Virus record (IMG/VR): IMGVR_UViG_3300050132_000038
Location: 124,001-188,000 of that record
DNA length: 64,000 nucleotides
Direction: 5' to 3' (one strand)
In this document: positions 1-64,000 of the stretch, piece after piece
How positions within the stretch are numbered: position 1 is the first letter of the stretch
How the letters are laid out: every line of letters begins with the position of its first letter
Position numbers and translations under genes: made by a program
Notes under the pieces: model-generated
The model's input: the letters and a program-made list of their open reading frames with translations, nothing else
What the model was told of the DNA's origin: nothing
The model's database searches: none

Positions 1-294
1 TTTGCTTCCGTTAGCATCCTCTCGGAGTTCAAGCTTAATAGGAAACGGGTTATCTGCTGTCACTACCCAATCGCCCAATGGAGTGCTGGCCACCACGGCT
101 CTTGGATGTTGCATGGGCACACCCACGGAGACTTTGATTACGAGAAAGCCAACCTTGCAGATAAACGAATCTTGGACGTAGGCTTCGACAATGCCTATAG
201 GGTACTGGGCACCCATCGCCCTTTCTCCTTTGAGGACATTACTATACTATTTGAAGATCGGGTATCGATCGAACACCACGGGAAGGCAGACTAA
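1..294 (+). CDS. Calcineurin-like metallophosphoesterase, 5'-truncated by the window edge
   Basis: Frame 1 is open from base 1 and reads ...CHYPIAQWSAGHHGSWMLHGHTHG...DVGFDN, typical phage phosphoesterase C-terminal motifs. Confidence 0.8.
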   Translation, partial: FASVSILSEFKLNRKRVICCHYPIAQWSAGHHGSWMLHGHTHGDFDYEKANLADKRILDVGFDNAYRVLGTHRPFSFEDITILFEDRVSIEHHGKAD

Positions 295-296
295 TC

Positions 297-647
297 ATGG
301 GTACTCTACACTACGGTATAAATCTTAGCCGTAAAGAAATCTTCTGCCTTGGTAAGTACAGTAAGTATTCCATAGTACAGCCAATGTGGGACGGGGCCAC
401 AGATGAGGAGATTATCAAGCAGGCGATGGGAAGCGAGACTTCTGCTATTACGCGGACACACTTCACCTCCCTAGTTGCACGAATTCGGGTCTTTAATATT
501 CACAAGGTAATTCATGAAGACGATCTGGATCTGGATGGTGCGTGCACTGAGTACGAGGACTACATCTACAAAGACTCTGTGTACGTCAACGACTCCGATA
601 TGTTTGGCAAGACTGTTAGGCAACATAGTGATGAAAACGGGTATTAA
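297..647 (+). CDS. Hypothetical protein
   Basis: 116 aa ORF packed 2 nt after the previous stop. Confidence 0.6.
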   Translation: MGTLHYGINLSRKEIFCLGKYSKYSIVQPMWDGATDEEIIKQAMGSETSAITRTHFTSLVARIRVFNIHKVIHEDDLDLDGACTEYEDYIYKDSVYVNDSDMFGKTVRQHSDENGY

Positions 648-669
648 GATCACTACATAGGAGGGTAGT

Positions 670-942
670 ATGAACCACCAGATACTAATAGACTTTGCAG
701 TTGTAGTGGCCGGAACCTGCTTATACATAGTGGTCACCCGGCTGTTCTCTATGAACAGCACTACCAGCAAGGTCAACTTATACAACCGAGGTTACGTCCA
801 CGCCGCGTCAACACTACTCCGGAACGAGAGTACCCCAGACTCCCTGCTAGAGCTTGCACATAATCCCTTCCACCAAAATGAATTCGACGAAGGTATAAAA
901 CAAGCAGTGCATGACTTTATACACTATAGGGATATCTCATGA
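670..942 (+). CDS. Hypothetical protein with N-terminal hydrophobic segment
   Basis: GGAGGG RBS; ATGA overlap with next ORF. Confidence 0.6.
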   Translation: MNHQILIDFAVVVAGTCLYIVVTRLFSMNSTTSKVNLYNRGYVHAASTLLRNESTPDSLLELAHNPFHQNEFDEGIKQAVHDFIHYRDIS

Positions 943-1433
943 CTGATCTTGAATTCAATCAAGATGGTTGCCCTCTGCTACCCGACACCGTCGCCGAGAT
1001 ACAGCGTAGAATTACCGAAGCGCTTGCTGTCCCTAACATCATGCTAGAGCCTTCCCACGGACCACTAACTGAATGGCTGATGGAAGTTTCTGAGCACTAC
1101 CTGGAGTCTATGAAGAACCAGAAGTCTATTGAGGACTTCTCAGTTAATGTGGGTACCCCTTACGTCGTCTACAAGTTTCGGATCACCAAGAAGGGTTATG
1201 TGATTGAGCACCGCCGGGATACCATAACGGGAGCTCTATCTGAACACCGTGCGGATTACTGGGCTTTGAAAGGCCGCCAAGGGCCGCATAAGAGTCGTAG
1301 GCTTCTACGTAGGCTTGCACGTCATACACTCGGTGAGTACGCACCTGTGGATATGTTTTTCACACCTGTAAAGCCTGCTGAGTATATTACCTTAAACCTA
1401 ACCATTGATAAAGACGGAGCAACGTATGAGTGA
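939..1433 (+). CDS. Hypothetical protein
   Basis: 164 aa ORF, translationally coupled. Confidence 0.6.
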   Translation: MTDLEFNQDGCPLLPDTVAEIQRRITEALAVPNIMLEPSHGPLTEWLMEVSEHYLESMKNQKSIEDFSVNVGTPYVVYKFRITKKGYVIEHRRDTITGALSEHRADYWALKGRQGPHKSRRLLRRLARHTLGEYAPVDMFFTPVKPAEYITLNLTIDKDGATYE

Positions 1434-1713
1434 CGACGCTGGCCTAGCAAAGATTAACCTCCTGGGCGCCTTACCCTACTTTCGGCACGCTGTTTCCGAA
1501 GCGAAGAAGCTCGGTCCGGCGCAGCTAGGTATAATCGCTGTACTACCTGATGGTTCTAAGAAGCTTGAAATCAGTTTCGACTGCGAGGAGTTCTTTAAGG
1601 ACCTCGCAATTGTTTTAGGTGCCGGCCCACAGACTGAGGAAGAAACAGTCAAAGCCGACGCCCTAAAGTTCGTACAAATCCACAACATTACATCCGGAGA
1701 AGCACATGAGTAA
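1426..1713 (+). CDS. Hypothetical protein
   Basis: Start moved to ATG 1426 (GGAG RBS upstream); overlaps both neighbours. Confidence 0.6.
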   Translation: MSDDAGLAKINLLGALPYFRHAVSEAKKLGPAQLGIIAVLPDGSKKLEISFDCEEFFKDLAIVLGAGPQTEEETVKADALKFVQIHNITSGEAHE

Positions 1714-2191
1714 CGCAAGTAACTTGACCGCAATGATCGACAAGCTGGTAACGGAAAAGACCTTCACGATGGATGCTCTCCAGGCAATCCAGGAGCTGAA
1801 GGTTAAGGCAGAGCACCTTGAAGACTCCAATCTAAAGTTGGAAGCTCAACTCAAGGATTCCAAGGCAGAACGTAGCACCCTCAGTAACCAACTCGCGATG
1901 GCTAATGGTCTAGTAATAGACTGGAAGACCCGTGAGCAAGAATTGGTTAAGCGTGAACTGAAGGTCACTGAGCACGAGAAGACTGCAGCTGTTGCTAACG
2001 CAGTATCGGCAGCATACAAGGATGCCCTCAAGACGGTGTTCGCTCCTAACGTTGTTCGCCAACAAGTTATGACTAGCCGGAACTACACCAATGCCAATGG
2101 TCAGTACACATCGGATGGTGGGTGCGATACCACGACAACTGCAGAGGGCTACGAGACTCCTGGTATCCCCGGTATCCCTAGCTCACTGTAA
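1706..2191 (+). CDS. Coiled-coil hypothetical protein
   Basis: Heptad-like L/K/E-rich central region; GGAG RBS. Confidence 0.65.
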   Translation: MSNASNLTAMIDKLVTEKTFTMDALQAIQELKVKAEHLEDSNLKLEAQLKDSKAERSTLSNQLAMANGLVIDWKTREQELVKRELKVTEHEKTAAVANAVSAAYKDALKTVFAPNVVRQQVMTSRNYTNANGQYTSDGGCDTTTTAEGYETPGIPGIPSSL

Positions 2192-2194
2192 CCT

Positions 2195-2389
2195 ATGTTC
2201 TTCCTAGAGCGGGACGAAATACAAATGGAGCACATGAGGCAAAGTGGTAAGTACGAGGTACCAGATTCCTATCGAGTAGGCGGAGATAACTTGTGTGTAA
2301 TTTGTGGCTACAAATATTACGATCACCCTCGACATGTCCCTTACAATTATCTAACTTGTCTTTGTGATGGTAGAGTAGTCAAACTCTAA
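2195..2389 (+). CDS. Small Cys/His-containing protein
   Basis: CVIC...H...CLC pattern; packed in operon. Confidence 0.5.
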   Translation: MFFLERDEIQMEHMRQSGKYEVPDSYRVGGDNLCVICGYKYYDHPRHVPYNYLTCLCDGRVVKL

Positions 2390-2419
2390 TTTTATCCTGT
2401 CTACCACAGGAGTAACACT

Positions 2420-2872
2420 ATGACATTCCAAGCAGCGTTCTTTAAGGGCACATCTACCGGCCTAGGTGCTATTCTTGATTGGGCTATACAGACCCAGACA
2501 GCCGGCACGTACACCCATTGTGAACTTGTATTCTCAGACGGCCGTTCAGCTTCCTCTGTTCCCGGTGCCGGTGTACGATTTACTACTCCTGGTTCTATCG
2601 ACTTCACTGATACGACGCAGTGGGAATTGATGGACCTTGACGGCCTAGATGAACAAGCAGCTATAGACTGGTTCACTGCCAACGAAGGTAAGGGGTATAG
2701 CTATTGGGGCGATGCACGTTTCGTCTTAGGTATCCTCCGTCCCGATACTAAGGATGACTTCTGCAGTGAAGCCTGTGCCTATGCTCTAGGCTTTGTCGAA
2801 GGCTGGCGCTTCGACCCTAACTGTCTCAACGTTGTACTCACACGTTTGATGCAAGCTGTTCAACCTATGTAA
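2420..2872 (+). CDS. Permuted papain-like (NlpC/P60 superfamily) cysteine hydrolase
   Basis: His (YTHCELVF) precedes Cys (FCSEACA), the permuted order; AGGAG RBS. Confidence 0.65.
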   Translation: MTFQAAFFKGTSTGLGAILDWAIQTQTAGTYTHCELVFSDGRSASSVPGAGVRFTTPGSIDFTDTTQWELMDLDGLDEQAAIDWFTANEGKGYSYWGDARFVLGILRPDTKDDFCSEACAYALGFVEGWRFDPNCLNVVLTRLMQAVQPM

Positions 2873-2880
2873 ATAGTAAC

Positions 2881-2979
2881 TGGGGAGCATCTGCACTAAG
2901 TCTGCGGTGATGTTAGGTAAGGCTTGGCGGTCATTGCCCAATTAACCCTAGACCGACTGAGGCACGTAGATGCTCCCCA
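2881..2979 (+). ncRNA. Putative ~100-nt rod-like structured RNA
   Basis: TGGGGAGCATCTGC pairs with GTAGATGCTCCCCA (14 bp, one G-U); further internal stems; intergenic; TGTAAATA motif just upstream. Confidence 0.45.
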
Positions 2980-2997
2980 CCCCATTAGCCTTATTGA

Positions 2998-3198
2998 GAA
3001 CCCCCAGCACTAGGGACCTACTGGAAACATTCTAATGGCAACGAGTACCGAGTGCTAATAATTACCAACATTGAGACAAAGGACGCCTCTAAGTACCCGA
3101 CCACTGTTGTGTACATTAACGATGGTAACGGTAAAGCGTATTCCCGCCCGTTGTCCCGTTGGTACGCAAGTATGACCCTGGTTACTAATCCAAAATGA
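2998..3198 (+). pseudogene. DUF1653-like small ORF lacking an in-frame start codon
   Basis: Reads YWKHSNGNEYRVLIITN...KYPTTVVY...YSRPLSRW; in-frame TGA at 2995; ATGA coupling to next ORF. Confidence 0.5.
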
Positions 3199-3368
3199 GA
3201 TTAACTAATCGACTCAGCTTCAGCTACTGGGGTAAATGGGTTGGCCTGTACTATACCAACTACGACTACTACCAAGGTGACAAACCTCCTCGTTGGAGTG
3301 GGTTCCATCTTGGTCTAGGGTTCTCTACTCTTATGTACCATTTGCCTAGACACCTATTAGAAGCCTAG
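3195..3368 (+). CDS. 57-aa aromatic-rich small protein (not in the supplied ORF track)
   Basis: MRLTNRLSFSYWG...MYHLPRHLLEA; ATGA overlap; paralogous to 3904..3975. Confidence 0.55.
   Translation: MRLTNRLSFSYWGKWVGLYYTNYDYYQGDKPPRWSGFHLGLGFSTLMYHLPRHLLEA
3334..3364 (+). repeat. 31-bp direct repeat, copy 1
   Basis: TGTACCATTTGCCTAGACACCTATTAGAAGC; 29/31 identical to 3941..3971. Confidence 0.9.
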
Positions 3369-3369
3369 A

Positions 3370-3573
3370 ATGAAAAAGAAAGCTATGACTCTCGAAGCGC
3401 TGTTCAACAAGATTAAACCGCTCATTAACTCTGGGTTAGGTGACGCCTTGGTACACTGGCATACAGAAGTACATCTAGGCAATCCTAATGTCACCTGGGG
3501 CGACGTAGAAGATGTTCAACTAGTTGATTCTGAAAAATACGTGCGTCTAGTTATAGACCTCAATCACCCATAA
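3370..3573 (+). CDS. Hypothetical protein
   Basis: 67 aa ORF packed after 3368. Confidence 0.5.
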   Translation: MKKKAMTLEALFNKIKPLINSGLGDALVHWHTEVHLGNPNVTWGDVEDVQLVDSEKYVRLVIDLNHP

Positions 3574-3636
3574 TGTGGTGACGAAAGTCTATCGTGATTC
3601 AAATCCAGCTCGGCCTACCAATAACAGAGGAGAGTT

Positions 3637-3894
3637 ATGCCGTCAATAGATGAATACATGAAACAAGATAACCTAGATGGTACTTCTAAGCGTAGGGCAT
3701 CAAAGGTCAGTATCGAACTAACTCCGGGCAGCCGGGATCTACTTGAAAGCCTTGTTGATAAGGCGGATGCCTCGAGCATCCACGAAGTTGTTAAGACTGC
3801 GCTTCGTTTGTATGACTTCGTATTATCACAACCTGCTGGTAGCCAGCTTTTCAGTAAGCACCAAGATATTGAAACTAAGATTGTACTAGTGTAG
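3637..3894 (+). CDS. Ribbon-helix-helix (CopG-like) DNA-binding protein
   Basis: KVSIEL strand followed by two helices (SRDLLESLVDK; SIHEVVKTALRLY); GAGGAG RBS. Confidence 0.6.
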   Translation: MPSIDEYMKQDNLDGTSKRRASKVSIELTPGSRDLLESLVDKADASSIHEVVKTALRLYDFVLSQPAGSQLFSKHQDIETKIVLV

Positions 3895-3903
3895 GAGCAC
3901 ATA

Positions 3904-3975
3904 GTGCGTATAGCTAATCGATTGAATTTTGCCACTCCTGTGTACCATTTGCCTAGCCACCTTTTAGAAGCATAA
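3904..3975 (+). CDS. 23-aa mini-ORF, internally deleted paralog of 3195..3368
   Basis: AGGAG RBS, GTG start; MRIANRLNFATPVYHLPSHLLEA. Confidence 0.45.
   Translation: MRIANRLNFATPVYHLPSHLLEA
3941..3971 (+). repeat. 31-bp direct repeat, copy 2
   Basis: TGTACCATTTGCCTAGCCACCTTTTAGAAGC. Confidence 0.9.
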
Positions 3976-3994
3976 CTCAAACTGGAGAACTACC

Positions 3995-4378
3995 ATGATT
4001 ACCAAGTCGCATCATATTCACCAAGGAACCCTTAACACAGAAGGTTCCCTTGTGGACGTCTTTACCGCAGTCAGCTGTGCCCATCAACGAGTCTTGAAGT
4101 CGTTAGTACTCTCTAACGAGGTGTATGCTTTGTTGGTTGCGCGTATGTTCTCCGAAGAAGCCGAGTTCCCTGAACCTGCCTGCCCACTTGCCGAGTCCTT
4201 TGTAAACACAATGGATATAGTGACTAAGTTCTCGGAGATTGATAAGGCACGCCCCGGTGAGAAGTATCTAGGGGTTGCGTTCGGTGTTGACGTCTATTAC
4301 GAAACACCTGATGTACCTCCTCTCCTCGCACTTGAGGGCTTGTCCTACGTAGTGAACTACGTAGACTTTATTGGCTAA
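3995..4378 (+). CDS. Hypothetical protein
   Basis: GGAG RBS; 127 aa. Confidence 0.6.
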   Translation: MITKSHHIHQGTLNTEGSLVDVFTAVSCAHQRVLKSLVLSNEVYALLVARMFSEEAEFPEPACPLAESFVNTMDIVTKFSEIDKARPGEKYLGVAFGVDVYYETPDVPPLLALEGLSYVVNYVDFIG

Positions 4379-4781
4379 CCGGGAGTACCCCATGATTGAT
4401 GCACATTTTCTTGAAGTATTTAATGCAGTATCTTCAAGGTCCGAGCAAGTTGCGAAAGCTCTACCTGAGGGGACAGATCTACTTGTTACCCTAGTTGTTG
4501 ACACGGACGAATCTTTAGAAGCTGCCTGCGCGCGTCTAGGGCTTAACCTTAACATTCCCCACACCCGTCCTGAGATTATCAACGTCAATAATTTGAAATC
4601 TGACTTTGCCCCTACGCTTCGTGGAGCTACCCGACTACTAGTAGTGGTAGAGAATAGCATTTACGATAAATTCAAAGGGCCAGTTGAGTATGAATTTGGT
4701 TACTCTTTATCACTATCCTTGAAGTCTAGTGCTAACGTCCAAGGCTATGATTCTGCTGCAGACATTTTCTTCTTAGCATAG
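4371..4781 (+). CDS. Hypothetical protein
   Basis: 136 aa, overlaps the previous stop. Confidence 0.55.
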   Translation: MANREYPMIDAHFLEVFNAVSSRSEQVAKALPEGTDLLVTLVVDTDESLEAACARLGLNLNIPHTRPEIINVNNLKSDFAPTLRGATRLLVVVENSIYDKFKGPVEYEFGYSLSLSLKSSANVQGYDSAADIFFLA

Positions 4782-4820
4782 CCGCACTGACTCCCTAAGC
4801 TCAAACTGGAGTATTAAAGA

Positions 4821-5810
4821 ATGCCAACTAAACTAAGTGGGGCCGCACGTCTTCACGTTGTAGCGGTCTACTTCAATCACAATCACAGCAAGAACATACT
4901 GAATAACTTTCGTAAGTTTGAAGCTCATATGAAGGAACTTGGGGTCACTCTCTACAGTGTAGAGGTTGTACTCAATGATGCGGACTTCGAGGTAACGGAA
5001 GCCAGTAATCCGTACCACATTCAAAAGCGGGCCAAGTACGAATTGTTCCGCAAAGAAAACATGATTAACCTTGGTGTTCATCGCGCTATTGAACTCCACG
5101 GTGATGACGTTAAGTATCTGGCCTGGATTGATGCTGACATTACCTTCATCAACCCGAATATCGTTGAAGACACTATCTCTCAGCTGCAACGCTACAAAGT
5201 AGTGCAGATGTGGAACACTGCTGTTGACCTCGGTCCTGATGGACAACCACTGGTCTTCCCTGAGAAGGGTGGTTCGGTTATCAAGAGTTTTGCCTACGTC
5301 TATCAGACTGTAGGCTTAGAGCCACGTGAGAAACATTACAATCTCTACAGACACCCAGGATATTGTTGGGCAGCACGTCGTTCTGTTTGGGAGCAAACTG
5401 ATGGCCTCCTTGACATCTCGGTCTTAGGCACTGCTGACCACCAGATGGCGTGGGCTTGTGTAGGTGACATTGAAGTAGGCATCCACGGGGAAACCTCAGA
5501 CAACTATAAGCAACGAGTACGCGAGCACCTCACTAAGTTTAAGAATGTAGTGAACGGCGACCTCGGTGCAGTACAAGGCATGATCGTTCACTCCTGGCAT
5601 GGTACGAAGGAAAGCCGCCGCTACGGTGAGCGGTGGTCTGTGTTCACCGAAAACAACTTTGAACCAGATTTCGATTTGGTTCGTCGCCATGATGGTCTTA
5701 TCGAACTGACAGAACGTAACCCAGAACTCCGCAATGGCATTCGCCGTTACTTCTCACTCCGCAATGACGATTGCAACGTGACGCAGGACTTCTTCAAGCT
5801 TAAGCTTTAA
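4821..5810 (+). CDS. Putative GT-A fold glycosyltransferase
   Basis: KENMINLG...YLAWIDADITF (DxD)...HPGYCWAARR...LDISVLGTAD...HSWHG. Confidence 0.65.
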   Translation: MPTKLSGAARLHVVAVYFNHNHSKNILNNFRKFEAHMKELGVTLYSVEVVLNDADFEVTEASNPYHIQKRAKYELFRKENMINLGVHRAIELHGDDVKYLAWIDADITFINPNIVEDTISQLQRYKVVQMWNTAVDLGPDGQPLVFPEKGGSVIKSFAYVYQTVGLEPREKHYNLYRHPGYCWAARRSVWEQTDGLLDISVLGTADHQMAWACVGDIEVGIHGETSDNYKQRVREHLTKFKNVVNGDLGAVQGMIVHSWHGTKESRRYGERWSVFTENNFEPDFDLVRRHDGLIELTERNPELRNGIRRYFSLRNDDCNVTQDFFKLKL

Positions 5811-5874
5811 CTAACAATTTTATCGTAGGCGCATTATTTAGACTCATCGACAGCTTCACTGAGGAATAAGCACT

Positions 5875-6156
5875 ATGGTCTACTCCCGTTGGTCTGACTC
5901 GTTTTTCTATACTGCTGCCCAGACGGGAGCACCCCATATTTCAGCATCGAAGTTACAAATAAACCCAAGGATCGGTGATTCCAGGACAGTCCGTTATGAT
6001 TTTCTAGCGGACATAGACTCACATTGGGTTGCTCTTAATTTCCCTGATACCCCTATGCACCTACTTTCACAGCTAGTTAAGCTCGTGAAAGAATTTAGGT
6101 TCGACATGGAGCACAACGTTTATCCGTATAAGGGCTTTAAGCAACCCACCTGGTAA
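5875..6156 (+). CDS. Hypothetical protein
   Basis: GAGG RBS; 93 aa. Confidence 0.55.
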   Translation: MVYSRWSDSFFYTAAQTGAPHISASKLQINPRIGDSRTVRYDFLADIDSHWVALNFPDTPMHLLSQLVKLVKEFRFDMEHNVYPYKGFKQPTW

Positions 6157-6184
6157 CTGATCCATCATACCTGGAGTTGTCGTC

Positions 6185-6553
6185 GTGAGTACTATTTTAG
6201 CACCCTATGTTATTGTTCCTCCTGTTGACCAACCGCAGGCCCGCAGAGGTTTCAACGATAAGCCCGTAGAGATTTATACCAACGGAAAGCTCACTCAATC
6301 CTATATGTCGTATGTTCAAGTAGGACAACCGTGGCACGCTCTAGAAGGTAATGCGAAAGACAAGTGGTTCGTATGCCTAACCCCTGTCAAGCTCGATTAT
6401 TCGCGTGACCCGAAGAACCCTACACTTATCCTCGGTGCAATGAATGTACTGCAGGCAGACTCCCTGGATTCTAAGGTCCACAAAGCGCCTAAGGCTGTTC
6501 ACCGTCTTGGTGTCGAAGCACTAGCAGACGTACTAGACGTAGAATTTAAGTAA
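6185..6553 (+). CDS. Hypothetical protein
   Basis: GGAG RBS, GTG start; followed by terminator. Confidence 0.6.
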   Translation: MSTILAPYVIVPPVDQPQARRGFNDKPVEIYTNGKLTQSYMSYVQVGQPWHALEGNAKDKWFVCLTPVKLDYSRDPKNPTLILGAMNVLQADSLDSKVHKAPKAVHRLGVEALADVLDVEFK

Positions 6554-6559
6554 GACAAT

Positions 6560-6595
6560 AAGCCGCCCGACTTCAACAGGTCGAGGCGGCTTTTT
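6560..6595 (+). terminator. Rho-independent terminator
   Basis: AAGCCGCC/GGCGGCTT stem plus T-run. Confidence 0.85.
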
Positions 6596-6642
6596 CGTTT
6601 GTGTCTTGTAAATATAGTCATATACCTTTAAGGTTCCGTTCC

Positions 6643-9600
6643 ATGTTAGATTCAAAATTTCAATTCCCCTTCTCAGAGGCAGCAGCCGGTAAACGAGATC
6701 CATATGACCTCGTGCTCAAGCGCTGCTATAACTGGGATAATTCTAAACGTCGTATTCTAATTGTTCTCCAAACGGTAGACGGGCGTGACCTTAAAGCAGA
6801 AGAACTGTTAGGTGATCGTTCAGTCAAGACTGCCTTCCACTCGTCCATTGACTACACCCGCAAGTTAGCAGGGGCCTACAAGGAAGATGGAGTACCAGAA
6901 GCAGCTTACGCTGTACTCAACTATAATGGTTGGCGCCACTTGCACATGAAGGGCACTGCCAAGCACGAATCCGAACAAGCATTCGCTGCTCGTATCAATC
7001 AGGCTATCAAGAAGCTCAAGCCAACTCATATCCTGGTCTCTGGCGACCAAGCAATGAAGTCAATCTTCCCTCAGGTGGAGAACTCCGAATTCAAACGGGG
7101 CTGGGTTCATAACTTGACCTCCGGTGATCTTAAGTTCAAGGTGACCTCTACTTTAGACTTCGCACGGCTTCTGGAAAAGGGTGGCGAGAAAGCCAACCTG
7201 TTAGGCTTCTGGTGTAGACACTTCTCTTACTTGATGCTGGGTAAGAATCCTCATGACTTATCGCACATACAGAGTACCCCACGTTACATCGACACGCTTG
7301 AGAAGTTCGATAGACTGATGCAGCGATTTGATGACGCAGAGGTGTGTGCGGTCGATACTGAAACACGTAACCTATCCGTACTCCACAATAAGATCTACAC
7401 GATTCAGATGGCGACCAATCACAATGAGGAAGTCGGCTATGTATTAGCAGTTGACCATCCTCTGTGTCACTGGTCTGTAGAAGATAGGAAATATATCAAG
7501 AAGGAATTGCGTAAGCGATTCTCGGCTAAAACAGGTCCTGAGCTAGTCACGTTCAACGGTATGTTTGATCTTCGGGTTATACGACGCTGCCTAAAGATCC
7601 CTATCATCTGGTTAAAGGTGTGGGAGATTATGTACGGTGAGCAGTCACTTGATGATAACTTCGTTGATCTGTCCTCGCAGGGCGTGAAGGTCGGTAACTT
7701 AGCTGCCATACTCTGCTCATACGGGGATGACTTCTATTATACCAAGGAAGGATTCAGTAAGGCTGATCGGAGTACTACAGGTACCGTTGACCCACGAGAC
7801 AAAGGATTCCTACAGTATGGAGCAAAGGACGTTACCTGTCTGTTGGCAATGCGAAAGCAGCAGATAGCAATGGCTTCGCACATAACTATCGGGGGCAAGA
7901 ACTTCAAGCCTTACTTTGTCCGGCACATGTTACACCAGATGTCCGATACGGCACACCAGCTGTCACATCTTCGTGAAGACGGTTCAAATGTATCCCGGTC
8001 ATACCTCAAGCACTTGCTGTCTTCTGAGTCGCCATTACTGGCAGAACTGAAACGCACTGAGGGTGAGTTCAAGGTGTTCAAGGAAGTCCAACAGGCTAAC
8101 AAAGAGCTATTGGCTAACTCTGGATTTAAGGCAGGCTCTCTATTTGCTTCTGCAAGTCCCTCGTGGATGTTTAGCTTAGGTAAGAGTGCCCACAAGCAGA
8201 AGCTATTCGTTGAGATCTTGGGGCTCCCCGCACTGTCTAAGACTAAATCAGGTGCGGATCAGATTGACTCGAACTACATCGACTTCTACAAGGATAAGAA
8301 CAAGGTGGTCTCCTTGTATGGTGACCATCAAAAGTTATCCAAGTTGCGGTCAACTTACGTTAAGGGATTCTACAAGAAGATCACCACCAATCTCGATGGC
8401 GCAACCGATGACCACCTTCGTGCAGACTACGAGATTGTTACCACAGGTCGTACCTCGTCTAAGAATCCTAACCTACAGAACATTGTCAACCGAGGACCTC
8501 TGGCGAAGATCATCAAGCGCATGTTTGTGGCCCCCGAGGGTTACCTCCTAATCCGTTATGACTATTCAGCACATGAAGTTCGTGTATGGTCTATTATCGC
8601 TAACGACAAGGTACTGGCAGAGACATTTAAGGCAGGACAGAAACTTCGTAGGGCATTCATTCAAGACCCATCCGATGCAAACAAGAAGGCTATCAAAGAG
8701 AAGGGCGACGTTCATATCTTGAACGTCTTACGATTCTTTGGTCAGCTGGTCGATAAAGAACACCCATTGCGTGACGCAGTGAAAGCCGTTGTGTTTGGGG
8801 TGTTATACGGTAAGGGGCCAGAGGCCTTGGGCCAAGACACTAAGCAAGGCGAACTTAGTGAACTCAAAGGTAAGATCTCCGCACTCTACAATGAGACCCT
8901 GGTGTCGAAGGATAAGAAGCGCATTGTTGAGATAAATCGTATGCTCGAAGAACTAGACTTGAAGCTCACGGCATTGCTTGAGGAAGATCGTTCGGCATAC
9001 GCTCAGAATATTATCGATAAGATGTTCAATGAGTTCCGCGCCGGTGCTAAGTGGACGGAGCGCATGAGTGAATCGGCAGAAAACGAATACCAAGTGTACT
9101 CCCCAATTGGTAGGCGCAAGTATCTGCCCGCTGCCCTCACCAAAGATCGAATGATTGTTGCCAAGCAAGTACGTCGTGGTTCTAATGCGCCAGTCCAGGG
9201 CATGGCCTCGGAAGTAGGGATGAAGGCCGGGCGACTTATCTTCACCGAGTACTATAAGAATCTGAAAATCTTCAAAGAGAAGTTGGGTATTACCAAGAAG
9301 GAATGGGAGTTACGTGTGCCGTTTAATCGTAGTGTTCATGATGCGAATTACTATGCAGTGCCGTACTCTATGGTTATTCCATTCATCCATGTTCTGCAAT
9401 ACCAAGCAACGTATGGTGTTACTAAGGCATACAAGGATGAGTTCAACGTGGACTTTACCGTCGAGCCTGAGATCGAGTTAGAGGTATCGGCTAGGGATGA
9501 CTTGAGTTACAAATGGGACTGGGCGTTACCTAATCTGGTTGCCAATCTCAAGAAGGCAGTCCACGATGCTAATGAACTAGGCGTGCTCGTTGGTACAGAG

Positions 9601-9726
9601 GACGAAGTTATGGACGAGATACTAAAGCCGTGGAGAGATAAAGATATGCGGAACTTCCTGCAAAAGAAATTCCCACTTCTGAATGTGCTCAACTTGGATA
9701 AACAAATTGCGGAGGCAGTAGCATGA
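6643..9726 (+). CDS. polA: Family A DNA polymerase with 3'-5' exonuclease and an N-terminal UDG-like domain
   Basis: Exo motifs AVDTETR, FNGMFDLR, YGAKDV; Pol motifs RYDYSAHEVR, RDAVKAVVFGVLYG, SVHDA; start set at ATG 6643, downstream of the TGTAAATA motif. Confidence 0.92.
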   Translation: MLDSKFQFPFSEAAAGKRDPYDLVLKRCYNWDNSKRRILIVLQTVDGRDLKAEELLGDRSVKTAFHSSIDYTRKLAGAYKEDGVPEAAYAVLNYNGWRHLHMKGTAKHESEQAFAARINQAIKKLKPTHILVSGDQAMKSIFPQVENSEFKRGWVHNLTSGDLKFKVTSTLDFARLLEKGGEKANLLGFWCRHFSYLMLGKNPHDLSHIQSTPRYIDTLEKFDRLMQRFDDAEVCAVDTETRNLSVLHNKIYTIQMATNHNEEVGYVLAVDHPLCHWSVEDRKYIKKELRKRFSAKTGPELVTFNGMFDLRVIRRCLKIPIIWLKVWEIMYGEQSLDDNFVDLSSQGVKVGNLAAILCSYGDDFYYTKEGFSKADRSTTGTVDPRDKGFLQYGAKDVTCLLAMRKQQIAMASHITIGGKNFKPYFVRHMLHQMSDTAHQLSHLREDGSNVSRSYLKHLLSSESPLLAELKRTEGEFKVFKEVQQANKELLANSGFKAGSLFASASPSWMFSLGKSAHKQKLFVEILGLPALSKTKSGADQIDSNYIDFYKDKNKVVSLYGDHQKLSKLRSTYVKGFYKKITTNLDGATDDHLRADYEIVTTGRTSSKNPNLQNIVNRGPLAKIIKRMFVAPEGYLLIRYDYSAHEVRVWSIIANDKVLAETFKAGQKLRRAFIQDPSDANKKAIKEKGDVHILNVLRFFGQLVDKEHPLRDAVKAVVFGVLYGKGPEALGQDTKQGELSELKGKISALYNETLVSKDKKRIVEINRMLEELDLKLTALLEEDRSAYAQNIIDKMFNEFRAGAKWTERMSESAENEYQVYSPIGRRKYLPAALTKDRMIVAKQVRRGSNAPVQGMASEVGMKAGRLIFTEYYKNLKIFKEKLGITKKEWELRVPFNRSVHDANYYAVPYSMVIPFIHVLQYQATYGVTKAYKDEFNVDFTVEPEIELEVSARDDLSYKWDWALPNLVANLKKAVHDANELGVLVGTEDEVMDEILKPWRDKDMRNFLQKKFPLLNVLNLDKQIAEAVA

Positions 9727-9905
9727 TTAATACTATCACGGGTACTACGGTGGCCGCCTGGCTTGTAGGCAAGACTATAAAAGAAGTCACCAATAATGAC
9801 CAAGGTGACATACACATTGTCTTAACGGATGGATCTAGTTTCGAAGTAGGTTGCATAGGGGCTGTCCTGTACTACAGTCTGATTGTTAATGATGGTCCAG
9901 CATGA
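9723..9905 (+). CDS. Hypothetical protein
   Basis: ATGA coupling on both sides. Confidence 0.55.
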   Translation: MINTITGTTVAAWLVGKTIKEVTNNDQGDIHIVLTDGSSFEVGCIGAVLYYSLIVNDGPA

Positions 9906-10273
9906 GCGAACGCTACTCTCTCGATCGAGTTGGCGATGCTGAATGGGTTATGTTTGACCGAGAGAGACGGGGTACTCCGCATACGTACTTGCTGTTCCTT
10001 GTTCCCTTGGTTAAAGGCCCGTACAACTACCAACTGGTACTGACTGCCTACGATGCAGCCTCAGCCTCCAAAACCGCATTCCCCATTTTTACTGAGGAAC
10101 TGTTCTCCACCTTCTTCTATTCTGTACCGGAGGGTGTGGAGGACTTTGTATACTGTACGCATCAAGCACTACAAGACTTAGAGATCGATGACCCTATTGA
10201 CCTGCCTCACTTCCTCGGAGGTACGGTACGGTCTAGGGCTATCATGACTCCTGTAGTTCTAAACTCAAACTGA
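9902..10273 (+). CDS. Hypothetical protein
   Basis: 123 aa, coupled. Confidence 0.55.
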   Translation: MSERYSLDRVGDAEWVMFDRERRGTPHTYLLFLVPLVKGPYNYQLVLTAYDAASASKTAFPIFTEELFSTFFYSVPEGVEDFVYCTHQALQDLEIDDPIDLPHFLGGTVRSRAIMTPVVLNSN

Positions 10274-10298
10274 TGTACCCGACCCTAGAGGTTCTGCA

Positions 10299-10994
10299 AT
10301 GTCACTTATATACGGCTCGCTAGTTCTAGCAGCCACCACACCCGTTCAAGACTTTCCTGTCTTCCTTGACCCTAACACGCTTAAGGGTAGCCATGCTCTC
10401 CATCCATTCAAAGGTCAATACTTGTTATTGATTGATGGGGACTTTGAAGAACTGGAAGTCCCACTCCCCACCCGCAACAAGTACCTTACGGTTACGGTGT
10501 TATCTGAGTACGAGGAAGATAGAGTCCATCTGGTTAACTTCTGCGAAGACAAGCTGTTGGCAATTGACTCTATGTTTGAAGGCGCACGTCACCTCTACAA
10601 GATGCAGATGCTCATGGATGACATAGCTTATGATGAACCCTACACCATCTGTATCAACAATCAAAGCAACCACAGCTACTTCACGCTGCTCACTAACGGG
10701 CATACGCTATACGTCTACGGCATCTACGATACTGTAAATAGAAGTGTACGGTTAGTATGGACCAACGATCCTAAGTTCTTGGACAACACCAAGGAGGGTA
10801 CCCGTTATGTGTTCTATAGATACCCAGTGTTGAAGGATCGTCCTATGTTCATATACTCACAAGCAATCATTTCCAAGTGGGCTGAGTGGGTTAAGATATT
10901 CAATCAACCAGATGGTCTCCTACGATCTTTCAACGCCCTGGAACAGTTTTTATATAAGGACCCCACGGTCGCCAATCTAAGTATTCCGGGTTAG
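10299..10994 (+). CDS. Hypothetical protein
   Basis: 231 aa; GAGG RBS. Confidence 0.65.
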   Translation: MSLIYGSLVLAATTPVQDFPVFLDPNTLKGSHALHPFKGQYLLLIDGDFEELEVPLPTRNKYLTVTVLSEYEEDRVHLVNFCEDKLLAIDSMFEGARHLYKMQMLMDDIAYDEPYTICINNQSNHSYFTLLTNGHTLYVYGIYDTVNRSVRLVWTNDPKFLDNTKEGTRYVFYRYPVLKDRPMFIYSQAIISKWAEWVKIFNQPDGLLRSFNALEQFLYKDPTVANLSIPG

Positions 10995-10998
10995 TCTC

Positions 10999-12009
10999 AT
11001 GGATGCGGTCTTCAAACAGAAGAAGTTAGATTTCATAAAGACCCAGCTATCAACATATGGTGGAGAGAAGAAGGAGTACGGCGAACGAGTAATGATTCGC
11101 TGCCCATTCCACAATGATGGGACACCCAGCGGTTCTCTATCACTATCTCAAACGTGGCCCGGGTCGTTTCGTTGTTATGCGTGTGGGACCAAAGCTAGTT
11201 GGGACGAATTGGCACCTAAGCTCAATCTTCAACCCTTCAAGAGGGGTGAACCCAAAGAGGAGTTTGCGATTGACCTAGTGGCAGCCGCTACTCAGTACTT
11301 TGAGAGCAAAGAGAATTTCCGTCACGATAAATTCAAGTTCAGTCCCCTCCCGAAGAACAAGAAGTGGCGAGGCTTATCCACTAACCTCTTGATTGAGTTG
11401 GGTGGGCAGTTGTGTGTGAAGTGGAGTGACGAGTACCAGCACTGGAATTCCACAAAGTTCATACACCTTCCAGTTACTATTAACGACGAGCAGGTGGGAT
11501 TCTTTAGAGCACGGCTCAAGAAGGAAGCAGACCAGCCCTCGTATCTTAATGCAGCAGGTAAGTGGAGTCGTACACACGGTCTCTTTCCCTTCGACCATTC
11601 ACTGCAGCTTATGAAGGACATAGGCTCCAAGTCTATGGTCTTGGTAGAAGGTCAACGTGACGCCCTTCGCTTAGTATCTCATGGTATTCCGGCCATGTGT
11701 ATCTTCGGCACACAGAGTATAAGCATCAAGAAGATCGAACATCTGGAGCTGGCTGGTGTTAAGCGGTTAATAATTTTAATGGACGGGGACGAAGCAGGTA
11801 TAACTGCAACAGAGAAAATAAATGAGCTAGCACATACGATGTTTGATGTGCGTGTAGTAAAGTTGTGGAATATGAGGGGCTCTCCGTATCGTCAATTCGA
11901 GAATCACGATGACCCTACAAAGGCAGCTAAGGCCGCAGGCATGGAGCCCTGGGACCCCGGCTGTTGTCCTCAGCGTATCTTGGATAGAATCAAAGCGCAG
12001 TACTTTTAA
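10999..12009 (+). CDS. DNA primase (CHC2 zinc finger plus TOPRIM)
   Basis: CPFH...CYAC; LVEGQRDA; LMDGDEAG. Confidence 0.88.
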   Translation: MDAVFKQKKLDFIKTQLSTYGGEKKEYGERVMIRCPFHNDGTPSGSLSLSQTWPGSFRCYACGTKASWDELAPKLNLQPFKRGEPKEEFAIDLVAAATQYFESKENFRHDKFKFSPLPKNKKWRGLSTNLLIELGGQLCVKWSDEYQHWNSTKFIHLPVTINDEQVGFFRARLKKEADQPSYLNAAGKWSRTHGLFPFDHSLQLMKDIGSKSMVLVEGQRDALRLVSHGIPAMCIFGTQSISIKKIEHLELAGVKRLIILMDGDEAGITATEKINELAHTMFDVRVVKLWNMRGSPYRQFENHDDPTKAAKAAGMEPWDPGCCPQRILDRIKAQYF

Positions 12010-12032
12010 CCAGCCTTAATGAGGAGCATAGT

Positions 12033-12446
12033 ATGCTTGAAGCAGCATTAGTTAAATACGGAATCATCGGCCTAGCAGTTCTAGCCCTAGTTGGAGCGGC
12101 CTCGGTGTTAGCGTACAACCACGGATACTCCACAGGCTACAAGAGTGGATGGGATGCACAGCAAAAGACAATCGACAAGATGGTTACTGACGAGAACACT
12201 CAGCGCACTGCACAGAATACGGCTATCACTAGCCTGGAGCAGTCCGCTGCCAAAGCAGCCGGTGATGCATTCGCAGCTAAAGCAAAGGCAGCCTTGGTAA
12301 CGACCCAGATCATCACGCAATACAAAACCAAGTATGTGAAGATCGCAGCCTCGTGTGGTTGGTCGATTCCCACAGTTCAAACTATCAACAGCGTGCTCAA
12401 CGCTAATTCACTTGCACAACCAGCAATCGTAGGAGAAGCACAATGA
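12033..12446 (+). CDS. Inner-membrane spanin (Rz-like)
   Basis: N-terminal TM helix plus periplasmic coiled coil; coupled to a lipoprotein gene. Confidence 0.75.
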   Translation: MLEAALVKYGIIGLAVLALVGAASVLAYNHGYSTGYKSGWDAQQKTIDKMVTDENTQRTAQNTAITSLEQSAAKAAGDAFAAKAKAALVTTQIITQYKTKYVKIAASCGWSIPTVQTINSVLNANSLAQPAIVGEAQ

Positions 12447-12781
12447 AAAAGCTAATCATCATTTCATCCTTAGTGTTTTCTGGATGTGCTATTGCTCCGA
12501 AGAACTTACCGAAGCCCCTACCGCTTGTGCACCAAGACCAGACGGTAGTTATTCCTCCGTCACTCCTTGTAGACTGTACTCCATTGACACAACTTGATCC
12601 AACACACACCTACTCGCAAGGTGACTCAGTTACTGTGGCCTCGACGTGGGCAGCAGAACACCAAGACTGTATGCTCCGTTTCCAGAAGCTCCGTGATATA
12701 ACGGCCAAGGCGTTTAATATCAGCATCGACGGGCCTGGAAATACGGTTATTCCGGCGTCTTCGGTGGCAGCTTCAAAGTAG
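12443..12781 (+). CDS. Outer-membrane spanin lipoprotein (Rz1-like)
   Basis: MKK-hydrophobic-FSGC lipobox; Pro-rich mature region. Confidence 0.75.
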   Translation: MKKLIIISSLVFSGCAIAPKNLPKPLPLVHQDQTVVIPPSLLVDCTPLTQLDPTHTYSQGDSVTVASTWAAEHQDCMLRFQKLRDITAKAFNISIDGPGNTVIPASSVAASK

Positions 12782-12851
12782 ATTTACTCCTGTAAATAAC
12801 TAGTGTAGATACAAAGAATAACCCTTCCCAAATTTTCTGTAGAGGATCCTC

Positions 12852-14042
12852 ATGAGTATTTCTAACCTGCTCTCTCTGTTAACCCCCGGCGCTGTGTTTC
12901 TCAACGAGAAAGGCCGCACCGTAAAGTTTTTGATGTTGACCAATATGGACCTTCCGGCAAAGGTTCAGGTTAAGCACCCACCGCAAGTTGTGTATGCAGA
13001 CGACCAAGGTAACTTCTACAATCGTGACGTGGATAACTTCCTGGAATACTACAAGTTCTACAACGTTGATCCGGAATTGGAAGCACGTATTGAAAACCTG
13101 TTGGTGTTCAACGAGGACGACACGGATGAAGTGGAAGAGCCTGCAGAAGGTGAACCGCTGATTCAACTTACTGCAAAGGGGCTGGCAGAGATAGACGCAT
13201 TTGACGCTCGAGATCAGGCGCGTGCCGAACGCTTTGCCGATAAAGTTCAGCAGAGTAATGTTCCGCAAGCTACAACGATTCTTGCCCAAGCCCTGTCTGT
13301 CGAAACGGACGACGGCCTGTTGCTCCCACCGGAGAAAGTAACGGCTACAAAGAAGAAGTCGCCGTTGAAGGTTGAGTTCAGCACAATGAGCAGCACGGAG
13401 CGCACGGTTCCTCTGGTTCTCGATCCGGCCCAGCTTACTGCCTCACTGGTTGCGTATTCGCAGTACCCGGATACTGTACAGAGCATGATTATGCATCGCC
13501 TTACGTTTGCCCTCAGCGAGCAGGTAACTATCAAGGCGTTGCAAGACCTGTTCCAGCCTAACGATCCCGCTAAAGCACAGCGTCACACGATGGACATTGT
13601 GGACGTACACACGACATTGACAGAAGACCGTATTGTTTGGACTTCATACGTTGGTGTATTCCCTGAGTTCCGTATCGATGGTTTGTACGCCACGGTGATC
13701 CTGGGTACGGATGAATTCCGTGATGCAGAACCTGTAGACGAGCTGGCTGGTGACATCACTGATGCGAGCGATTTTATCGCAGCGCTCCGAGCAGAAGCAC
13801 CTGCGGTAGAATTGGACTCAGACCTCCGGGATGCAACCCAACGTGTTATGGACAGCATGAGTACTCAGGTGCAAGGCACGACTATCCATATCAACCCGGA
13901 CAACTTGGTTAGCCAGAATACTACAGCGCAGTTCAATACGGATAGTCTGACCCAGGAGCAGCGGGATACCGTTATTCAGATGACTCCCTCGTCCGAGCAG
14001 TTGTTCGATCAAAGTGGTACGGATGTTCCCGGTGCTCTGTAA
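12852..14042 (+). CDS. Acidic hypothetical protein with N-terminal DUF1653-like domain
   Basis: FLNEKGRTVKFLMLTN...HPPQVVY...FYNRDVDNF resembles the 2998..3198 peptide. Confidence 0.65.
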   Translation: MSISNLLSLLTPGAVFLNEKGRTVKFLMLTNMDLPAKVQVKHPPQVVYADDQGNFYNRDVDNFLEYYKFYNVDPELEARIENLLVFNEDDTDEVEEPAEGEPLIQLTAKGLAEIDAFDARDQARAERFADKVQQSNVPQATTILAQALSVETDDGLLLPPEKVTATKKKSPLKVEFSTMSSTERTVPLVLDPAQLTASLVAYSQYPDTVQSMIMHRLTFALSEQVTIKALQDLFQPNDPAKAQRHTMDIVDVHTTLTEDRIVWTSYVGVFPEFRIDGLYATVILGTDEFRDAEPVDELAGDITDASDFIAALRAEAPAVELDSDLRDATQRVMDSMSTQVQGTTIHINPDNLVSQNTTAQFNTDSLTQEQRDTVIQMTPSSEQLFDQSGTDVPGAL

Positions 14043-14075
14043 AGAAACCACTGGTTAAGACTTAAGTAGTATATG

Positions 14076-14115
14076 AGCCCACCTGAGCTAACTAACGGCT
14101 GGGTGGGCTTTTTTT
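14076..14115 (+). terminator. Rho-independent terminator
   Basis: AGCCCACC/GGTGGGCT stem plus T7. Confidence 0.85.
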
Positions 14116-14152
14116 CATTCCGCCCACCTAGCATCATTGAGGATTTAAGATT

Positions 14153-15178
14153 ATGGAGAAGGGACAGTATGCCATCGGGTTAGCCCGGTCAAACGAAGGT
14201 AAAGCAAAACCCTTCTTATTCAAAGTAACAGGACAGCATAAAGGTATCGTCTCTGGGTTTCTTACTAAGGACTCACACATATCAAGTCTCAAGTCTAGTG
14301 TAGAAGTTCCTATCAAAGACGTTATCATCAACCTTGGTGCAGAACCCTACCCTGGTAAAGTCCATGGCTGTGACTTGAACAACCTGTACACGGGGAAGAA
14401 GCTCCACACTCACTTCGGACAGATTCACTTCTTCTACAAGCCTGCTCCTGAGGTAGGTCAGAACCTCTTCGCTGCACTAGATAAAGTGTACAAGGTGTTA
14501 AAGCAGAATCGGTTAGAGTTCGTCGTCCAGCCTGATACCTGCATGTGGGAAGTGCTACCCTTCCACGGAGAGAAATACGCTGGTATGTACTGTCGATCCA
14601 AGAAGCCGGAGACTAGTCCCCATCGTCTCCAGATTCGCCCGGAGATCATGCCGTCCTCTGACTACCCATACGTTATCTACCATGAGCTCGCGCACCACCT
14701 CCACAAAGAGTTTGCTACAGGTTCCAAGCTTCAAGCCGCATGGATTCAACTATACAGCTCTACCATCAAGGTATCGTCAATCCGTAAGGATCAGTCCACT
14801 GAGATGCTTGAGGCATTGCTTACTCAGGAAGATCCCCCGTCTGCATATAAGAGTGTGCTGAGCGAGGAAGACGCTCAGATCTACAAACTAATATTGAAGA
14901 ACATTCAACAGAATCACCAGATCTCAGTTAAAGAATTGGACCTACTGTTTGAAGCTGACTACCGTGATGACATTCGCAGCGTGTGGCCGACCCGTGGCAT
15001 TGCTAAGAAGGACTTAGCTCCTGTAGTAAGTGAGTACGCCTTGACCAAGTGGACTGAACTTGTGGCAGAGAGCGTGGCCTACAGGCTTACGGGTAAGAAG
15101 CTGCCCAAGGAAGTTGAAGCACTTGTGGACAAGACATTCTCGTATGCCAGATCCAATCACGAGAAGCGGAGCAACTAA
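14153..15178 (+). CDS. Putative zincin-like metallopeptidase
   Basis: HELAH (HExxH) plus distal SEYA...ELVAES. Confidence 0.6.
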   Translation: MEKGQYAIGLARSNEGKAKPFLFKVTGQHKGIVSGFLTKDSHISSLKSSVEVPIKDVIINLGAEPYPGKVHGCDLNNLYTGKKLHTHFGQIHFFYKPAPEVGQNLFAALDKVYKVLKQNRLEFVVQPDTCMWEVLPFHGEKYAGMYCRSKKPETSPHRLQIRPEIMPSSDYPYVIYHELAHHLHKEFATGSKLQAAWIQLYSSTIKVSSIRKDQSTEMLEALLTQEDPPSAYKSVLSEEDAQIYKLILKNIQQNHQISVKELDLLFEADYRDDIRSVWPTRGIAKKDLAPVVSEYALTKWTELVAESVAYRLTGKKLPKEVEALVDKTFSYARSNHEKRSN

Positions 15179-15513
15179 TGTTCCTCGATAGACTTACTGA
15201 CGCAGGGATCATGATTCACGGGGATGGGTCAAAGGTTAGCGATCGTGTGCAGAGCATTGCGGATTCCACCGTATCGCTACTCCCTAAGATGGGTTCAGCT
15301 ATGATGGTCTCGGTCAATAAGAGTACCCTCCAGCTATTCTGGCAATCACGAGATAGGTCTATGCAGGTGTTGATTGATAGCGCCCTTAGGGTAGCCGTGA
15401 AGGTTAGTGACGGGACTATCAATCGCACTCATTATTGTGCAGGCGAGTCTAGTGCTCTGGGTGCATGCCTGGAGAAGGGGCTAACCATCTATCGAACTGT
15501 AAATAGGGTGTAG
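15178..15513 (+). CDS. Hypothetical protein
   Basis: TAATG coupling; 111 aa. Confidence 0.55.
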   Translation: MFLDRLTDAGIMIHGDGSKVSDRVQSIADSTVSLLPKMGSAMMVSVNKSTLQLFWQSRDRSMQVLIDSALRVAVKVSDGTINRTHYCAGESSALGACLEKGLTIYRTVNRV

Positions 15514-15529
15514 TTAAGGAGAATTAATT

Positions 15530-16024
15530 ATGGAACAACAGGGCCTCGGCAAGATCACCAAACAGATTTATCGGTCAACGAAGACGTACGGCCACAACGA
15601 AGGTCTCTCCTGCGCCTTCCGTCAGTGGCGTGCAACTCATTCGCACTGTAGCCTCATCCATGGCTATGCCTTGTCATTCAAATTCGTGTTCGCATGTTCT
15701 GTCCTGGATGAGCGCCATTGGGTTCAGGACTTTGGCGCACTAGCTGAACTTAAGGACGGGCTGAAGCAGCACTTCGATCACAAGACAGTAGTTGCGATGG
15801 ACGATCCTCTCCTAGACTCTTTCGAGGAGATGGAGCGTCTGGGACTACTGCGCTTAACCATCCTTCACTCCGTAGGATGTGAGGAGTTTGCCCAATTTGG
15901 ATGGCAACTAGCCAATGCCTTAGTTACTAAAGCTCATCCAGACGGCCGGGTGTGGGTGGAATCCTGTGAAGTTGCAGAGCACGGTGCCAATTCAGCTATC
16001 TATACGGTGGAGCCAGTATTGTAA
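15530..16024 (+). CDS. queD: 6-carboxy-5,6,7,8-tetrahydropterin synthase
   Basis: SHCSLIHGY, DFG, FDHK, GCE, EHGANSA motifs. Confidence 0.9.
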   Translation: MEQQGLGKITKQIYRSTKTYGHNEGLSCAFRQWRATHSHCSLIHGYALSFKFVFACSVLDERHWVQDFGALAELKDGLKQHFDHKTVVAMDDPLLDSFEEMERLGLLRLTILHSVGCEEFAQFGWQLANALVTKAHPDGRVWVESCEVAEHGANSAIYTVEPVL

Positions 16025-16707
16025 TGCGTAAGACAATTGTTTTGATCCAGGGCTTGCCTGGATCTGGTAAGACCACGCTTGCAGATATTCTGTCGGAGAA
16101 GACGGGTGGGGCTCGTGTTAATGCCGACTACGTGCGTAACAATGTCAACACTGATCTGGGATTTTCTCCAGAGGATCGTATTACCCAAGCACATCGCATG
16201 GGGAAGATTGCTAACATTGCACTATCAGGGGCAAACGATTTAGCCATCGTAGACTTTGTGTGCCCCACACCTGCTACACGTAAAGCGTTCAAGCAGGCAA
16301 CCGACTATCGCATCTTCAATGTATGGATGGACACTATTCAAATCGGTCGCTTTGAGGATACCAATAAGCTTTACGTAGGTCCCCAAGACGTGGACTACAA
16401 GGTTGAGATCTATCTGTCGGAAGAGGGCTTCCACAAGATCGCTGAGGACATAGCGTTTCAACTTGCCCTTGCTAGTAATCGAAAGACTAAACGCTATTAC
16501 CTGCGTTACAACACCTTGGTAGGGGACACTGATCTTCGCTGGCGAGTTATAGACGCTGACACCAAAGAGGAGCAGTTAGCAAAGAGCTTTAGAGTGGACG
16601 GCCTTACACTATTCCCCGCATCTTCAATAGAGCATGGGGTAGTCAAGTGGAATGTGGCAGTTGATGGTCAAGCTGTCTGGACTGATAACTCTGTATTTTT
16701 CAAGTGA
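16024..16707 (+). CDS. Adenylylsulfate (APS) kinase-like P-loop kinase with extra C-terminal domain
   Basis: GLPGSGKTT; NADYVR...DLGFSPEDR (APS kinase signature region); VDFVCP. Confidence 0.75.
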   Translation: MRKTIVLIQGLPGSGKTTLADILSEKTGGARVNADYVRNNVNTDLGFSPEDRITQAHRMGKIANIALSGANDLAIVDFVCPTPATRKAFKQATDYRIFNVWMDTIQIGRFEDTNKLYVGPQDVDYKVEIYLSEEGFHKIAEDIAFQLALASNRKTKRYYLRYNTLVGDTDLRWRVIDADTKEEQLAKSFRVDGLTLFPASSIEHGVVKWNVAVDGQAVWTDNSVFFK

Positions 16708-17546
16708 CCATGAAAATTCATATCGTTAGTCTACAACGCTCAGGCTCTAAGAGTCTGTACAACTCTATCCACAGTGCACTAAATAAGCCCCTCACATTCT
16801 CTAACGGAGACTCGTTGGGCGAGTATCTGCACTGCTGGTCGGAGTACGGCTACAAGTTTAGCTTTAGCGCTACGAAACCCTTCGATCCTACGGCCTGCAT
16901 ACTGTTTAGGACTCACCCAGAGTTTGGGGGCTACGTGGGTTCCAATTTCACGCCTGCCTACCATCAAGGTGTGCTCAGTTGGAAACCCACAGATTACAAA
17001 GAAGTCCTTAGCTACGCAGACATAGAGCACCGCCTAAAGGCGATCCACCTTAGCCGTAGTTTGGTGGTAAAGACCCAGCTTGCCTCACTCCTCGAGGAGT
17101 TCGACCCTGCACAGCGTGTATGTATTAAGAATGCCGTGTTGGATCCGAGCCTATTCAACCGAACCATATTCTTGGTTCCTGATGATCTCGAACGCTGGCT
17201 ATGCTCGAATTATCTGTGCGACCATTCAGGCGTGTTTGTACAGTGCAAGTCTCAGGCGGAGGCAGCGGCTGCTTTCAAGGCAACCCCTGTTACGATTCCC
17301 ACTGAATACTTAGACTTGTTGAGCTCTAGGTATCGAGTACATAAAAATCTTGCGTGTGGGGCTGATGGGTTAGTAATCCACACGTCTGCCCTTACTAGTG
17401 AAAGTACCCGTACGCTACTTGAGTTTACTCTCGGTATAAAAGTACACGTTAAAGACGAAAAGGAATTCTCCGCCTTTGACTACTCAACCATGATTAAGAA
17501 TTACGACGGGGTTATCCATGCGGCAGATCAGTTACGACGAGCTTAA
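16704..17546 (+). CDS. Sulfotransferase-like protein (Stf0-type P-loop fold)
   Basis: N-terminal IVSLQRSGSKSL 5'-PSB-like loop; GEY; VVK; IFL..D.L...S; C-terminal Y...IKNYD. Confidence 0.55.
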   Translation: MTMKIHIVSLQRSGSKSLYNSIHSALNKPLTFSNGDSLGEYLHCWSEYGYKFSFSATKPFDPTACILFRTHPEFGGYVGSNFTPAYHQGVLSWKPTDYKEVLSYADIEHRLKAIHLSRSLVVKTQLASLLEEFDPAQRVCIKNAVLDPSLFNRTIFLVPDDLERWLCSNYLCDHSGVFVQCKSQAEAAAAFKATPVTIPTEYLDLLSSRYRVHKNLACGADGLVIHTSALTSESTRTLLEFTLGIKVHVKDEKEFSAFDYSTMIKNYDGVIHAADQLRRA

Positions 17547-18003
17547 GATCATTGCGAAGAACGTGGCAAAGAGTATTTCTACGAAGGGCGGTACTTATAG
17601 GCTAGTAGCAGTAGCTCGTGGTGGACTAACCTTTGCCCAACTAGTGTCCTACTACTTGTCAAAGCCCCTAGAATTCTTTATCCCCGCATACTCAGAGATG
17701 ACTGGTAGTGACTATTGGGAAATGTACACCCACTTCATTTTTCTTGAGGACGTCATTGCAGAAGGTCGTACCTTCCGTATCATCGACGACTATGTTACCC
17801 GCCAGGGGTTACCTAGCTGGGAAATGATACCTGTGGTCCTGGATAGTAACGCCCCTGCCGATATACAGGACCGTGTAAATACATATGGAATGAAGACGTC
17901 CGACTGGATTGTGTTTCCCCATGAAGACGTTGCACACACAGTTGAAGGCGATCGTGGATTGTTCCGCGCTGGCACGTCTGCAAATTCCAACCCTATCATT
18001 TAA
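17518..18003 (+). CDS. Type I phosphoribosyltransferase (Gpt/Hpt-like)
   Basis: VAVARGGL; PRPP loop FIFLEDVIAEGRT; C-terminal WIVFPHE. Confidence 0.8.
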   Translation: MRQISYDELKIIAKNVAKSISTKGGTYRLVAVARGGLTFAQLVSYYLSKPLEFFIPAYSEMTGSDYWEMYTHFIFLEDVIAEGRTFRIIDDYVTRQGLPSWEMIPVVLDSNAPADIQDRVNTYGMKTSDWIVFPHEDVAHTVEGDRGLFRAGTSANSNPII

Positions 18004-18007
18004 GACC

Positions 18008-18778
18008 ATGAAGATCCTTATCTTATTCAGTGGTGGGCTCGATAGCCTTATTATGAAACGCTACGCAGAGGTTAACTACCCAGACGCTGAGGTAGTCTGT
18101 GCGTTCTACGATATTGGACAGGAGTACAATCATAAAGAGGTTGCAGCTCTCCCACCATTCGTTGAACAGTTAACGTTGGACTGGCTTACACCAAACGTCG
18201 AAGCCCAGAGTAAAGATGGCTCGGACTCGGGTAACATCTATATTCCTGGTCGCAACCTTGTTCTTGCAGTTGCCGCAGCCTGCAAGTACCTACCGGATCA
18301 AGTTTGGCTCGGTGCCCTGCTCGGTGAAGTACACGAGAGTGCTACCGATAAGAACTGGAAGTTCCTGGATCAAGCAAGTGACACGCTATCCTACGTGTTG
18401 TCTCCGTTCAAGCCTAACGGTGTACAGGTTAAGTTCCCCTTAGCTAACGCTGGATTCAACAAGCTGACGGCCACCAAGTGGGCATTAGACAATGGCGTTC
18501 CAGTTGAGGCAATCCTGAAATCTAGCTCCTGTCTATCTGGTGAGCACGGTAACTGCGGCAAGTGTGTAGTGTGCTTTAGACGTTGGGGAATCTTCAAACA
18601 ACTCGGAATACCCGAAGAACAGTACAATGTTCATCCCTTAGAATCTACAGAGAATGAATTGATAGCAGCCGAGATGCTGCTTGGAACTTATTACGATGAA
18701 CACCGCATCCAAGAAATTGTCCCCGCCCTCCCCGACTGGTACAAAGAAAAAGTTATCGAAAAGTACAGAACAAAATAA
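18008..18778 (+). CDS. queC: 7-cyano-7-deazaguanine synthase
   Basis: ILFSGGLDS PP-loop; YIPGRN; SSC...CGKCVVC zinc site; start at ATG 18008. Confidence 0.9.
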   Translation: MKILILFSGGLDSLIMKRYAEVNYPDAEVVCAFYDIGQEYNHKEVAALPPFVEQLTLDWLTPNVEAQSKDGSDSGNIYIPGRNLVLAVAAACKYLPDQVWLGALLGEVHESATDKNWKFLDQASDTLSYVLSPFKPNGVQVKFPLANAGFNKLTATKWALDNGVPVEAILKSSSCLSGEHGNCGKCVVCFRRWGIFKQLGIPEEQYNVHPLESTENELIAAEMLLGTYYDEHRIQEIVPALPDWYKEKVIEKYRTK

Positions 18779-20177
18779 GGTTGAAATCCTTCCTGCATCC
18801 GTTAACAGTCTGGCATTGAATGAGTTCATTGGCGTTAAGTACGGTCGGCCCAAACAGAAGGTATGGACTGCAGAACGTGTTAAGGGATTGTTCACGATCT
18901 ATCTACCTGATCGTACCGTTATGATAGGCCGTGGTAACTCAAACACGCTAGGCATTACCACTGAGGATCTGGACTCGTACTTCATGACCTCCCCAATGTC
19001 GAATCCCTCTATGCTGAAAGCTATTGGGTACAAGTACATGATGGTGACACCAGAGCGTCAGGCCACTTCGGATTACATGCGCCGGAATGGTATCATCAAG
19101 GTGTTCAGTGACTCCGGTGGGTTCCAGATGTCCAAGGGTGTTACTGAGTTCGTAGACCCCGACTTCGTTGCTTCCTTTTACAAGCAGCGTATAGACTACG
19201 GCATTGGCCTGGATGTACCACTGCCCAAGCATCTGCAGAACACCGATTGGTTCATGCGTATGTGTGACGTGCAGATCGCGAACAACAAGTACATCGCTGA
19301 ACGTCTTAAAGGTAGCCCCTGTGAATTGTATGATGTTAGCCATGGTCTTACACTAGAGAATAGAAAGCGATTCACTCACAAGGTGCTGGATAACAAAGTA
19401 GGTGTTGGCCTATCGCTAGGTGGTATTGGTCAAGCCAACTATGATACGTTGCACACGTCTACTATCATGGCCGTGCTTAATCTATGCTACGTACTGGACG
19501 CGTCAAAGGGCGTGTACGATAGATTCCACGTGCTGGGTACTACAGCCCCCTTCATGATCTCGGCGTATCACATCTTAACCGCGCTAGGAGTAGCTCCTTT
19601 CATTAGTGCGGATTCTTCGACGTACGCGCAGACCGGCCTAGCTATGAATACCAGGGGTACCATTTACCATAATGGGGCTGCCACTATCCCAAGCTTTCCT
19701 TTGGAGGATGAACACGTGTCCTATGGACTCCCTTGCTCCTGCCCGGTGTGTAGTATTGCTGGCTATCCGCAGGTGTATAGGTTGTCTGGCCCAGCTAATG
19801 GTATCCATACTCTGCACATAATGTATAAGTTGTCTGAAGTGGTTGGGGAGTACACTAAGCAGATGCTAGAGGGTCGTCCTACGCTAGAGCACCTACTTAC
19901 CCTAGTGGCTCCAAATAAATCCCAGTATCCAGTGTATCGCGCCCTCTACAAATTCTTGTTGTCGATGGACAAGGGCTTTAACAAGGCATGGGCTCTGCAT
20001 AAGGATTTCCTGCAACCGTATCTCCGCAAATCTAAGGAAGCTGACGGCCTGTTTAGTGCGTACTCTAAAATGCCAGAAGCTTTGAAGAAGGCGGAAGAGA
20101 ACACTACTAAGGCTATCTTGAGGTACGAGAAATTCCACGGCATTGGTCCTCAGGTAAAGACGAAGGGGAAGAAGTAA
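18681..20177 (+). CDS. dpdA: TGT-family transglycosylase, DpdA-like (start uncertain, 18681 or 18696)
   Basis: DSGGFQ, GLDVP, HVLG, SADSST catalytic motifs; CSCPVC...H zinc site; lies among que genes. Confidence 0.75.
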   Translation: MELITMNTASKKLSPPSPTGTKKKLSKSTEQNKVEILPASVNSLALNEFIGVKYGRPKQKVWTAERVKGLFTIYLPDRTVMIGRGNSNTLGITTEDLDSYFMTSPMSNPSMLKAIGYKYMMVTPERQATSDYMRRNGIIKVFSDSGGFQMSKGVTEFVDPDFVASFYKQRIDYGIGLDVPLPKHLQNTDWFMRMCDVQIANNKYIAERLKGSPCELYDVSHGLTLENRKRFTHKVLDNKVGVGLSLGGIGQANYDTLHTSTIMAVLNLCYVLDASKGVYDRFHVLGTTAPFMISAYHILTALGVAPFISADSSTYAQTGLAMNTRGTIYHNGAATIPSFPLEDEHVSYGLPCSCPVCSIAGYPQVYRLSGPANGIHTLHIMYKLSEVVGEYTKQMLEGRPTLEHLLTLVAPNKSQYPVYRALYKFLLSMDKGFNKAWALHKDFLQPYLRKSKEADGLFSAYSKMPEALKKAEENTTKAILRYEKFHGIGPQVKTKGKK

Positions 20178-20617
20178 TGCGTGAACTGAAATACATAGAC
20201 TTAGAGAACGTATACGGCTATCCCTCGTTATCTCCTACCTTTATCAAGTGGCTGAAAGCTCGTGGTAACGTTCAACTTGTTATAGCCTTACACAACTTGG
20301 AAAAGGTTGAGCGCACAAAAGAGTTCATCATAGTGGTAACTGGGCTACCTTATCTGGAGTCGTGTGGTGTACCCATCTTAGGGTATAACTGCACTGAGGT
20401 AGGTCTGTGGCATCGAGGTGATCTTCCAACTAAGTTGAGACCTAATAAGGTACACATCTTACTCCCCAAGTTCCAAGGGGAGATGGCGGACACAAAGACT
20501 CTATACAACTTGTATGTAAATGATGTTATGAGCGAAACTTTCAGTCCTCGCTTCACTACGTACCATACCACGGAATGCTTGAACGACCGAGTATTCCGTC
20601 ACAAGAGAAAGACATGA
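20177..20617 (+). CDS. Hypothetical protein in the deazaguanine cluster
   Basis: Coupled to the DpdA-like gene (TAATG) and queE (ATGA). Confidence 0.6.
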   Translation: MRELKYIDLENVYGYPSLSPTFIKWLKARGNVQLVIALHNLEKVERTKEFIIVVTGLPYLESCGVPILGYNCTEVGLWHRGDLPTKLRPNKVHILLPKFQGEMADTKTLYNLYVNDVMSETFSPRFTTYHTTECLNDRVFRHKRKT

Positions 20618-21414
20618 TTCCAATTATCCAGCACCGCGACAAGGCTATAACTCCAGCGAAGTATAAGCCATTCAAGGACAACCTACTTATAACTTCCGTG
20701 TTCCGCACGATTCAGTCCGAAGGTCCGTTCTCAGGTCACCCAGCGGTATTCGTCCGTACCGCTGGTTGTAACTTCGGAGCAAAAGATCCCAAAGGAATGT
20801 GCTCGTGGTGTGACACGGCCTTCGAGTTCGACAAAGGCTTACTGTACTCGCCTGAGAAGCTCCTAGAGGTTGTGCTGACCTTGCCTGGGTATAACTCTAA
20901 GGACATCTTGGTATTAACTGGTGGGGAGCCTACCCTCCAGCATAACCTGATTAAGTTCATGGAGATCGCGCAGCCTTGCTTCCGGGCTATTCAGATTGAG
21001 ACTAACGGGACACAACCCTCATTCTTCTTGGCACTCCTCAGTACTCAGGTACACCTCCCCCATGTAGTAGTGAGTCCTAAGGCATCGTCTACGACAGGGA
21101 CGTATCCAATGATCTCAGACAGAGTTCTAGGTGCGACTCGAGCACTCAAGTTTGTAGTCACGGCAGACCCTAGTGATCCGCAGCACGTAGTTCCTGAGTG
21201 GGCATTTAGGAATCAACACTATGGATACGAGCTTTACGTCTCCCCGATGGCTATATACAAACGAGCTTACGACGGTGAAGTATCCAACGCCTGGGACCCA
21301 ACGCTGATCGACCAAGAAGCAACCGCCCGCAACTATGCCTATGCTGCAAAGTACGCAATGGAACATAACTGCTTGCTTTCAATCCAGGGTCATCTCTTCA
21401 CGGCAGTTCCCTGA
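20614..21414 (+). CDS. queE: 7-carboxy-7-deazaguanine synthase (radical SAM)
   Basis: TIQSEGPFSG.PAVFVR; C-x10-C-x2-C; LTGGEP; IETNG; SPK. Confidence 0.9.
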   Translation: MIPIIQHRDKAITPAKYKPFKDNLLITSVFRTIQSEGPFSGHPAVFVRTAGCNFGAKDPKGMCSWCDTAFEFDKGLLYSPEKLLEVVLTLPGYNSKDILVLTGGEPTLQHNLIKFMEIAQPCFRAIQIETNGTQPSFFLALLSTQVHLPHVVVSPKASSTTGTYPMISDRVLGATRALKFVVTADPSDPQHVVPEWAFRNQHYGYELYVSPMAIYKRAYDGEVSNAWDPTLIDQEATARNYAYAAKYAMEHNCLLSIQGHLFTAVP

Positions 21415-21421
21415 GGCTGAT

Positions 21422-21751
21422 ATGCGCAAATTTCTGGTTACGGCTGATGGCAACGAGTATGAGTTGAGCCCACTCACGCAAGAAGAATTCACAAAAATCA
21501 ATCTGTGGTGCGGCGGTGACGATATGGCATTCGATGCTTGGCTGCGTGCCAACCGCCTGCATGAACTAGACAGCTTTCGTAGCGAAGTACTTCAGCAAAG
21601 CGTTATTGAGATGCGCAACGAAACTGTCGACCTCCTGTTCGATCCGTCGGGTGAGAATTTCATTCCCTATTCCGAAGTTCGCGCACAGTCCATTTCCTCT
21701 CAGACGTTTCAGAACAAACTCAACCAACAGCTCAGGGATGCGTACTCATGA
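21422..21751 (+). CDS. Hypothetical protein
   Basis: GAGG RBS before ATG 21422. Confidence 0.55.
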   Translation: MRKFLVTADGNEYELSPLTQEEFTKINLWCGGDDMAFDAWLRANRLHELDSFRSEVLQQSVIEMRNETVDLLFDPSGENFIPYSEVRAQSISSQTFQNKLNQQLRDAYS

Positions 21752-22071
21752 ACCCAAAGTGCAAAGTATGCGGTACACCGATGCCCTTGCGAGATGGTAA
21801 GTTTGGGCCTTTCTATTTCTGCCCTAGGTCGAAAGGATTCGTTAAGCACGGGACAATAACTAAAGCAGCCTACGACGCTCAACTTACTGCAGGTCTTGCT
21901 AAGGTATATAAACGAGACACAGAAGATCAGCAGATGGTGGATCATTTCAAGCGGGTAGAAGCCGCGGGTGCTGGCTCACTGTCGTCCTCAGTAATAGATT
22001 TCTATGTAGACCACTCACTGTCTTCCGATGAGAGCGATCCTGAGTGGGATAACATTTTACCTCTAGGTTAG
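21748..22071 (+). CDS. Protein with topoisomerase C4-type zinc-ribbon N-terminus
   Basis: CKVCGTPMPLRDGKFGPFYFC. Confidence 0.6.
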   Translation: MNPKCKVCGTPMPLRDGKFGPFYFCPRSKGFVKHGTITKAAYDAQLTAGLAKVYKRDTEDQQMVDHFKRVEAAGAGSLSSSVIDFYVDHSLSSDESDPEWDNILPLG

Positions 22072-22074
22072 ATT

Positions 22075-22728
22075 ATGACTTATTCAAAAGATAAAGATGT
22101 AGGTTTCGCAGTTCACCAGCACCTTGTAGAAGTTGGTGTTGAAACCCCGTTCACTCAGAAGAAGATCGACAAGACAAATCTTGAATATCTGTTCACCCAG
22201 ATCATGCGTGAGGTCGGGCTTGATCTAAAGGATGATTCTCTGAACGAGACCCCGCGCCGTCTTGCTAAGCTGTACTCAGACGAGTACTTCTACGGCCTGG
22301 ACTACAATAACTTTCCCAAGGCTACCGTAGTAGCGAACAAGTTTAACTATGACGAGATGCTTATCGAGCGTAACGTTAAAGTTAACTCGCTGTGCGAACA
22401 TCATTTTTTAAGTATCCTAGGTGGTGCCTTCATTGCATACATTCCCGAGAAGAAAGTATTAGGCTTGTCTAAGCTCAACCGCATTGTGGACTTCTTCTGC
22501 CGGCGTCCTCAGATTCAAGAGCGACTTACTGCCCAGATCTATCACGCACTATCCTTCCTTCTTGAGACAGAGAACGTTGCCGTGGTTATTGAAGCGGAGC
22601 ACCTCTGTGTCAAGACCCGCGGTATTATGGACGCGTGCTCGGATACCGTTACCTCGCAGTTAGGCGGCTCATTCAGGATTCCTGAGGTGCGTGCTGAGTT
22701 CATCTCCTTGTCTAAGGGGCTACGATGA
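22075..22728 (+). CDS. folE: GTP cyclohydrolase I
   Basis: ETPRR; SLCEHH; GLSKLNR; RRPQIQERLT; HLC. Confidence 0.95.
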   Translation: MTYSKDKDVGFAVHQHLVEVGVETPFTQKKIDKTNLEYLFTQIMREVGLDLKDDSLNETPRRLAKLYSDEYFYGLDYNNFPKATVVANKFNYDEMLIERNVKVNSLCEHHFLSILGGAFIAYIPEKKVLGLSKLNRIVDFFCRRPQIQERLTAQIYHALSFLLETENVAVVIEAEHLCVKTRGIMDACSDTVTSQLGGSFRIPEVRAEFISLSKGLR

Positions 22729-22922
22729 ATATTCAAGCAATCGCTACTGGTGTAATGATAGCCGAGTTTGAAGGTGCTGGGACAGTATTCAACGGTGAAG
22801 AGAAGATCGGTCTGCGGTTAGTCGGCCCAGAAGGCGTCTTCATTGCTTACCTACCCAACGATGCCGCAGCCGATCTCTCCGATCTTATTAAATCCTCACT
22901 AGAAACCGGTCGTATCGTCTAG
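22725..22922 (+). CDS. Hypothetical protein
   Basis: ATGA coupling. Confidence 0.55.
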   Translation: MNIQAIATGVMIAEFEGAGTVFNGEEKIGLRLVGPEGVFIAYLPNDAAADLSDLIKSSLETGRIV

Positions 22923-22965
22923 AGGATTGAAATGAGGAACATTGTAGTCTTCGATAAGGAATGAT

Positions 22966-23433
22966 ATGGGTCGCCGTAATCTCGTAGTCTTCGATATAGA
23001 TGGTGTACTTATGGACTCAGAGCATCGCCTACCTCATATGCTGGCAGGTGACTTCCCTAAGTACTTCAAGATGTGGCAGTACGATACACCTCTACCCCCA
23101 GGTATTGCAGTGTGCAAAATGTTTATTGCTAATCCTGAGTACCGTGTGATCTTCTGTACAGGAAGAAGCGACACGCTTGTGCACAGGATTGGTACCCTAA
23201 CTCAGTTGCAAAACAATATTAGCCCCAAGATCCGTGACTCGCAACTGTTAATGCGGGAGTATCCAGAGGTTGGTCCTCACCTGCACGATACAGTGAAGAA
23301 GCCGTTGATGATTGAACAGGCAGGCTACTCACTCGATAACATCTTCATGGTATTTGAAGACCGGAATTCAATAGTAGATATGTGGAGGGAACGGGGTATT
23401 ACTGTCTATCATACACAGGACGGAGATTTCTAA
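22966..23433 (+). CDS. HAD-superfamily phosphatase (polynucleotide kinase/phosphatase-like domain)
   Basis: VVFDIDGVL; CTGR; FEDR...VDMWR. Confidence 0.8.
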   Translation: MGRRNLVVFDIDGVLMDSEHRLPHMLAGDFPKYFKMWQYDTPLPPGIAVCKMFIANPEYRVIFCTGRSDTLVHRIGTLTQLQNNISPKIRDSQLLMREYPEVGPHLHDTVKKPLMIEQAGYSLDNIFMVFEDRNSIVDMWRERGITVYHTQDGDF

Positions 23434-23943
23434 ATGAAAGCTGTCGACATAAACAAAGGGAGTTGGCACTTCTGGTTGGCCTCCCAGGTTAGCTGGAAGC
23501 AGACCTACTACAGTAACAAACTTTGTAAGCGAGTACCTACTGACTTCTGTTACTATGTGCGCCGAGTCATCCTAGGATTTATTTGGGTAGCTATCTTAGC
23601 TTCAGTTGCACTAGCTCTAGCTGGTCTCTACCTGTACTCTGGGTACTACACAGTACAGTGGGTGCTAGATATGATCCACCAGGGTAAGTTCTTCCAAGGT
23701 CCAGGTGAGGCTGGCCCCTTCCTATTCATCACCAGCATGACCTTGGCCGTAGGTATAGCACTAGGTGTTATATTGTGTATCGCTCAAGCACTAAAGTGGC
23801 GTGATACTAGGTGCTATTTGGCACGAGAGCTTGCTCGTAGTAGAGCTGAGCCAACACTCCTTCTTAAAGAACCCTCCTTCGTACAAGTTGCGTATCGTTC
23901 TATCAAAGACAAAGTGTGTTTCCGTATTAACATCGTGGAGTAA
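23434..23943 (+). CDS. Membrane protein
   Basis: Two long hydrophobic segments. Confidence 0.65.
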   Translation: MKAVDINKGSWHFWLASQVSWKQTYYSNKLCKRVPTDFCYYVRRVILGFIWVAILASVALALAGLYLYSGYYTVQWVLDMIHQGKFFQGPGEAGPFLFITSMTLAVGIALGVILCIAQALKWRDTRCYLARELARSRAEPTLLLKEPSFVQVAYRSIKDKVCFRINIVE

Positions 23944-23947
23944 GACA

Positions 23948-24856
23948 TTGGACAATAAACTATTCACCGGCAAGCAGTGCTCCGTTACAATTATCGAAGA
24001 CTCAGTGTCGCAGTTGACTCGTAAGAGACTGACTACCCTGCAGTTGCGCTACTGGCGTGCTGTACACTCGGAGTTCATGACGCACCGGATGTTCTCCCGT
24101 AACGCTAGTTCGAGCCGTGCTATTCCTACTGAGAGGTTGCTTTATCAAGTTGAGGAATTTCCTGCGTGTCCTGTACACTGGGGTAAGAACGAGTCAGGTA
24201 TGCAGGCGCGCGAAGAGCACAATGAGTTGGTGAAGCACCCTGTAACCGGAGAGTTCATGTCCCGCGAGGAAGCCTGGCGAGAAGCTTCTCGCAGCTCTAG
24301 TGCCTGGGCTCGTACCTTCGCTGATGCTGGTTATCATAAGCAAATCGTTAACCGCTTGGTTGAGCCTGCGTCCTTCATCTCTGTTGTAGTGACTGCGAGT
24401 GAGTGGGATAACTTCTTTGCCTTGCGTGACCACGAGGACGCACAGCCTGAGATTCAAGACTTAGCACGAACCATGAAGAAGGCAATGGATGCTTCTTCGG
24501 CGCGTGTTATTCATCCGGGTAAGCTTAGTGACCCTCGCACTTGGCATCTCCCCTACATTCAGATGTACGAGCGCCAGGCTTATACCGTTCCTCAGCTTCT
24601 CGGAATGTCTGCTGCACGTAATGCTCGGGTATCCTACCTGACTCACGACAATCAGAACCCGAAGATCGAAAATGACATTGGGTTGTATCGTCGTCTGGTG
24701 GAGTCGAAGCCCTTGCATGCTTCACCCTTGGAGCACCAAGCGTACTGTTCTGCATCCAAGGAACCCTCGGCTAACTTCACCGGTGGTTGGATTCAGCATC
24801 GTCGCTTGCTGGAAAACGCAGGGTCGATTGACAACCTAGCAGTAGCTCTTAAGTAA
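23948..24856 (+). CDS. thyX: Flavin-dependent thymidylate synthase
   Basis: EFMTHRMFSRNASSSRAIP; FFALR; HASPLEH; start set at TTG 23948. Confidence 0.88.
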   Translation: MDNKLFTGKQCSVTIIEDSVSQLTRKRLTTLQLRYWRAVHSEFMTHRMFSRNASSSRAIPTERLLYQVEEFPACPVHWGKNESGMQAREEHNELVKHPVTGEFMSREEAWREASRSSSAWARTFADAGYHKQIVNRLVEPASFISVVVTASEWDNFFALRDHEDAQPEIQDLARTMKKAMDASSARVIHPGKLSDPRTWHLPYIQMYERQAYTVPQLLGMSAARNARVSYLTHDNQNPKIENDIGLYRRLVESKPLHASPLEHQAYCSASKEPSANFTGGWIQHRRLLENAGSIDNLAVALK

Positions 24857-24912
24857 AGACTAGGGTGCTCCATAAATTTTAGTAGTGTAAATAGTTATAT
24901 AAGGAGCACCCA

Positions 24913-25335
24913 ATGCTAACGCTTAAACAGATTGTACAAAAGGTAGATGCTTTTCGCAAAGAAGGTTCCCGGTACGTGCGTATAGTGCAGGTCAAGAAGG
25001 GCTTCGATAGCCTAGGGAGAGGCTTCATAGCGGCCGCCTCATACTCAACACACATCATAGGACCTGACGGTAAGCCTAAGGTCAACAGAGGTCCTCACCG
25101 TTACGTAACCGTTATAACGTTCCTCGATAAGAAGCTACACGTCCAGTGCTCGTGCTCATGCGATGACCAGCAGTACAGGTGGGAAGTTGCTCTAGCAGAG
25201 AAGGGTGCCGCAGAGATTGAATATTCGGATGGCTCTATGCCCAATACTACAAACCCATCTCGGCGCGCTGCCTGCTGCAAGCACCTCCGGGCCCTATACG
25301 ACCAGAAGCTAGCAGGTAAGATCCCAGGACTATAG
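24913..25335 (+). CDS. SWIM zinc-finger protein
   Basis: CSC...CCKH; AAGGAG RBS. Confidence 0.65.
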   Translation: MLTLKQIVQKVDAFRKEGSRYVRIVQVKKGFDSLGRGFIAAASYSTHIIGPDGKPKVNRGPHRYVTVITFLDKKLHVQCSCSCDDQQYRWEVALAEKGAAEIEYSDGSMPNTTNPSRRAACCKHLRALYDQKLAGKIPGL

Positions 25336-25338
25336 ACT

Positions 25339-26307
25339 ATGAGTTACCAGCACAGCAAAAGCTTTGAACAGCTAAAGGGCATCAACGAGTCGATCACCGG
25401 GAACCTTACTAGTCTGCAGTACCTACAGACTTTGGATATGTTTCTGTGGCGTGCTCTGGAACCTATTCACTCTGAGTGCCCCTCGCTGTTCAACAACTAT
25501 CTGGCTAAGGTGGTTGCGCACCAATCACTAAGAGCCTCAACCAAGTTTAGCTCAGATGACAGGACGAAGTTGCCTATCCTGTTGTTCAACCTGTTGTCTG
25601 AGCCGGACCCGAAGAAAGCACACGAGCATGCCAAGTCTATGCACATTAATCGTGGCATACTCTTCGGCTTCATCTCCATGTTCCTTAACAAGCTAAAGTA
25701 CTACGAAACGCTTAACTCCCCCTTCGTAGAGCTTGATGGTGTTTTCCGTAAGTCAGAGATGTATCGTATCGAGCAGGAGATGGGCTTACGCACAGGTGGT
25801 TCCCTCTACGCAGCAATGCAGCAGGTTCGCTACTGGGACGAGAAGGCTCGTGACTTCAAAGGTAAGATAATCCAGAAGTACACGCGCATGGCCCTGTTAA
25901 ACGCTAAGGCGGCCTATGCAGATTACAACCACTACGTTAAGCTAGACGACGTGGTACAAGTATATCTTATGATCGTCTCCAAGGCCATTGATCGCTGCGA
26001 TGCACGCCAGGGAGTACTTACTACCTTCATTCAGAGTTGGTTCAAGAGTGCCAAGTCGGAAGTCGCAAACATGGCTAAGGGTCAACTAGATCAATCCTAT
26101 GAAGCCTTATCAGAAGAACATGGTGATGCAGTCTCCGATATTATCGGATTCTCGTTACCCGATACAACCTCAGAGCTAGAGCAGCATATCTCATACGTTG
26201 CGAAGCAGATGGATCGACAAGGGTACATTAGAGCAGCCTTGCATATTCCTGAGTTCATGACGTTGGATCAGAAAGCTATTCTAGAACGCCACGCAGTGAG
26301 GAGCTAG
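25339..26307 (+). CDS. Phage sigma-70-like factor (region 2)
   Basis: LDDVVQ...KAIDRCDARQGVLTTFIQSWFK matches the sigma region 2.2-2.4 pattern; no clear region 4. Confidence 0.65.
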   Translation: MSYQHSKSFEQLKGINESITGNLTSLQYLQTLDMFLWRALEPIHSECPSLFNNYLAKVVAHQSLRASTKFSSDDRTKLPILLFNLLSEPDPKKAHEHAKSMHINRGILFGFISMFLNKLKYYETLNSPFVELDGVFRKSEMYRIEQEMGLRTGGSLYAAMQQVRYWDEKARDFKGKIIQKYTRMALLNAKAAYADYNHYVKLDDVVQVYLMIVSKAIDRCDARQGVLTTFIQSWFKSAKSEVANMAKGQLDQSYEALSEEHGDAVSDIIGFSLPDTTSELEQHISYVAKQMDRQGYIRAALHIPEFMTLDQKAILERHAVRS

Positions 26308-26309
26308 CT

Positions 26310-26513
26310 ATGCGAAAGACGATGACACCTGAGGCTGCGAGCGCCTACCTAGCTGATGATTCTAACTTCTGGCCGAATGACGAACTGTGTTACGTGTGCG
26401 GCGACCTGTACGATTCGCTCTCGGTGGAGTATCGAGGTAAGATTTTCTGTCGAGACAAATGTTGCCGAGATTACATGCGTGTGGTTTCCGCCGCTAGACT
26501 AACTAGGAATTAA
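26310..26513 (+). CDS. Small zinc-finger protein
   Basis: CYVC...FCRDKCC. Confidence 0.55.
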   Translation: MRKTMTPEAASAYLADDSNFWPNDELCYVCGDLYDSLSVEYRGKIFCRDKCCRDYMRVVSAARLTRN

Positions 26514-26515
26514 AT

Positions 26516-26653
26516 ATGGAACACGAACAAACAGAAGTCCTTGAAGTAACCCCGCAGGAATTTCAAAAGTTGACTGACGCTCTGGAAAAGTATTCGGAGC
26601 CGAATAATGCGCTAAAGAAAGCAATGGCAAGGGTTCGCAATGCAGAACATTGA
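26516..26653 (+). CDS. 45-aa peptide resembling the DUF1778 C-terminal segment (not in the ORF track)
   Basis: AGGA RBS; MEHEQTEVLEVTPQEFQKLTDALEKYSEPNNALKKAMARVRNAEH. Confidence 0.5.
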   Translation: MEHEQTEVLEVTPQEFQKLTDALEKYSEPNNALKKAMARVRNAEH

Positions 26654-27005
26654 AAGCTTGAACATGAGTATAACGGTGCTCAAGTCTTTGCTGTCGGACT
26701 ATGCACTACGAGCTAATCAGGCGGAGGCTATCACAGGCCGTCTCATGTCCGACAAATTAGATGACAAACAATTTAAGGCATTGATCTTGGCAATGAATGA
26801 GCAGATGGATGTACGTTCAAAGGAACGGGCGGTTCATCAACAGGCATTGATACAGGCTACCATCATTAGTCTGGAGGCAGCATCCAAAGAGGATGATGCT
26901 AAGTTTAGGGCTAGTGTGCAGGAGGTAGTGAAGCAGCTAGTTACTGCCCAATCAAACATGAATCCTTCGTCAAAAGCTCCTGTAAATAAACAGACAAACG
27001 TTTAA
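26640..27005 (+). CDS. Helical hypothetical protein
   Basis: 121 aa ORF. Confidence 0.6.
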   Translation: MQNIESLNMSITVLKSLLSDYALRANQAEAITGRLMSDKLDDKQFKALILAMNEQMDVRSKERAVHQQALIQATIISLEAASKEDDAKFRASVQEVVKQLVTAQSNMNPSSKAPVNKQTNV

Positions 27006-27029
27006 CCCTTTCCCTAGTTGGAGTGAACA

Positions 27030-28547
27030 ATGGCAAAGCAGCAAGGTACAGATTTCGATAGCGTGAAGACGAACAATCGTCAAGACAAGCAAAGCGTACT
27101 CGATAAGGTTACGCTTCTGAAATTTCCAGACGGTGACAAGTGGACAACTATTCGCCCAGCAGGTGGACTGTTTAGCTACGTGACGTACTGGTGCAAGATC
27201 GATGCAAAGGATATGAGTCCTAAGGCAAAGCGATTCCCGGTTATCAGTCCGTCATGGGATCCGAGCACCCAGCAATTCGATTCGACGATTTACGATCCTT
27301 GGCTCGAGCTCGCTAACGGCCAGACATTTGACAAGGACGACAAGGACGCACGTAACAAGCAACTAGTTCAGATTCAGAAAACGTTTTACATCAACGCAAT
27401 CTCCCGCGCTCTACAGAAGAGCGCACCTGCACGTTTGCCAAAGCCTACAGCTGCCGAACGTAAGAGTGGGTTTAAGGAGAAGGATTCAGAAACGTTTACT
27501 CCTTGGGCAGCTGTTGCAATGGGTACTGGTTTGGTTGGGAAGGTCAAGGACCTAATGGGTTTGAACGTAGTAGAGAGTAAGAAGACCGGAGCCTCTAAGG
27601 CATACCCGGTGTCACATGAGAAGTTTGGTTGTGAAATCCGTATCAAGTTTGACAACAGCAAGGCACCTGCTGATAAGTATTCTGTGCAACTCGGACAACG
27701 TGTTGCACTGACCGAAGAAGAACTGGCTAGTCTCAAATGGGACTTGTCAGAACTTGTAACCCCTGTGACGGACGAAGAAGCGAACCGTCGCGACTACGAA
27801 GGATGGGCAAAGAGAATGGGTCTCAAAACTAACAAGAAGCGGAAGCACGAAGTAGAAGAATTCGATGACGAAGATGTTGATAGCGACATTGAAGACGACG
27901 AGGACGACGAAGACGAAGCCCCGAAATCGAAAAAGAAAGCACCGGCTAAGAAGGCACCTGCTAAGGGTAAGAAGAAAATCGTTGAAGAGGATGACGACGA
28001 AGATGAAGAAGAGTTGGATGAAGAAGATGATGATTCGGACTTCGACGATGAAGAAGAAGACGAAGACGATGAACCCGTAAGCAAGAAGAAAGCCCCTGCC
28101 AAGAAAGCACCGGCCAAAGGCAAGAAGAAGCCTGTCGATGATGAAGACGAAGAAGACGAAGACGATTCGGACGATGAAGATGACTCGGACTTCGACGACG
28201 AGGATGAGGAAGACGAGCCAGTAAGCAAGAAGAAGACACCGGCTAAGAAGGCTCCCGCAAAGAAAGCACCGGCCAAAGGCAAGAAGAAAGTCGTAGAAGA
28301 CGACGAGGATGAGGAAGACGACGACCTCGATGATGAAGACGACGAGGATGAAGACGAAGCTCCAAAGTCGAAAAAGAAAGCACCTGCCAAAAAGCCTGTA
28401 GCCAAAGGCAAGAAGAAAGTCGTAGAAGAGGATGACGACGAAGATGAGGAGGACGACTCGGATGACTTCGACGATGAAGAGGATGACGACGAAGATGAAC
28501 CGGCTCCGAAAAAGAAGCCTGTAGCGAAGAAGAAAGCACGTCGGTAA
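27030..28547 (+). CDS. Putative gp32-like ssDNA-binding protein with long repetitive acidic/basic tail
   Basis: Globular ~280 aa N-domain (TIRP, FYINAI, YSVQ); low-complexity tail; adjacent to RecA-like gene. Confidence 0.6.
   Translation: MAKQQGTDFDSVKTNNRQDKQSVLDKVTLLKFPDGDKWTTIRPAGGLFSYVTYWCKIDAKDMSPKAKRFPVISPSWDPSTQQFDSTIYDPWLELANGQTFDKDDKDARNKQLVQIQKTFYINAISRALQKSAPARLPKPTAAERKSGFKEKDSETFTPWAAVAMGTGLVGKVKDLMGLNVVESKKTGASKAYPVSHEKFGCEIRIKFDNSKAPADKYSVQLGQRVALTEEELASLKWDLSELVTPVTDEEANRRDYEGWAKRMGLKTNKKRKHEVEEFDDEDVDSDIEDDEDDEDEAPKSKKKAPAKKAPAKGKKKIVEEDDDEDEEELDEEDDDSDFDDEEEDEDDEPVSKKKAPAKKAPAKGKKKPVDDEDEEDEDDSDDEDDSDFDDEDEEDEPVSKKKTPAKKAPAKKAPAKGKKKVVEDDEDEEDDDLDDEDDEDEDEAPKSKKKAPAKKPVAKGKKKVVEEDDDEDEEDDSDDFDDEEDDDEDEPAPKKKPVAKKKARR
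27915..28544 (+). repeat. Four full and one partial ~47-aa coding tandem repeats
   Basis: Unit of (EAPKS/EPVS)KKKAPAKKAPAKGKKK plus a D/E tract. Confidence 0.9.
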
Positions 28548-28572
28548 TACCTAACGTTGTATAGTTGAGCCC

Positions 28573-28610
28573 GAGACCCGACCTTGGTTATGCCTCGGTC
28601 GGGTTTTCTC
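28573..28610 (+). terminator. Terminator-like hairpin
   Basis: GAGACCCGACC/GGTCGGGTTTT stem. Confidence 0.7.
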
Positions 28611-28641
28611 ACTTGTGTTCTCACATTTAGGTATATAGACA

Positions 28642-30219
28642 ATGGCAACAAAGAAACCAATTAAAAAGCCTGTAGCAGCGAAGAAAGCTCCGGCGAAGAA
28701 AGCAATGGAAGTCACTATCAAGGAAGCTCCTCTTAGGAAGACTAAGGGTAGAGCTAAGCCTGTAGCTGACGACGTAGAGGAAGCTATCGAAGAAGCAGTG
28801 GGTACCAAGCGTAAGGGTAAAGCAGGACTCGACACTACCAAGTTTGACGTTAAATCCCTATACGCTTCTACAGTAGATGAAGTTGCACGTAAGCAGGACT
28901 TCGATAGTGACCTGCTGGAAGACACACCACCCATGAGCACCGGCATTCTAATGCTTGACCTTATCGAAGGTGGCGGTATTCGACCGGCATGGTACACGCA
29001 CTTTGGGCCGGAGCAATCGTGTAAGACCACAGGTGCTCTCACCATTATGGCGGCGGCTATCCAGGCTGAGGTGCCTATCATCGCCCTCGCCGATTATGAA
29101 GGTAGTACCCGCAACAGTCGTCCGTATGTAGGTAACATTCTCAAGACGTCTGGCCTAAAGGTTTCTATCAAGGACGTGTTCGGTAAGAAAGATCCTAATA
29201 CGGGTAAGTGGCTGATTGAGCCCCTGGTTCGCTATCGTTCAGAGACTCTCGGTGAGAAGTTCTTCGACTACATGGCTGACCTGCTGCGTAAGCTACCGGA
29301 TAAGAAGTTCATTGCGGGTAAGTGGTGGCTTGTGTTCGACGATGATAAGGCCAACAAAGCAAAGCTTGGCGATCACATTGTACCCTCGATGGCAAAGAAG
29401 TACGGTAAAGGTTTGTGGGTCGAAGCTCCGGACGGTAACTTGCAAGCACTGGTATTGGTAGACTCGTACCCGGCAATGAACCCTACGGCTAACGACGATG
29501 ACGATGCTAACAACAGCTTGGCATTGCAGGCACGTATGTTTAGTAAGCACCTGCCACGTGTTAAGGGTCGTATGGCTGCGAAGATGGTTGCCGTTATCGG
29601 TATCAATCAATTACGTGCTGTTCCTATGGCTATGTACGGTCCGAAGGAAACCGAACCAGGTGGTGTAGCTCTCAAGTTCAACTCTGACGTTCGTATTCAG
29701 TGGACACCGATTGGCTCTAACCTTCCGTTTATTCCGAAGTTCGATGCTGACGATCGCTTAGAGCATGAGCTCTCTGTAACTGGTAGTGGTAAGGATCGCT
29801 ATCGTTACATACGAATGAAGGCGATTAAGAACAAACTATGGACACCTGGTCGTAAGGGCTTTGTTCGTCTTTGGGTTGAAGACGGTACCGGCGAGGCTCG
29901 TGGTTTCGATCCCTTCTTCGACACGGTGATGTACCTGAAAGAAACAGGGCAGCTTAAAGGGAGCTCCTCGCGTAAGCCATTCCAACTGGATCTCGATGGT
30001 TTCGGTAAGGCCAAGAAGCCTGTTAGCTGGATGACACTAAAGCAGTGGGTGTTGGGTACGAAGGAAGAGAAGGTTAAGATTTGTACCACCCTTGGCTACA
30101 AACCCCTGGACTTGCGTAAGTACTGCTTCAAGCAAATGTCCACAGGTAAGGCAGAGGAATTGTTTGTTGCACTACGTGGTAGTAACACTAAGATTGCTGA
30201 CGACGAAGGCGACGAGTAA
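28642..30219 (+). CDS. recA: RecA/UvsX-like recombinase
   Basis: Walker A GPEQSCKTT; Walker B VLVDS; NQLR; PGGVALKF; K-rich N-terminal extension. Confidence 0.85.
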   Translation: MATKKPIKKPVAAKKAPAKKAMEVTIKEAPLRKTKGRAKPVADDVEEAIEEAVGTKRKGKAGLDTTKFDVKSLYASTVDEVARKQDFDSDLLEDTPPMSTGILMLDLIEGGGIRPAWYTHFGPEQSCKTTGALTIMAAAIQAEVPIIALADYEGSTRNSRPYVGNILKTSGLKVSIKDVFGKKDPNTGKWLIEPLVRYRSETLGEKFFDYMADLLRKLPDKKFIAGKWWLVFDDDKANKAKLGDHIVPSMAKKYGKGLWVEAPDGNLQALVLVDSYPAMNPTANDDDDANNSLALQARMFSKHLPRVKGRMAAKMVAVIGINQLRAVPMAMYGPKETEPGGVALKFNSDVRIQWTPIGSNLPFIPKFDADDRLEHELSVTGSGKDRYRYIRMKAIKNKLWTPGRKGFVRLWVEDGTGEARGFDPFFDTVMYLKETGQLKGSSSRKPFQLDLDGFGKAKKPVSWMTLKQWVLGTKEEKVKICTTLGYKPLDLRKYCFKQMSTGKAEELFVALRGSNTKIADDEGDE

Positions 30220-30465
30220 GCTGTAGTTCCCTAGCAGTACTGATAGCGACAATGAGCAGGCCAGCAACATTGAGAAATTAGTAGTTCTGATACCCACAGA
30301 GGTTCCTCCACTGGACTTCTGATCTTCTCTCTGCTTGACCCAGGGTTCCCTAGGAATCCCCCTCATATACTGCGAACCTCAGGCGTACCTGAGCACGCAC
30401 TGTCCAGATTCATTATCCCCAGCACCACTGAGACTTGATCTCCACCCTACTCTAAGGAGCAATCC

Positions 30466-30744
30466 ATGGACCTCAAAGGCCGAAAGCTAGTAGCAGTTGA
30501 TCCCGCACGTTACTATCAATACGCAGAGAACCTAATCACGATGGAGCTTCTTACTGGGCCTATCCGCACAATAGGTCCCTCTGCGTATTGGATGCGCGTA
30601 CTGCATGTAGATAAGAATACTCTCACATATGACTCATTCATTCAGAAGAAGGGCGGTGTTATAAAGCAGCTTTCCTCCAATCGAGTTCGTGAGCTTTCTG
30701 AGGTTCTTAGCTCTATTGCCTGCGGGCATCTTACCGTTGAATAA
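30466..30744 (+). CDS. Hypothetical protein
   Basis: TAAGGAG RBS. Confidence 0.65.
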   Translation: MDLKGRKLVAVDPARYYQYAENLITMELLTGPIRTIGPSAYWMRVLHVDKNTLTYDSFIQKKGGVIKQLSSNRVRELSEVLSSIACGHLTVE

Positions 30745-30745
30745 T

Positions 30746-31393
30746 ATGGAAAAAGAATCACTACTCCTAACCGATATTAAGAAAGAGGAGGAGGCTGATG
30801 ACTTGATGGCCTCCCTCACTAATATAGCGTATGCAACACCAAAAGAATTCCAACCAGAGGTTCAGCAACCCTCAGGCAAGCACAGGTCTCGCTTCTTCTA
30901 CAAGCCTACTCGTTCCTTCACCACTTCTATAGAGCAGAGTAAGAAGTCTCAAGAGCGTGATGACTCAGCAGTCACTGTTCTGGATAAGGAAGTAGAGGCA
31001 CGACGAAAGACCTACTCCAAGGAACTACCTAAAGCCCTGCAGTCTAACATTGCTCAGGTTCGTGAGTTCTTTCTCAAGGAGATTGCCCCACTCACACTAG
31101 CGGCCCAGGCAGGCACAGCACAAGCGCGAGAGGTAGCCCAGCGTGTACTAAGCACCGAGATTGATAACACTGGGTTCTTACAATTTGAACGTATGGTGAG
31201 CCGGGCATCCACTATTAAGATGGCTCGGTTCATTGCTGCTTACCTAAAGCTCCCAGTACGCACAGTAGAAGAGCTACTGGAAATAGTCAAACCGCAGGTC
31301 CCCAAAGAAATGATACTAGTGAACAACGACCCACTAAATGAGCGTAGGATACCCAAGGCCAAGGAAAAGCCAGAAACACCCCTAGGAGATTGA
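30746..31393 (+). CDS. Hypothetical protein
   Basis: Start set at ATG 30746, right after the previous stop. Confidence 0.6.
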   Translation: MEKESLLLTDIKKEEEADDLMASLTNIAYATPKEFQPEVQQPSGKHRSRFFYKPTRSFTTSIEQSKKSQERDDSAVTVLDKEVEARRKTYSKELPKALQSNIAQVREFFLKEIAPLTLAAQAGTAQAREVAQRVLSTEIDNTGFLQFERMVSRASTIKMARFIAAYLKLPVRTVEELLEIVKPQVPKEMILVNNDPLNERRIPKAKEKPETPLGD

Positions 31394-31424
31394 CCTAGGG
31401 GTAGTACGTAGTAGAGGGTGTACC

Positions 31425-33662
31425 ATGAAAGCTGTAAACTATGATAAGGTAAATGATGCTACTTCTAGACTTGAGCGGATTAAGGCAGACTCCTTGTTCC
31501 CCGGACTCCTTAGTGATCGCCAACTAGATGAGATTCAGCAGCGTAGGGTTAAGAAAGAAGCAATCAAGCGGAAGAAGACTGGCGTAAAGACAAAAGTAAA
31601 AGACGTTACGCCAAACGAGTATATAGTCAAAGGTGGCGGAGTCGATGATAACGGTATCATCGTAGACGACTTCAATATTGTTCAATACATGAATGATGCA
31701 GAAGACCCAGCTACAGGTACACTCCGTGACTTCAACGTAGACACGCGTGATCTACACCACGCTAAGAACTTCTACGACTTCACAATGAACATTCTAGCCC
31801 CAGATGCTCCTAAGTACAGCATCCCGTGGGCACGGCAGATGTGGATCGGTATCATGCTATTCGCTGAGGCATGTCCTTGCTGCTCGGACAAACGAGTGTT
31901 CGACGTTCATAACATCCCCAAGAATTTAGAACCTGACCGTATGCTTAAGCGTATGGTGCTTCTTGAGTACGGCATATGCCCCAAGTGTGGTCGGCACAAA
32001 TGGGAGCTTATTAAGAAGCACGGGCTGCGGAACTACCGCCAGCTAGTGAACGTGTTGGGTCAGCGAAGCGGAAAATCAAGTAGTGCTGCTCAGTACTACG
32101 CATACCTAACCCACCAGTACTTGATGTTCCCTAACATAGCGGAACTCGCACCGTCTATGTTCCAGGCGTCAACGCAGTTGACATGTACTATGGTGAGTCT
32201 AAACTTCGCTAAAGCGTTAGGCGTCATGTGGGTACCGTACAAGAAGCTAATAGAGAACTCTAGTTGGTTTGGGCAGTATTTCCAAATTCTTGATCGTGGT
32301 AAGGAGCGTACTGGGCACGAGATGTACCGTAATAGCTCGCAGTACATAACGTTCTACCACAAGAACATTAAGTTCTACCCTTCTGGTCCTAATAGCACCA
32401 CTTTGCGGGGCGACACGCGGATCGGAGCCGGTCTCGACGAGCTCGGCCTCTTCCCGCTCCCAAAAGGTAATGACGAGGAAGACGAGCAGAGTGAACGGGC
32501 TAACGCAGACGAAGCACACAAGTCATTGATGAACTCGTTACTCACTGCACAGACGATTAACACTAAGCTATTGAAGGACGGGTATTCCTCAGCACCGTCC
32601 CCTCTCCTGCTTTGCGTATCTTCCCCTATTAGCCAACGAGATAAGGTGATGCGGCTTTTGAAGGAGTCGAAGACAGAGATTGGCTCGCAGTTCATTCTAG
32701 GCGTTAATCTCCCTACCTGGGAAATGAACCCAGGTATGGATCGTGACTTCCCCGAAATTGTGATGGCCTACGCCTCCAATCCCGAGAAGGCAGAGCGAGA
32801 CTTTGGCGCTAACCCTCCATCTGTTCACTCACGATTCATCTATCCTAAGACTATTGAGGAGGGTGTGTTCATTAATGGGCAGAACTCACATACGCTTACT
32901 CACCAGTTCGATAAGCCAGGTGAGATCTATGGCAAGCTAGATAAGTTCCGTAACTTTAGGTATCCTGCATTGGTTACTATTGATGCAGGTGCAGTTGATA
33001 ACTCCTTTACCTTGATTGGCGGTCATTACGACTTCGACAATGCAAAGACGGTTATCACCACGGTACTAGAATGTGTACCCCAGGAAGACCGTAGGGTAAA
33101 CTTCAATATGATGTATCTGCATATCATACTCCCGATACTACGGGATCTTAATGCAGTAGCTCTGCTAGCTGACCAGTGGCAGTCATTAGATCTATTGAAT
33201 AGGGCTCAGGATGACATGGGATTAAACCCATTGGGTAAACCTCGATGCAGAGCACGTCAATACAGCCCACGTCGTAAGGACTTCAACACCACAGTAGCAA
33301 TGCTACAGAACAAGAACTTGATACTACCTTCCGTTACTAAGCAGGAGCAGGAATTTGTTCTCAGCGGTCAGGTGGATAACTACAAGGTGGACATGCTGAA
33401 TAAACCTGTACCCCACTTGATGCTACAGATGGTTACTGTTAAAGACGTTGGAGAACTTCGTTGTCCTGAGAAAGGTGACGGATTCACCGATGACATCTTT
33501 AGGGCATGTGTACTGTTTGCCTCTAAAATCCACGACGCCCGTATAATGGAACGCTTGGTGGAGGCAAAGCACTGGACTTACGGTGAAGCTAACCAGGCGA
33601 TCATGCCAGCACCTGTCTATGTGTCTCGCGGCGGCCGCGGGGCTTTCCAAGGTCTTCGTTGA
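31425..33662 (+). CDS. terL: Terminase large subunit
   Basis: Walker A GQRSGKSS; Walker B GLDE; CVSSP; nuclease TIDAG...DDIFRA. Confidence 0.85.
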   Translation: MKAVNYDKVNDATSRLERIKADSLFPGLLSDRQLDEIQQRRVKKEAIKRKKTGVKTKVKDVTPNEYIVKGGGVDDNGIIVDDFNIVQYMNDAEDPATGTLRDFNVDTRDLHHAKNFYDFTMNILAPDAPKYSIPWARQMWIGIMLFAEACPCCSDKRVFDVHNIPKNLEPDRMLKRMVLLEYGICPKCGRHKWELIKKHGLRNYRQLVNVLGQRSGKSSSAAQYYAYLTHQYLMFPNIAELAPSMFQASTQLTCTMVSLNFAKALGVMWVPYKKLIENSSWFGQYFQILDRGKERTGHEMYRNSSQYITFYHKNIKFYPSGPNSTTLRGDTRIGAGLDELGLFPLPKGNDEEDEQSERANADEAHKSLMNSLLTAQTINTKLLKDGYSSAPSPLLLCVSSPISQRDKVMRLLKESKTEIGSQFILGVNLPTWEMNPGMDRDFPEIVMAYASNPEKAERDFGANPPSVHSRFIYPKTIEEGVFINGQNSHTLTHQFDKPGEIYGKLDKFRNFRYPALVTIDAGAVDNSFTLIGGHYDFDNAKTVITTVLECVPQEDRRVNFNMMYLHIILPILRDLNAVALLADQWQSLDLLNRAQDDMGLNPLGKPRCRARQYSPRRKDFNTTVAMLQNKNLILPSVTKQEQEFVLSGQVDNYKVDMLNKPVPHLMLQMVTVKDVGELRCPEKGDGFTDDIFRACVLFASKIHDARIMERLVEAKHWTYGEANQAIMPAPVYVSRGGRGAFQGLR

Positions 33663-33700
33663 GTAGCAATTTCATACTATATAGAAGTATGGAGCTATAG

Positions 33701-34315
33701 ATGGCTAAGAAGAAGGGTAAAGAAAAGAAGGCTAACGCGGAATACGAGTTGAAGCCTGTACAGTTTAAATCGGGTACCCGGTGTATAGTAGGCTTCGATC
33801 CAGGGTCTCGCAATATGGGAGTGGCGTGCGTAGCAGTTAATGAGGAGATGCAGGTCAAGGTAGTGGCGAACTCGATCATCACTAATCCAGTTAACGATCT
33901 GGTAGCCTTTACCTCTTCCAGTGAAAAGTTTATGGCTGAGGTAGATCGCTGGACTTCCTGTTACTCGCCGCACGCTCTTATAGCAGAACGATTCCAGACC
34001 AGGGGAAATTCCGGCCCGCTGATTGAGTACTGCTCAGCTATGCTGGCGCTAATTCGGGGTATAAATAGAACGATACCCTTCAAGGCTATTACAGCTGCTA
34101 CCTGGAAGAACGCTTGGCACCGACGCTTCGAGCCCTTGCAGCTAGACGATATGTACAAGTTGACTCTGACTACCCCGCACCAGCTAGACGCTATCTTCAT
34201 TGGGATCTTTGGGCTAGAGCAGGGTCTACAGGTTGAGCTAGATTACGACCCATTCGATATTGTTAAGCAAGCAGAAGCAAGCTCTGCTGTGCGATTAATA
34301 AACAAGCGGAGATGA
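33701..34315 (+). CDS. ruvC: RuvC-like Holliday junction resolvase
   Basis: VGFDPGSRNMG; IAERFQ; HQLDA. Confidence 0.75.
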   Translation: MAKKKGKEKKANAEYELKPVQFKSGTRCIVGFDPGSRNMGVACVAVNEEMQVKVVANSIITNPVNDLVAFTSSSEKFMAEVDRWTSCYSPHALIAERFQTRGNSGPLIEYCSAMLALIRGINRTIPFKAITAATWKNAWHRRFEPLQLDDMYKLTLTTPHQLDAIFIGIFGLEQGLQVELDYDPFDIVKQAEASSAVRLINKRR

Positions 34316-34587
34316 ACATGAGTATTACCTCAATGCTGCAAAAGAGCCTAGGCGCACAACTACTACTTGATCCTGGTAAGGCCGCTAGAGTTGGCGATCG
34401 TATGGCAACTGAGGTTCACTGTCGGTGCGAAGTCGAGGCGGGCGCGTCCGACAACGAAATAGTAAAGCAGTTAACTCTGGCCGCGAAGCGGGCGCACAAA
34501 GGCCGCATCGTAACGTTCCGCGGAGTCGAGCTATACAATGTTGATGGTGGCAAGAAGATCGCAGTCGCCTGTGTTGGATTTATTTAA
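34312..34587 (+). CDS. Hypothetical protein
   Basis: Coupled to the RuvC-like gene. Confidence 0.55.
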   Translation: MNMSITSMLQKSLGAQLLLDPGKAARVGDRMATEVHCRCEVEAGASDNEIVKQLTLAAKRAHKGRIVTFRGVELYNVDGGKKIAVACVGFI

Positions 34588-34596
34588 GGAGCACAC

Positions 34597-34854
34597 ATGA
34601 TTAAGATCCCTAAAGCATTTATGGATGCTCCGGCCACTAAGACCGAGGCTAAGAAAAAGCAGGAAGCTACTAAACAAGTACAGGCTAAGACGGAAGTGAA
34701 GTCCCGTGTTGATATGAGCGCAGAGGTAGCCGGTGCTGGCCTGTGTCCTGACTGCCGCAAGCCTATGATCCCTTCGCATGCTAACGGCCACAAGGTAGTA
34801 ATCTGCCAACCGTGCCGAATCGTTATTCCGGTTAAGGACGAGGAGGTTGTGTGA
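34597..34854 (+). CDS. Zinc-ribbon protein
   Basis: CPDC...CQPC; TAAGGAG RBS. Confidence 0.65.
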   Translation: MIKIPKAFMDAPATKTEAKKKQEATKQVQAKTEVKSRVDMSAEVAGAGLCPDCRKPMIPSHANGHKVVICQPCRIVIPVKDEEVV

Positions 34855-35657
34855 AGGCCCAGATGAAGAAAACAAACAAGCCCCATGCTCCCAAGGGTGG
34901 GGTAAAGAAAGACCTTAGGGTAACTGTGAAACCGAAGACACAGACTCAGAGCATGGAGTTTACGATCTCCGAGGATCGAAAGAAAAGTGTAGTTAAAACT
35001 CCTAAGCTTAAGTCTATAGAAGAACCTATCAAAAAGAAAAAGAAGAAGCCAATCGTAGTCGATGAACTCGATGACGTTGAAGACTATAGTGAGCCAAGCA
35101 CCGCACTAGTCCCGGTATCCGTTACTCTGCCTAAAGCTCCGCTAGACCTAAAGAATATCTCGAAGCTAAAGACCAAGGGCATGCGGTCGATCATTGGGGA
35201 TTCGGCTGAGGACATTCAACAGCTACTTGAAGTCGGGGATAATGATAACGCTACTGCTCTGATGTTAAAGCGTATGCTACAAGCCTTAGTAGACTTGGTC
35301 CCCTACGCAGAGCATAACGTCCGCAAGAGCAAGGGTCAGCGTGGTGTGTACCAAATCAACTCATTGATTTCTTCTATTCGTGAGTTAATGATTGATCTCC
35401 AATCCGCACAGGATCGCGGGGCTATCGGAGAGGCTTTGAACGAGAAGGTGTTACGTCCTGCATTCCTAGACGTGGCAATGGAGTTGGTTAAGGAAACCGC
35501 GATGCTGTCTTCAGATGTTAAAGACCTGCTCTCAGTTGAGGACTACAATAATAAGTTTAGACCGTTAGTTCTGGCACAGCGTACTCGTATCGGTCAATTC
35601 GTACAGAAGCGCTACGAGGAGGCAGCCACCGCTACCAAACAATTCATGCAGCGCTAA
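34851..35657 (+). CDS. Hypothetical protein (K-rich N-terminus, helical C-terminus; possible terminase small subunit)
   Basis: Position between terL and portal; helical composition; function is inference only. Confidence 0.5.
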   Translation: MKAQMKKTNKPHAPKGGVKKDLRVTVKPKTQTQSMEFTISEDRKKSVVKTPKLKSIEEPIKKKKKKPIVVDELDDVEDYSEPSTALVPVSVTLPKAPLDLKNISKLKTKGMRSIIGDSAEDIQQLLEVGDNDNATALMLKRMLQALVDLVPYAEHNVRKSKGQRGVYQINSLISSIRELMIDLQSAQDRGAIGEALNEKVLRPAFLDVAMELVKETAMLSSDVKDLLSVEDYNNKFRPLVLAQRTRIGQFVQKRYEEAATATKQFMQR

Positions 35658-35675
35658 CCGCGTGCTGAGGTAACT

Positions 35676-35906
35676 ATGAAAGCGCAACTTATGTTAGACG
35701 AAGATGAAGTATCTATCGAGGATCTTATAGAGAAGTATAAGCTGTCTATAGACTACACTCACAGAGACGGCGAGCTGCTTCCCTTCTGGACAGCTAATCT
35801 AATTAGTCCTCAAGGGGTTACTCTGGCTATAGCGGCAGGTAATACTCTTCGCGATGCCGTTGAGGGTATGGTAGGTATTATAGGCAGTATGGACCTTACC
35901 GTTTAG
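35676..35906 (+). CDS. Hypothetical protein
   Basis: GAGGT RBS. Confidence 0.55.
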   Translation: MKAQLMLDEDEVSIEDLIEKYKLSIDYTHRDGELLPFWTANLISPQGVTLAIAAGNTLRDAVEGMVGIIGSMDLTV

Positions 35907-35919
35907 GAATATAGAACGT

Positions 35920-36372
35920 ATGTTGGCGCATAAATTAAAGACCGCTGTGGAGAAATACTTCCTGAAGAAGCGGATGGCCGTAACCTTCGAGCTAGGGTTA
36001 TGCAGGGGCGGAAGGCTACGCGCTGACGTACTCGCTGTATCCATGAGCCGCAAGATTATCTGTATAGAAACGAAGAGTGGGGTCCAGGATTTTCGTAGAG
36101 ACTCCAAGTGGCCTAAGTACAAGGACTTCTGTGACCAGTTGTACTTTGCTGTTGACCATGAAACATACCTGAAAATTAAATCAGAGATCCCAAAGGGTAT
36201 AGGCATCCTAGTTGTTAAGGAAGTACCTAACCGCACAAGCACTCGCACACTACTAAAGGCGTCCGTAGTGCAGAAAGCCAAGTGGGAACCTATAGATGAT
36301 GAACTTAGAATGGACTTGTTTGTTCGCATGGTGTTCCGCACTGCTGACTCCAATAGATACAGGAAGAATTAA
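35920..36372 (+). CDS. MmcB-like PD-(D/E)XK nuclease
   Basis: RADVLA...IETKS...DFRRDSKW..Y..FCDQLYFAV. Confidence 0.7.
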   Translation: MLAHKLKTAVEKYFLKKRMAVTFELGLCRGGRLRADVLAVSMSRKIICIETKSGVQDFRRDSKWPKYKDFCDQLYFAVDHETYLKIKSEIPKGIGILVVKEVPNRTSTRTLLKASVVQKAKWEPIDDELRMDLFVRMVFRTADSNRYRKN

Positions 36373-38247
36373 ATGTTTGCCAGATCTCAAATCGTAGGTG
36401 TCAACGGAGGGGCTATCAGTTATGCTAACGGGGGCGACAGCGCTCCCTTAGCATCGACTACAACCCGCGGATTCGCCCAGAAGCAAAAGATTACGGCTAG
36501 TGTGGGCGCAGGGTACGGCTCTGGTGGTGGTTCCTCCATGAGTATTAACTCATTCTACCAATCAAGTTATCAATATTACCTTACCGGAATCCTCCCAGCC
36601 GATCCTCACCTTATAGACACATCGACACTGGCGCTGTTTTATCGTGACATCTATCTGTTCGACAGTACAGCTGGTTCAGCTGTAGATATCCAATCTAGCT
36701 TTCCATTCTCTGGGTGGGAACTACGTGGTCTACCAGAAGACGAACTTCAACCGTTCAACACTGCATTAGAGCGTTTGAATCTTCAAACCATGATGCCGTT
36801 TCTTAGTACTGCCTACCTTACTGACGGCTTTTTCTGCGGCTCTCTAATCTTTGATCCACGATCTAAAGAGTTCATCGACACGTTAATTCACGATGCGCTG
36901 TCAGTAGCTGCCATTCCCTCCCCGTTCTTCAACATTGATCCGACAATCAACGTTCGGGTGGGTCAAGCAGCACAGCAGTTCATGCACGATACGTCAGAGT
37001 ATGCACGGCGTTACCTGGATGCAATGCCGAAGGACTTCATCGAGATGCTGAAGAGCGGAGCATTTACCCTAGACCCTGTTACCACGCTATTCATTCCTCG
37101 GCGTAGTACAACAGATCGGGCGTACACCTCATGGCTACATCGTATTCTTCCAATATACATGATTGAGAAGACGCTGTTCCGTGGAACACTAGTTGAAGCA
37201 CAGCGTCGCCAACGTGCTATGACTCATGTTACAGCAGGTGATGATACGTGGACGCCTAGCCCCCAGGAGCTGAATGCCTTAATTGGTGCATTCCAACAGG
37301 CTGAGATGGATCCTATGGGTGGTTGGATTGCTACTAGAGGTTCTGTTGCATCTAATGATTTGAGACCTGGAGGTGACTTCTGGAAGTTTACAGATATGGC
37401 GGATGTGCTTGTTCCCTACAAGCTGCGGGCTCTGGGTATCAGTGAAGGCTTCTTGTCCGGAGATGCCAGCTATGGGGTGGCCGAGTCTGCTTACTCTACT
37501 TTCCTAGAGAGCATGAATTCCTACCGGACTGGTTTAACTGAGAGAGTATTCTACTCCAAACTGTTCCCATTGATTGCAGTAGTAAATGATCTGTACAAAG
37601 ACGGAGCTGATAAGGCGAAGGCAGGTAAGATCGTAGAGTTCTTATTCAACAAGAGTAATCGTAGTAACCTGAAGATGCCTGAACTCCATTGGCACAAGGA
37701 GCTGGAAGCTAAGGGCGAAGAGAACATGGCAGAACTCTTGGAGACTGCTAGTCAGAAGGGCGTGCCAATTCCACTAAAGATGTGGATGGCAGCAGCGAAA
37801 ATTGATCCTGATTTGCTCCTACGTGAGCTATCGGAAGACGCGGCTCTACGCAAGGAGCTAGAGCAATTCACTGGTAAAGATACTTCACATGAAGGGGAGG
37901 AAGAAAGCCATGAATTTGATGATGACTACCAAGGTGCAGGAGACGTTCGTAATGAAACTACTGCAGGACTAGGTAAGATTATTCGCGGCCTACCTACACA
38001 ATCTTTAGTACACGGTCATCCTTCGTACAAGCAACCACTGTTGGCCCGTGAATTCGGAGACTCAGGTGATAACTTTGCACTTACCAAGACGGGTAAGATT
38101 AAGTATGTTCCTAACAGTAGGAACTTAAACAAGCAGATGAATGATAACATCTTGAAGATTGCAGCTAAGGCCGATAAGGATCCTAACTATCGTGCAGAGT
38201 TGAAGAAACGTAATCAAGAAAAACTTGGGCGCACGACCCTTCGTTAA
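36373..38247 (+). CDS. Portal protein
   Basis: 624 aa, downstream of terminase; portal-like segments (YRDIY...AVDI; KLRALGISEGFL). Confidence 0.65.
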   Translation: MFARSQIVGVNGGAISYANGGDSAPLASTTTRGFAQKQKITASVGAGYGSGGGSSMSINSFYQSSYQYYLTGILPADPHLIDTSTLALFYRDIYLFDSTAGSAVDIQSSFPFSGWELRGLPEDELQPFNTALERLNLQTMMPFLSTAYLTDGFFCGSLIFDPRSKEFIDTLIHDALSVAAIPSPFFNIDPTINVRVGQAAQQFMHDTSEYARRYLDAMPKDFIEMLKSGAFTLDPVTTLFIPRRSTTDRAYTSWLHRILPIYMIEKTLFRGTLVEAQRRQRAMTHVTAGDDTWTPSPQELNALIGAFQQAEMDPMGGWIATRGSVASNDLRPGGDFWKFTDMADVLVPYKLRALGISEGFLSGDASYGVAESAYSTFLESMNSYRTGLTERVFYSKLFPLIAVVNDLYKDGADKAKAGKIVEFLFNKSNRSNLKMPELHWHKELEAKGEENMAELLETASQKGVPIPLKMWMAAAKIDPDLLLRELSEDAALRKELEQFTGKDTSHEGEEESHEFDDDYQGAGDVRNETTAGLGKIIRGLPTQSLVHGHPSYKQPLLAREFGDSGDNFALTKTGKIKYVPNSRNLNKQMNDNILKIAAKADKDPNYRAELKKRNQEKLGRTTLR

Positions 38248-38257
38248 GGAGTTCACT

Positions 38258-38530
38258 ATGTACAGCTTTCTAACAGTAGCACGTAGGGTAGACGTAGAGG
38301 CCGCAATCAAATCTGAGGACGTGTACTCTTTCTTCACCTTCAAAGGTAGCAAGCCAGTTGCCCTGAACTTCCGAGGCAAAGAGGAGTATATCGAGAAGGG
38401 CGATAAGTTTGGTGTACGTAAGTCCGCTAACGGTAAGCAGATTCGGCTAATCCGCCCGGGTGCGGAGACTCGCGTGTTTACGCTTACGATGGATCAGGCG
38501 AATGCGTTGGCCCGAGGTATAAAGAAATGA
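38258..38530 (+). CDS. Hypothetical protein
   Basis: TAAGGAG RBS before ATG 38258. Confidence 0.6.
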   Translation: MYSFLTVARRVDVEAAIKSEDVYSFFTFKGSKPVALNFRGKEEYIEKGDKFGVRKSANGKQIRLIRPGAETRVFTLTMDQANALARGIKK

Positions 38531-38542
38531 AGGAGAAGTCTC

Positions 38543-39360
38543 ATGAGCTCTACAGTTGTTAGTCTCCAACCCAAGAAAGGATTTAAGCCTCAGTACTTTG
38601 GTGTAGTCTTCGACGCATACAACCCCCAGGTAGAAGCGCAGATGATGCGTGACTGCTTGGCAATGCAGAGGGTACTTCAAAATCATAAGCGCGAGCTAGT
38701 TATTGTGTGTGAGTCTGAAGCCCCTGACCGTATGCTCCGGGGTTTAAGTATTCGTAGAGTACCTACGCCTACGCTAACAAAGTCCTGGGCGATGTACAAG
38801 ACGAAAGCCGACTGGATGCCCGAACCAGAAGGTGCTGACGTGGTTGTACCCCGTGATCTGTATCAACCACTGAAGAAGAATACACTTCGAGTATTAGACG
38901 AGGCACACACTAATGGGTACTATTTACCGCCTTTGGAAACATTCCTTAGGGCCGCTTGACCGTGAGGTCATGTGATAAGGTTTTGAATTGTCTGGAAACT
39001 CCTTAGAGCCGTGTAGACCACAACGTAGCTATGAAATATGGGCAAGCGTGAGGGTTAAGAACTATACGGATTGGGCAACCAGCAGCGAAGTCCCGAATAG
39101 GGAAACGTTCAACGACTAGAGCGCAAGCTCGTACCCTCAAGTGAGGGGAAGCGGAACCCGTCTCTGTGAGACGAAGATATAGTCTGACCGTCTAGGGAAA
39201 TCCTAGAGCAGTTCATAAGAGAACGCTTGAGTACTAACGACACTCAGGGAACACAGTGCAAGGAAGATTGAGTCCAGAAACAGTTTCACTACTTAGACCA
39301 GCACCTAATGGTTTTTCTGTAGGCTACGGTGATAACTGGTTGAGCGCGCTCTATAGTTAG
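38543..39360 (+). CDS. Hypothetical protein interrupted by a group I intron (exon 1 to ~38947-38957, exon 2 ~39259-39360)
   Basis: Exon 1 reading frame stops at the intron edge; downstream frame QGRLSPETVSLLRPAPNGFSVGYGDNWLSALYS* can be joined in frame. Confidence 0.6.
38957..39258 (+). mobile_element. ORF-less group I intron, subgroup IA-like (boundaries approximate)
   Basis: P AATTGTCTGGAAA; Q AACCAGCAGC; R GTTCAACGACTAG; S AAGATATAGTC; P7 GACTA/TAGTC; P3 GGTTTT/GGAACC; P7.1, P7.2, P8 and P9 hairpins. Confidence 0.88.
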
Positions 39361-39383
39361 GGTCGAACACCCTACAATTTCAC

Positions 39384-39451
39384 AGTGAGCATAAAGCGAA
39401 AAGGTTTAGCGGCCCTGTCATGCCAATACATGACTAGCTTTATGTCTCACT
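39384..39451 (+). ncRNA. Structured leader (three-way junction), copy 1, upstream of endonuclease 1
   Basis: AGTGAG-CATAAAGC/GCTTTATG-T-CTCACT; GTCATG/CATGAC; conserved at 47315..47386. Confidence 0.65.
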
Positions 39452-39475
39452 TCTTAAACCTATTGGGGTTGCCAA

Positions 39476-40582
39476 ATGTCTTCATCTAAAGAGCATACTT
39501 ATGCTTTCCGTGTGCCATCGTCCTCACTTTTCGATAAAGCACTCACCAAATTAGTAAAACAAGTAGAGACGAAGGCTGCCTCTACTGACTCCGAGCTCGA
39601 CCCAGATCCAATCTACTATGTGTACGTACTGCTTGATCCACGAAAACCTGGAGCATTTGAGTACACACTTCCCGGTAGCAAGCTAATCGCTTTTAAGTAT
39701 CAACCCTTCTACGTGGGTAAGGGTAAAGGCGACAGGCTGAAGACTCATGTGAAGTCTACTCGTAAGCGTGTGGCTAGGGGTCGGAAGCTCACACATAAAG
39801 AAAACACGATTAAGAAGATCGAAAGTTTGGGTCTTAAAGTAATTGAGAAGCGTATAAGTTTCGACCTCCCTGAGGCAGTATCATTTGCCAAAGAGATAAT
39901 GTTAATCTCCACAATTGGTAGAGTCGATCTGGGTACAGGATTACTTACTAATTGGTCAGGCGGCGGTGAGGGCGTTATAGATTTATCCCCTGAGACGATT
40001 CGGAAACATAGTGAATCGCAGAAGGCCGTACGTGCTGCGTTAACTCCTAAGCAAAATGCAAAGCGTAATAAGCTCACCAGCGAAAGCGTAGCAGCTGAGT
40101 GGAAAGCTAGATCACCTGACGCTAAGAAAGTCCACGCACAGAAGACCATTGCCCAGATGGAAGCACTAACGGATAAAGAGCGGCGACAACTTACTGCCCC
40201 TGCCCGTAAAGCATACAAGAAAGTTCTAGATTCCCTAACTGATGAAGAGCGCAACAAGCTATTAGGTAGTGGATCTAAAGCTTGGTGGGCCTCTATGACA
40301 GACGAGGAACGAGAGTCACAGAACAAGAAGGCAGGTACTGCTCTGAGTAAGAGTCTACAGGCGAGATCCCCTGAGGCAAAAGCCAAGCACTATAACAATC
40401 AGCGTAACGCGCAGCTAGCTCGAATAGCTAATATGACTCCGGAAGAGCGGGAAGCTGAACGAGCACGAAAGCGCGCCCAACTTGACGCGCTACCTATACA
40501 GCAGTGTCCTCACTGTGGATATGAGGGTAAGGGGCCTAACATGAAGAAGTATCATTTTGATAGATGCAAGTATAAGTCTTAA
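39476..40582 (+). CDS. Free-standing GIY-YIG-family homing endonuclease
   Basis: YYVYVLLDPRKP...PFYVGKG.G.R...H; LTN; helical repeats; C-terminal CPHC...YHFDRC. Confidence 0.75.
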   Translation: MSSSKEHTYAFRVPSSSLFDKALTKLVKQVETKAASTDSELDPDPIYYVYVLLDPRKPGAFEYTLPGSKLIAFKYQPFYVGKGKGDRLKTHVKSTRKRVARGRKLTHKENTIKKIESLGLKVIEKRISFDLPEAVSFAKEIMLISTIGRVDLGTGLLTNWSGGGEGVIDLSPETIRKHSESQKAVRAALTPKQNAKRNKLTSESVAAEWKARSPDAKKVHAQKTIAQMEALTDKERRQLTAPARKAYKKVLDSLTDEERNKLLGSGSKAWWASMTDEERESQNKKAGTALSKSLQARSPEAKAKHYNNQRNAQLARIANMTPEEREAERARKRAQLDALPIQQCPHCGYEGKGPNMKKYHFDRCKYKS

Positions 40583-40604
40583 TGTATACCTAAGGAGAAA
40601 ACTC

Positions 40605-40886
40605 ATGGCAATGTTCCGCAAGAAGCCTGTCGTAGTAGAAGCCATTACCTTTGATGAACTAGTAGCGTATGGTATAGACTCAGGTGCAACTATTGTCGAT
40701 AGAATGCCTTGGTCGTTCCGATACAACGGTCACCCTATTACTCACGAGAACGACAACTGCTATTTGATCCTTACCTTAGAAGGTACTATGAACTTCACTA
40801 GGGAGGATATGCTAATCACCGGTGTTCAAGGTGAGATATACCCGTGTAAGCTCGACATCTTCAACGCTACATACGAGCCCACCTAA
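40605..40886 (+). CDS. Common phage protein (PGDYG-like domain)
   Basis: FRKKPVVVEA...TLEG.M...GVQGEIYPCK.DIF..TYE; TAAGGAG RBS. Confidence 0.75.
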   Translation: MAMFRKKPVVVEAITFDELVAYGIDSGATIVDRMPWSFRYNGHPITHENDNCYLILTLEGTMNFTREDMLITGVQGEIYPCKLDIFNATYEPT

Positions 40887-40895
40887 GGAGAAATC

Positions 40896-41150
40896 ATGTC
40901 CCTAAAACTAAAGGCGGCGTCAAGACTGTTAGCTGCGGAGTACACGGGTGGCATTTCAGTAGGTGACTTCGTTGAGGTCGTTCCGCAGGTTCATGGTAGG
41001 ACTTACGGTCGGGTGCGTGAGATCAAAGGTGACAGATTGGTGATCCTCCTAGCTGATAGCAAGTCTAATCTCCGCTTCGGTCATGGGGTAGTAGAGGAGA
41101 TCCCCCGTGCACAATGTACCCGAGTCAATGTCACTGACCTCCCAAGTTAA
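40896..41150 (+). CDS. Small beta-barrel (SH3/KOW-like) protein
   Basis: ISVGDFVEV...GRVREIKGD. Confidence 0.55.
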   Translation: MSLKLKAASRLLAAEYTGGISVGDFVEVVPQVHGRTYGRVREIKGDRLVILLADSKSNLRFGHGVVEEIPRAQCTRVNVTDLPS

Positions 41151-41169
41151 CCCTCAATTTTATTATGTA

Positions 41170-41278
41170 AGTCCCATACGGCGTACTCTGAGTTTTCTTC
41201 GGGAAGGGTGCTTGAAGTACGATTCGTAATTTGGGGCAGCTGCTAATAGGTGGGACCTTAGGCTGCCCTAATTTTTTA
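41170..41278 (+). ncRNA. Putative structured small RNA
   Basis: CGTACT/AGTACG stem with C(UUCG)G loop; TGGGGCAGC/GCTGCCCTA stem then T-run; GTCCCAT/GTGGGAC long-range pairing. Confidence 0.4.
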
Positions 41279-41400
41279 GTTACCAAATTTCATATACGGT
41301 ATTCCGTACATAGTACTTCATATAGCCCTGGAGCCCTGGCTGGCTTCCAAGAGGTTCGCAAGTCGGCCGTTCTCCAGTGCTCTGCTTTTAGGAGCACACA

Positions 41401-42366
41401 GTGTCCCTCTCAGATGCAATAAGCAGTGCTACAGCTTCATTCAATCCTAGTGCGTTTGCTTCAACGTTTGCTCCTGCGGCCGCTACTGGTGCTTTGTCCT
41501 TCTTAGGATCTAAGTTAGCGAGTGTAGCAGGCCCAGGTGCTCTTGGTACACTAGGTGCAGGTATGGCTCCTGGCAACGATTTGGCTGGCATACAAGCACG
41601 TAGTGATCCACTCCTATCCTTCTGTTGGTATGCACAGCTACCCACAATAACTCCTAACCCAACTAGTAGCAATACAGTCAATCAGAACACTGGATCTATA
41701 CTAGGTGGTATTCAGGCAGCAGCCTCATCTATAGCAGGTGCCGCAGTGTCTAGCTTGGCCTCTACTCTAGGTGGTTCCGTGTTTGCCTCAGGGTCAGCTG
41801 TTAGTCTTCCTTGGTACTACGTTGAAGAAGCACAGCTACCCTTCAGAAACTTTAGCTCGAAGCCCATCTTTAGGGAAGGTCGTGATAGACACTACGTAGA
41901 TAAGTACAGTGTAGATAACCTAACACTCCACTTCTATCTGGACTCGTCGAACACAGTACTACAGTATTTGCAAGCATGGCAGAACGCAATGATCTCCCCC
42001 TTTGCGGCTAACTCAGCAGCTACATCGGGTGGCGGATTCGGTAGACCCTCGCAGTACAAGCAGCCGATTTACATTTACATTTTAGACGTTACGAAAAGCC
42101 AGATGGCTATTGTTGAGTACACCGAATGTTGGCCTACTAATCTTAGTGCCTTACAGTTAGACTCCGGTGCCTCTAACAGATTGATAGCGCAAGTCCCTTT
42201 CTCAGTTGGTGACGTGTTTGTAAACATAGTAGGTGTAGCCCAATCGCTAGTTAATGGGGTTCTAGCCAACCCCTCACAATTCAAAAACCTGTTAAGTGCA
42301 GCAGGATCAAAGGTAATGGGGAATGCAGCTTCCTCAGTTAGCAGTTCCATCGGGTCCATGATCTAA
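41401..42366 (+). CDS. Tail-tube-fold baseplate protein (gp54/gp19-like)
   Basis: LPFRNF...LTLHFYLD...LQAWQN...ECWPTNLSALQLD; first gene of the baseplate module. Confidence 0.6.
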   Translation: MSLSDAISSATASFNPSAFASTFAPAAATGALSFLGSKLASVAGPGALGTLGAGMAPGNDLAGIQARSDPLLSFCWYAQLPTITPNPTSSNTVNQNTGSILGGIQAAASSIAGAAVSSLASTLGGSVFASGSAVSLPWYYVEEAQLPFRNFSSKPIFREGRDRHYVDKYSVDNLTLHFYLDSSNTVLQYLQAWQNAMISPFAANSAATSGGGFGRPSQYKQPIYIYILDVTKSQMAIVEYTECWPTNLSALQLDSGASNRLIAQVPFSVGDVFVNIVGVAQSLVNGVLANPSQFKNLLSAAGSKVMGNAASSVSSSIGSMI

Positions 42367-42389
42367 CCCTTCCGCCGTAGGAGTACTAA

Positions 42390-43493
42390 ATGAATAACGA
42401 AACAACAACTACAACGCAGAACTTTGCGTTTCCTCCTGAGCGACAAGCTCAGATTGAAGCCTTAACTAAAGCACGGCAAGCCCAGTCTCAACCGTTTCAA
42501 CGGCAAGACCCGCGTCAGCAGGCAGCCCAACAGTCTAATCAACAGCCACAGCCACAGCAACCGTACCAGCATCCTTATTTAGGTCAGCAGGTTGCACAAC
42601 AGCCAGTAGTACATCAGTCCCCTGTAGCACGTCCTGGTATTACTATGCCTGTGTCGAAAGAATTCCCTTCGGTGCCTAACGTAATGCCCGGGTTCACTGC
42701 ACCTGTTGCTGATCCAGAAGGTGTTTCGTTAACCTTACCGTCGAAGTTTGCTTACTACGCATTTAAGGATGTGTACGTTAAACCGTTTAAGGGTAAGCAC
42801 CTTTCCAAGCTGAGTCGCGCACACGCAGAGGGCTCACTGCAGCAACTAGTCGAAGCCGTGTCCTCGGTGTTGAGCACCACGACTCCTGGTGTAGGTCCAT
42901 TAGGTTTTGAATTAACGCTTCCTGACTTCACCTATGTGTTGTACTGGTTGCGTCAGAACTCATACACTAAATCGTCCTTCATTCATAAGACTCAGTGTAA
43001 TAACCCTGCACACATCGCACAGGTTCGAGAAGGTAAGCTAGCTCCTGAAACACTCCAGATTGCTGAGATCATTCGTAAGGGTGATCTTACTGTTGTGGAA
43101 TTGGATCAACTGCCAGACCCTGATTACTTCAAGTTCCCTGCTGACGTCCCCTTCTACTTCACTCCGCCTACAATGCGTACTGCTATTGAGTTCGCAGAAA
43201 GCCCGAGGATGCAGGCGGAAGATCATGAGGAGTTTGAGTACTTAGCCCAGCTTGGTTCCTTCATTCAGCGTACATCCTTCCTAACCGATCCACAAACTTA
43301 CTGGACAGTAGATCAACGGGCGCAGGCTATGGAGGAAGCAGAAGGCGGAGAGATTCAACTGATTAAAGAATTTGAAGAGGCTCTGAAAGGCTACGGCGTG
43401 GAAGAGAAGATTAACGTAACTTGCAAGGTGTGTGGCGCATCCAGGATGACGAAAGTCGTTCTCGATGCGCATTCATTTCTTTCCGCTAACTGA
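42390..43493 (+). CDS. Baseplate hub assembly chaperone (gp26-like)
   Basis: VKPFK...DFTYVLYWLRQNSY...C; C-terminal CKVC; Q/P-rich N-terminus. Confidence 0.6.
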   Translation: MNNETTTTTQNFAFPPERQAQIEALTKARQAQSQPFQRQDPRQQAAQQSNQQPQPQQPYQHPYLGQQVAQQPVVHQSPVARPGITMPVSKEFPSVPNVMPGFTAPVADPEGVSLTLPSKFAYYAFKDVYVKPFKGKHLSKLSRAHAEGSLQQLVEAVSSVLSTTTPGVGPLGFELTLPDFTYVLYWLRQNSYTKSSFIHKTQCNNPAHIAQVREGKLAPETLQIAEIIRKGDLTVVELDQLPDPDYFKFPADVPFYFTPPTMRTAIEFAESPRMQAEDHEEFEYLAQLGSFIQRTSFLTDPQTYWTVDQRAQAMEEAEGGEIQLIKEFEEALKGYGVEEKINVTCKVCGASRMTKVVLDAHSFLSAN

Positions 43494-43659
43494 CCCTAAA
43501 GAGATACTGGATAGGCACACGCTCATAGCTCAGGAGTTTCACTTTGCTGTGGATGACGAAATGCCTATCTACAGGTTCATGCAGCTCTCGGAGATTGCGT
43601 ACTCTAGGGCTGAAGCACGGAAAGAAGCAGCAAGGAATGGCCAACAGTACATAGGCTGA
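43465..43659 (+). CDS. Small baseplate assembly protein (gp51-like)
   Basis: Position after the gp26-like gene; EIL...LIAQEFHF...MP. Confidence 0.45.
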   Translation: MRIHFFPLTDPKEILDRHTLIAQEFHFAVDDEMPIYRFMQLSEIAYSRAEARKEAARNGQQYIG

Positions 43660-43678
43660 CTAAGTAAGGATACGTGTC

Positions 43679-45769
43679 ATGGCTGACAAACCAAAAACCC
43701 CTAAGTTTAGAAGTGACGCAGAACGGAAGAAATGGGACGCGCTGCAGCACAACGCTGGCCACTCTATATCTAAGATTGCCGAGGGTAAGGGCCAACCTCA
43801 AGACTTCCAGAAAATTGAGAAGACTCTTGAGGGCCTAAGTAAGTTAGCCAAGCGCGTATTCTCCGATGCAGTGAAGGCAGCTGAAGCACAGGTTAACATA
43901 GTACAAAAGGCTAACCTTAAGAAGACTAAAGAAGATCAGGCAGAGTTCTCCAAAGCAGTAGGGGAAGTTCTTAAGGAGCAGATGCCTGAGATCCTTGCTA
44001 AGATCAAAGACATTATTGAGATTGAGTCTCTGGATCAAGACACCCGTTTCGAGAAGACTCTTAGCTCTCAGTTGAATTCCTTTGCTTCGTTCCTGCCTCC
44101 TAAGGATATTCCCACCACAGACGATGTGATGGCTATCCACGAGGCTTCGCTAGAGCAGCAAGGTACTACCGATGATCGTAAGTGGGACAGTCGCCAACGT
44201 AAGCTAGTTGACTCCATTACTGATAGTGTGGCAGCTGTTATCAAAGCCACCATCCTTAGTGCGGCTATGGCTAGTGTTAGTCCTGCAGCTGCAGCTAGGT
44301 ACAGCACACCGTTACTAGGAGCACCTCAGGCATCCTCAAGTAGGGCAGCTTCTCAAGATTGGGACTTAGACGATGAACCTACAGTAGGTCGTCGTGGTTC
44401 GTCTATGCTGAGTGGGGCACATACTAGGGACACAGCTAGTTCTCCTTGGGAATTGACGGACGATGAACCTAGAGCTCAGACCAAATATAATACCGGGCTA
44501 ACCACTGTGCATGACGTAGGGAATGCGCTGGTGAAGTCTGGTGCTCCTGGCGGTGGCCAGAGTACGGCACTAACCTCTATAGCGCAAAGCTTAGGCACCC
44601 TAGCCCTAGCTGGCCCGGCTACGGCAGCTACAGCAGCTACCACAGGAGCACCTGCAGCAGCCGGTGCAGCTGCTGAGGACGATGAAAAGACCGCAGATGT
44701 ATGGTGGAGATCGTTTGGTACGTGGATTGGTGATAAGTATGAGTCTGTAGCCTCTAAAGCGGATACTGCTAAGGGTTGGCTAGCCGCTTTGGGTACTGGC
44801 TTGATGAGCATACTATTAGCTCCTCAGTTATACGAAACAATAGCGAAGAAGGCCAAGGAACTATTGACCTGGGATAACATTAAGAAGAGTGCCGAAGGTG
44901 CGTGGAACTTAATGTACGACAAGGGCAGTGAGCTTATAAAATGGGTCACTGATAAACTCGGACTAGGACCGGCTATCGATAAAGCAAAAGACGTATTTAA
45001 AGATATATCGGATGCCGTAGGTTGGGTCGCCAGTAAGTTAGGGTTCAGCAGTAAGAAAGAACCTACGAAGTTTAACTCTCGGCAGGCCACCGGAGGTAAG
45101 GGAACGACTGCCGGAGGGGGTGGTGGGGGTCGACAAGCAGTACAACCACTCACACAGGCACAGCAAGCCTCAGTTAACAAGAGTAATGCTGCAACTCTTG
45201 CTAAAGGTGAGTCATCTGTTGCTAGCGGAGCAAAACTGGTAGGTAGCGCCATAGGGAAAGGGGTATCCGCAGTAGGTCGTGGTGCAGCCACAGTTGGTAA
45301 GGCCCTGGTGGGTAGTAACGTGCCTGAATCCTCAATAGGCGGAGGGGACATAGGGGCACTGGGTACAGCTCTGGCTCCTGGATTAAAGTCTGCGGGTTCC
45401 TCTGTTGCCTCGGGAGCTAGCGCCTTAGTAAACGCTAAGAGTAGCACAGGCTTCGTCTCCCGACAGGGCGGGGCACGCCCTCCAGTAGTCAGCCAACCTG
45501 TTCCTACTTTGCCCACCTCGAGTGCTCCTGCTACCAGCTTTGGTACCTCAGGTATTACTAAAACCACTAGTGTCCCAGGTACTGCCGTAAGAACTACCCC
45601 AGCTGTTACTCATCCAGTTGCCGGGGCGGGTACTACTAGTACTGTAGGCGGGGCCTCAGGTGCTCCTAAAACTAATAGCACTAGCACGGTCGGCCTTGAT
45701 TCATTCAAGATTAGCTCTGGAGTAGATGATTCATTAGCCTTAATGAATATGAGTGTTATCACAGGCTAA
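43679..45769 (+). CDS. Tape-measure-like or baseplate hub protein
   Basis: Helical N-half, W-spaced segment, G/A/S/T-rich C-terminus; position in module. Confidence 0.5.
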   Translation: MADKPKTPKFRSDAERKKWDALQHNAGHSISKIAEGKGQPQDFQKIEKTLEGLSKLAKRVFSDAVKAAEAQVNIVQKANLKKTKEDQAEFSKAVGEVLKEQMPEILAKIKDIIEIESLDQDTRFEKTLSSQLNSFASFLPPKDIPTTDDVMAIHEASLEQQGTTDDRKWDSRQRKLVDSITDSVAAVIKATILSAAMASVSPAAAARYSTPLLGAPQASSSRAASQDWDLDDEPTVGRRGSSMLSGAHTRDTASSPWELTDDEPRAQTKYNTGLTTVHDVGNALVKSGAPGGGQSTALTSIAQSLGTLALAGPATAATAATTGAPAAAGAAAEDDEKTADVWWRSFGTWIGDKYESVASKADTAKGWLAALGTGLMSILLAPQLYETIAKKAKELLTWDNIKKSAEGAWNLMYDKGSELIKWVTDKLGLGPAIDKAKDVFKDISDAVGWVASKLGFSSKKEPTKFNSRQATGGKGTTAGGGGGGRQAVQPLTQAQQASVNKSNAATLAKGESSVASGAKLVGSAIGKGVSAVGRGAATVGKALVGSNVPESSIGGGDIGALGTALAPGLKSAGSSVASGASALVNAKSSTGFVSRQGGARPPVVSQPVPTLPTSSAPATSFGTSGITKTTSVPGTAVRTTPAVTHPVAGAGTTSTVGGASGAPKTNSTSTVGLDSFKISSGVDDSLALMNMSVITG

Positions 45770-45772
45770 CCT

Positions 45773-47233
45773 ATGAACTCTCTAACAGACGCAGCAGCAC
45801 TAGTACCTACGCCTAGAGAGCGCACTAGCGATTCTACTAAGGACCTAGAAGACCAGATTGATAACGCAGATCTCTCTACACTATTAGCAGCCTTGGAAAC
45901 TCCAGCAGTGGAAGAACACTTGACTGAAGGTGTTCAGGGGTTGGTGAACAAGTATCAGAAGAAGCAAAGCCCACCCCTTGCTGCCATTACTCTAGGGGTT
46001 GTTGAAACCTTCAGGGAGATGCAGGACTTAGAGGAGAAGTTCTCAAACGTAGAGGGTGAGGGCATTCACCTACTGAAGCGTGTAGCTAAGTGGGGAATAC
46101 ATAAGATCGTTAAGTACGTGTTCAAACTAGCATTAAAGCTAACGCTCAAGTTTGTACGCTGGATAGTTAAAAAGGTAATCGTGCAGGGTCTAAAGGCTCT
46201 AGTGGAATGGGTTGTACGCCCCATTCTTACGGAAGCCTTAGGATTCATCGGAGTCAACCCTGAACTGTGGCCGTTCATCGCAATAGCAGGGGGTGTTGCT
46301 GGTATCGGTCTCGCTAGTTGGAAGATGTTTTTCGATAAGCCAGCCTCTGACAAGACGGACTCTATAGATCCCACTACTGATGAGTTCCTGTCAGGTGCTC
46401 TACGTGATGTGCAGAAGGGGGAGACCGCCGGAGAGCCTACAGGAGAAACTACTGTAGCAGCTCAGGGTCAGGGTATGGTTGCTGCACCTCCTATTGCAGC
46501 AGGGTCTGTGGCAGTACCCCCAACGGGTGACGATAAAGCTATCATGGCAATGATTATGCGCCATGAGGGAGTAAAGCTGACGCCCTACAAAGACTCATTA
46601 GGATTATGGACAGTCGGTGTAGGTCACTTAATTGGAGATGGGCATAGCTTACCCCCTGAGTGGAACCGCACGTTCACTATGGATGAGATCCAGGCCTTGT
46701 TTGCCCAGGACTACCTCAAGCATAAGAAAGCTGCTATGAACATTCCAAACTTTGCACGCCTAAGTTCCGGCGGGCAGGCAGCCCTTATTGATATGACGTA
46801 CAATATGGGTCCGACTTGGTGGCATGGCTGGCCGACCTTTACTAAGTTCATGCAAGATCTGGACATAGCAGACGCAGCTGCAAGTCTGGAAAGCAGTAAG
46901 TGGTACACACAGGTTGGCGCACGTGCTCAGGAAGTGGTGGCACTGTTGAAGTCCAGTACGATTAACAGCGGAAGTACAGTAGCAGCCTCGGCTAATAAGC
47001 TTAGTGGTGCGCCTCCGGCCACCGCACCTACTACACAGATTGCTAGTAGTACACGCTCAGCTCCTAGTTATCCAGTGAAGCAGACCACCGCAGTTACCGT
47101 GGCATCGACTAATGTGCCTAGCGCACAGAGTACCCAGCAGTCCTCCGGTGCTTCAGGTGGTATTGTTAATCCACCACCAGCAGATAAGAATTACATCCAG
47201 GGTGCTAAAGGCACTCTGATAGCAGTAAGTTAA
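45773..47233 (+). CDS. Virion-associated lysozyme (GH24 domain)
   Basis: RHEGVKLTPYKDSLGLWTVGVGHL; ALIDMTYNMG; SKWYTQVGAR. Confidence 0.85.
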   Translation: MNSLTDAAALVPTPRERTSDSTKDLEDQIDNADLSTLLAALETPAVEEHLTEGVQGLVNKYQKKQSPPLAAITLGVVETFREMQDLEEKFSNVEGEGIHLLKRVAKWGIHKIVKYVFKLALKLTLKFVRWIVKKVIVQGLKALVEWVVRPILTEALGFIGVNPELWPFIAIAGGVAGIGLASWKMFFDKPASDKTDSIDPTTDEFLSGALRDVQKGETAGEPTGETTVAAQGQGMVAAPPIAAGSVAVPPTGDDKAIMAMIMRHEGVKLTPYKDSLGLWTVGVGHLIGDGHSLPPEWNRTFTMDEIQALFAQDYLKHKKAAMNIPNFARLSSGGQAALIDMTYNMGPTWWHGWPTFTKFMQDLDIADAAASLESSKWYTQVGARAQEVVALLKSSTINSGSTVAASANKLSGAPPATAPTTQIASSTRSAPSYPVKQTTAVTVASTNVPSAQSTQQSSGASGGIVNPPPADKNYIQGAKGTLIAVS

Positions 47234-47243
47234 GGAGTACCTA

Positions 47244-47288
47244 ATGTCGAATATAAATCCGAACTACATGGTGACTATCGCCCCTTAG
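47244..47288 (+). pseudogene. Orphan 5' stub (MSNINPNYMVTIAP*) of the gene at 48476
   Basis: TAAGGAG RBS; 10 of the first 12 aa identical to the 48476 N-terminus. Confidence 0.8.
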
Positions 47289-47314
47289 ACAACTTGCTAC
47301 CCTGTCAATTTAAT

Positions 47315-47386
47315 AGTGAGCATAGAGCGAAAGGGCCGGCCAGCCTCCGTCAGATCCATATCATCTGACTAGCTTTATGTTTCACT
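47315..47386 (+). ncRNA. Structured leader (three-way junction), copy 2, upstream of endonuclease 2
   Basis: AGTGAG-CATAGAGC/GCTTTATG-T-TTCACT; GTCAGAT/ATCTGAC (compensatory relative to copy 1). Confidence 0.65.
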
Positions 47387-47411
47387 TCTTAAATCGATAT
47401 GGGGTTGTCAA

Positions 47412-48473
47412 ATGTCCACGAACTACCAGGAGCTCGCTGAGCTCTACTTCCACGAGTACGACCAAAATTCCCTTGAAGACCCGTATGAAAAGAAGCGGCG
47501 CAAAGTCTTTAAAGAATTAGCAGCCGCTATAATAACCTCGGAATTCCCAGAGCTAGAAGCTCAGATCGCAATAGCTGCCTGGAACTTAACCGCAGAGTTA
47601 GCCGTTACTGGTAACAAAGGTAAAGGACGTAGACTTAAGTTAGATAAAATCTTCTACGTGTACGTTCTTATGGATCCCCGTAAGCCAGGCCAGTGGATTA
47701 TAGATCTCCCAGGTGGGAAAATTATTGAGCTTCCTTTCCTACCTTTCTACGTAGGAAAAGGGTACGGTGGTAGAATGAAGGCACACGCCCGACACGCCAG
47801 AGCTAAGCCCACTCCTGTAGCAGGTGAGCATAAAGCTAACACTATTCGTAGTCTTCATCGCCTTGGCCTAGAACCTATAGAGAAACGAGTCAGTGGATTC
47901 TCTATAGAGGCCGTAGCACTAATGAAGGAAGTGGGGTTAGTGAAAGCTGTTGGTCGTGGTAGGAATGGACCACTTACTAATCTTAGTGACGCCGGGGAGG
48001 GCCTAAGCGGCTACAAGCCCACTGAGGAAACTAAAGCTAAAATAGCTGCTAAGCTAGATCAGATCGTAGCCAAAAGAAAAGCTACCTATGCGGGCAAGAG
48101 TCAAGAAGAGTTAGACGCTATCAACGAGAAGAATAGCCTAGCGCATCGTGGTAAGAAACAGAGTGTTGAAACACTTGAGAAGCGAGTAGCACAATTACGT
48201 GGTACCACCCGCCCGACGGAAGTAGGTACTAAAATTAGTGCTTCTAAGATGGGGCATGAGACCTCAGTAGAAACACGGGCAAAGCAGAGCGCTGCAAAGA
48301 AAGGTCGACCGGCGCTCAATAAGGGTACTACTCATACTGAGGAAACTAAAGCTAAGATGCGCGCAGCTAAAGCTGCTCAGCCTATAAAAATTTGTGAGCA
48401 CTGTGGCACAGAAAGTAAAGGTACTGCCTTTACTAGATGGCATGGTGACAACTGTAAGTTTAAGAAGGATTAG
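47412..48473 (+). CDS. Free-standing GIY-YIG homing endonuclease with NUMOD3-like repeats
   Basis: FYVYVLMDPRKP...PFYVGKG; KGTTHTEETKAKM-type repeats; C-terminal CEHC...WHGDNC. Confidence 0.8.
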   Translation: MSTNYQELAELYFHEYDQNSLEDPYEKKRRKVFKELAAAIITSEFPELEAQIAIAAWNLTAELAVTGNKGKGRRLKLDKIFYVYVLMDPRKPGQWIIDLPGGKIIELPFLPFYVGKGYGGRMKAHARHARAKPTPVAGEHKANTIRSLHRLGLEPIEKRVSGFSIEAVALMKEVGLVKAVGRGRNGPLTNLSDAGEGLSGYKPTEETKAKIAAKLDQIVAKRKATYAGKSQEELDAINEKNSLAHRGKKQSVETLEKRVAQLRGTTRPTEVGTKISASKMGHETSVETRAKQSAAKKGRPALNKGTTHTEETKAKMRAAKAAQPIKICEHCGTESKGTAFTRWHGDNCKFKKD

Positions 48474-48475
48474 TT

Positions 48476-49372
48476 ATGAGCAATATTAACCCTGCGTATC
48501 AAGTCACAATTATGCAAAGCCATGTTCCAGCAGGGCAGACACCAATTATAGTACAGGCACCCTTACCTGAGACCTTTGCCTTCGACTCCAATGCTAGTTA
48601 CGCTCAATCACTACCTCAGGGTCCTACCTCTGGTGCAGTTGCTCAGGTAGCCTCGGCCTTTGGTATTCGATTAGCAGTACCAGCAATGACAGCCCAGTTG
48701 TGGCAGGGTGCCTCAGAGACTACCTTAACCCTTGCTCTTGAATTTCATACAGAGAGTGATCCAGTAGCAGACGTACAAACACCTATTCTCAACTTGAATA
48801 GGTTGACCATGCCCTCTGTTAGTTCTAGTACAGGGATGTTGCAGTCTCCGGGGCCTTCCTTGAATGTGTCGCAGATAACTACACTGGTTAAGAATGCCGG
48901 TACGCAGTTAGTTAACACCGCAACGGCCGTAGGTAACGGGCAGGTGCAACCTACCGCAGCGTCGATGACAAACACCTCTGTTAGTGCTAACCAAGGTTCT
49001 AACACTCCGGTTACTCAGTCGAACACACAGAACCCGCAGTTGGGTAGCTCTCAGTATTGGAAGTCACAGGTAGCCAATCAGATTTCAATTCGGATTGGTA
49101 ACTATATGTTCTTTGACTCGGTTGTTATAACAAACGTCCAGCAGACGTTCATGTCAAACATAGATGCTGCAACCGGATTGCCGCATCATGCTACGGTGAA
49201 CATAACGTTCAAGCCGTTCTTCATGCTGACTCAAGAAGACCTGTCCTCCGTGTTCATTAACAATCAGTCGAAGGCGGGCCTACCAACTACTAGTAACATA
49301 GGTAGTGGCATTATGGGCCCTCCTGTCTCCTTGTCCCAAGCTGCACTACTAGCACAGACTACTATTCGATAG
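48476..49372 (+). CDS. Baseplate/tail-tube junction protein (gp48-like)
   Basis: LWQGASETTLTLALEF; IRIG...FDSVVITNV...ATVNITF. Confidence 0.55.
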   Translation: MSNINPAYQVTIMQSHVPAGQTPIIVQAPLPETFAFDSNASYAQSLPQGPTSGAVAQVASAFGIRLAVPAMTAQLWQGASETTLTLALEFHTESDPVADVQTPILNLNRLTMPSVSSSTGMLQSPGPSLNVSQITTLVKNAGTQLVNTATAVGNGQVQPTAASMTNTSVSANQGSNTPVTQSNTQNPQLGSSQYWKSQVANQISIRIGNYMFFDSVVITNVQQTFMSNIDAATGLPHHATVNITFKPFFMLTQEDLSSVFINNQSKAGLPTTSNIGSGIMGPPVSLSQAALLAQTTIR

Positions 49373-49381
49373 GGGTACGAG

Positions 49382-49726
49382 ATGGCTATTGATACCGATT
49401 ACGACTGGACTAACTACACAGTAGTAGATAACACAGGTACCGACTGGGATGTGTTCAGTTCAGCTTACAAGAATTTGAGGTTCAACGTACCAACCAACCA
49501 GCAGGTACAGCTCACTGCCTCGACAGCAGCTAACCTTCCAGGGCTTGCTTATCTGTACTACGGGGATACGTCCTTGTGGCGTGCCCTCTTGGCGTACAAC
49601 GGCTGGTCTGATCCGCTCTCGGAGGTTGCGCCGGGAGTAGTAATGAACATTCCTACAAAGGCAGCACTCCTGCAATACCTGTCTTCACAGAAGGCTACTA
49701 ACGTCCCTGTGACAATTACGATCTAA
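49382..49726 (+). CDS. LysM-like baseplate wedge protein (gp53/tail X)
   Basis: LAYLYYGDTSLWRALLAYNG.SDP...PG..MNIP. Confidence 0.75.
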   Translation: MAIDTDYDWTNYTVVDNTGTDWDVFSSAYKNLRFNVPTNQQVQLTASTAANLPGLAYLYYGDTSLWRALLAYNGWSDPLSEVAPGVVMNIPTKAALLQYLSSQKATNVPVTITI

Positions 49727-49734
49727 GGTATAGT

Positions 49735-50856
49735 ATGTCCTATATTATTAAGGATCGCATAGAGATCAGCATTAGCATCAACGGTACTGACTACCCTATA
49801 AGCCCTGGCACAAACACGTTAAACTTTTTGCAGATGGGGTGTTCAGCGCGTCAGAAGCTTCCCACCTGTCACTTCATGGTGACAGACAATACGAAAGCCT
49901 TGGACAAGGTGTTCCTGCAGGATGGTATACCCCTCACAATAACTACTAAGGCGTATAAGTTCCCGACCCACACTTATACCTTCCGCCTGTTCCATAAGAG
50001 GAAGACGTTCGATGGTTCTTCCTTTAGGTATGAGATAGACGGCTATTGGGACTCCCCTATCTACTGGGCAGGTACTTCCGAAGCAGGGATGCAGGGAACC
50101 TCCAGTACGGTGTTGCAGACCATTGCAACACTGAGCGGCCTACAGTACAGGGGGATTACCACTAATGATCCACAGCTATGGATGCAGCGTAATCGTAGCT
50201 ATGGTGACTTCGTTAAAACCGTTTATCAACACGGGTACATCTCTGATAGCTCATACACCGTAGCCGGAGTGGATTTAACCGGAACCCTAATCTATGTAGA
50301 TGCTAACAATCTGCCTAAGCCTACGACTACATTAGTAGCGTATCAGAACATCGAGGGCATGTACACCGTAGCGGATTACAAGGCAACTACTAAGTCTGGA
50401 TTGAACAATAACCTAACGGGTTACAATAACGCTAGGTACACACAGAGTCAGACAGGGGTGCTCTCGACGGCTAACGACCAGCTAGCATTCACGCCGGACA
50501 CTACTTCACCGGCGTTCAACACCACAGTGAAGACGCAGGCTGCTCGTGGTTATCAGAGCTACGGCCCGATCGATGTAGGTAACGTTCATTCAAAGTACGA
50601 ACGTGCTGCCTACCAGAACATGCGGTATGCTAACCTACTTTCAATGGACGTGGACTTCCTGGTGTACACTCCGACCCCGCTAACGTTGTTCGACAAGTTT
50701 ACGTTCAGCTTGGAGACGGAGAATCACAAGCAAGATCCTGCATACTCCGGCGTATACACGGTATCAGGGTATGCTATGTTTGTACAGGGCACCACATATG
50801 CGCAGAAGATCAGCGCGTGCAGATCTGGCGTGGACGTCCCCTATACCAACGGATAA
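49735..50856 (+). CDS. Baseplate hub protein (gp27/late control D-like)
   Basis: Size and position between LysM and spike genes. Confidence 0.55.
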   Translation: MSYIIKDRIEISISINGTDYPISPGTNTLNFLQMGCSARQKLPTCHFMVTDNTKALDKVFLQDGIPLTITTKAYKFPTHTYTFRLFHKRKTFDGSSFRYEIDGYWDSPIYWAGTSEAGMQGTSSTVLQTIATLSGLQYRGITTNDPQLWMQRNRSYGDFVKTVYQHGYISDSSYTVAGVDLTGTLIYVDANNLPKPTTTLVAYQNIEGMYTVADYKATTKSGLNNNLTGYNNARYTQSQTGVLSTANDQLAFTPDTTSPAFNTTVKTQAARGYQSYGPIDVGNVHSKYERAAYQNMRYANLLSMDVDFLVYTPTPLTLFDKFTFSLETENHKQDPAYSGVYTVSGYAMFVQGTTYAQKISACRSGVDVPYTNG

Positions 50857-50867
50857 CGGAGAACTTC

Positions 50868-51650
50868 ATGGGATTGAATAGTACCAACGATGCAGTAAAG
50901 CATGGCGAGGATTATGGTGACGGCTACTACTTAGGAACCGTTACTAACAATGTAGATCCTCTAGGTATCGGTCGAGTGCAGGCTAGTGTACCCGGCTTGT
51001 ACAATCCGGCCAAGGGGCCTGTGCCTTGGGTTGGCCCTATTAAGGATTCCCCATTTGGTTTCGGAACAGGACCTAAAGGCCCCTACGGTGTGTACGGCAG
51101 CCCTTACGTAGGTTCCCAACTCATGGTGGAGTTGCAGAAAGGTGACGAGAACAACGCCCTGTACTCCCCTATACCAACTGCCCCTTCTGCTAACCCGGCG
51201 TTCGCTAATCCGTTGACCTGGGGCTTTCAAGATCCCTCGGGTAACATCCTCGTGGTCAACATGGAGACCGGGTTATGGATGTGGACTCATAGCTCTGGGG
51301 ATACCATTAGCTATGATGCAGCTGGTGACCGAGTAGTGGTGGTGAAGGGTAATGCCACGGAGAACATTACAGGGAACCTAAACATCACAGTGCAGGGTAA
51401 TGCCTCCTTCGATGTCACCGGCACCGCTACGTACACTGCTGCAGAGCACCAGTTCATGGGTCCTGTTACTATGAGCGAAACACTGATGGTGGCCTCTAGC
51501 ATTACAGACATGACGGGGTCTGGTAATACAGCTACCGTTATGGATATGCGTACATTCTTCGACGAACATATGCACGACGTGGATAATGTCATGCCTGGCA
51601 ACAGTACACTGACCACAACTACGCCTACCCCTCAGATTCCTAATGTGTAG
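50868..51650 (+). CDS. Baseplate central spike (gp5/gpV-like)
   Basis: GTV....DPLGIGRVQASVP OB-fold; beta-helix repeats; terminal HMH metal motif. Confidence 0.8.
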   Translation: MGLNSTNDAVKHGEDYGDGYYLGTVTNNVDPLGIGRVQASVPGLYNPAKGPVPWVGPIKDSPFGFGTGPKGPYGVYGSPYVGSQLMVELQKGDENNALYSPIPTAPSANPAFANPLTWGFQDPSGNILVVNMETGLWMWTHSSGDTISYDAAGDRVVVVKGNATENITGNLNITVQGNASFDVTGTATYTAAEHQFMGPVTMSETLMVASSITDMTGSGNTATVMDMRTFFDEHMHDVDNVMPGNSTLTTTTPTPQIPNV

Positions 51651-51689
51651 TTCGCAAATTTCATAGTAACAAAACACTAGGAGTATATA

Positions 51690-52106
51690 GTGGCAGCCCT
51701 AACAAATTTTCAAATCTCTCTCCAAGGTGCGACCTGGATTGATGTAAACTCATTGTTTACGATGAACACCTTACCTGATAGGTTACCCGATGCCTTGAGT
51801 CTACAGTACGGAAGTTTATATAATTTGTTCAACTGTAGCATCGGGGAAAGGAGTAGGACGTTCCAGCCCCAGTACGGTATGTATTGGAAAGAAGCACTTC
51901 AGGAGCCAATAGATAACATCACGGCCACCAAGATGCAGATCGGTATGATACAAGCACTAGCTAGATGGGAGCCTCGGATCACCGTGGACGTCGCTAACTC
52001 CTACGTGACTCCTGACCTTTCACTACCAGGCTATCAAGTGCAGGTTGCCTTCATGTTGAACCTCACCTCACAGCGCCAAGCAGTTTCGTTTGCAGTCACT
52101 ACTTAG
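51690..52106 (+). CDS. Baseplate wedge protein (gp25-like)
   Basis: GERSRTFQPQYG...EP...ALARWEPRI. Confidence 0.8.
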   Translation: MAALTNFQISLQGATWIDVNSLFTMNTLPDRLPDALSLQYGSLYNLFNCSIGERSRTFQPQYGMYWKEALQEPIDNITATKMQIGMIQALARWEPRITVDVANSYVTPDLSLPGYQVQVAFMLNLTSQRQAVSFAVTT

Positions 52107-52136
52107 CAGAACAATATAGTCCACTGAGATTCTATT

Positions 52137-53945
52137 ATGGCGACATCGACCACAACTAGTGTAACCACTCCTGCCCAAGTACTTTCGTTAAGTCCACTAA
52201 CCGCGGAAGTGACGGACTTTACCGGACAGTTCCATACGTACCTGCAGAACAACCCGACGTGGGTGGGCAACCTTACGACGCAGACTTCTGAGACCCTAGT
52301 TGAGCTGTTGTCTACGATTGGTACATACGCCCAAGCACGTATCACCCGTAAGTACGAGGATGCGTTTGCGGAGACTGCTCAATCAGACGATGCTATTCTA
52401 TCTATCACACAGATGCAGGGCCTCCGTATTACGCGGTACCTTCCTGCACAAGTATCAGTTACACTGACCTCGCCTACTGAGATTTCATTCAACCCTCTAA
52501 CTCAGTTCCAGGGGGCAGGCTCTTACTTCTTCAATCAGCAGCAGATAACGCTGTACGCTAACACTCCCCTCACTGTTACTTTGTGCGAAGGTCAGATCTA
52601 TGCCTATTCCATGAATGGTTTGGGCACAGAGAGACAAACCTATGTAGGGGTTCAGCCTGGGTTCGTTGTATCAGATCAGGATGTGCTAGTCCAGCTGAAC
52701 GGAGTTACCATTCCTAAAGCTTATGGTGGCTTATGGAACTTCGACGGTCTTCCTGGCTACGCAGATTTAACAATGAGTGACGGTCGTCTCCTCCTGCAGT
52801 TCGGTAACTTAGGTGGCCTATCCACTATCGGACAGTTCGGTACTATTCCTAAAGCTACCGATACCGTAGTGGTTAGTTATCCTGTAACTCAGGGCGCAAC
52901 AGGTAACGGTATCGTCTCAATGGGTAACCCTGTTACTGTAGTCGGGTTCCCTATGGTAGCCGGAACATTCCTCGATAATCCTAGTGGCGGTTCTAACGCT
53001 AAACCAACTCTAGTCTACAAGAACGTGGCTTCGGGTGGATTCGGAACATATAGCTCAGGTGTTACCAAGTCACAGTACCTGAGCATACTCGCTACTTATC
53101 CAGGTATTGTTGATATTGTGACGCAGGCGCAGCGGGAGATTAACCCGATGGCGGTGCAGTGGATGAACGTTATCCGCATCTCTGCACTGACCAACAGCCC
53201 GTGGTCGCAAACACAGATTCAGGAGTTCCTGACGTACGCACAATCAGTAACGCAATACGCACCGTACTTCATTTGGGTTGCACCGACAGCAGTTCCGCAG
53301 ACTGTTAATGTTTCGGTGTACGTATTTAACACTGCAGTACCGTCACAGGTGCAATCAGCAGTGCAGACAGCGATGGTGAACCTATTCGCTATCAAGCCAG
53401 GTATCTTAGCCACTGACTTCTTCCTGTCGGACATTGAGAACGCGGTGTTCGCTGCTGCTCCTGGTTTGGTATCCTACGTAGTGGTGAATGAACCTACAGG
53501 GCCGATGATTGTAACTGCTCCTCAATCTCCAATGCCTACTTACACACTGGTTATGGACGGAGGAACATTGGGACCTCTGGTATACGCCTATGCCATATCG
53601 ACCACTCTGATGAACGGTCAAGTTGGGACTCCCGTGAATTGGGTATTTCCGCAGGTTACATCTATGGCAGATAACTACGCAGTTACCCTGACCTGGCCCC
53701 CAGTAGTGAATGCAGCTTCGTATCAGATCTGGGGGCGCTCTGCTGCTATGGTAGGACTACTTGGAACAGTAGAGGCTAATATGCCCTTAACCTTTACGGA
53801 TACAGGGATGGTTATGCCTACTGGTAGCCCACCGAACGGCGTGGCGGATGTGCCCATACAATTTAATTCACTGGCAAGTTTAACGGTGAACGTGTATCCG
53901 TCGACGAGGCAAGCTAAACTCGGTAATACATTGTTTGGGACTTGA
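52137..53945 (+). CDS. Baseplate wedge protein (gp6/J-like)
   Basis: AFAETAQ; LLQFGN; GGSN; VTKSQY; follows gp25. Confidence 0.75.
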   Translation: MATSTTTSVTTPAQVLSLSPLTAEVTDFTGQFHTYLQNNPTWVGNLTTQTSETLVELLSTIGTYAQARITRKYEDAFAETAQSDDAILSITQMQGLRITRYLPAQVSVTLTSPTEISFNPLTQFQGAGSYFFNQQQITLYANTPLTVTLCEGQIYAYSMNGLGTERQTYVGVQPGFVVSDQDVLVQLNGVTIPKAYGGLWNFDGLPGYADLTMSDGRLLLQFGNLGGLSTIGQFGTIPKATDTVVVSYPVTQGATGNGIVSMGNPVTVVGFPMVAGTFLDNPSGGSNAKPTLVYKNVASGGFGTYSSGVTKSQYLSILATYPGIVDIVTQAQREINPMAVQWMNVIRISALTNSPWSQTQIQEFLTYAQSVTQYAPYFIWVAPTAVPQTVNVSVYVFNTAVPSQVQSAVQTAMVNLFAIKPGILATDFFLSDIENAVFAAAPGLVSYVVVNEPTGPMIVTAPQSPMPTYTLVMDGGTLGPLVYAYAISTTLMNGQVGTPVNWVFPQVTSMADNYAVTLTWPPVVNAASYQIWGRSAAMVGLLGTVEANMPLTFTDTGMVMPTGSPPNGVADVPIQFNSLASLTVNVYPSTRQAKLGNTLFGT

Positions 53946-55213
53946 AGATGACGACACCACTTCCACCATCATTATACGAGTACACACTCTCACCTCCCAC
54001 TACTGATAGCAAGGAGAATATTAGGCTAGGCTACAGGACCCCAAGATCCCTGTTGGCTCCTCCGTACATCTACCAAAATCCTTATTTTGTAGCCCTGCTG
54101 GATGCGGTAGACTATGTGTTCGAGACCACCGTCGATATTCCAACAGAAGTTTTAGGTGACCTACGTAAGATGTGGGTCACTAATCCGATGTTGGAAAACA
54201 ATCAGATTGCTAACTCAGAGTTGATCCCCTTCGAGGCATGGTCGCAACCTGAGTGGGAGATTTTGGTTAAGCAGGTCAATATGTTGGGCATGAAGTTGCA
54301 GTCAGCTTCGGTATTGACCAACGATAACTATCAGTCTATAGCTAGGTGGGTTGGTCAATACTGGTTTGGTAAGGGGACCTCAGCATTCATTAATTTTATA
54401 AATTATTGCCTGAGTTCTAGCCTAGCTATAGAACAGCTGTGGACCGCAGACTACATTACGTTTTACCCTACAGGAGATTCCCGCATAGGAACTCCAATAT
54501 GGGAGGGAGGCACTTGGTATCCTACTCCTAATGTAGCAATCACGGCTTCGGGTGGTCTACAATCACTAGATGTGCAGACGTTGACCACATTCTTCTACGA
54601 GATTGCGAATTACAATATAGTGTTGCATGACATAGCACTAACGTTTGATATTCCAATCACTACCACACCTACGGGTACCAATGCCCCTGTAGTAGCGTTA
54701 GGATTGAATATGGTTCAAGCGGTGCCGATCTCTAACTTGTACAGCTACGGTGCGAACTCTCCAGAGCTTACCATAACAGACGAAGTCCCCACCGCAGCGT
54801 GGACGACCAATCCAGGTAATATTGACCTTACTGGTGTGTATATGCTGGCAGCCCCTACGTCATGGATTCAAGATACTATGGGGCGCGTCTTTCCGCTGTA
54901 TGACGGCCCACAGCAAGTACCTGTACTAGAGACAGAACTCCCTACTACCCTATGTGGGCCCGTAGTAGCTGGAGCAACCTCTGTTATATATGGCCCTGTT
55001 ATGTGGCAGGCTATTCCGACCGGCACGTATAGCGGCGGACGCCTTCCGGTGTTCAGCACAATGCCTGTAGCAAAGACCGCAGACCTAGGAGAGGCCCCTA
55101 CTAATCTAGTAGGGTTCCCCACATGCCTATTAGTTAATCCTACAGGCTTTGCTGAGTTTGTGCTAGGCTCCGGTTTATACAGTCCGTATTGGACAGGTTC
55201 CCCAGTACTCTAA
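53942..55213 (+). CDS. Baseplate wedge protein (gp7/tail I-like)
   Basis: Follows gp6/J; KGT..FINF motif. Confidence 0.55.
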   Translation: MKMTTPLPPSLYEYTLSPPTTDSKENIRLGYRTPRSLLAPPYIYQNPYFVALLDAVDYVFETTVDIPTEVLGDLRKMWVTNPMLENNQIANSELIPFEAWSQPEWEILVKQVNMLGMKLQSASVLTNDNYQSIARWVGQYWFGKGTSAFINFINYCLSSSLAIEQLWTADYITFYPTGDSRIGTPIWEGGTWYPTPNVAITASGGLQSLDVQTLTTFFYEIANYNIVLHDIALTFDIPITTTPTGTNAPVVALGLNMVQAVPISNLYSYGANSPELTITDEVPTAAWTTNPGNIDLTGVYMLAAPTSWIQDTMGRVFPLYDGPQQVPVLETELPTTLCGPVVAGATSVIYGPVMWQAIPTGTYSGGRLPVFSTMPVAKTADLGEAPTNLVGFPTCLLVNPTGFAEFVLGSGLYSPYWTGSPVL

Positions 55214-55225
55214 AAGAGAAATCAG

Positions 55226-56341
55226 ATGGCATACGAACTTCCCACCTTCTATGATTCAATGGCCCAAGTAATCCGATCTATGGATACTGGAGATCAGATT
55301 CCCCCTATGCAGGTGCCCCTTAGTGCCACCATGGGAAACATTCTACAGATCCTTAGTGATGGCCTATACGTGGGGTCAACCTTAGCACTCCCTTCTGTGG
55401 TGTACATCAACAATGTAACTGGTGTAGACGCTCCCGGTAACGGCACTATGGCTATGCCATACGCTACAATCGACTACGCTGTGTCTCAGTTGACAATGGC
55501 TTCGGTCAATCACCAGTTATCGACCTCCACCGTATTGGCATTGCAGGCAGGGCAGACCTTCCCTATAGTAAACGACATTAATCTGTATGGAGGAACCTTA
55601 ACGTTTGCGTTCTACGGTGATATGAACTACGGTGCCTACTCTAGTCCGCCAGTAGGTACGGGTGCTATCCCTGCGATAATGACTGATCTCATGCGCCCGG
55701 TCCTTGTCCCTGCGGTGTCTCTGACGAGCACTAACCTTTGGCACATGTCTGGGGTTAATCTGTACGGAGGTAATATCTCACTGTTAGGTGTAGAGCTTGA
55801 GCTACCTATGGCACCCTCTGGTCCTTCTATCTCGTTGTACTCAGATGCAGCAGACTTTGTACGTTCAATGAACTATGCAACGCCTGGGTACCTAGATTTG
55901 CAAGGGGCTATAGTAAACCAGCAGGATCCAACTGCCTTCTGGGGAGTTCTAGGCGTCCACGCTAGGTCTACCTCATTCTCCTTGATTCAATACGCATCGC
56001 AATTTCAGGTAGCAGGGATGCTTATCGACTTGGCTAATATGTCGACCAGTCCTGAGCTGATGGCGCGTCCGTACTTCATTAAGTTCTACCCGGACTTTAT
56101 TGGTAGCAATCAGCAGCAGGGTGTTCTGTATGATACAGCAATTACGGCAACGTCTGCCTCAGGTCTGCTTAAAGTTTTGTGGGCGGATACACAGAGCTAT
56201 ACAATTGAGAGCACTAAGACTAACCTCATGTCCTTCCCAATTGCTTATGATCTAGTGTACGGCCTCCGCAATTATTTTTATGGAATTACGTATGATTCAC
56301 TAATGCGTCCAGTGAACGTAATCCCCAGTCGAACAATCTAA
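55226..56341 (+). CDS. Putative virion structural protein
   Basis: GNGT...PYATIDYA segment typical of fibre/adhesin N-domains; position. Confidence 0.5.
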   Translation: MAYELPTFYDSMAQVIRSMDTGDQIPPMQVPLSATMGNILQILSDGLYVGSTLALPSVVYINNVTGVDAPGNGTMAMPYATIDYAVSQLTMASVNHQLSTSTVLALQAGQTFPIVNDINLYGGTLTFAFYGDMNYGAYSSPPVGTGAIPAIMTDLMRPVLVPAVSLTSTNLWHMSGVNLYGGNISLLGVELELPMAPSGPSISLYSDAADFVRSMNYATPGYLDLQGAIVNQQDPTAFWGVLGVHARSTSFSLIQYASQFQVAGMLIDLANMSTSPELMARPYFIKFYPDFIGSNQQQGVLYDTAITATSASGLLKVLWADTQSYTIESTKTNLMSFPIAYDLVYGLRNYFYGITYDSLMRPVNVIPSRTI

Positions 56342-56357
56342 CCTTTGAGGTTCTTTC

Positions 56358-58142
56358 ATGAGTGGCACGCCCGTCTTCCAGATCACCTCAATTGGTTTAG
56401 CTACTGCTTCAATAGCTCTACCTACAGGCCCCTATATAAATATCACAAGCTTTGCCATCGGGAGTGGGTATGGTTATACCCCCTTACCTACTGATACCGG
56501 GCTGAGTGGTACTACGCTATTCTCCGGAACTCCCACCTCCTACCAGAACGTAGGTGGGGATACAATCGACATTCTGTGCTCGATACCTCCTAATGCCGGG
56601 CCTTTCCAGTTCGGGGAGATTGCACTGTATCTTCCTGGTAACGTAATGTTCGCCAAGGCGGTGTTCCCCACACCGCAGACCAAATTCAGTGCCCTAGGCT
56701 CTAACGTTGTTTCCTCGTATGAGCTCCACTGCTTGCTGACGTTGGCTCAGGGAACAGCGATCTTCCAGGTCACTACGTCTAGTCCTACTACCCTGTTACA
56801 GGTGTTCAACTGGTCGGATATTTACCCACCAAGCTTGAGTGCTAATCCCACGGTACCCTTACTACAGGTTATGGAGCTCTCGGAGTACGGTGATTCAACA
56901 CTACTCTCTAACTCTAGTGCTGGGACGTGGACGATTGACAGCACGTATGGTCGATATTCTCAGTACAACGATACGCCGTACTTTCAAGTAGCTAATGCCT
57001 CGACCACTTGGATTGAAGTACTAGCAACTGAGTTACACCCACAGGATATAACAAGTGTTAGTGAACGGTTTGTTATTGAAACTTCCAGTGGGTACTTCCG
57101 TTCTGTAAATAGTGTAGTAGCGTCGGGTATGAACTACCGGTTTAACTTGAACGGAGCCCCATTGCAAACTGTACCTATGGCCGGTTCCAACATAACGGTT
57201 TATCGTGATGACCTGGCAAAGGGTACTTCGTACTACTCACAGATTCTTGATCCACTGAACTACGACATCACTAACTATGCCGCAGACACGGGTACAACTA
57301 ATGCGTACGCAGCTACGTATAAGCAGAAGACTCCGGTACCACAAGTCGGGATGATTCGTTCTTTCCTAGTAGCCAATCCTAATACAGGTGCCTCTACTTT
57401 TGCACTAGACGGAGGGGCACCCTACCCGGTTTACGGTATGAACAATACGCCGTTACAGGGTGAAGAAATGAATGGTCGAGTTTGGGTAGAGTTCTCGGCT
57501 ACTAGTAACTGGATTCTAATTAACAGTAGTATGGGTCCCCTACAGATTCCCAATGCACTGTATAGTCAGCAAGCAGTTACCCTAGGGCAAGCGCAGGCGT
57601 TATCTCCTCCAGGGCAGATCATATATATGGCTGCGTCTACGCCCCCTACCGGGTTTCTCGTTGCCAACGGGTCTGCCGTGTCGCGTACTGCTTACGCTAA
57701 TTTATTTGCTACTATCGGTACCTACTACGGTACTGGTGACGGAGCAACGACGTTTAACCTTCCTGACTTACGCGGTGTCGTCCCCCGAGGATGGGATGAC
57801 GGTCGAGGACTAGACACTGGACGGGTCTTTGGTACGTACCAAGCTGACATGTACATGTCTCACAATCACGGAGTTAATGACCCGACGCACAATCACTATG
57901 TTAATGACCCAGAACATACGCATACTATGACGATGGGCAGTCTTGCTCAGTCGGGTAGCTCTACCTACTGCTATGTACCCAGTAGTCTGTATGGGTTTCC
58001 TAATCCCCACACAGAAACTACTAGCCCTGCTGCTACGGGTATCTACCTTAGTGCTGCTTACACTGGTATTAGTATTCAATATTCGGGCGGTAATGAGACC
58101 CGAGGAAAGAATTTTTCACTGCTAGCCTGTGTGAAGTTCTAA
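56358..58142 (+). CDS. Tail fibre with tail-collar domain
   Basis: ITSIGL N-terminus; PPTGFLVANGSAVSRTAYANLF...TTFNLPDLRG...ETRGKN. Confidence 0.85.
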   Translation: MSGTPVFQITSIGLATASIALPTGPYINITSFAIGSGYGYTPLPTDTGLSGTTLFSGTPTSYQNVGGDTIDILCSIPPNAGPFQFGEIALYLPGNVMFAKAVFPTPQTKFSALGSNVVSSYELHCLLTLAQGTAIFQVTTSSPTTLLQVFNWSDIYPPSLSANPTVPLLQVMELSEYGDSTLLSNSSAGTWTIDSTYGRYSQYNDTPYFQVANASTTWIEVLATELHPQDITSVSERFVIETSSGYFRSVNSVVASGMNYRFNLNGAPLQTVPMAGSNITVYRDDLAKGTSYYSQILDPLNYDITNYAADTGTTNAYAATYKQKTPVPQVGMIRSFLVANPNTGASTFALDGGAPYPVYGMNNTPLQGEEMNGRVWVEFSATSNWILINSSMGPLQIPNALYSQQAVTLGQAQALSPPGQIIYMAASTPPTGFLVANGSAVSRTAYANLFATIGTYYGTGDGATTFNLPDLRGVVPRGWDDGRGLDTGRVFGTYQADMYMSHNHGVNDPTHNHYVNDPEHTHTMTMGSLAQSGSSTYCYVPSSLYGFPNPHTETTSPAATGIYLSAAYTGISIQYSGGNETRGKNFSLLACVKF

Positions 58143-58164
58143 ACGAATATAAGGATAATAAACA

Positions 58165-58659
58165 ATGACTACCAAAACCGTTTATAACTATGACTCTAAG
58201 TCCTTTCGCTATCTCGGGGAGGGTACTGCCTTTGAATCCCCGCTGGAGGAGGGGGTCTACCACTATCCAGCTAACTCAACCACTGTTGCAGTACCCGAGT
58301 ATACTCCACAAGTTGCTCATGCTGTATGGAATGGTGAACGTTGGAACGTAGTAGCTCTCAGCACCCCAGAGCCAGGTTCAGCTGAGAGTGAGATGACTTC
58401 TTGGCAGCAGTACCAGATGAACGTGGTCAAGGTACTATCTCATAGTGACGCAGTAATGACAGGTATCTTGGATGCAGTGATTCTAGGACTGAACACCTTT
58501 GATAGCCCAGATGTAGTGGCGTTCGTGCAGTGGCGCATGAAGTTGAAAGCAATACTTAATATCCTCGAAGGAGATGCTAATATAGAGGTTCCGAAAATGC
58601 CACCACTACCAAAGGGGCTTACTCCCGAGGCCTTCAACGTATTACCAAAGAAGGGGTAG
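58165..58659 (+). CDS. Tail fibre assembly chaperone-like protein
   Basis: YNYD...ESPLEEGVYHYPANST...WNGERW. Confidence 0.7.
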   Translation: MTTKTVYNYDSKSFRYLGEGTAFESPLEEGVYHYPANSTTVAVPEYTPQVAHAVWNGERWNVVALSTPEPGSAESEMTSWQQYQMNVVKVLSHSDAVMTGILDAVILGLNTFDSPDVVAFVQWRMKLKAILNILEGDANIEVPKMPPLPKGLTPEAFNVLPKKG

Positions 58660-58661
58660 TC

Positions 58662-59174
58662 ATGAACAAACCTGTGTACGCACGCATTCTCTATGATGAA
58701 GTTAAGAATGCTAACCCAGAAGGTGGTCTCTATGTGTGGTGCACGCCTGACTCTAGATCAACGCTGAAACTGCAGAAGCTTATGGCAGGTGCTCCTTTTA
58801 AAACTCGGAATACTACACAGCTGCATTGTACGATTATGTACCACCATGATGTACTTCCTGAATCAGTTGATGTACCTGAAGACCGGGAGATGACAGGATT
58901 ACTAAGGGAGTTGGTGATCTGGGATGAACCTAACGGAGAGTCGATACTGGTGGGTGTTTTGCACTCCGAAGACCTACAGGAGCTCCACCAGGAATTAGAA
59001 GGGCAGGGATTAAAGCATTCTTTCGAGGACTATACTGCTCATATTTCACTAGGTAAGGATTTACAGAAAGATGAGCAGACCTTAGCCTGGATTCAAGAGA
59101 AGAATGAACTGCTAGATGGGCTGCCAATCGTTATTGATTTTGATGCTTGCTTGAAGGGTAGTTCGATCGTGTAG
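58662..59174 (+). CDS. acb1: 2H phosphoesterase, T4 gp57B/Acb1-like
   Basis: Two HxT/S motifs: LHCTIMY and AHISL. Confidence 0.7.
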   Translation: MNKPVYARILYDEVKNANPEGGLYVWCTPDSRSTLKLQKLMAGAPFKTRNTTQLHCTIMYHHDVLPESVDVPEDREMTGLLRELVIWDEPNGESILVGVLHSEDLQELHQELEGQGLKHSFEDYTAHISLGKDLQKDEQTLAWIQEKNELLDGLPIVIDFDACLKGSSIV

Positions 59175-59190
59175 TCTAACCAGACGTACA

Positions 59191-59228
59191 AAGAGCCACA
59201 CTACTTTTGATTAGGTAGTGTGGCTCTT
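59191..59228. terminator. Bidirectional terminator between convergent operons
   Basis: Perfect 14-bp inverted repeat AAGAGCCACACTAC/GTAGTGTGGCTCTT. Confidence 0.8.
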
Positions 59229-59254
59229 CTGCATTCAACCTGCTGTTGCAGAGC

Positions 59255-59680
59255 TTAACCACTGAAGGTGTACGGTATGTAGGCCAGAAAGCCTGATACC
59301 GTTGAACCCGCAGTAGGATTAACAATGGTGACACCTGATAGCATGTCATCCGTTAAATATAGCTGAGTCATGTACACGGTGTACATTGCAACCACAGGGG
59401 ACTCTAGTGTTCCCGTAGTCTTAGTCAAGTTGAGAACTAGCGGTCCTCCGTTGGATGTAATTAGCAGCCCGGCACTGCCCGTAGGCAATACTAGGCTAGT
59501 AGTAACACTAAACTGCTGGAGTACAGCCCCCTCTGTAGCATCGAATGACGTGTAGAAGTTACCTATGTTCCGCATGATCTGACCTTGCCCTAAGCTCCCC
59601 TTGACAGCGAAGTTCAGAGTGTTAGTCGGAGTAGCGGGTAGGCTAATGATATTACCCGTGGTGCTGAATACTGAACTCAT
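59255..59680 (-). CDS. Hypothetical low-charge beta-rich protein
   Basis: 141 aa; ATGA overlap with upstream gene. Confidence 0.65.
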   Translation of the reverse strand: MSSVFSTTGNIISLPATPTNTLNFAVKGSLGQGQIMRNIGNFYTSFDATEGAVLQQFSVTTSLVLPTGSAGLLITSNGGPLVLNLTKTTGTLESPVVAMYTVYMTQLYLTDDMLSGVTIVNPTAGSTVSGFLAYIPYTFSG

Positions 59681-59907
59681 CTAATCCTCCCTGCAATGGT
59701 TAGGAGCCTCCTCTCGTTCGCGTAATCTTTGGCGCACTCAGAATCGCAGAAAGCTTTTGGTGAATGTACATCCGACCCACAATAGTAGCAGGCTCCTGTG
59801 AATGGTAGGCTTGGCTTCTTTGCTTCCCTCCTAATACGTTGTATCTCATACTCTCTGAGCAAGTCCTCGGTCTCAGCTGAATGATCTATGCTGTCTGAAA
59901 ATCCCAT
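59677..59907 (-). CDS. TraR/DksA-like C4 zinc-finger protein
   Basis: N-terminal DSID; CYYC...FCDSEC; GAGGAG RBS before the internal Met. Confidence 0.65.
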   Translation of the reverse strand: MGFSDSIDHSAETEDLLREYEIQRIRREAKKPSLPFTGACYYCGSDVHSPKAFCDSECAKDYANERRLLTIAGRIR

Positions 59908-59932
59908 GATGTTTCTCCTCAGTATGGCTAAG

Positions 59933-60220
59933 TTATTCTTCTTCATCTTCTTGTTCTACACTGGAGATATGGGTGTCGTGATCTCCGGCTTGATTCGAGG
60001 GCATTATAGAAGCCTCCTTCTTCAACGTAACTACCAATCGGTGTGCTGCATTTAACTTGAAATTGGTAGCATTCAATAGGATCTCTGATTTAGGATGCAC
60101 TTCGGGCTCCAAGTCTACACCAGTTGGCAAGTAAGGTTCATCTAGGTTGTGATTAGGTGCTACCGTATTGAACGAATAATCTTCTGCTGTTATCTTTAGT
60201 GTACTTCGTATCTTTTTCAT
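59933..60220 (-). CDS. Hypothetical protein
   Basis: 95 aa, packed 1 nt after the upstream stop. Confidence 0.5.
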   Translation of the reverse strand: MKKIRSTLKITAEDYSFNTVAPNHNLDEPYLPTGVDLEPEVHPKSEILLNATNFKLNAAHRLVVTLKKEASIMPSNQAGDHDTHISSVEQEDEEE

Positions 60221-60221
60221 A

Positions 60222-61304
60222 CTAGAGCTCCGCAGAACAGCCTATAAAGAGATAGCCTTCATTGGGTGCACTATTTCTAGACGTTACTGGGTAATACGGA
60301 GAGAGTCCAGTAAACCCGGTTACCTGAGTCCATAAACCATAGGTAGTAGCTGCCCCGTTAGCCAAGACGGGAGGATTTGCTTCCCAATTGGCAGCACCTG
60401 ATCGTATCCAGGCAGGCAAACCCGGTATCAAAGATACAGTCGGTATAGCTCTCATAGGAACTATAAATTTCTCTGCTACACCGACTACCGTGGCAGCTTC
60501 TACAGAACCAAAAAGTCCATTACCTGCTAGTTGGTAGTACCTCTGGCATAACCCTAACTCCGTTGTATACAGTCTGTTCTCAAAAAGGGTTGCTACGGTC
60601 CCTGCTTCTAGCTGGAGATCAGTAACCGCTATGTAGTTACCTATCGTCATTCCCCAGTTAGTAGAACTCGTAGCTGAGAACCAATTTCCTGCCTGCCACG
60701 TGTTCAAAGTTGACGTCGTATAGTTCCCGGCATTCAATGCTCCTATAAGCACGCTTAATCCCATCATATTAGAATTAGGGACGTTAAGCGTTAGAGGTAG
60801 CACACTGATAGGTATTACTACTTTTACGGGTACACTGGCAACTGCCATAAAGGTTGAAACGTAAGAGTTAGTAGCGTTACTATCCTGTATAGTAACGCTA
60901 TACATACCACTAACATCGGTCTCAAATATAAAGGATATTGCTACAGGCTGACCGAGTAGGTCATAACAGTTAAGCCCTTCTATCCGCTGATATACACCAT
61001 ACGTGTAGTAAGCAGTACCTAGGGTAAACGGTGTAGTTACTGTTTGGACTACTGCATTCCTCAGCACTCCATTGTAGGTAATGGCACCCTGGCTCTGTGT
61101 GAACGCACCAGTGGCTAGGCCATCAACTGCGAGGTATCTATCAGGACCTGCGTACCCTTGCGTCATCGTTTGATTAAAGGTCATGCTAGGACGTTGAGCT
61201 ACGTTACATGCCCCATTTATAATACGATTACGGAACGCTACCTGAGTGGTAGCCAAGTTTGATAGTGCTTGCGCGTCCTGCGCTATATTAGCTGAAATTC
61301 CCAT
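60222..61304 (-). CDS. Tail-fibre-associated carbohydrate-binding-like protein
   Basis: RNRIINGACNVAQR...QLEAGTVATLFE...ELGLCQRYY. Confidence 0.7.
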   Translation of the reverse strand: MGISANIAQDAQALSNLATTQVAFRNRIINGACNVAQRPSMTFNQTMTQGYAGPDRYLAVDGLATGAFTQSQGAITYNGVLRNAVVQTVTTPFTLGTAYYTYGVYQRIEGLNCYDLLGQPVAISFIFETDVSGMYSVTIQDSNATNSYVSTFMAVASVPVKVVIPISVLPLTLNVPNSNMMGLSVLIGALNAGNYTTSTLNTWQAGNWFSATSSTNWGMTIGNYIAVTDLQLEAGTVATLFENRLYTTELGLCQRYYQLAGNGLFGSVEAATVVGVAEKFIVPMRAIPTVSLIPGLPAWIRSGAANWEANPPVLANGAATTYGLWTQVTGFTGLSPYYPVTSRNSAPNEGYLFIGCSAEL

Positions 61305-61313
61305 GAGTAATCC

Positions 61314-61703
61314 TTATGTTGCAGGGGTAGCGTTAGGATCAACGAAGGCCGGGATCAATGCTAAAGCCTGGGCTACTGTTGGCATTGCTATCGTCCCTGC
61401 CTTGATCTGAGCCAGCATTGTGTACGCAGTATTCCACACCGTTGATCTCCAGGTTAGGAACGCCATACCCTCTGCTTGGAATGGCTGTCCTACTGCTTGG
61501 GCTGCGTAACTGCAGGCCGAGATAATATCGTTGTAACCCTTCGACTGAGCAGTTGTATCCAATAAGTTTTGTACTGCTGATATAATCGAGGGCTCCAGGA
61601 GAGCTTGAGCCGCTGCAGCTATCTGAGCTTCCGTAGCCGCTACATCTCCTGGAACACAATCACCTTCGTATATTTGCCCTTGTGTGTTTATCCATTGTGT
61701 CAT
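61314..61703 (-). CDS. Putative fibre-associated phage protein
   Basis: LLDTTAQSKGYNDIISACSYA...EG.AFLTWRS.VW. Confidence 0.65.
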   Translation of the reverse strand: MTQWINTQGQIYEGDCVPGDVAATEAQIAAAAQALLEPSIISAVQNLLDTTAQSKGYNDIISACSYAAQAVGQPFQAEGMAFLTWRSTVWNTAYTMLAQIKAGTIAMPTVAQALALIPAFVDPNATPAT

Positions 61704-64000
61704 TTACCACCTCCTGCGAGTTAGTACACGGTAATATCCAGTGGTAATTACTGTACCAGTACCTGCAACAGTTAGCCCTACGTAATCAGCATCTGTCCAT
61801 ATAGCTGCACTATTTCTGGTGGTAATACCTGCCTGCCAGCCTGTGAGCGCATACCAGTAGTCAATAGCATAGCGTTCGTTAGTACCTACTGCGTCATCCG
61901 CTATGCGAACTTCCGTAGCAAATGCAGTGTACCCTAAGTTATGATTTTTGTTGTACATAGTATTAGTCGCTACCATAAACAACCCACTATCGTACTGGCC
62001 CTTCAACGCATAGCTAATAGCACTAGTAACTAGCGTGGTGCTAGTCATTGCCTCCCCTACATACACCCTGTTCTTCTGAGTAAACATAGGATTAGCTAAG
62101 GCTGTTGTAGATGGTCCACTCACCTGAGTCATCGTCATGTTAGGAACTGAGAAGAAGTCAGACGAGTAACCGACGGTTGCTATGTTGGGAGCGACAGTAG
62201 GAACCGCGTAGGTCATACCATTCGGATGCTGGCAATACGGTAGGAATTCAAACTTGTCGATGTAGCCTGCAAACCACTGGGTATTGTTAGCTCCCGCGCC
62301 GACTGCTATGTATGAGACTGGACATACCTTTATAGTACTGGCGAATGTAAAATCGAGCAGCCCGTTAACGTATCCATAGTACTTACCGTCTACTGAGTCG
62401 TATACGAGCTCTGTAAATTGCCACATTCCGCTGTTAATGGTGTTAGTTCCCGGCGTACCATTCACTATATCCCAGGTAGTCCCTGTAGATGATAAATAGT
62501 ATTGAATCTTACTCTCGTACACTACGATTTGAGCCCCATAGTTTGTAGTCGTACTTGAGCTAGCATCAAAAATATCCTGAACAGTAGTAGTCGCGGCGTT
62601 AGTGGGCCAAATCCAACATCTTAAAGACCAACTACCGTTCCCCAAACTCTTGAAACCTGAGCTCAGTATATAGTTAGATGTACCATTCAAAGCAAAGTTA
62701 GTACCAGTACCTCCTAGTGCCCCTGTACCAAACTTATACTGGGTATTCTGAATAGTTGCACCACCCATCGCAGTCCACATGTTCCCGAAGTCATCCAGGA
62801 TCATCGTAGAGCCAGAGGTACCATTAAACTGCAACACTGATTGAGCACTTTGATTGTAGGAGTACCCGTACTGCACGGGAGCTAACGTAGAGGTCCACGT
62901 AACCGAAGTAGGGCTTGTGTAGTCAGCACTAATGAACGATGTGTTGCTCATAGGTAGTGTAACTATGTTAGGCATATCCGCACTAATAGTTGCCCCATAG
63001 TTAGTAGCCCCTGCAGCAAATGAAATCACCATAGGCTGCATAGTGGCCGAAAGATTCACCGTCATCCCTGTACCCGGGGTCAACATCGAGGCATAACCTA
63101 AACTATTAGTCACCCCCATCTGCACGGTCTGTCTTGTGTAGCCTAGAGCTTGTGCTTGGGCTAATGGAACTAGCTGATTAGAGGAGGTAGCTACCGGACC
63201 CATCACTGGCCCAGTAAAGGTACCGCCAGTTATAGGTACCATATTAGCAACAGTAGAAGACTGCTGACTAATGATCTTAATCTCAGCTCCTAGCATCGCT
63301 GGAACATTCAGCATCACCGAGGTGCCATTACTTGCCGTGTAGTCAGTACTCAGTAATAATGTTCCATTCTCAAACACCTGTACAGCACCCGGAGTGTACC
63401 CTACGTTGAACGTTGTCTGCCCCGCAGTTGCGATGAATTCATAAATCGAGATTGCACCAATAGCAGAGAATGCGCTAAACGCTATCACTGATATTTCATC
63501 GTTCAAATTCAAACCAAACGGAAAGGTGATGTACGCACCTGTGGTCGCTACATAGTCCGTAGCAGGTAACTCTAGACCCATTCGCGTGACGATGATGTTG
63601 CCAGGAGTGTAACTCACATCAATCTGTGTCTGGCCTTGCGTGGTAGCGATAAAGTCATACTTCGTTAGCGTGTTAGCACCCGCAGATGACGCCAGAATAA
63701 CGTTTGTACCATCTGAGTACGCAATGATCGACTTACCTTGCGGAGCCACCGCGGTCATACCTCCACCAGATATAGGTGTCAACTGGAACATAGTCAACAC
63801 ACCGTTACCTGTACCAAACAGCATTGCAGTTACAGTACCTAACCTGCCTTCTGCATCTAGGTAGGTGCCCGTCCAGGTCAACGTATTACCAGTAGTTGGT
63901 GGCAGTGCTAACGTTACCAACCCTCCTGTAGTTATCATGTAGTCAGTGATCGTTACTGCAGTCGCAAATGTCTCAATGTATGAGGTTGCAGCCATCCCGG
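61704..64000 (-). CDS. Tail fibre/adhesin with LamG-like domain; 5' end possibly beyond the window
   Basis: Repeated ATAGQTTF...NG...DY Ig-like units; LQFNG...WQFTELVYD...YVNG...GYID LamG pattern. Confidence 0.7.
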   Translation of the reverse strand, partial: GMAATSYIETFATAVTITDYMITTGGLVTLALPPTTGNTLTWTGTYLDAEGRLGTVTAMLFGTGNGVLTMFQLTPISGGGMTAVAPQGKSIIAYSDGTNVILASSAGANTLTKYDFIATTQGQTQIDVSYTPGNIIVTRMGLELPATDYVATTGAYITFPFGLNLNDEISVIAFSAFSAIGAISIYEFIATAGQTTFNVGYTPGAVQVFENGTLLLSTDYTASNGTSVMLNVPAMLGAEIKIISQQSSTVANMVPITGGTFTGPVMGPVATSSNQLVPLAQAQALGYTRQTVQMGVTNSLGYASMLTPGTGMTVNLSATMQPMVISFAAGATNYGATISADMPNIVTLPMSNTSFISADYTSPTSVTWTSTLAPVQYGYSYNQSAQSVLQFNGTSGSTMILDDFGNMWTAMGGATIQNTQYKFGTGALGGTGTNFALNGTSNYILSSGFKSLGNGSWSLRCWIWPTNAATTTVQDIFDASSSTTTNYGAQIVVYESKIQYYLSSTGTTWDIVNGTPGTNTINSGMWQFTELVYDSVDGKYYGYVNGLLDFTFASTIKVCPVSYIAVGAGANNTQWFAGYIDKFEFLPYCQHPNGMTYAVPTVAPNIATVGYSSDFFSVPNMTMTQVSGPSTTALANPMFTQKNRVYVGEAMTSTTLVTSAISYALKGQYDSGLFMVATNTMYNKNHNLGYTAFATEVRIADDAVGTNERYAIDYWYALTGWQAGITTRNSAAIWTDADYVGLTVAGTGTVITTGYYRVLTRRRW

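Follow-up and report, generated by a model that had tools for sequence, protein, structure and literature searches.

A jumbo-phage 7-deazaguanine gene cluster that includes a predicted sulfotransferase and a transglycosylase with a predicted protein partner

Which modified base does an uncultured jumbo phage make with a set of 7-deazaguanine synthesis genes, and does it carry that base in its DNA? We addressed this question in a 64,000-nucleotide stretch (hereafter the window; positions 124,001 to 188,000 of the IMG/VR record IMGVR_UViG_3300050132_000038) of a 218,861-bp phage genome. An initial annotation, made from the sequence alone, had claimed that this locus encodes a complete preQ0 pathway and a TGT/DpdA-like enzyme, without queF or an amidotransferase, and that the default product is dPreQ0 in DNA unless the interspersed genes tailor it. 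The observation was confirmed, since all five named genes are present on the + strand (Table 1), whereas the interpretation was only partly supported: the reading as a phage 7-deazaguanine cluster with a base-exchanging enzyme holds, but the default product and the label DpdA do not find support.

Table 1. Features of the deazaguanine locus, with window coordinates and the sequence matches supporting each assignment.
Position	Strand	Assignment	Sequence matches
15530-16024	+	QueD (6-carboxytetrahydropterin synthase family)	PF01242 E 3e-11; phrog_2389 E 1e-37
16024-16707	+	APS (adenylyl-sulfate) kinase-like protein, roughly 80-aa C-terminal extension	PF01583 E 2e-15; TIGR00455 E 4e-13 (below the equivalog cut-off); PDB APS kinases E 1e-7
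16710-17546	+	Stf0-like sulfotransferase (predicted)	no Pfam, PHROG or NCBIfam hit
17518-18003	+	Gpt-like purine phosphoribosyltransferase (PRT), conserved C-terminal extension	NF006613 (xanthine PRT) E 4e-6 over 134 of 159 positions, below cut-off; PF00156 E 4e-4
18008-18778	+	Divergent QueC-family PP-loop enzyme (QueC-like)	PF06508 E 6e-12, above the Pfam cut-off; TIGR00364 41 bits against an equivalog cut-off of 150
18696-20177	+	TGT-superfamily transglycosylase, jumbo-phage clade (catalytic subunit); ORF opens at TTG 18681, first ATG at 18696	no Pfam or PHROG hit; TgtA TIGR00432 E 1.6e-4 (20 bits against the 350-bit equivalog cut-off); PDB 1iq8 ArcTGT E 3e-4; PADLOC DpdA E 0.02 over 55 residues only
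20177-20617	+	146-aa conserved, predicted partner of the transglycosylase	no hit to any PADLOC, Pfam or NCBIfam model
20575-21414	+	QueE (7-carboxy-7-deazaguanine synthase, radical SAM)	phrog_2076 E 2e-35; five QueE NCBIfam models E 1e-13 to 1e-16 (below equivalog cut-offs); PF04055
21422-21751	+	Small ORF	no family hit; no homologue in any related locus at E 1e-4
21748-22071	+	Small ORF	no family hit; homologue only in L003, at 38% identity
22075-22728	+	FolE (GTP cyclohydrolase I)	PF01227 E 9e-57
22966-23433	+	HAD phosphatase of the PNKP 3'-phosphatase type, possibly associated	PF25109 E 3e-16

The absence of queF and of an amidotransferase holds for the complete genome at Pfam sensitivity: the searches returned no Asn_synthase, no DUF5591/ArcS, no class-I GATase and no second TGT, and QueF gave only a sub-threshold echo inside FolE. 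The claim of a complete preQ0 pathway, however, assumes that the QueC-family protein is a nitrile synthase. This protein belongs to a divergent QueC subfamily in which the PP-loop and the four zinc cysteines are invariant, but which has internal deletions and a roughly 60-aa C-terminal extension. It is 61-71% identical to its counterparts in those loci of related phages (designated L001 and so on) that carry the PRT, only 24% identical to the canonical QueC of L004, and it gave no BLAST hit to the QueC of Achromobacter phage Motura. As this subfamily co-varies with the accessory genes, preQ0 as the end point is not shown. QueD orthologues occur in all related loci, at 41-73% identity.

The catalytic motifs of the transglycosylase proved to be real. 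Across 29 clade members, down to 23% identity, the Asp of the DSGGFQ motif (D144), D178, D311 and the zinc ligands C352/C354/C357/H376 are invariant, and they align with the catalytic and zinc residues of the archaeosine TGT 1iq8. The label DpdA was not supported, as the protein matches none of the DpdA family models (Pfam, PADLOC) and none of the three DpdA references tried, namely those of 9g (DpdA1), Dp-1 (DpdA2) and phiST (DpdA3). Neither does it match the Tgt model or reach the TgtA cut-off. It forms its own jumbo-phage clade, and the nearest named structures are archaeal TGT families (TM 0.54), with Pfam DpdA weaker.

This enzyme is predicted to bind the 146-aa protein encoded directly downstream of it, in the window and in L001, L003, L004, L007, L008, L009, L018, L020 and L021. 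The predicted complex had an ipSAE of 0.85, against 0.00 for the best control, a mark reached by 58 of 80 solved complexes and by 2 of 110 mismatched pairs; the runs share at least 51% of contacts and the partner pLDDT is at least 81. The predicted contacts involve a clade-specific N-terminal extension of the transglycosylase of about 130 aa. The AF2 model of the partner (pLDDT 85.2) had no significant PDB match (Foldseek E above 1; VIA-align Z at most 3.2). The two other small ORFs of the cluster are unlikely to be core genes, being not conserved among relatives.

Is DNA the likely substrate? The cluster sits in the replication module, among PolA, primase, ThyX-like and RecA-like genes, and the genome has a single tRNA, Gln-UUG, which is not a queuosine-type tRNA. 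Furthermore, the genome has no RNR, MazG or HD nucleotidase (dGTPase) that could build a modified dNTP pool or clear dGTP. A tRNA substrate, which the initial annotation had left open, is made less likely by this context but is not excluded.

Turning to the interspersed genes, the guesses of a kinase and a sulfotransferase made in the initial annotation were right. Alignment of the kinase with E. coli CysC showed that it keeps the P-loop, the Asp and Arg of the DGD..VR segment, and the DLGFS..DR signature. It is also 43% identical over its full length to ORF238 of Ralstonia phage phiRSL1. In the relative L009, CysD (242 bits, above cut-off) and a fragment of CysN (its G-domain) sit directly downstream of the kinase, which points to PAPS supply. 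The sulfotransferase was identified from its AF2 model (pLDDT 85.7), for which the top Foldseek hits were the Stf0 trehalose sulfotransferase 1tex (prob 1.00, E 5e-5), followed by heparan 3-OST and NST. Searches of the ESM Atlas found Stf0/Sulfotransfer_3 clusters at 0.96-0.97 by features and TM 0.57-0.60 by structure, and the protein has a conserved N-terminal RSGS-type loop. The structural match remains moderate (TM 0.44-0.48; 12% identity to Stf0). Alignment of the PRT with E. coli Gpt showed that it keeps R37-G38-G39, D89, G94, T96, W134 and P138. It is homologous to the PRT of phiST, and a related small PRT is found in the phage groups reported to replace all their guanine (phiST, CP220, immuto; PMC10516641).

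The APS kinase, the sulfotransferase, the PRT and the QueC-like gene form a block that is present together in the window and in L003, L007, L009, L018, L070 and L072. The contigs of P0012 and P0016 show the same gene order, judged by Pfam hits and gene sizes, and L019 shows the same block on a short contig, with QueD lying between the kinase and the sulfotransferase. In every locus fetched that holds a homologue of the sulfotransferase, it is embedded among Que genes. The block is not indivisible, since the PRT/QueC-like pair also occurs without a sulfotransferase in L020, L035 and L071. At the same position, L008 carries a kinase/nucleotidyltransferase plus a glycosyltransferase and has no QueC, L020 carries DUF2264, L004 carries an ArcS-like gene and Motura carries AsnB. 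L008 and L020 nest inside the sulfation clade on the transglycosylase tree (97/95), whereas the sister clade has canonical QueC plus ArcS-like or AsnB-like genes. The HAD phosphatase gene lies inside the Que cluster in L003 and L007, but it is also present in L008, L021 and BCSR5, which lack the sulfation genes. The joint presence or absence of the block, and its replacement by other gene sets in related phages, argue that it belongs to the pathway, and dPreQ0 as the default product is thus weakened and not supported.

From these lines of evidence, we propose, with moderate confidence, that the locus is a DNA 7-deazaguanine hypermodification island. The conversion of GTP into 7-carboxy-7-deazaguanine (CDG) by FolE, QueD and QueE is established chemistry; the steps that follow are inferred, for an uncultured phage, from sequence, predicted structure and gene context alone. 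First, the divergent QueC paralogue would activate the carboxylate, to give the amide ADG and possibly the nitrile preQ0. Second, a two-subunit transglycosylase, made of the 493-aa catalytic subunit and its 146-aa partner, would exchange guanine in phage DNA for the deazaguanine base. Third, the APS kinase would make PAPS from host APS, and the Stf0-like sulfotransferase would transfer sulfate to a pathway intermediate or to the inserted base, so that the final mark is probably a new, possibly sulfated or otherwise further derivatised, 7-deazaguanine rather than plain dPreQ0. None of CDG, ADG or preQ0 offers an obvious hydroxyl for a carbohydrate-type sulfotransferase, and the link between sulfation genes and deazaguanine rests on conserved adjacency and co-variation within one phage lineage, at a site that could be a cargo hotspot. 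Fourth, the PRT would couple a purine base to PRPP, either to recapture the excised guanine as GMP, thereby removing a competitor of the exchange and refilling the GTP consumed by FolE, or to make the deazapurine ribonucleotide, as TubE does. We regard these two options as about equally likely, the sequence not separating them, though a PRT acting on the free deazapurine would compete with the transglycosylase for its substrate. The likely role of the system is the protection of phage DNA from restriction and other DNA-targeting defences, and the interchangeable tailoring blocks fit diversification under an arms race.

The best surviving alternative, which we consider unlikely, is that of the initial annotation: FolE, QueD, QueE and QueC make preQ0, the transglycosylase inserts it into DNA, the PRT only salvages guanine, and the APS kinase and sulfotransferase are unrelated cargo, for example for the sulfation of a host or virion glycan. 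This view is consistent with the PP-loop and zinc cysteines kept by the QueC-like protein, with the lack of QueF, amidotransferase and ArcS in the genome, and with the position between QueD and QueC or the transglycosylase, which is clearly a swap site. In addition, phiRSL1 carries the same kinase next to glycosyltransferases and a sulfotransferase, with no Que genes in the roughly 10.7-kb stretch examined. Against it stand the constant embedding of the sulfotransferase among Que genes in the loci fetched, the co-variation of the QueC subfamily with the PRT and its difference from the canonical QueC of the sister clade, and the fact that the sister-clade genes at the same position are recognised deazaguanine tailoring enzymes (an ArcS-like domain, an AsnB-type amidotransferase).

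Slightly less likely still is a nucleotide-level route, in which the PRT, like TubE/ToyH, converts CDG or preQ0 plus PRPP to a deazapurine ribonucleotide, on which the QueC-like enzyme possibly acts. The product would then be either reduced and polymerised into DNA (pre-replicative substitution), or dephosphorylated and sulfated on the ribose to give a soluble sulfated 7-deazaguanosine, the transglycosylase playing a secondary role. In favor of this route, TubE is a CDG-specific PRPP transferase encoded beside FolE/QueD/QueE homologues (PMC6112128); the PRT/QueC-like pair is adjacent in three unrelated phage backgrounds (the window's clade, L035 and L071); the nearest structural relatives of the sulfotransferase act on sugars, and a ribose would supply hydroxyls; a HAD 3'-phosphatase-type gene is nearby; PRT homologues occur in all the complete-replacement phages; and ADG nucleoside was reported in CP220-infected cells (PMC10516641). 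However, the genome lacks a ribonucleotide reductase, MazG and HD dGTPase, the transglycosylase and its partner are strictly conserved with intact catalytic residues, a sulfated ribose cannot be part of a DNA backbone, and no function for a soluble product is apparent.

Finally, an archaeosine- or queuosine-like modification of host or phage tRNA by the transglycosylase, to adjust translation, is very unlikely, although only context argues for DNA, the best sequence and structure matches are tRNA enzymes and the motifs alone cannot tell the substrates apart, because all scores are far below family cut-offs, no PUA or C-terminal tRNA-binding domain was detected, the phage has a single tRNA, the gene lies in the replication module and is paired with a phage-specific partner, and every tested phage carrying its own deazaguanine synthesis genes plus a transglycosylase is reported to modify DNA (PMC10516641).

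How does this locus compare with known systems? Similarly to the phage 7-deazaguanine DNA modification systems (DpdA1-4 with FolE/QueD/QueE/QueC plus or minus QueF, Gat-QueC, ArcS, DpdL/M/N; PMC10516641), it associates a phage-encoded FolE-QueD-QueE-QueC set with a TGT-superfamily enzyme and variable tailoring genes, with the protection of DNA from restriction as the expected role. It differs in that its transglycosylase is not detectably similar to the DpdA references and models mentioned above, is about 180 residues longer and has a predicted obligate partner. The APS kinase, sulfotransferase and PRT do not appear in the text of that paper, and full-text searches of the open literature linking sulfotransferases with deazaguanine or with hypermodified phage DNA found nothing relevant. 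The closest isolates are Motura and related jumbo phages. Motura shares the transglycosylase clade (33% identity over 94% of the query), the partner gene and the synteny (primase ... QueC-x-TGT-partner-QueE-x-FolE ... sigma-like, SSB, RecA), but has a canonical QueC and an AsnB-type amidotransferase where the window has the kinase, sulfotransferase, PRT and QueC-like genes.

Archaeosine tRNA-guanine transglycosylase (TgtA/ArcTGT, PDB 1iq8) is the best sequence match and the nearest named fold, with the same catalytic Asp motifs and an identical CxCxxC zinc knuckle followed by a His; yet the similarity is weak, no C1/C2/PUA tRNA-binding domains were detected in the phage protein, and its N-terminal extension is predicted to contact a phage-specific partner. 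The bacterial Dpd system (DpdA with DpdB; DpdC for ADG) comprises, as is predicted here, a DNA transglycosylase that needs a second protein, with preQ0-derived marks, but the PADLOC DpdA match is marginal and the 146-aa partner has neither a family hit nor a convincing structural match. The tubercidin and toyocamycin pathways similarly cluster FolE/QueD/QueE genes with a small purine PRT (TubE/ToyH), but they make soluble nucleosides, lack any transglycosylase, and carry a GMP reductase and a UbiD decarboxylase or nitrile hydratase, none of which was seen here. Lastly, as in the PAPS-dependent carbohydrate sulfotransferases (Stf0) with CysC/CysDN supply and in the phiRSL1 ORF238 region, where the same kinase is paired with an annotated sulfotransferase, a predicted sulfotransferase fold with an N-terminal PAPS-loop motif is encoded next to an APS kinase, with CysD and CysN in one relative; the context, however, is nucleobase biosynthesis rather than glycan synthesis.

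The record from which the window is drawn has terminal repeats, a length of 218,861 bp, an estimated completeness of 100%, a G+C content of 48% and a 127-bp exact terminal repeat, and it corresponds to a jumbo phage for which a nucleotide search of the cluster against GenBank phages returned no match. The region of interest lies in the replication module, and the + strand between 15530 and 23433 is a tight array of often overlapping genes, which were identified by HMM scans (see the table). The observation made in the initial annotation is confirmed, as the transglycosylase motifs it reported are real and the absence of queF and amidotransferase genes holds. Indeed, whole-genome family searches at Pfam sensitivity found no QueF (only a sub-threshold echo inside FolE), no second TGT, no Asn-synthase-type (Gat-QueC or AsnB) or class-I amidotransferase and no ArcS domain, so that the complete preQ1, G+ and ADG-amidotransferase routes are absent from the genome at this sensitivity.

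Coordinates of the genes of the window and of the features of other loci discussed in the text (a blank strand means that none was recorded).
Sequence	Coordinates	Strand	Feature
Window	6601-9726		Family-A DNA polymerase
Window	10999-12009		Primase
Window	15530-16024	+	QueD
Window	16024-16707	+	APS-kinase-like protein
Window	16710-17546	+	280-aa protein without family hit, predicted sulfotransferase
Window	17518-18003	+	161-aa protein, weak xanthine/guanine PRT match
Window	18008-18778	+	QueC-family protein
Window	18696-20177	+	493-aa TGT-superfamily transglycosylase
Window	20177-20617	+	146-aa protein, predicted partner of the transglycosylase
Window	20575-21414	+	QueE
Window	21422-21751	+	Small protein without assigned identity
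Window	21748-22071	+	Small protein without assigned identity
Window	22075-22728	+	FolE
Window	22966-23433	+	PNKP-type HAD phosphatase
Window	23801-24856		Long ThyX-like protein
Window	25339-26307		Sigma-like gene
Window	28642-30219		RecA-like gene
Whole genome (G000:C1), outside the window	64348-64422		tRNA-Gln(UUG), the single tRNA gene of the 219-kb genome
L006 (Ralstonia phage phiRSL1)	5001-10663		ORF238-232, kinase homologue heading a second sulfation cluster
L008 (closest relative by flanking genes)	4099-6990		AAA_28/nucleotidyltransferase fusion, 171-aa protein, GT-B glycosyltransferase and 119-aa protein
L009 (related locus)	3626-4959		CysD and 170-aa CysN G-domain fragment
L011 (Cellulophaga phage phiST)	28218-28646		Small Gpt-like PRT
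NC_027997 (phage CP220)	163878-164249		Small Gpt-like PRT
NC_055915 (phage immuto 2-6A)	31952-32287		Small Gpt-like PRT
NC_019507 (phage CP21)	77992-78372		Small Gpt-like PRT
L012 (Vibrio phage GR7B)	4605-6657		Remote transglycosylase homologue followed by a gene of about 150 aa
L013 (Pseudomonas phage Voja-6)	6160-7954		Remote transglycosylase homologue followed by a gene of about 150 aa
L018 (related locus)	12168-13094 and 13955-14974		308-aa protein and GIY-YIG (LEM-3-type) homing-endonuclease-like gene
L020 (IMG/VR relative)	7334-8563		DUF2264 protein (PF10022, E 4e-58)
L071 (contig with T4-type sliding-clamp and ClpP genes)	2089-5212		441-aa protein, 136-aa protein, PRT and QueC-like gene

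The 493-aa protein has the catalytic machinery of the TGT superfamily, since the Asp of the DSGGFQ block (D144), a second Asp (D178), the nucleophile Asp (D311) and the Cys3His zinc site (C352, C354, C357 and H376) are invariant in an alignment of 29 sequences reaching down to 23% identity, and the HMMER alignment places them on the catalytic and zinc residues of the archaeal enzyme ArcTGT (PDB 1iq8). However, it could not be assigned to any of the families tried, as shown by the following lines of evidence. First, no Pfam hit of any kind was obtained at E <= 0.01, which disfavours the bacterial DpdA family (PF23859), DpdA4 (DUF6610, PF20314; compared through this model only) and the bacterial Tgt family (PF01702). 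Second, the PADLOC DpdA model (PDLC02807) gave an E value of only 0.02 (11.7 bits) over 55 residues (126-179). Third, PF01702 matched nothing in the whole genome at E <= 1, whereas all 14 control genomes matched, and the hhalign comparison of the clade profile with E. coli Tgt gave a probability of 6.4%, limited to the zinc region. Fourth, the only sequence hits were to archaeal TgtA (TIGR00432, E 1.6e-4, 20.3 bits against an equivalog cut-off of 350) and to ArcTGT 1iq8 (E 3e-4), and no C-terminal PUA or TGT_C domain was reported. Fifth, the hhalign probabilities were 3.5% against phage 9g gp03 (DpdA1), 0.9% against Dp-1 gp07 (DpdA2) and 0.2% against the 259-aa phiST protein CGPG_00065 (DpdA3; BLASTP E 0.28), and phmmer searches with the DpdA1 and DpdA2 references at E 1e-3 found only each other, a short DSS-type motif around the nucleophile Asp being all that is shared with 9g. 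These profile comparisons with single references are uninformative beyond showing remoteness, the references being too remote to align with confidence. By language-model features and by the Atlas model, through which the structural comparison was made, the nearest neighbours of the transglycosylase are viral clusters; the first named folds are archaeal TGT families (TM 0.54 by query and 0.68 by hit), a Pfam DpdA (PF23859) cluster being weaker (0.49 and 0.58).

The sequence relatives of the transglycosylase are about 35 metagenomic proteins, together with proteins from large-genome isolates of roughly 195-260 kb, namely Achromobacter phage Motura (33% identity), Burkholderia BCSR5, and Xanthomonas, Erwinia, Pseudomonas putida and Vibrio phages. 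A scan of IMG/VR with the single protein returned nothing, and a scan with the clade profile returned only two close loci plus remote TGT-like proteins. In the remote clade members of Vibrio phage GR7B and Pseudomonas phage Voja-6, no Que genes occur in the 10-13 kb examined, so that these phages may use host-made bases, or the enzyme may have another role.

A protein of about 150 aa is encoded directly downstream of the transglycosylase in the window and in nine related loci. Its AF2 model is confident (pLDDT 85), but no PDB match was convincing (Foldseek E above 1; VIA-align Z at most 3.2, with weak P-loop-like rows). A controlled complex prediction supports its binding to the transglycosylase, with an ipSAE of 0.85 as compared to 0.00 for the best of three controls, a mark which was reached by 58 of 80 solved complexes and 2 of 110 mismatched pairs, although these counts hold only roughly because our own alignments were used. 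The runs share at least 51% of contacts, the partner pLDDT is at least 81, and the predicted interface uses the clade-specific N-terminal extension (residues 46-134) and a patch beside the zinc site. From this prediction, which is not a measurement, we treat the inserting enzyme as a likely heterodimer.

The genes interspersed in the cluster are not fillers. In an alignment with E. coli CysC, the kinase keeps the P-loop, the Asp and Arg of the DGD..VR segment and the DLGFS..DR signature, whereas its lid and C-terminal part differ; PF01583 gave 57.6 bits (cut-off 21.1) and TIGR00455 gave 49 bits (equivalog cut-off 138.7). The QueC-family protein has an invariant PP-loop (SGGxDS) and four invariant zinc cysteines, and scored 45.9 bits with its Pfam model (cut-off 22) but 41 bits with TIGR00364 (equivalog cut-off 150). 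It belongs to a distinct subfamily with internal deletions and a C-terminal extension, which is 61-71% identical among the loci carrying the block described below, but only 24% identical to the canonical QueC of L004, a locus of the sister clade.

The 280-aa protein has the predicted fold of a PAPS-dependent sulfotransferase, with a match of moderate strength and no HMM-level match. The Atlas found Stf0 and Sulfotransfer_3 clusters at 0.96-0.97 by features and at TM 0.57-0.60 by structure, and an independent AF2 model (pLDDT 85.7) had the Stf0 trehalose sulfotransferase 1tex as its top Foldseek hit (prob 1.00, E 5e-5, TM 0.44-0.48), followed by heparan 3-O- and N-sulfotransferases. An N-terminal RSGS-type loop, of the kind expected to bind the 5'-phosphosulfate, is conserved. 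The 161-aa protein has the motifs of a type I purine phosphoribosyltransferase of the Gpt type, since residues R37, G38 and G39 (pyrophosphate loop), D89, G94 and T96 (PRPP motif), W134 (base-stacking Trp) and P138 of E. coli Gpt are invariant in 9 sequences, while NF006613 gave E 4e-6, below its cut-off. Searches of phages by tblastn with the sulfotransferase and with the PRT returned no match.

Comparative genomics ties these genes to the pathway. In seven loci (the window and the related loci L003, L007, L009, L018, L070 and L072), the gene order is QueD, APS kinase, sulfotransferase, PRT, QueC-like and then the transglycosylase where the contig reaches that far; the contigs of P0012 and P0016 show the same order by Pfam hits and gene sizes, whereas in L019 QueD sits between the kinase and the sulfotransferase. 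In every locus fetched that holds a homologue of the sulfotransferase, it lies among Que genes. In L009, a phage-encoded CysD (242 bits, above the NCBIfam cut-off) and the CysN G-domain fragment are inserted between the kinase and the sulfotransferase and form, together with the kinase, a full sulfate-activation set, which is what a PAPS supply line looks like. It should be borne in mind that adjacency within one lineage can mislead, as phiRSL1 carries a full-length homologue of the kinase (43% identity) at the head of a run of glycosyltransferases, nucleotidyltransferases and an annotated galactose-3-O-sulfotransferase, i.e., in a glycan-type jumbo-phage sulfation cluster whose target is not established. 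In addition, the 308-aa protein and the homing-endonuclease-like gene of L018 are inserted between the partner gene, QueE and FolE, showing that mobile elements invade the cluster.

Other phages carry different genes at the same position. L008, which is up to 82% identical to the window in its flanking genes, has the four genes listed in the table, the first of which is a kinase/nucleotidyltransferase fusion, in place of the kinase, sulfotransferase, PRT and QueC-like genes; as it has no QueC, its pathway should stop at CDG, with a possible glycosylated derivative. L020 carries a weak kinase, the DUF2264 protein (in the sulfotransferase position), the PRT and the QueC-like gene, and its 263-aa protein was considered as a diverged sulfotransferase, but no such similarity was detectable. 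L004 carries an ArcS-like DUF5591 protein, a second QueD and a canonical QueC, and Motura carries a canonical QueC and an AsnB-type amidotransferase and lacks the block. On a maximum-likelihood tree of the transglycosylase, the sulfation loci plus L008 and L020 form a supported clade (97/95), whose sister clade is Motura plus L004 (100/100). The glycosyltransferase and DUF2264 versions therefore look like replacements of an ancestral sulfation block. The genes at this site in the sister clade are recognised deazaguanine tailoring enzymes, which is the main reason to read the kinase/sulfotransferase block as tailoring too. As for the genes that follow the cluster, the HAD phosphatase lies inside the Que cluster in L003 and L007, and relatives carry ThyA-like or ThyX-like genes at varying positions.

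The PRT/QueC-like pair also occurs without a sulfotransferase, beside a PF01702-positive TGT in the locus L035 (the PRT of which gave no match by tblastn), and in L071, where the accompanying 441-aa protein has a DSGG motif but no CxCxxC zinc motif and matched none of the references. Similarly to the window, Cellulophaga phage phiST, which carries DpdA3 and is reported to replace 100% of its G with dDG, encodes a 142-aa PRT with the same motifs. A tblastn search with this protein found homologues in the phiST group, the Campylobacter CP220/CP21/CPt10 group and the Flavobacterium immuto phages, which are the (DpdA3) phages reported to replace guanine completely (PMC10516641), as well as in a few other phages. 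The text of the paper that defines DpdA3 (PMC10516641, 2023) never mentions a phosphoribosyltransferase, and literature searches found no paper linking PRTs with phage deazaguanine systems.

Two roles fit the PRT, and we rate them about equal. In the first, the PRT would recapture guanine: each exchange releases one guanine and each deazaguanine costs one GTP, so that making GMP from the released base removes a competitor and closes the loop. In the second, the PRT could act on CDG or preQ0, as shown for TubE in the tubercidin pathway (PMC6112128). The absence of RNR, MazG and HD enzymes from the window's genome and the strict conservation of the transglycosylase both favour post-replicative exchange here, whereas the tight PRT/QueC-like linkage favours the TubE-like option.

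From these data we propose the following pathway, in which everything about function in this uncultured phage is inference. The conversion of GTP to CDG by FolE, QueD and QueE is an established pathway, and its genes are present. The conversion of CDG to ADG or preQ0 by the QueC-like enzyme, including any nitrile formation, is inferred and its end point is uncertain, and base exchange into DNA by the transglycosylase/partner pair is inferred from motifs, context and the behaviour of other phage systems. For PAPS formation and sulfate transfer, the enzyme classes are supported by sequence, fold and the CysDN neighbour, but the activity is inferred, the candidate acceptors being the 7-substituent of the inserted base, an exocyclic nitrogen, or a ribosyl unit made by the PRT. 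Likewise, the class of the PRT is supported, but its use of guanine or a deazapurine is inferred. Among the alternatives, amide-to-nitrile dehydration through O-sulfonation as the job of the sulfotransferase is chemically possible but needless if QueC is intact, and is kept only as a remote option. The HAD phosphatase as a dedicated PAP phosphatase of the sulfation block is not supported, because it is also present in relatives lacking the block. The kinase as a 5-hydroxymethyl-pyrimidine DNA kinase, as in thymidine hypermodification, was dropped because it keeps the CysC APS signature and one relative encodes CysD/CysN beside it, and no aGPT-type transferase was seen.

A further-reaching reading, which we regard as unlikely on present evidence although it is not excluded, is that the phage writes a sulfate-bearing 7-deazaguanine into its DNA, which would be the first sulfated DNA base, by means of a previously unclassified heterodimeric DNA transglycosylase and its own PAPS supply. 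In this view, the small Gpt-like PRT shared with the complete-replacement phages (phiST, CP220, immuto) would be a general, overlooked component, which would either close a guanine to GTP to deazaguanine loop or reveal a nucleotide-level (pre-replicative) branch of deazaguanine DNA synthesis. If the accessory block is part of the pathway, three consequences follow. First, a new chemical class is added to phage DNA hypermodification, namely a negatively charged, bulky group in the major groove, which bears on restriction evasion, on modification-dependent nucleases, and on the sequencing and enzymatic handling of DNA. Second, the pattern at the swap site (sulfation block, glycosyltransferase block, DUF2264, ArcS-like, AsnB) across otherwise syntenic jumbo phages gives a compact natural series for studying how tailoring chemistry diversifies around a fixed inserting enzyme. 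Third, the recurrence of a small PRT in the phages that replace all their guanine makes it directly testable whether complete replacement is post-replicative, with guanine recycling, or pre-replicative.

Searches of the open literature found nothing linking sulfation or sulfotransferases to deazaguanine DNA or to phage DNA hypermodification. Eight 7-deazaguanine DNA marks and five DpdA subfamilies are described in the cited work (PMC10516641), none of which involves sulfate, PRPP or a two-subunit inserting enzyme. The system described here belongs with the phage 7-deazaguanine DNA modification systems, but differs from them in three respects: a new transglycosylase clade with a predicted partner, a QueC subfamily linked to a PRT, and a PAPS/sulfotransferase block.

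Follow-up and report, generated by a model that had tools for sequence, protein, structure and literature searches.

Phages that replace guanine in their DNA with a 7-deazaguanine carry FolE, QueD, QueE and QueC together with DpdA, and the modifications described, including dPreQ0, dADG, dG+, dPreQ1 and their derivatives (PMC6884629, PMC10516641), bear nitrile, amide, amidine, aminomethyl, methyl, formyl or carboxyl groups, or hydrogen. No described system of this kind includes an APS kinase, a sulfotransferase-like protein or a purine phosphoribosyltransferase (PRT), and the words 'kinase' and 'phosphoribosyl' do not occur in the 2023 survey (PMC10516641). Our literature searches linking deazaguanine or DNA hypermodification with sulfotransferase, APS kinase or PRT found nothing relevant. 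Kinases of the APS type are found in other settings. In assimilatory CysC and in the kinase domain of PAPSS, APS is phosphorylated to PAPS. In the Streptomyces ascamycin and nucleocidin pathways, which are part of secondary metabolism and carry their own ATP sulfurylase, an APS kinase, a sulfotransferase and a purine PRT act on an adenine rather than a deazaguanine nucleoside, with no DNA transglycosylase (PMC4257720). In the Campylobacter MeOPN donor pathway (Cj1415-Cj1418) a 3'-kinase step yields a PAPS-like 3'-phosphorylated donor, but a glutamine kinase, a cytidylyltransferase and a hydrolase are needed as well (PMC11800397). Finally, in the ORF238-ORF230 cluster of Ralstonia phage phiRSL1, which is annotated but, as far as we found, uncharacterised, a two-domain kinase heads a set of DNA-modification genes that also contains a sulfotransferase.

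The locus analysed here lies in a window of 64,000 nucleotides (positions 124,001 to 188,000) of the IMG/VR metagenomic contig IMGVR_UViG_3300050132_000038, of 218,861 bp, which belongs to a phiRSL1-like jumbo phage. As in the described systems, a full set of genes for preQ0 synthesis and a TGT-family DpdA-like gene are found in one cluster, although the DpdA-like protein is long and too divergent to be recognised by Pfam. Within this cluster lies a conserved trio made up of an APS-kinase-like gene (ORF A), a gene for a very divergent sulfotransferase-like protein (ORF B) and a purine PRT-like gene, which may serve to add sulfate to a deazaguanine compound.

Features of the 7-deazaguanine cluster, with positions in the 64,000-nucleotide window
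Coordinates	Strand	Feature	Observations
15530..16024	+	queD (6-carboxytetrahydropterin synthase-like)	Pfam PTPS 3e-11; PHROG QueD-like 1.3e-37; stop TAA overlaps the ORF A start ATG by 1 nt (TAATG at 16022-16026)
16024..16707	+	ORF A, 227 aa: short APS-kinase-like domain (about residues 1-150) plus a conserved all-beta C-terminal domain (about 155-227)	Stop TGA (16705-16707) overlaps a GTG at 16704 and lies 2 nt before the ATG at 16710
16704..17546	+	ORF B, divergent sulfotransferase-like protein; 280 aa from GTG 16704 or 278 aa from ATG 16710	ATG 16710 is the likelier start, because the homologues begin MK(V/I)HI
17518..18003	+	6-oxopurine PRT-like gene, 161 aa	Start ATG at 17518; overlaps the ORF B end by 29 nt
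18041..18778 (about)	+	queC-like PP-loop synthetase	Pfam QueC 3.8e-8; PHROG QueC-like 8.4e-17; SGGLDS and C-terminal Cys motifs
18681..20177	+	DpdA-like transglycosylase, 498 aa; start codon uncertain	NCBIfam TgtA 1.6e-4; PDB archaeosine tRNA-guanine transglycosylase 3e-4; 33% identical to the 'tRNA guanine transglycosylase' of Achromobacter phage Motura; CSCPVC...H zinc motif; pI 9.3
20177..20617	+	Small basic protein following the DpdA-like gene	Clearly conserved after DpdA in loci L003, L015 and L018; small ORFs at the same position in L016, L017 and Motura align only loosely (about 20% identity); pI 9.1
20575..21414	+	queE (radical SAM)	Pfam Radical_SAM 5.3e-9; PHROG QueE-like 2e-35
22075..22728	+	folE (GTP cyclohydrolase I)	Pfam 9.1e-57
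22966..23433	+	HAD phosphatase of the PNKP 3'-phosphatase type; possible PAP 3'-phosphatase or nucleotide phosphatase (inference only)	Pfam HAD_PNKP 2.6e-16; conserved in the cluster in L003, L015 and L018; also present in phiRSL1-type loci that lack que genes

The original prediction described a gene pair coupled to queD and overlapping the PRT gene ahead of queC and the DpdA-like gene, one member with an APS kinase signature and the other with a sulfotransferase-like loop, and this observation was confirmed. The kinase motifs GLPGSGKT, NADYVR and DLGFSPEDR are present in ORF A, and LQRSGSKSL and IFLVPDD in ORF B. The absence of an ATP sulfurylase from the window, raised in the same prediction, also held among the 38 window ORFs scanned with Pfam, a scan that did not extend to the small ORFs, one large ORF at the window edge (61704-63995) or the rest of the 219-kb genome.

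ORF A matches the Pfam family APS_kinase (PF01583) over residues 4-117 with E=2e-15 (57.6 bits against a gathering cutoff of 21.1), and all 21 of its sequence hits in PDB are APS kinases. Its AF2 model (pLDDT 92.3) has an APS-kinase fold, the top 44 Foldseek hits in PDB being APS kinases or APS-kinase-fold domains of bifunctional enzymes, with target TM-scores of 0.6-0.78 and rmsd of about 3-4 A. Across 25 orthologues the P-loop, N33-A34-D35, R38, F47 and R52 are invariant and Q55 nearly so. D35, R38, F47, R52 and Q55 align with the second Asp of the DGD motif, the two Arg, the stacking Phe and the Asn of APS kinases, respectively the catalytic Asp and residues contacting APS in the P. chrysogenum and PAPSS1 enzymes. 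On the other hand, ORF A differs from assimilatory enzymes in several respects. It scores far below the cutoff of the NCBIfam equivalog TIGR00455 apsK (49.3 against 138.7 bits), its core is only about 145 aa with a shortened lid, DGD is changed to NAD and FISP to FVCP (the Ser being Cys or Asn in the family), the Asn is replaced by Gln, and a beta domain is added at the C-terminus. It also matches AAA_33 (37 bits, above the cutoff of that family) and the PHROG family 'polynucleotide kinase'. ORF A was considered as a 5-hmdU-type DNA kinase, but this was rejected because phiRSL1 carries a separate HMUDK; L022 likewise carries one alongside the kinase orthologue, and neither ORF A nor ORF B has a hit to HMUDK_hel.

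ORF B has no hit in Pfam, PHROGs or NCBIfam, and belongs to a family of about 34 clusters among 1.84 billion representatives. In 32 sequences of the family a loop resembling the 5'-phosphosulfate-binding loop, L(Q/P)R(S/T)(G/A)SK, with R12 and K16, is nearly invariant, and E40, H43 and S168 are also conserved. The 3'-phosphate motif takes the form strand-R-x-D-x4-W-x2-S-helix in distant members, and S168 is invariant, but in the window protein and its close relatives the Arg is Pro (Pro159), so that the substitution pointed out in the original prediction is real but specific to this subfamily. In the AF2 model (pLDDT 83.8, pTM 0.84) the first motif falls in a strand-loop-helix at residues 4-25 (strand 4-8, helix 15-25) and the second in a strand-helix at 153-175. 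Foldseek ranked a heparan 3-O-sulfotransferase first in PDB (6xl8, E=1.6e-3, prob 0.98, TM 0.35-0.39), followed by 3-OST-1, Teg14 and NST, and thirteen proteins named sulfotransferase were among the top 40 in BFVD. These matches are weak, however, since TM-scores range only from 0.3 to 0.56, the highest being in BFVD, and P-loop NTPases are interleaved in the lists. At the profile level no significant match to a sulfotransferase family was obtained. Sulfotransfer_4 is the only Pfam family that recurs across members (5 of 32, best E=0.012), but its weak matches cover only the N-terminal loop. A comparison of the ORF B family with 25 phage Sulfotransfer_2 proteins by hhalign gave E=0.067, on the same loop only and no better than against the kinase P-loop, and ORF B is therefore not a Sulfotransfer_2 member. 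The ORF B profile rendered no hit at E<=10 among PDB sequences, scans of viral contigs with broad ORF B alignments found nothing, and no similarity was detected by BLASTP to phiRSL1 ORF237 (TAGT) or ORF232 (Sulfotransfer_2).

The PRT matches NCBIfam XPRT (3.8e-6), whereas its match to Pfam Pribosyltran (3.7e-4; 20.3 bits) is below the family cutoff of 26.3. The profile of its family matches the purine PRT structure 1vdm at 1.8e-6 over positions 2-145 of 166, and then HPRT, HGPRT and XGPRT structures, and the PRPP loop FLEDVIAEGRT is conserved, with E77-D78...G83-R84-T85 invariant. The protein is thus full-length homologous to 6-oxopurine PRTs.

Lack of linkage of the pair to que genes in related phages had been set beforehand as a result that would count against the prediction, and the opposite was observed. 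In eight independent contexts, down to 26-30% identity and in two phage lineages, namely the window and the viral loci that we designate L003, L005, L007, L015, L016, L017 and L018, ORF B is adjacent to the PRT and QueC-like genes with a DpdA-like gene nearby. The kinase is upstream in all of these except L016, and also in L012. The absence of the kinase from L016 fits a donor that some hosts supply themselves. A nucleotide search of the cluster against 50,697 phage records found no match, nor did tblastn of ORF B and of the PRT against the same records.

The kinase family also neighbours genuine sulfotransferases in other phages. In phiRSL1 the orthologue, 43% identical and at the same syntenic position, heads a thymidine-hypermodification cluster with a Sulfotransfer_2 gene (3.9e-21), three TAGT glycosyltransferases, a 5-hmdU DNA kinase and a thymidylate-synthase-like gene, but with no que genes, PRT or ORF B homologue, and the kinase likewise heads similar clusters at three related loci (L022, L024 and L025). 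Of the 80 best viral loci with this kinase, 31 have a Sulfotransfer_2-like gene within 10 kb, at a median gap of 561 bp. The other 49 have none within that distance, and one kinase-bearing phiRSL1-like locus, L028, shows no sulfotransferase, so that the kinase may be a lineage core gene. The chromosomal context of a Cupriavidus 175-aa relative annotated as 'adenylyl-sulfate kinase' was uninformative, being surrounded by transposases.

The best reading, which we hold only tentatively and at somewhat less than even confidence, is that the trio is a tailoring set of the deazaguanine cluster. In this view ORF A would phosphorylate the 3'-OH of host-made APS to give PAPS, ORF B would use that donor to sulfate a 7-deazaguanine compound, and the Gpt/HPRT-like PRT would couple the base to PRPP, either making the deazaguanine ribotide on which ORF B acts or clearing the guanine released by DpdA. 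The HAD 3'-phosphatase could remove the PAP by-product. What our analysis shows are the domain and fold assignments at the strengths given above, the conservation of motifs, the linkage of the genes and the recurrent kinase-sulfotransferase neighbourhood in phages, whereas the conversion of APS to PAPS by ORF A, sulfate as the transferred group, the nature of the acceptor, and the presence of a 7-deazaguanine or of the product in virion DNA are inferences. A further difficulty is that PreQ0, ADG and CDG have no hydroxyl to sulfate, and no QueF or oxygenase was found in the cluster. The 146-aa ORF that follows DpdA was considered as a QueF-like reductase, but it has no Pfam or PHROG hit, and similar small ORFs also follow DpdA where ORF B is absent, as in Motura. 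The original prediction that a PAPS supply-and-use module might sulfate a deazaguanine derivative, a DNA sugar or a virion glycan, with the alternative that the kinase acts on nucleotides, is partly supported. Nothing shows that sulfate ends up on DNA, and the transferred group could be other than sulfate. ORF B is not basic (family median pI 6.2, against 9.3 for the DpdA-like protein) and is always paired with the PRT, which points at least as much to a small-molecule acceptor, such as a deazaguanine base, nucleotide or nucleoside.

Among the alternatives, all of which we consider unlikely, the one that survives best is a nucleotide or nucleoside route, in which the PRT makes a 7-deazaguanine ribotide and ORF A and/or ORF B act as nucleotide kinases, or as a nucleoside-sulfating pair in the manner of ascamycin and nucleocidin. 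The product would be a precursor for polymerase incorporation, or a free deazapurine nucleoside or nucleotide acting on the host, while DNA would carry only plain dPreQ0 or dADG inserted by DpdA. In addition to the PRT homology and its constant position beside ORF B, the HAD phosphatase and the pI of ORF B are consistent with this route, as is the ascamycin cluster, in which an APS kinase (AcmB), a sulfotransferase (AcmK) and a PRT (AcmV) are combined to make a 5'-O-sulfated purine nucleoside (PMC4257720). Moreover, Motura has the DpdA orthologue but no PRT, so the PRT is not needed by DpdA as such. In its pure-kinase form, however, this reading conflicts with the lack of a Walker A motif in ORF B and with the APS-type residues kept by ORF A. 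A DpdA-like gene is conserved in every module, so that a DNA endpoint is expected, and no role for a free nucleoside in a phage is known.

It could also be the case, though this appears somewhat less likely, that the donor is PAPS-like but does not carry sulfate. ORF A would then 3'-phosphorylate some other nucleoside-5'-phospho-X compound, and ORF B would transfer X, for example a phosphoramidate or another phospho-linked group, to the deazaguanine compound. An APS-kinase-type step producing a 3'-phosphorylated non-sulfate donor is documented for the Campylobacter enzyme set that makes CDP-phosphoramidate 3'-phosphate (PMC11800397). Cj1415 is APS-kinase-like. The score of ORF A below the apsK equivalog level, its remodelled lid and its extra domain would be compatible with this, as would the cytidylyltransferase-like domain carried by phage relatives of roughly 250 aa, the loss of the canonical 3'-phosphate-binding Arg in ORF B and its distance from every sulfotransferase Pfam family. 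Against it, no enzyme that would make an alternative donor, such as a glutamine kinase or a dedicated nucleotidyltransferase, lies in the conserved module, none of the glutamine kinase, cytidylyltransferase and hydrolase of the Campylobacter pathway is in it, the kinase family is repeatedly adjacent to Sulfotransfer_2 genes, and L016 keeps ORF B without any kinase, which fits a common host metabolite. It is likewise unlikely that the genes are unrelated neighbours, with ORF A a core gene of phiRSL1-like phages (for example the kinase half of a split PNKP-like end-healing pair with the HAD phosphatase), the PRT merely salvaging guanine released by DpdA, ORF B having some other role and the DNA carrying a known modification, since, although ORF A has the AAA_33 and 'polynucleotide kinase' matches, co-occurs with HAD_PNKP in phiRSL1-like loci whatever the modification type (adjacent in L028) and keeps its position next to the primase and peptidase genes in phiRSL1, its sequence and fold matches are specifically to APS kinases, ORF B is found in two phage lineages with the QueC-like, PRT and DpdA-like genes wherever the recovered flanks are long enough, and the kinase accompanies ORF B in the unrelated ~30-kb phage contig L017 (sheath gene downstream), where there is no HAD.

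A more far-reaching possibility, unlikely on present evidence, is that the module makes a sulfated or N-sulfonated 7-deazaguanine that is inserted by DpdA into phage DNA, or that is sulfated in DNA after insertion. This would be the first sulfate-bearing DNA base, and the phiRSL1-type clusters would be a parallel case, with sulfated glycosylated hydroxymethylpyrimidines fed by the same phage APS kinase.

A PAPS-dependent tailoring branch, a kind of tailoring that we found in none of the papers searched, would add a strongly anionic group, or a new activated intermediate, to the chemistry of phage 7-deazaguanines. It would also define a previously unannotated enzyme family, that of ORF B, whose clusters are all unnamed, and it would explain why phages so often carry a short 'cysC' gene, namely to feed their own sulfotransferases rather than to boost host sulfur assimilation. 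The occurrence of the same logic in phiRSL1-type clusters suggests that sulfation may be a general, overlooked layer of DNA hypermodification, with consequences for restriction evasion, for the sequencing of such genomes and for enzyme tools.

The + strand between 15.5 and 23.5 kb carries a tightly packed operon in which genes for 7-deazaguanine synthesis and insertion enclose two genes, here termed ORF A and ORF B, and a phosphoribosyltransferase (PRT)-like gene, and the junctions are as the original prediction described them. The queD stop and the ORF A start are joined as TAATG, the ORF A stop overlaps a GTG and lies 2 nt before the ATG that homologues indicate as the ORF B start, and ORF B overlaps the PRT gene by 29 nt. 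Pfam and PHROG searches confirmed queD, queC, queE and folE. The window belongs to a 218,861-bp IMG/VR contig and has no nucleotide-level relative among 50,697 phage records, but its primase, an HExxH protein and ORF A are syntenic with Ralstonia jumbo phage phiRSL1.

Coordinates of the features of the window and of the compared loci
Location	Feature	Position	Strand
window	queD	15530-16024	+
window	ORF A	16024-16707	+
window	ORF B	16704 or 16710 to 17546	+
window	PRT-like gene	17518-18003	+
window	queC-like gene	about 18041-18778	+
window	DpdA-like gene	18681-20177	+
window	146-aa ORF (small basic protein)	20177-20617	+
window	queE	20575-21414	+
window	folE	22075-22728	+
window	HAD phosphatase	22966-23433	+
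window	membrane-protein ORF	23434-23943	
window	ThyX-like gene	23801-24856	
window	RecA-matching protein	28642-30219	
window	region compared with loci L001, L019, L022 and L028	10999-23433	
window	GIY-YIG (LEM-3-like, NUMOD3) and NUMOD4 homing-endonuclease-type genes	39476-40582 and 47412-48473	
L003 and L018	GIY-YIG (LEM-3-like, NUMOD3) and NUMOD4 homing-endonuclease-type genes	L003:15955-16974; L018:3400-3918	
L001 (phiRSL1)	ORF238-ORF230 cluster	NC_010811.2 162836-179498	
L010	locus of distant ORF B relative P0024	1777-2631	
L013	locus of distant ORF B relative P0036	983-2460	

ORF A matched Pfam APS_kinase at E=2e-15, above the family cutoff, and all 21 of its sequence hits among solved structures are APS kinases. 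An AlphaFold model built on 25 orthologues has pLDDT 92.3, and its first 44 PDB fold matches are APS kinases or APS-kinase-fold domains of bifunctional enzymes, with target TM up to 0.78. Across the orthologues the P-loop, N33-A34-D35, R38, F47 and R52 are invariant and Q55 is nearly so, and in the alignments to the solved structures these residues sit at the positions of the DGD motif, the two phosphosulfate-binding arginines, the adenine-stacking Phe and the Asn of authentic enzymes. On the other hand, the score is far below the NCBIfam equivalog cutoff, the first Asp is Asn, the FISP Ser is Cys, the lid segment is missing, and a conserved all-beta domain of about 75 residues is appended. 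ORF A is therefore an APS-kinase-fold enzyme that probably binds an APS-like nucleotide, although it is not a proven CysC.

ORF B gave no hit in Pfam, PHROGs or NCBIfam, and its profile found nothing among PDB sequences. It is rare, with six relatives in an index of 5.8 billion proteins and 34 representative clusters in an exhaustive profile search of 1.84 billion proteins, none of them named. In a 32-sequence alignment of the family, the N-terminal L(Q/P)R(S/T)(G/A)SK loop is nearly invariant (R12, K16), E40 is invariant, H43 is nearly so, and S168 is invariant. The segment in which the original prediction had noted Pro where Arg is expected (IFLVPDD...WLCS) reads h-h-h-R-x-D-x4-W-x2-S in the distant members, which is the canonical 3'-phosphate-binding strand-Arg/helix-Ser motif, and Pro replaces Arg only in the subfamily that includes the window protein. 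The AlphaFold model (pLDDT 83.8, pTM 0.84) places these motifs on a strand-loop-helix (residues 4-25) and a strand-helix (residues 153-175). Foldseek ranked a heparan-sulfate 3-O-sulfotransferase first in PDB (E=1.6e-3, prob 0.98), with 3-OST-1, Teg14 and NST also listed, and in BFVD thirteen proteins named sulfotransferase were among the top 40, including phiRSL1 ORF232. These matches are nevertheless weak (TM 0.3-0.56), and P-loop NTPases are interleaved with them. The only Pfam family that recurs across members is Sulfotransfer_4 (5 of 32, best E=0.012), which covers only the loop, and hhalign comparison with phage Sulfotransfer_2 proteins found nothing more. We therefore treat sulfotransferase-like as the best available assignment for ORF B, not as an established one.

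The idea of a functional pair was to be abandoned if the two genes were not linked to que genes in related phages, but the opposite was found. Loci with ORF B relatives at 39-51% identity (L003/L004, L005, L007 and L015) keep queD, kinase, ORF B, PRT, queC and DpdA in order, except that L005 has the kinase and queD swapped. Relatives at 26-30% identity were also recovered. In one of these loci, L018, the whole cluster is conserved, whereas in two unrelated phage contigs with sheath genes (L016, about 71 kb, and L017, about 30 kb) the core is DpdA-like, small ORF, [kinase], ORF B, PRT and QueC-like, with no folE, queD or queE within 10 kb; L016 has no kinase. A further locus, L012, has a kinase fragment immediately upstream of ORF B. 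Three short contigs are uninformative or exceptions: L010/L011 have an ATP-grasp gene downstream, that of L010 being a RimK/ATP-grasp gene about 0.9 kb downstream of a distant ORF B relative (P0024), with neither a PRT nor a kinase in the short contig, while in L013 another distant relative (P0036) is followed by a 192-aa ORF and then, two genes downstream, by a PAPS_reduct-family (PP-loop) protein in place of the PRT and QueC. Achromobacter phage Motura has the closest isolate DpdA (33% identity), and its layout in the same slot is queD-queC-AsnB-like-TGT-x-queE-folE, with no kinase, ORF B or PRT. The trio of kinase, ORF B and PRT therefore behaves as an alternative tailoring set, and the PRT is not simply a DpdA accessory.

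The small basic protein (pI 9.1) that follows the DpdA-like gene in the window does so also in L003, L015 and L018, and small ORFs occupy the same position in L016, L017 and Motura (gp027), though they align only loosely; it may be a DpdA partner. Homing-endonuclease-type genes of the GIY-YIG (LEM-3-like, NUMOD3) and NUMOD4 kinds are scattered through these genomes, and some are inserted inside the que cluster of relatives, between queE and folE in L003 and between queC and dpdA in L018. Elsewhere in the window, a ThyX-like gene of 351 aa has an N-terminal extension that overlaps the preceding membrane-protein ORF (the real start is probably further downstream), and a 525-aa protein matches Pfam RecA only over residues 270-354, so that it is an unusually long and divergent recombinase.

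The kinase family was also examined in other phages. In phiRSL1, the 43%-identical two-domain orthologue ORF238 heads a cluster (ORF238-ORF230) with three TAGT glycosyltransferases, sugar-activation genes, an APH-like kinase plus a nucleotidyltransferase, a Sulfotransfer_2 protein (3.9e-21), a 5-hmdU DNA kinase and a thymidylate-synthase-like gene. This cluster, for which we found no published description, looks like a pathway for a glycosylated and sulfated hydroxymethylpyrimidine in DNA. The kinase-bearing loci L022/L024 and L025 repeat this logic with different sugar genes, whereas L028 has the kinase, a HAD and TAGTs but no detected sulfotransferase. A scan of viral contigs rendered at least 574 relatives of the kinase domain at about 45-56% identity. 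This short APS-kinase-like domain is very common in phages, and in the IMG/VR contigs L029-L102, many of them from genomes of about 100 kb, it is 50-56% identical to ORF A and is often part of a protein of about 250 aa with a C-terminal cytidylyltransferase-like segment. Among the best 80 loci, 31 carry a Sulfotransfer_2-like gene within 10 kb, at a median gap of 561 bp, alongside 2OG-Fe(II) oxygenase and carbamoyltransferase genes, and 25 of 32 such Sulfotransfer_2-like genes lie within 1.5 kb, although some loci are near-duplicates and these are not independent counts. This recurrent neighbourhood is the strongest argument that the phage kinase supplies a sulfotransferase donor.

The single PRT sequence gave weak matches (Pfam 3.7e-4; XPRT 3.8e-6), but a profile of seven orthologues matched purine, hypoxanthine-guanine and xanthine-guanine PRT structures over the full length (best 1.8e-6), and the PRPP loop is invariant; from sequence alone, guanine and a 7-deazaguanine cannot be told apart as its substrate.

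The observation behind the original prediction, an APS-kinase-like and a sulfotransferase-like gene embedded in a 7-deazaguanine operon, is confirmed. Its interpretation, that a PAPS supply-and-use pair may sulfate a deazaguanine derivative, a DNA sugar or a virion glycan, is supported only in part. In the best-supported reading, host APS would be converted by ORF A to PAPS, ORF B would transfer the sulfo group to a 7-deazaguanine compound, and the PRT would be coupled to that step. The gene order, the motif conservation, the fold matches and the linkage come from the analysis itself, whereas the activity of ORF A on APS, the transfer of sulfate by ORF B, the acceptor and the presence of any modified base in virion DNA are inferred. 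We hold this reading tentatively, as slightly less likely than not. Two observations bear on the acceptor: the ORF B family is near neutral (median pI 6.2), whereas the DpdA-like protein has pI 9.3, and ORF B is always beside the PRT. Both point to a soluble base, nucleotide or nucleoside rather than DNA, but this is inference, and it appears unlikely that virion DNA carries a sulfated base. A genuine difficulty for simple O-sulfation of the base is that the known deazaguanine intermediates have no hydroxyl group and that no QueF or oxygenase was found in the cluster.

A precedent for an APS kinase, a sulfotransferase and a PRT acting on a purine nucleoside exists in the ascamycin cluster (PMC4257720). 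It can also be the case, however, that the donor is PAPS-like but carries a group other than sulfate, since a 3'-kinase step producing such a 3'-phosphorylated donor has a precedent in Campylobacter Cj1415-1418 (PMC11800397). The HAD phosphatase, which is of the PNKP 3'-phosphatase type and is conserved in the cluster, could hydrolyse PAP or a nucleotide; it also occurs in phiRSL1-type loci without que genes and sits directly after the kinase in L028, and it is a candidate PAP 3'-phosphatase or the other half of a split PNKP.

The 2023 survey of phage 7-deazaguanine pathways does not mention kinases or phosphoribosyltransferases, no paper in the literature searched links deazaguanine or DNA hypermodification with sulfotransferases, and the two main papers on thymidine hypermodification mention neither phiRSL1 nor sulfation. 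The operon differs from the phage 7-deazaguanine pathways surveyed in 2023 in its kinase and PRT. A comparison of the window with L001 (phiRSL1), L019, L022 and L028 indicates that in phiRSL1-like jumbo phages the slot downstream of the primase and the HExxH 'peptidase' holds interchangeable DNA-modification cassettes, namely deazaguanine genes plus kinase, ORF B and PRT, deazaguanine genes plus an AsnB-like gene (Motura), or a thymidine hypermodification cluster with TAGTs, with or without a sulfotransferase. If sulfate really reaches DNA, the chemistry would be new.

What the first reader, a model, noticed from the sequence alone, without database searches (positions are those of the whole stretch)
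38948..40582. ORF-less group I intron in an uncharacterised gene, next to a free-standing endonuclease (collaborative-homing layout)
Seen: a full group I core (P, Q, R, S, P3, P4, P6, P7, P7.1, P7.2, P8, P9) directly after the apparent stop of 38543..38959. A 33-codon frame (39259..39360) can be joined in phase, for example ...FLRAA|QGRLSPET... or ...FL|QGRL...; exact splice sites could not be fixed by eye. The GIY-YIG gene starts 116 nt after exon 2. Established: phage introns usually sit in DNA-metabolism or other conserved genes, and intron plus adjacent free-standing nuclease is the collaborative-homing arrangement (for example cyanophage S-PM2 psbA/F-CphI). Inference: the host gene is conserved and important, and the nuclease cuts intron-less alleles.
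Basis: partly seen in the sequence, partly recalled or inferred. Interest (0 to 1): 0.74.

Follow-up and report, generated by a model that had tools for sequence, protein, structure and literature searches.

The report
Phage intron with neighbouring homing nuclease
A 326-base self-splicing group I intron interrupts a conserved gene of unknown function in an uncultivated 219-kb jumbo phage from peat, and a free-standing GIY-YIG nuclease gene lies just downstream; comparison with relatives suggests the two move together, a known but rarely documented arrangement.

Summary
Rfam finds one group I intron in the window and in the whole 218,861-bp phage genome (65.3 bits, cut-off 50).

Exon 1 ends at U38932 (…NGYYLPP), the intron is 38933..39258 and ends in G, and exon 2 is 39259..39360 (QGRLSPET…). 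The "stop" at 38957 lies inside the intron.

The host gene is a 163-aa protein conserved in RSL1/BcepSauron-like jumbo phages, between the portal and tail-tube genes. It has no known family or fold match.

In relatives, ORF-less introns sit at four sites within 54 nt of this gene's conserved 3' end. Five of seven intron-bearing lineages that could be scored have a GIY-YIG gene 13-115 nt after the stop. None of 24 intron-less lineages does.

A near-identical phage pair differs by exactly one block: the last ~16 nt of exon 1, the intron, a recoded exon 2 and the nuclease gene.

The collaborative (trans) homing layout is therefore well supported by comparison. Splicing and nuclease specificity remain untested, because no RNA data were listed. 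I file it as a new member of a known kind.

The parts
38543..38932 (+). Exon 1 of the host gene (130 codons, ends ...NGYYLPP; last base U38932 forms the U.G pair of P1)
   Evidence: Intron-less homologues continue ...YYLPPQGRLSP.... The intron-less allele L053 is 96% identical in protein.
38933..39258 (+). Group I intron, 326 nt, with no nuclease ORF. It has P7.1 and P7.2 (IA-like) and ends in G39258.
   Evidence: Rfam RF00028 65.3 bits. U at -1 and G at the 3' end, as in 7 related introns. 43 of 75 pairs compensatory. Helices verified.
38929..38952 (+). P1: exon/intron GCCU|U (38929-38933) pairs with the guide AGGGC (38948-38952), with U38932.G38949 at the splice site. An inner hairpin is GGAA/UUCC (38935-38945). 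CCUU (38944-38947) can pair with AAGG (39260-39263) of exon 2 as P10.
   Evidence: Complementarity check, all pairs standard. Introns at the other sites carry guides matching their own exons (read by eye).
38957..38959 (+). TGA that ends the annotated 138-aa ORF. It lies inside the intron, so it would stop translation only of unspliced RNA.
38979..39184 (+). Catalytic core. P3 38979-85/39152-58; P4 38989-95/39079-84; P5 39001-05/39071-75; P6 39085-86/39107-08; P7 39114-18/39180-84; P7.1 39119-30 (GCAA loop); P7.2 39134-47; P8 39159-73.
39191..39248 (+). Peripheral 3' helices: P9 (39191-39207), P9.1 (39211-39224), P9.2 (39226-39248).
39259..39360 (+). Exon 2 (33 codons QGRLSPETVSLLRPAPNGFSVGYGDNWLSALYS plus TAG).
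   Evidence: L053 has the same lineage-specific ...SVGYG continuation in one uninterrupted frame.
39361..39475 (+). Conserved leader of the nuclease gene, with a small hairpin GTCATG...CATGAC at 39417-39434.
   Evidence: It aligns with the region upstream of the second GIY-YIG gene (47290-47411) and of the GIY genes in L045, L015 and L057. No Rfam match.
39476..40582 (+). Free-standing GIY-YIG endonuclease gene (368 aa): nuclease domain at residues 47-152, helical repeats, then a C-terminal CxxC...HxxxC motif.
   Evidence: PF22945 E 1.7e-11. Y48, Y50, Y79, G81, R87, H91, E140 and N159 are invariant in 9 homologues. The gene is absent at this position from intron-less relatives L047 and L050.

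Best explanation
**What it is.** The window comes from an uncultivated RSL1/BcepSauron-like jumbo myovirus. Its 163-aa morphogenesis-module gene is split by a self-splicing group I intron (38933..39258).

**Splicing (inferred).** After transcription the ribozyme pairs its guide AGGGC with the exon end GCCU. It cuts after U38932, then after its terminal G39258, and joins ...CCGCCU to CAAGGA.... This restores the conserved tail ...GYYLPP-QGRLSPETVSLLRPAPNG....

**Homing (inferred).**
- The GIY-YIG gene 115 nt downstream is a free-standing homing endonuclease.
- In a mixed infection it most likely cuts the uninterrupted, conserved 3' end of this gene in phages that lack the cassette.
- Repair from the donor genome then copies a block: the end of exon 1, the intron, exon 2 and the nuclease gene.
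- The intron splits the target in the donor and so protects it. Having no nuclease of its own, the intron is carried along.
- This is collaborative (trans) homing.

**Shown.** The intron's identity and exact ends, conservation of its structure, presence/absence polymorphism, co-occurrence with the nuclease, the block replacement, and an intact catalytic motif.

**Inferred.** Splicing activity, the nuclease's target, and the protection given by the intron.
For: **Intron.**

**Junction.** Intron-less homologues read ...YYLPPQGRLSP.... L053, 96% identical in protein, is uninterrupted.

**Eight intron-bearing lineages at four phase-0 sites** (0, +18, +48 and +54 nt). Every one has U before the intron and G at its end.

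**Co-occurrence.**
- A GIY-YIG gene lies 13-115 nt after the stop in the window, L045, L015, L018 and L023. L055 probably has one too.
- None of 24 intron-less lineages has one there. Fisher one-sided p = 1e-4; p = 0.002 if L013 and L026, whose nucleases lie further away, are counted.

**Block replacement.**
- L045 (intron and nuclease) against L049 (neither) shows 3 mismatches in the first 477 nt.
- It then shows 5 mismatches in the last 16 nt of exon 1.
- Exon 2 has 26 of 96 nt different but only 1 amino-acid change.
- The DNA downstream is unrelated.

**Other support.**
- L050 has the window's gene order minus the intron and the nuclease.
- Third-position GC in the 26 codons around the intron sites falls to 0.15-0.19 in the window, L045 and L015, against 0.48-0.64 in the rest of the gene. 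Intron-less alleles show no drop (Mann-Whitney p = 0.005).
- The GIY-YIG catalytic residues are invariant.
- Collaborative and trans homing are established (PMC3984707, PMC2790892, PMC6083498).
Against: - No RNA run was listed, so splicing is not observed.
- The cleavage specificity is unknown.
- Two intron lineages lack the nuclease (L001-L004; L051).
- The same nuclease family also sits elsewhere without introns. Examples are L013 (a clean 747-bp insertion about 860 nt downstream), L057, L015 upstream of the portal gene, and two further paralogues in this genome.
- The nucleases next to the site-A introns of the window and of L045 are only 35% identical, and the nuclease tree is unresolved. 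The pairing of intron and nuclease is therefore not a stable single cassette over long times.
- Introns at different sites are no more alike (63-79%) than they are to other phage introns (about 73%).
- The lineage counts are not corrected for phylogeny.
Confidence: 0.6

Rival explanations
1. The two are independent selfish elements in a recombination hot spot. The intron is real, but the GIY-YIG enzyme homes on its own ('intronless homing') to a target outside the intron region, such as the variable space between this gene and the tail-tube gene. The two lie side by side only because this junction accumulates cargo.
For: The space between the host gene and the tube gene is variable. It holds p419 and p84 in the window and L050, another gene in L049, and a 231-aa gene in L010. 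L013 gained a GIY gene with no change in the host gene. The genome has two other GIY paralogues and no other intron. Some introns have no nuclease nearby (L001, L051).
Against: In 5 of the 7 intron-bearing lineages that could be scored (probably a sixth, L055), covering four different insertion sites, the nuclease directly abuts the gene. It does so in 0 of 24 intron-less lineages. The L045/L049 breakpoint lies inside exon 1, just upstream of the intron site, not in the intergenic space. Synonymous recoding is centred on the intron region.
Confidence: 0.22
2. Nuclease turnover. The intron once carried its own internal nuclease gene and homed by itself. That ORF was lost, and an unrelated free-standing GIY-YIG gene later landed next door. 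The present neighbourhood is a historical remnant, not a working partnership.
For: This was proposed as an alternative for such layouts (bioRxiv 10.1101/2023.03.23.533998). The nucleases beside orthologous site-A introns are very divergent (35% identity; three types in the window, L045 and L055). One metagenome run (X4) holds contigs identical to the window's exon 1 end, spacer and nuclease 3' end, beside a variant intron.
Against: All 8 introns found are 310-343 nt, and none shows a remnant of an internal ORF. Turnover does not exclude present-day trans homing; it concerns origin more than mechanism.
Confidence: 0.12
3. The intron is inactive, and the gene is truncated to the 138-aa product ending LETFLRAA.
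For: Gene callers predict 138-aa proteins in several metagenomes (P0001, P0002, P0005, P0006). No RNA evidence is available.
Against: Exon 2 remains an intact frame encoding the tail motif (QGR…RPAPNG), which has several nearly invariant residues. Intron helices are kept by compensatory changes in 43 of 75 pairs. The guide sequence, the U.G pair and the terminal G are all in place.
Confidence: 0.04

Closest known systems
Cyanophage S-PM2 psbA intron with free-standing F-CphI (collaborative homing; Zeng, Bonocora and Shub 2009, as cited in PMC3984707; PMC6083498)
   Same: [quoted passage not shown] The published case shows that the nuclease target coincides with the intron insertion site.
   Different: F-CphI uses an Endo VII-type (DHHRN) catalytic motif, whereas this enzyme is GIY-YIG. 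The host gene here is an uncharacterised morphogenesis-module gene of a jumbo myovirus. Cleavage is not demonstrated here. Relatives here carry introns at four neighbouring sites.
T7-like phages (T3, PhiI, W31): DNA polymerase intron with a free-standing HNH endonuclease (Bonocora and Shub 2009, cited in PMC3984707 and)
   Same: A free-standing nuclease and an ORF-less intron converge on one conserved site. It was proposed as a route to composite mobile introns.
   Different: The nuclease family is HNH. No relative with the nuclease ORF inside the intron was found here.
Phage T4 mobE and the nrdB intron with defunct I-TevIII (trans homing, PMC2790892)
   Same: An intron unable to move by itself is mobilised through gene conversion started by a neighbouring free-standing nuclease. 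Sequence polymorphisms in progeny mark the recombination point.
   Different: MobE is an HNH nickase, and the T4 intron still holds a dead nuclease ORF. Here the introns have no ORF, and the evidence is comparative only.
Vibrio phage ICP1 large-terminase intron with an adjacent T5orf172 nuclease gene (bioRxiv 10.1101/2023.03.23.533998 / PMC10448857)
   Same: An intron in a morphogenesis or packaging gene with the nuclease gene beside it rather than inside. Nuclease genes mark the boundaries of genetic exchange.
   Different: The nuclease domain and the host gene differ.
T4 td intron with I-TevI (classical mobile group IA2 intron with an internal GIY-YIG enzyme); B. cereus-group nrdE with introns at three sites (PMC2248736)
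   Same: The same intron class (P7.1/P7.2) and the same nuclease superfamily. As in nrdE, several insertion sites cluster in one conserved gene.
   Different: The nuclease here is outside the intron. Its DNA-binding part (helical repeats plus a CxxC...HxxxC motif) is not the I-TevI architecture as far as was tested; only the second paralogue matches NUMOD3.

Membership tests
Group I intron (Rfam RF00028) | Covariance-model score above the curated gathering score | tested here: met
   65.3 bits against 50, covering the full model 1-253. Related introns score 77-97 bits.
Group I intron (Rfam RF00028) | Conserved core helices P3-P8 maintained by covariation | tested here: met
   43 of 75 pairs compensatory in 8 introns. 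Helices verified in the window. P7 never varies, so it gives no information.
Group I intron (Rfam RF00028) | U.G pair at the 5' splice site within P1 formed with an internal guide; terminal G at the 3' end; possible P10 | tested here: met
   U38932.G38949, G39258, and P10 CCUU/AAGG. All 8 introns at the four sites have U before and G at the end.
Group I intron (Rfam RF00028) | Removal restores a conserved open reading frame | tested here: met
   The junction YYLPP|QGRLSPET matches the uninterrupted genes L053, L049, L050, L047, RSL1 ORF209 and others.
Group I intron (Rfam RF00028) | Guanosine-dependent self-splicing, or spliced RNA in vivo | not testable with these tools
   No RNA run was listed for this sequence.
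Subgroup IA2 (phage-type) | Extra helices P7.1 and P7.2 between P7 and P3' | tested here: met
   P7.1 39119-39130 and P7.2 39134-39147. Formal subgroup assignment was not run; the nearest DNA matches are other phage introns.
GIY-YIG homing endonuclease | GIY-YIG catalytic domain with the conserved Tyr, Tyr, Arg, His, Glu and Asn | tested here: met
   PF22945 E 1.7e-11. Y48, Y50, Y79, R87, H91, E140 and N159 are invariant in 9 homologues.
GIY-YIG homing endonuclease | Separate C-terminal DNA-binding module | tested here: inconclusive
   Helical repeats and a conserved CPHCG...HFDxCK motif are present. This protein has no Pfam DNA-binding hit; only the paralogue at 47412..48473 matches NUMOD3.
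GIY-YIG homing endonuclease | Presence/absence polymorphism among close relatives (mobility) | tested here: met
   Absent at this place in L047, L050 and L049. L013 differs from L010 (99.9% identical) by a clean 747-bp insertion of a family member.
GIY-YIG homing endonuclease | Site-specific cleavage of the allele that lacks it | not testable with these tools
   Requires enzyme assays.
Collaborative / trans homing arrangement | ORF-less intron plus a free-standing nuclease gene beside the interrupted gene | tested here: met
   The same layout occurs in L045, L015, L018 and L023.
Collaborative / trans homing arrangement | Intron and nuclease are inherited together; flanking exon sequence is co-converted | tested here: met
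   Association 5 of 7 against 0 of 24. The L045/L049 block replacement has its breakpoint between -128 and -16 nt from the intron site. The association is not universal (L001, L051).
Collaborative / trans homing arrangement | [quoted passage not shown] | not testable with these tools
   Only indirect support: four insertion sites within 54 nt, and AT-rich synonymous recoding of that stretch in nuclease-bearing genomes.

The most novel reading that the evidence does not exclude
The conserved 26-codon tail of this gene may be a contested landing pad. On this reading a diversifying family of free-standing GIY-YIG nucleases attacks it. Phages have then repeatedly and independently fixed ORF-less introns at different positions (0, +18, +48, +54 nt), and recoded the stretch synonymously, as protection against cleavage. 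Introns would thus be recruited as target-site disruptors in a contest between competing phages, with nucleases and intron variants being exchanged independently of each other.
Probability: 0.3. Interest if true: 0.7.

Novelty: new member of a known kind. Interest (0 to 1): 0.5.

Why it matters
Experimentally studied cases of an ORF-less intron working with a neighbouring free-standing nuclease are few (S-PM2, T3/T7-like phages, T4 mobE). The layout has also been noted in ICP1. These cases are central to ideas on how mobile introns arise.

This locus adds a GIY-YIG example in RSL1-like jumbo phages, together with the natural intermediates:
- intron only;
- nuclease only;
- both together;
- neither;
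- four insertion sites;
- variant introns on what look like identical flanks.

The idea can therefore be tested with a few synthetic substrates.

There is also a practical point. Gene callers truncate this conserved gene to 138 aa in several metagenomes, and the correct product is 163 aa.

Tried and rejected
**RNA evidence.** Two searches for sequencing runs listed only DNA metagenomes. Laying contigs of four DNA runs showed no intron-less joint.

**Host protein function.**
- No Pfam or PHROG family and no PDB sequence match.
- The AlphaFold2 model has pLDDT 85: an alpha/beta domain at residues 15-105 plus an extended tail.
- It gave only background matches to Rossmann-like folds, such as USP, SLOG and the NAD kinase N-domain (Foldseek E at least 0.005; VIA Z at most 7.6).
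- The Atlas feature search gave weak glycosyltransferase-like leads (0.86). I do not rely on them.
- Pfam found nothing in eight family members longer than usual.

**Common origin of the introns.** Core identities of 63-79% are no higher than to unrelated phage introns, so neither a single origin nor transposition between sites can be claimed.

**Shared donor for the recoded exon stretch.** Pairwise identities of 55-85% show no intron-specific cluster.

**Nuclease tree.** It has no well-supported clade of intron-adjacent enzymes.

**Leader element.** An exact-pattern scan of viral contigs found only contigs already known. It has no Rfam match.

**Insert in the portal gene of L001.** No Rfam match, and one Pfam call failed on frame.

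**Promoter/terminator scan.** Nothing above chance around the locus.

**Complex prediction.** Complex prediction was not used: no protein-protein claim is made, and jobs with DNA get no verdict.
Full report
**Observation**

Rfam's group I intron model matches window 38933..39206 on the + strand at 65.3 bits (curated cut-off 50, E 2.5e-14). It is the only Rfam hit in the 64-kb window. The window is bases 124001-188000 of a 218,861-bp virus record with direct terminal repeats, and the intron is the only group I match in that genome. The ORFs inside the intron are chance frames of 43-45 aa, so it carries no nuclease gene. I checked P1, P2, P3, P4, P5, P6/6a, P7, P7.1, P7.2, P8, P9, P9.1 and P9.2 base by base.

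**Splice sites**

The annotated ORF 38543..38959 gives a 138-aa protein ending LETFLRAA. A protein search found homologues of two kinds:
- some also end ...YYLPP-LETFLRAA or similar;
- others are about 161 aa and continue ...NGYYLPP-QGRLSPDT(V/I)SLLRPAPNGY....

The window's downstream frame 39259..39360 begins QGRLSPETVSLLRPAPNG. The junction is therefore after codon 130 (CCT ending at 38932) and before CAA at 39259, which makes the intron 38933..39258 (326 nt) in phase 0.

The base before it is U and its last base is G, as group I chemistry requires. The guide AGGGC (38948-52) pairs with GCCU|U (38929-33), with a U.G pair at the splice site. CCUU (38944-47) can pair with AAGG at the start of exon 2 as P10.

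A metagenome contig, L053, encodes a protein 96% identical to the window's. It runs straight through the junction, including the lineage-specific ...NGYSVGYG continuation.

The 'stop' TGA at 38957 lies inside the intron. Homologues ending in FLRAA carry the same intron (L045), so they do not refute it.

**Is the ribozyme maintained?**

I collected eight related introns from relatives of this phage:

| Locus | Insertion site |
|---|---|
| window | A |
| L045 | A |
| L055 | A |
| L001 | A |
| L051 | A |
| L015 | B |
| L018 | C |
| L023 | D |

Four of them (L001, L015, L018 and L023) were scanned with Rfam and scored 77-97 bits. In their alignment 43 of 75 predicted pairs keep pairing through changes on both sides, covering P2, P3, P5, P6, P7.1, P7.2, P8, P9 and P9.2. 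This is strong evidence for selection on the fold. It is not evidence of splicing in this phage: no RNA run was listed.

**The host gene**

- It lies in a morphogenesis module: large terminase, RuvC-like resolvase, portal 36373..38247, a KMPT-N protein, this gene, then tail-tube-like and baseplate-hub-like genes.
- The order portal, KMPT-N, gene, tube, hub is kept in 41 IMG/VR loci.
- Named relatives are Ralstonia phage RSL1 (ORF209), Burkholderia phages BcepSauron (gp252), BcepSaruman and BCSR5, and Achromobacter phage Motura. All annotate it as hypothetical.
- A profile search of 1.8 billion representatives found only 110 members.
- There is no Pfam, PHROG or PDB sequence match.
- An AlphaFold2 model of an intron-less homologue (pLDDT 85) shows a confident three-layer alpha/beta domain (residues 15-105) and an extended, less confident C-terminal tail. 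The tail carries the conserved GYYLPPQGR...RPAPNGY motif.
- Fold searches gave only background Rossmann-like matches.

The gene is conserved, but its function remains unknown. My guess is that the tail is a binding peptide for another virion or assembly protein. This is inference only.

**A cluster of insertion sites**

In relatives the intron is not always at the same place:

| Site | Position (after …) | Offset from A in the spliced gene | Loci |
|---|---|---|---|
| A | ...YYLPP | 0 | window, L045, L055, L001, L051 |
| B | QGRLSP | +18 nt | L015/L016 |
| C | ...RPAP | +48 nt | L018 |
| D | ...RPAPNG | +54 nt | L023 |

All insertions are in phase 0, with U before the intron and G at its end. 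Each intron carries a guide that matches its own exon. All are 310-343 nt and have no internal ORF. Their cores are 63-79% identical. That is no closer than to other phage introns (about 73% to Streptococcus phage Str-PAP-1), so I cannot say whether they share one origin.

**The nuclease**

ORF 39476..40582 has a GIY-YIG domain (PF22945, E 1.7e-11). The catalytic Tyr, Tyr, Arg, His, Glu and Asn are invariant among nine homologues. The domain is followed by helical repeats and a conserved CPHCG...HFDxCK motif. The genome holds two more paralogues, at window 47412..48473 and at about 209 kb, but no other intron.

**Link between intron and nuclease**

*Co-occurrence.* Among lineages where the downstream DNA is available:
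- A GIY-YIG gene starts 13-115 nt after the host gene's stop in the window, L045, L015, L018 and L023.
- L055 probably has one too: its downstream ORF begins like the window's second paralogue before the contig ends.
- No such gene is present in the intron-bearing L001 and L051.
- None of 24 intron-less lineages has one in that position.
- L013 and L026 have family members 500-860 nt away.
- Fisher one-sided p is 1e-4, or 0.002 if L013 and L026 are counted.
- These counts are not corrected for shared ancestry. However, the five positives cover four different insertion sites, so they are at least four separate events.

*Block replacement.* The sharpest evidence is a near-identical pair, L045 (intron and nuclease) and L049 (neither):
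- They differ at 3 of the first 477 aligned bases.
- They then differ at 5 of the last 16 bases of exon 1.
- They differ at 26 of 96 bases of exon 2, with only one amino-acid change.
- They are unrelated downstream.

This is what gene conversion started near the intron site would leave behind.

*Gene order.* L050 shows the window's gene order without the intron and without the nuclease gene.

*Recoding.* In the window, L045 and L015, third-position GC of the 26 codons around the intron sites falls to 0.15-0.19, against 0.48-0.64 in the rest of the gene. Intron-less alleles show no such drop (p = 0.005). This points to foreign origin or to selection on that stretch.

**Mechanism**

I therefore favour collaborative (trans) homing, as established for S-PM2 F-CphI, T7-like phages and T4 mobE (PMC3984707, PMC6083498, PMC2790892):
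- The free-standing enzyme cuts the uninterrupted conserved 3' end of the gene in competitors.
- Repair copies the intron, exon 2 and the nuclease gene.
- The intron splits the site in the carrier and so protects it.

Modular GIY-YIG homing enzymes such as I-TevI recognise long, two-part sites and cut at a distance from where they bind. This is from my own knowledge and was not tested here. It would explain how insertions spread over 54 nt could each protect.

**Caveats**

- Splicing and cleavage are untested.
- The nucleases beside the site-A introns of the window and of L045 are only 35% identical, and the nuclease tree is unresolved.
- In one metagenome run (X4), short contigs are identical to the window's exon 1 end, spacer and nuclease 3' end, but they lie beside a variant intron at the same site.

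Introns and nucleases thus seem to be exchanged separately over time. This fits the 'turnover' view as well as it fits a fixed partnership. L013 shows that members of this nuclease family also home without any intron.

**Verdict**

- The mechanism itself remains inference (about 0.6).
- It is a new member of a known kind, and a good natural system for testing how introns and free-standing nucleases come together.

Noticed in passing
window 39361-39475 and 47290-47411; also L045 6866-6890, L015 6821-6845, L057 1605-1629: A conserved leader of about 115 nt precedes GIY-YIG genes whose proteins are only about 35% identical. It contains AATTT.A.AGTGAGCATA (found only at these two places in the window), a hairpin GTCATG...CATGAC with compensatory changes, and GGGGTTGYCAAATG at the start codon. 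It has no Rfam match. It may control nuclease expression, or serve as a recombination anchor for cassette exchange.
   Followed up: partly
window 47412-48473 and genome G000 about 209.2-210.0 kb (L067): Two further free-standing GIY-YIG paralogues are in the same phage. The first has a NUMOD3 motif and sits between the tail lysozyme gene and a PmgG-like gene. Neither is next to an intron.
   Followed up: partly
window 38742-39477 in metagenome run X4: Short contigs are identical to the window in the last 191 nt of exon 1, in 39328-39477 and in the 3' end of the nuclease gene. But they continue after 38932 with a different intron 5' end, and one contig matches the core (39069-39234) with 23 changes and 5 indels. 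This suggests an intron variant swapped on the same backbone, although linkage of these short contigs is not shown.
   Followed up: partly
L038 3773-5263; L001 2505-4931; L017 2139-4011: The portal gene of relatives is interrupted at about residue 366. In L038 the insert is 1491 nt, in frame, without stops, and ends ...VVHN|S (intein-like). In L001 and L017 the inserts are 2427 and 1873 nt, out of frame, with ORFs of 661 and 484 aa. No Rfam intron match was found in L001.
   Followed up: partly
L013 7317-8063 against L010: Two contigs that are 99.9% identical differ by a clean 747-bp insertion carrying a 235-aa GIY-YIG gene just upstream of the tail-tube gene. It is a textbook free-standing nuclease gain or loss with no intron involved.
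   Followed up: yes
L057 1622-3073: A GIY-YIG gene lies between the portal gene and the KMPT-N gene. Its reading frame runs on into KMPT-N, giving a 484-aa ORF.
   Followed up: no
window 38915-39336 (spliced); L045, L015: The 26 codons around the intron sites use almost only A/T-ending codons (GC3 0.15-0.19) in nuclease-bearing genomes, although the protein sequence is unchanged.
   Followed up: partly
window 40605-41150; L050 1251-1864; L049 642-1046: The space between the host gene and the tail-tube gene holds variable cargo. In the window and L050 it holds a phrog_419-like 93-aa protein and an 84-aa protein. L047 has nothing there, L049 has an unrelated gene, and L010 has a 231-aa gene.
   Followed up: partly
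L051 1-765: A 1242-aa gene upstream in the 249-kb relative has faint precomputed hits to intein-splicing and LAGLIDADG families. This is another possible selfish insert in this phage group.
   Followed up: no
P0001, P0002, P0005, P0006, P0010, P0015, P0017: Public gene calls for this family are often truncated, or read on into intron sequence (tails such as LETFLRAA or ...ILNCW...). The intron is not recognised by the gene callers.
   Followed up: yes
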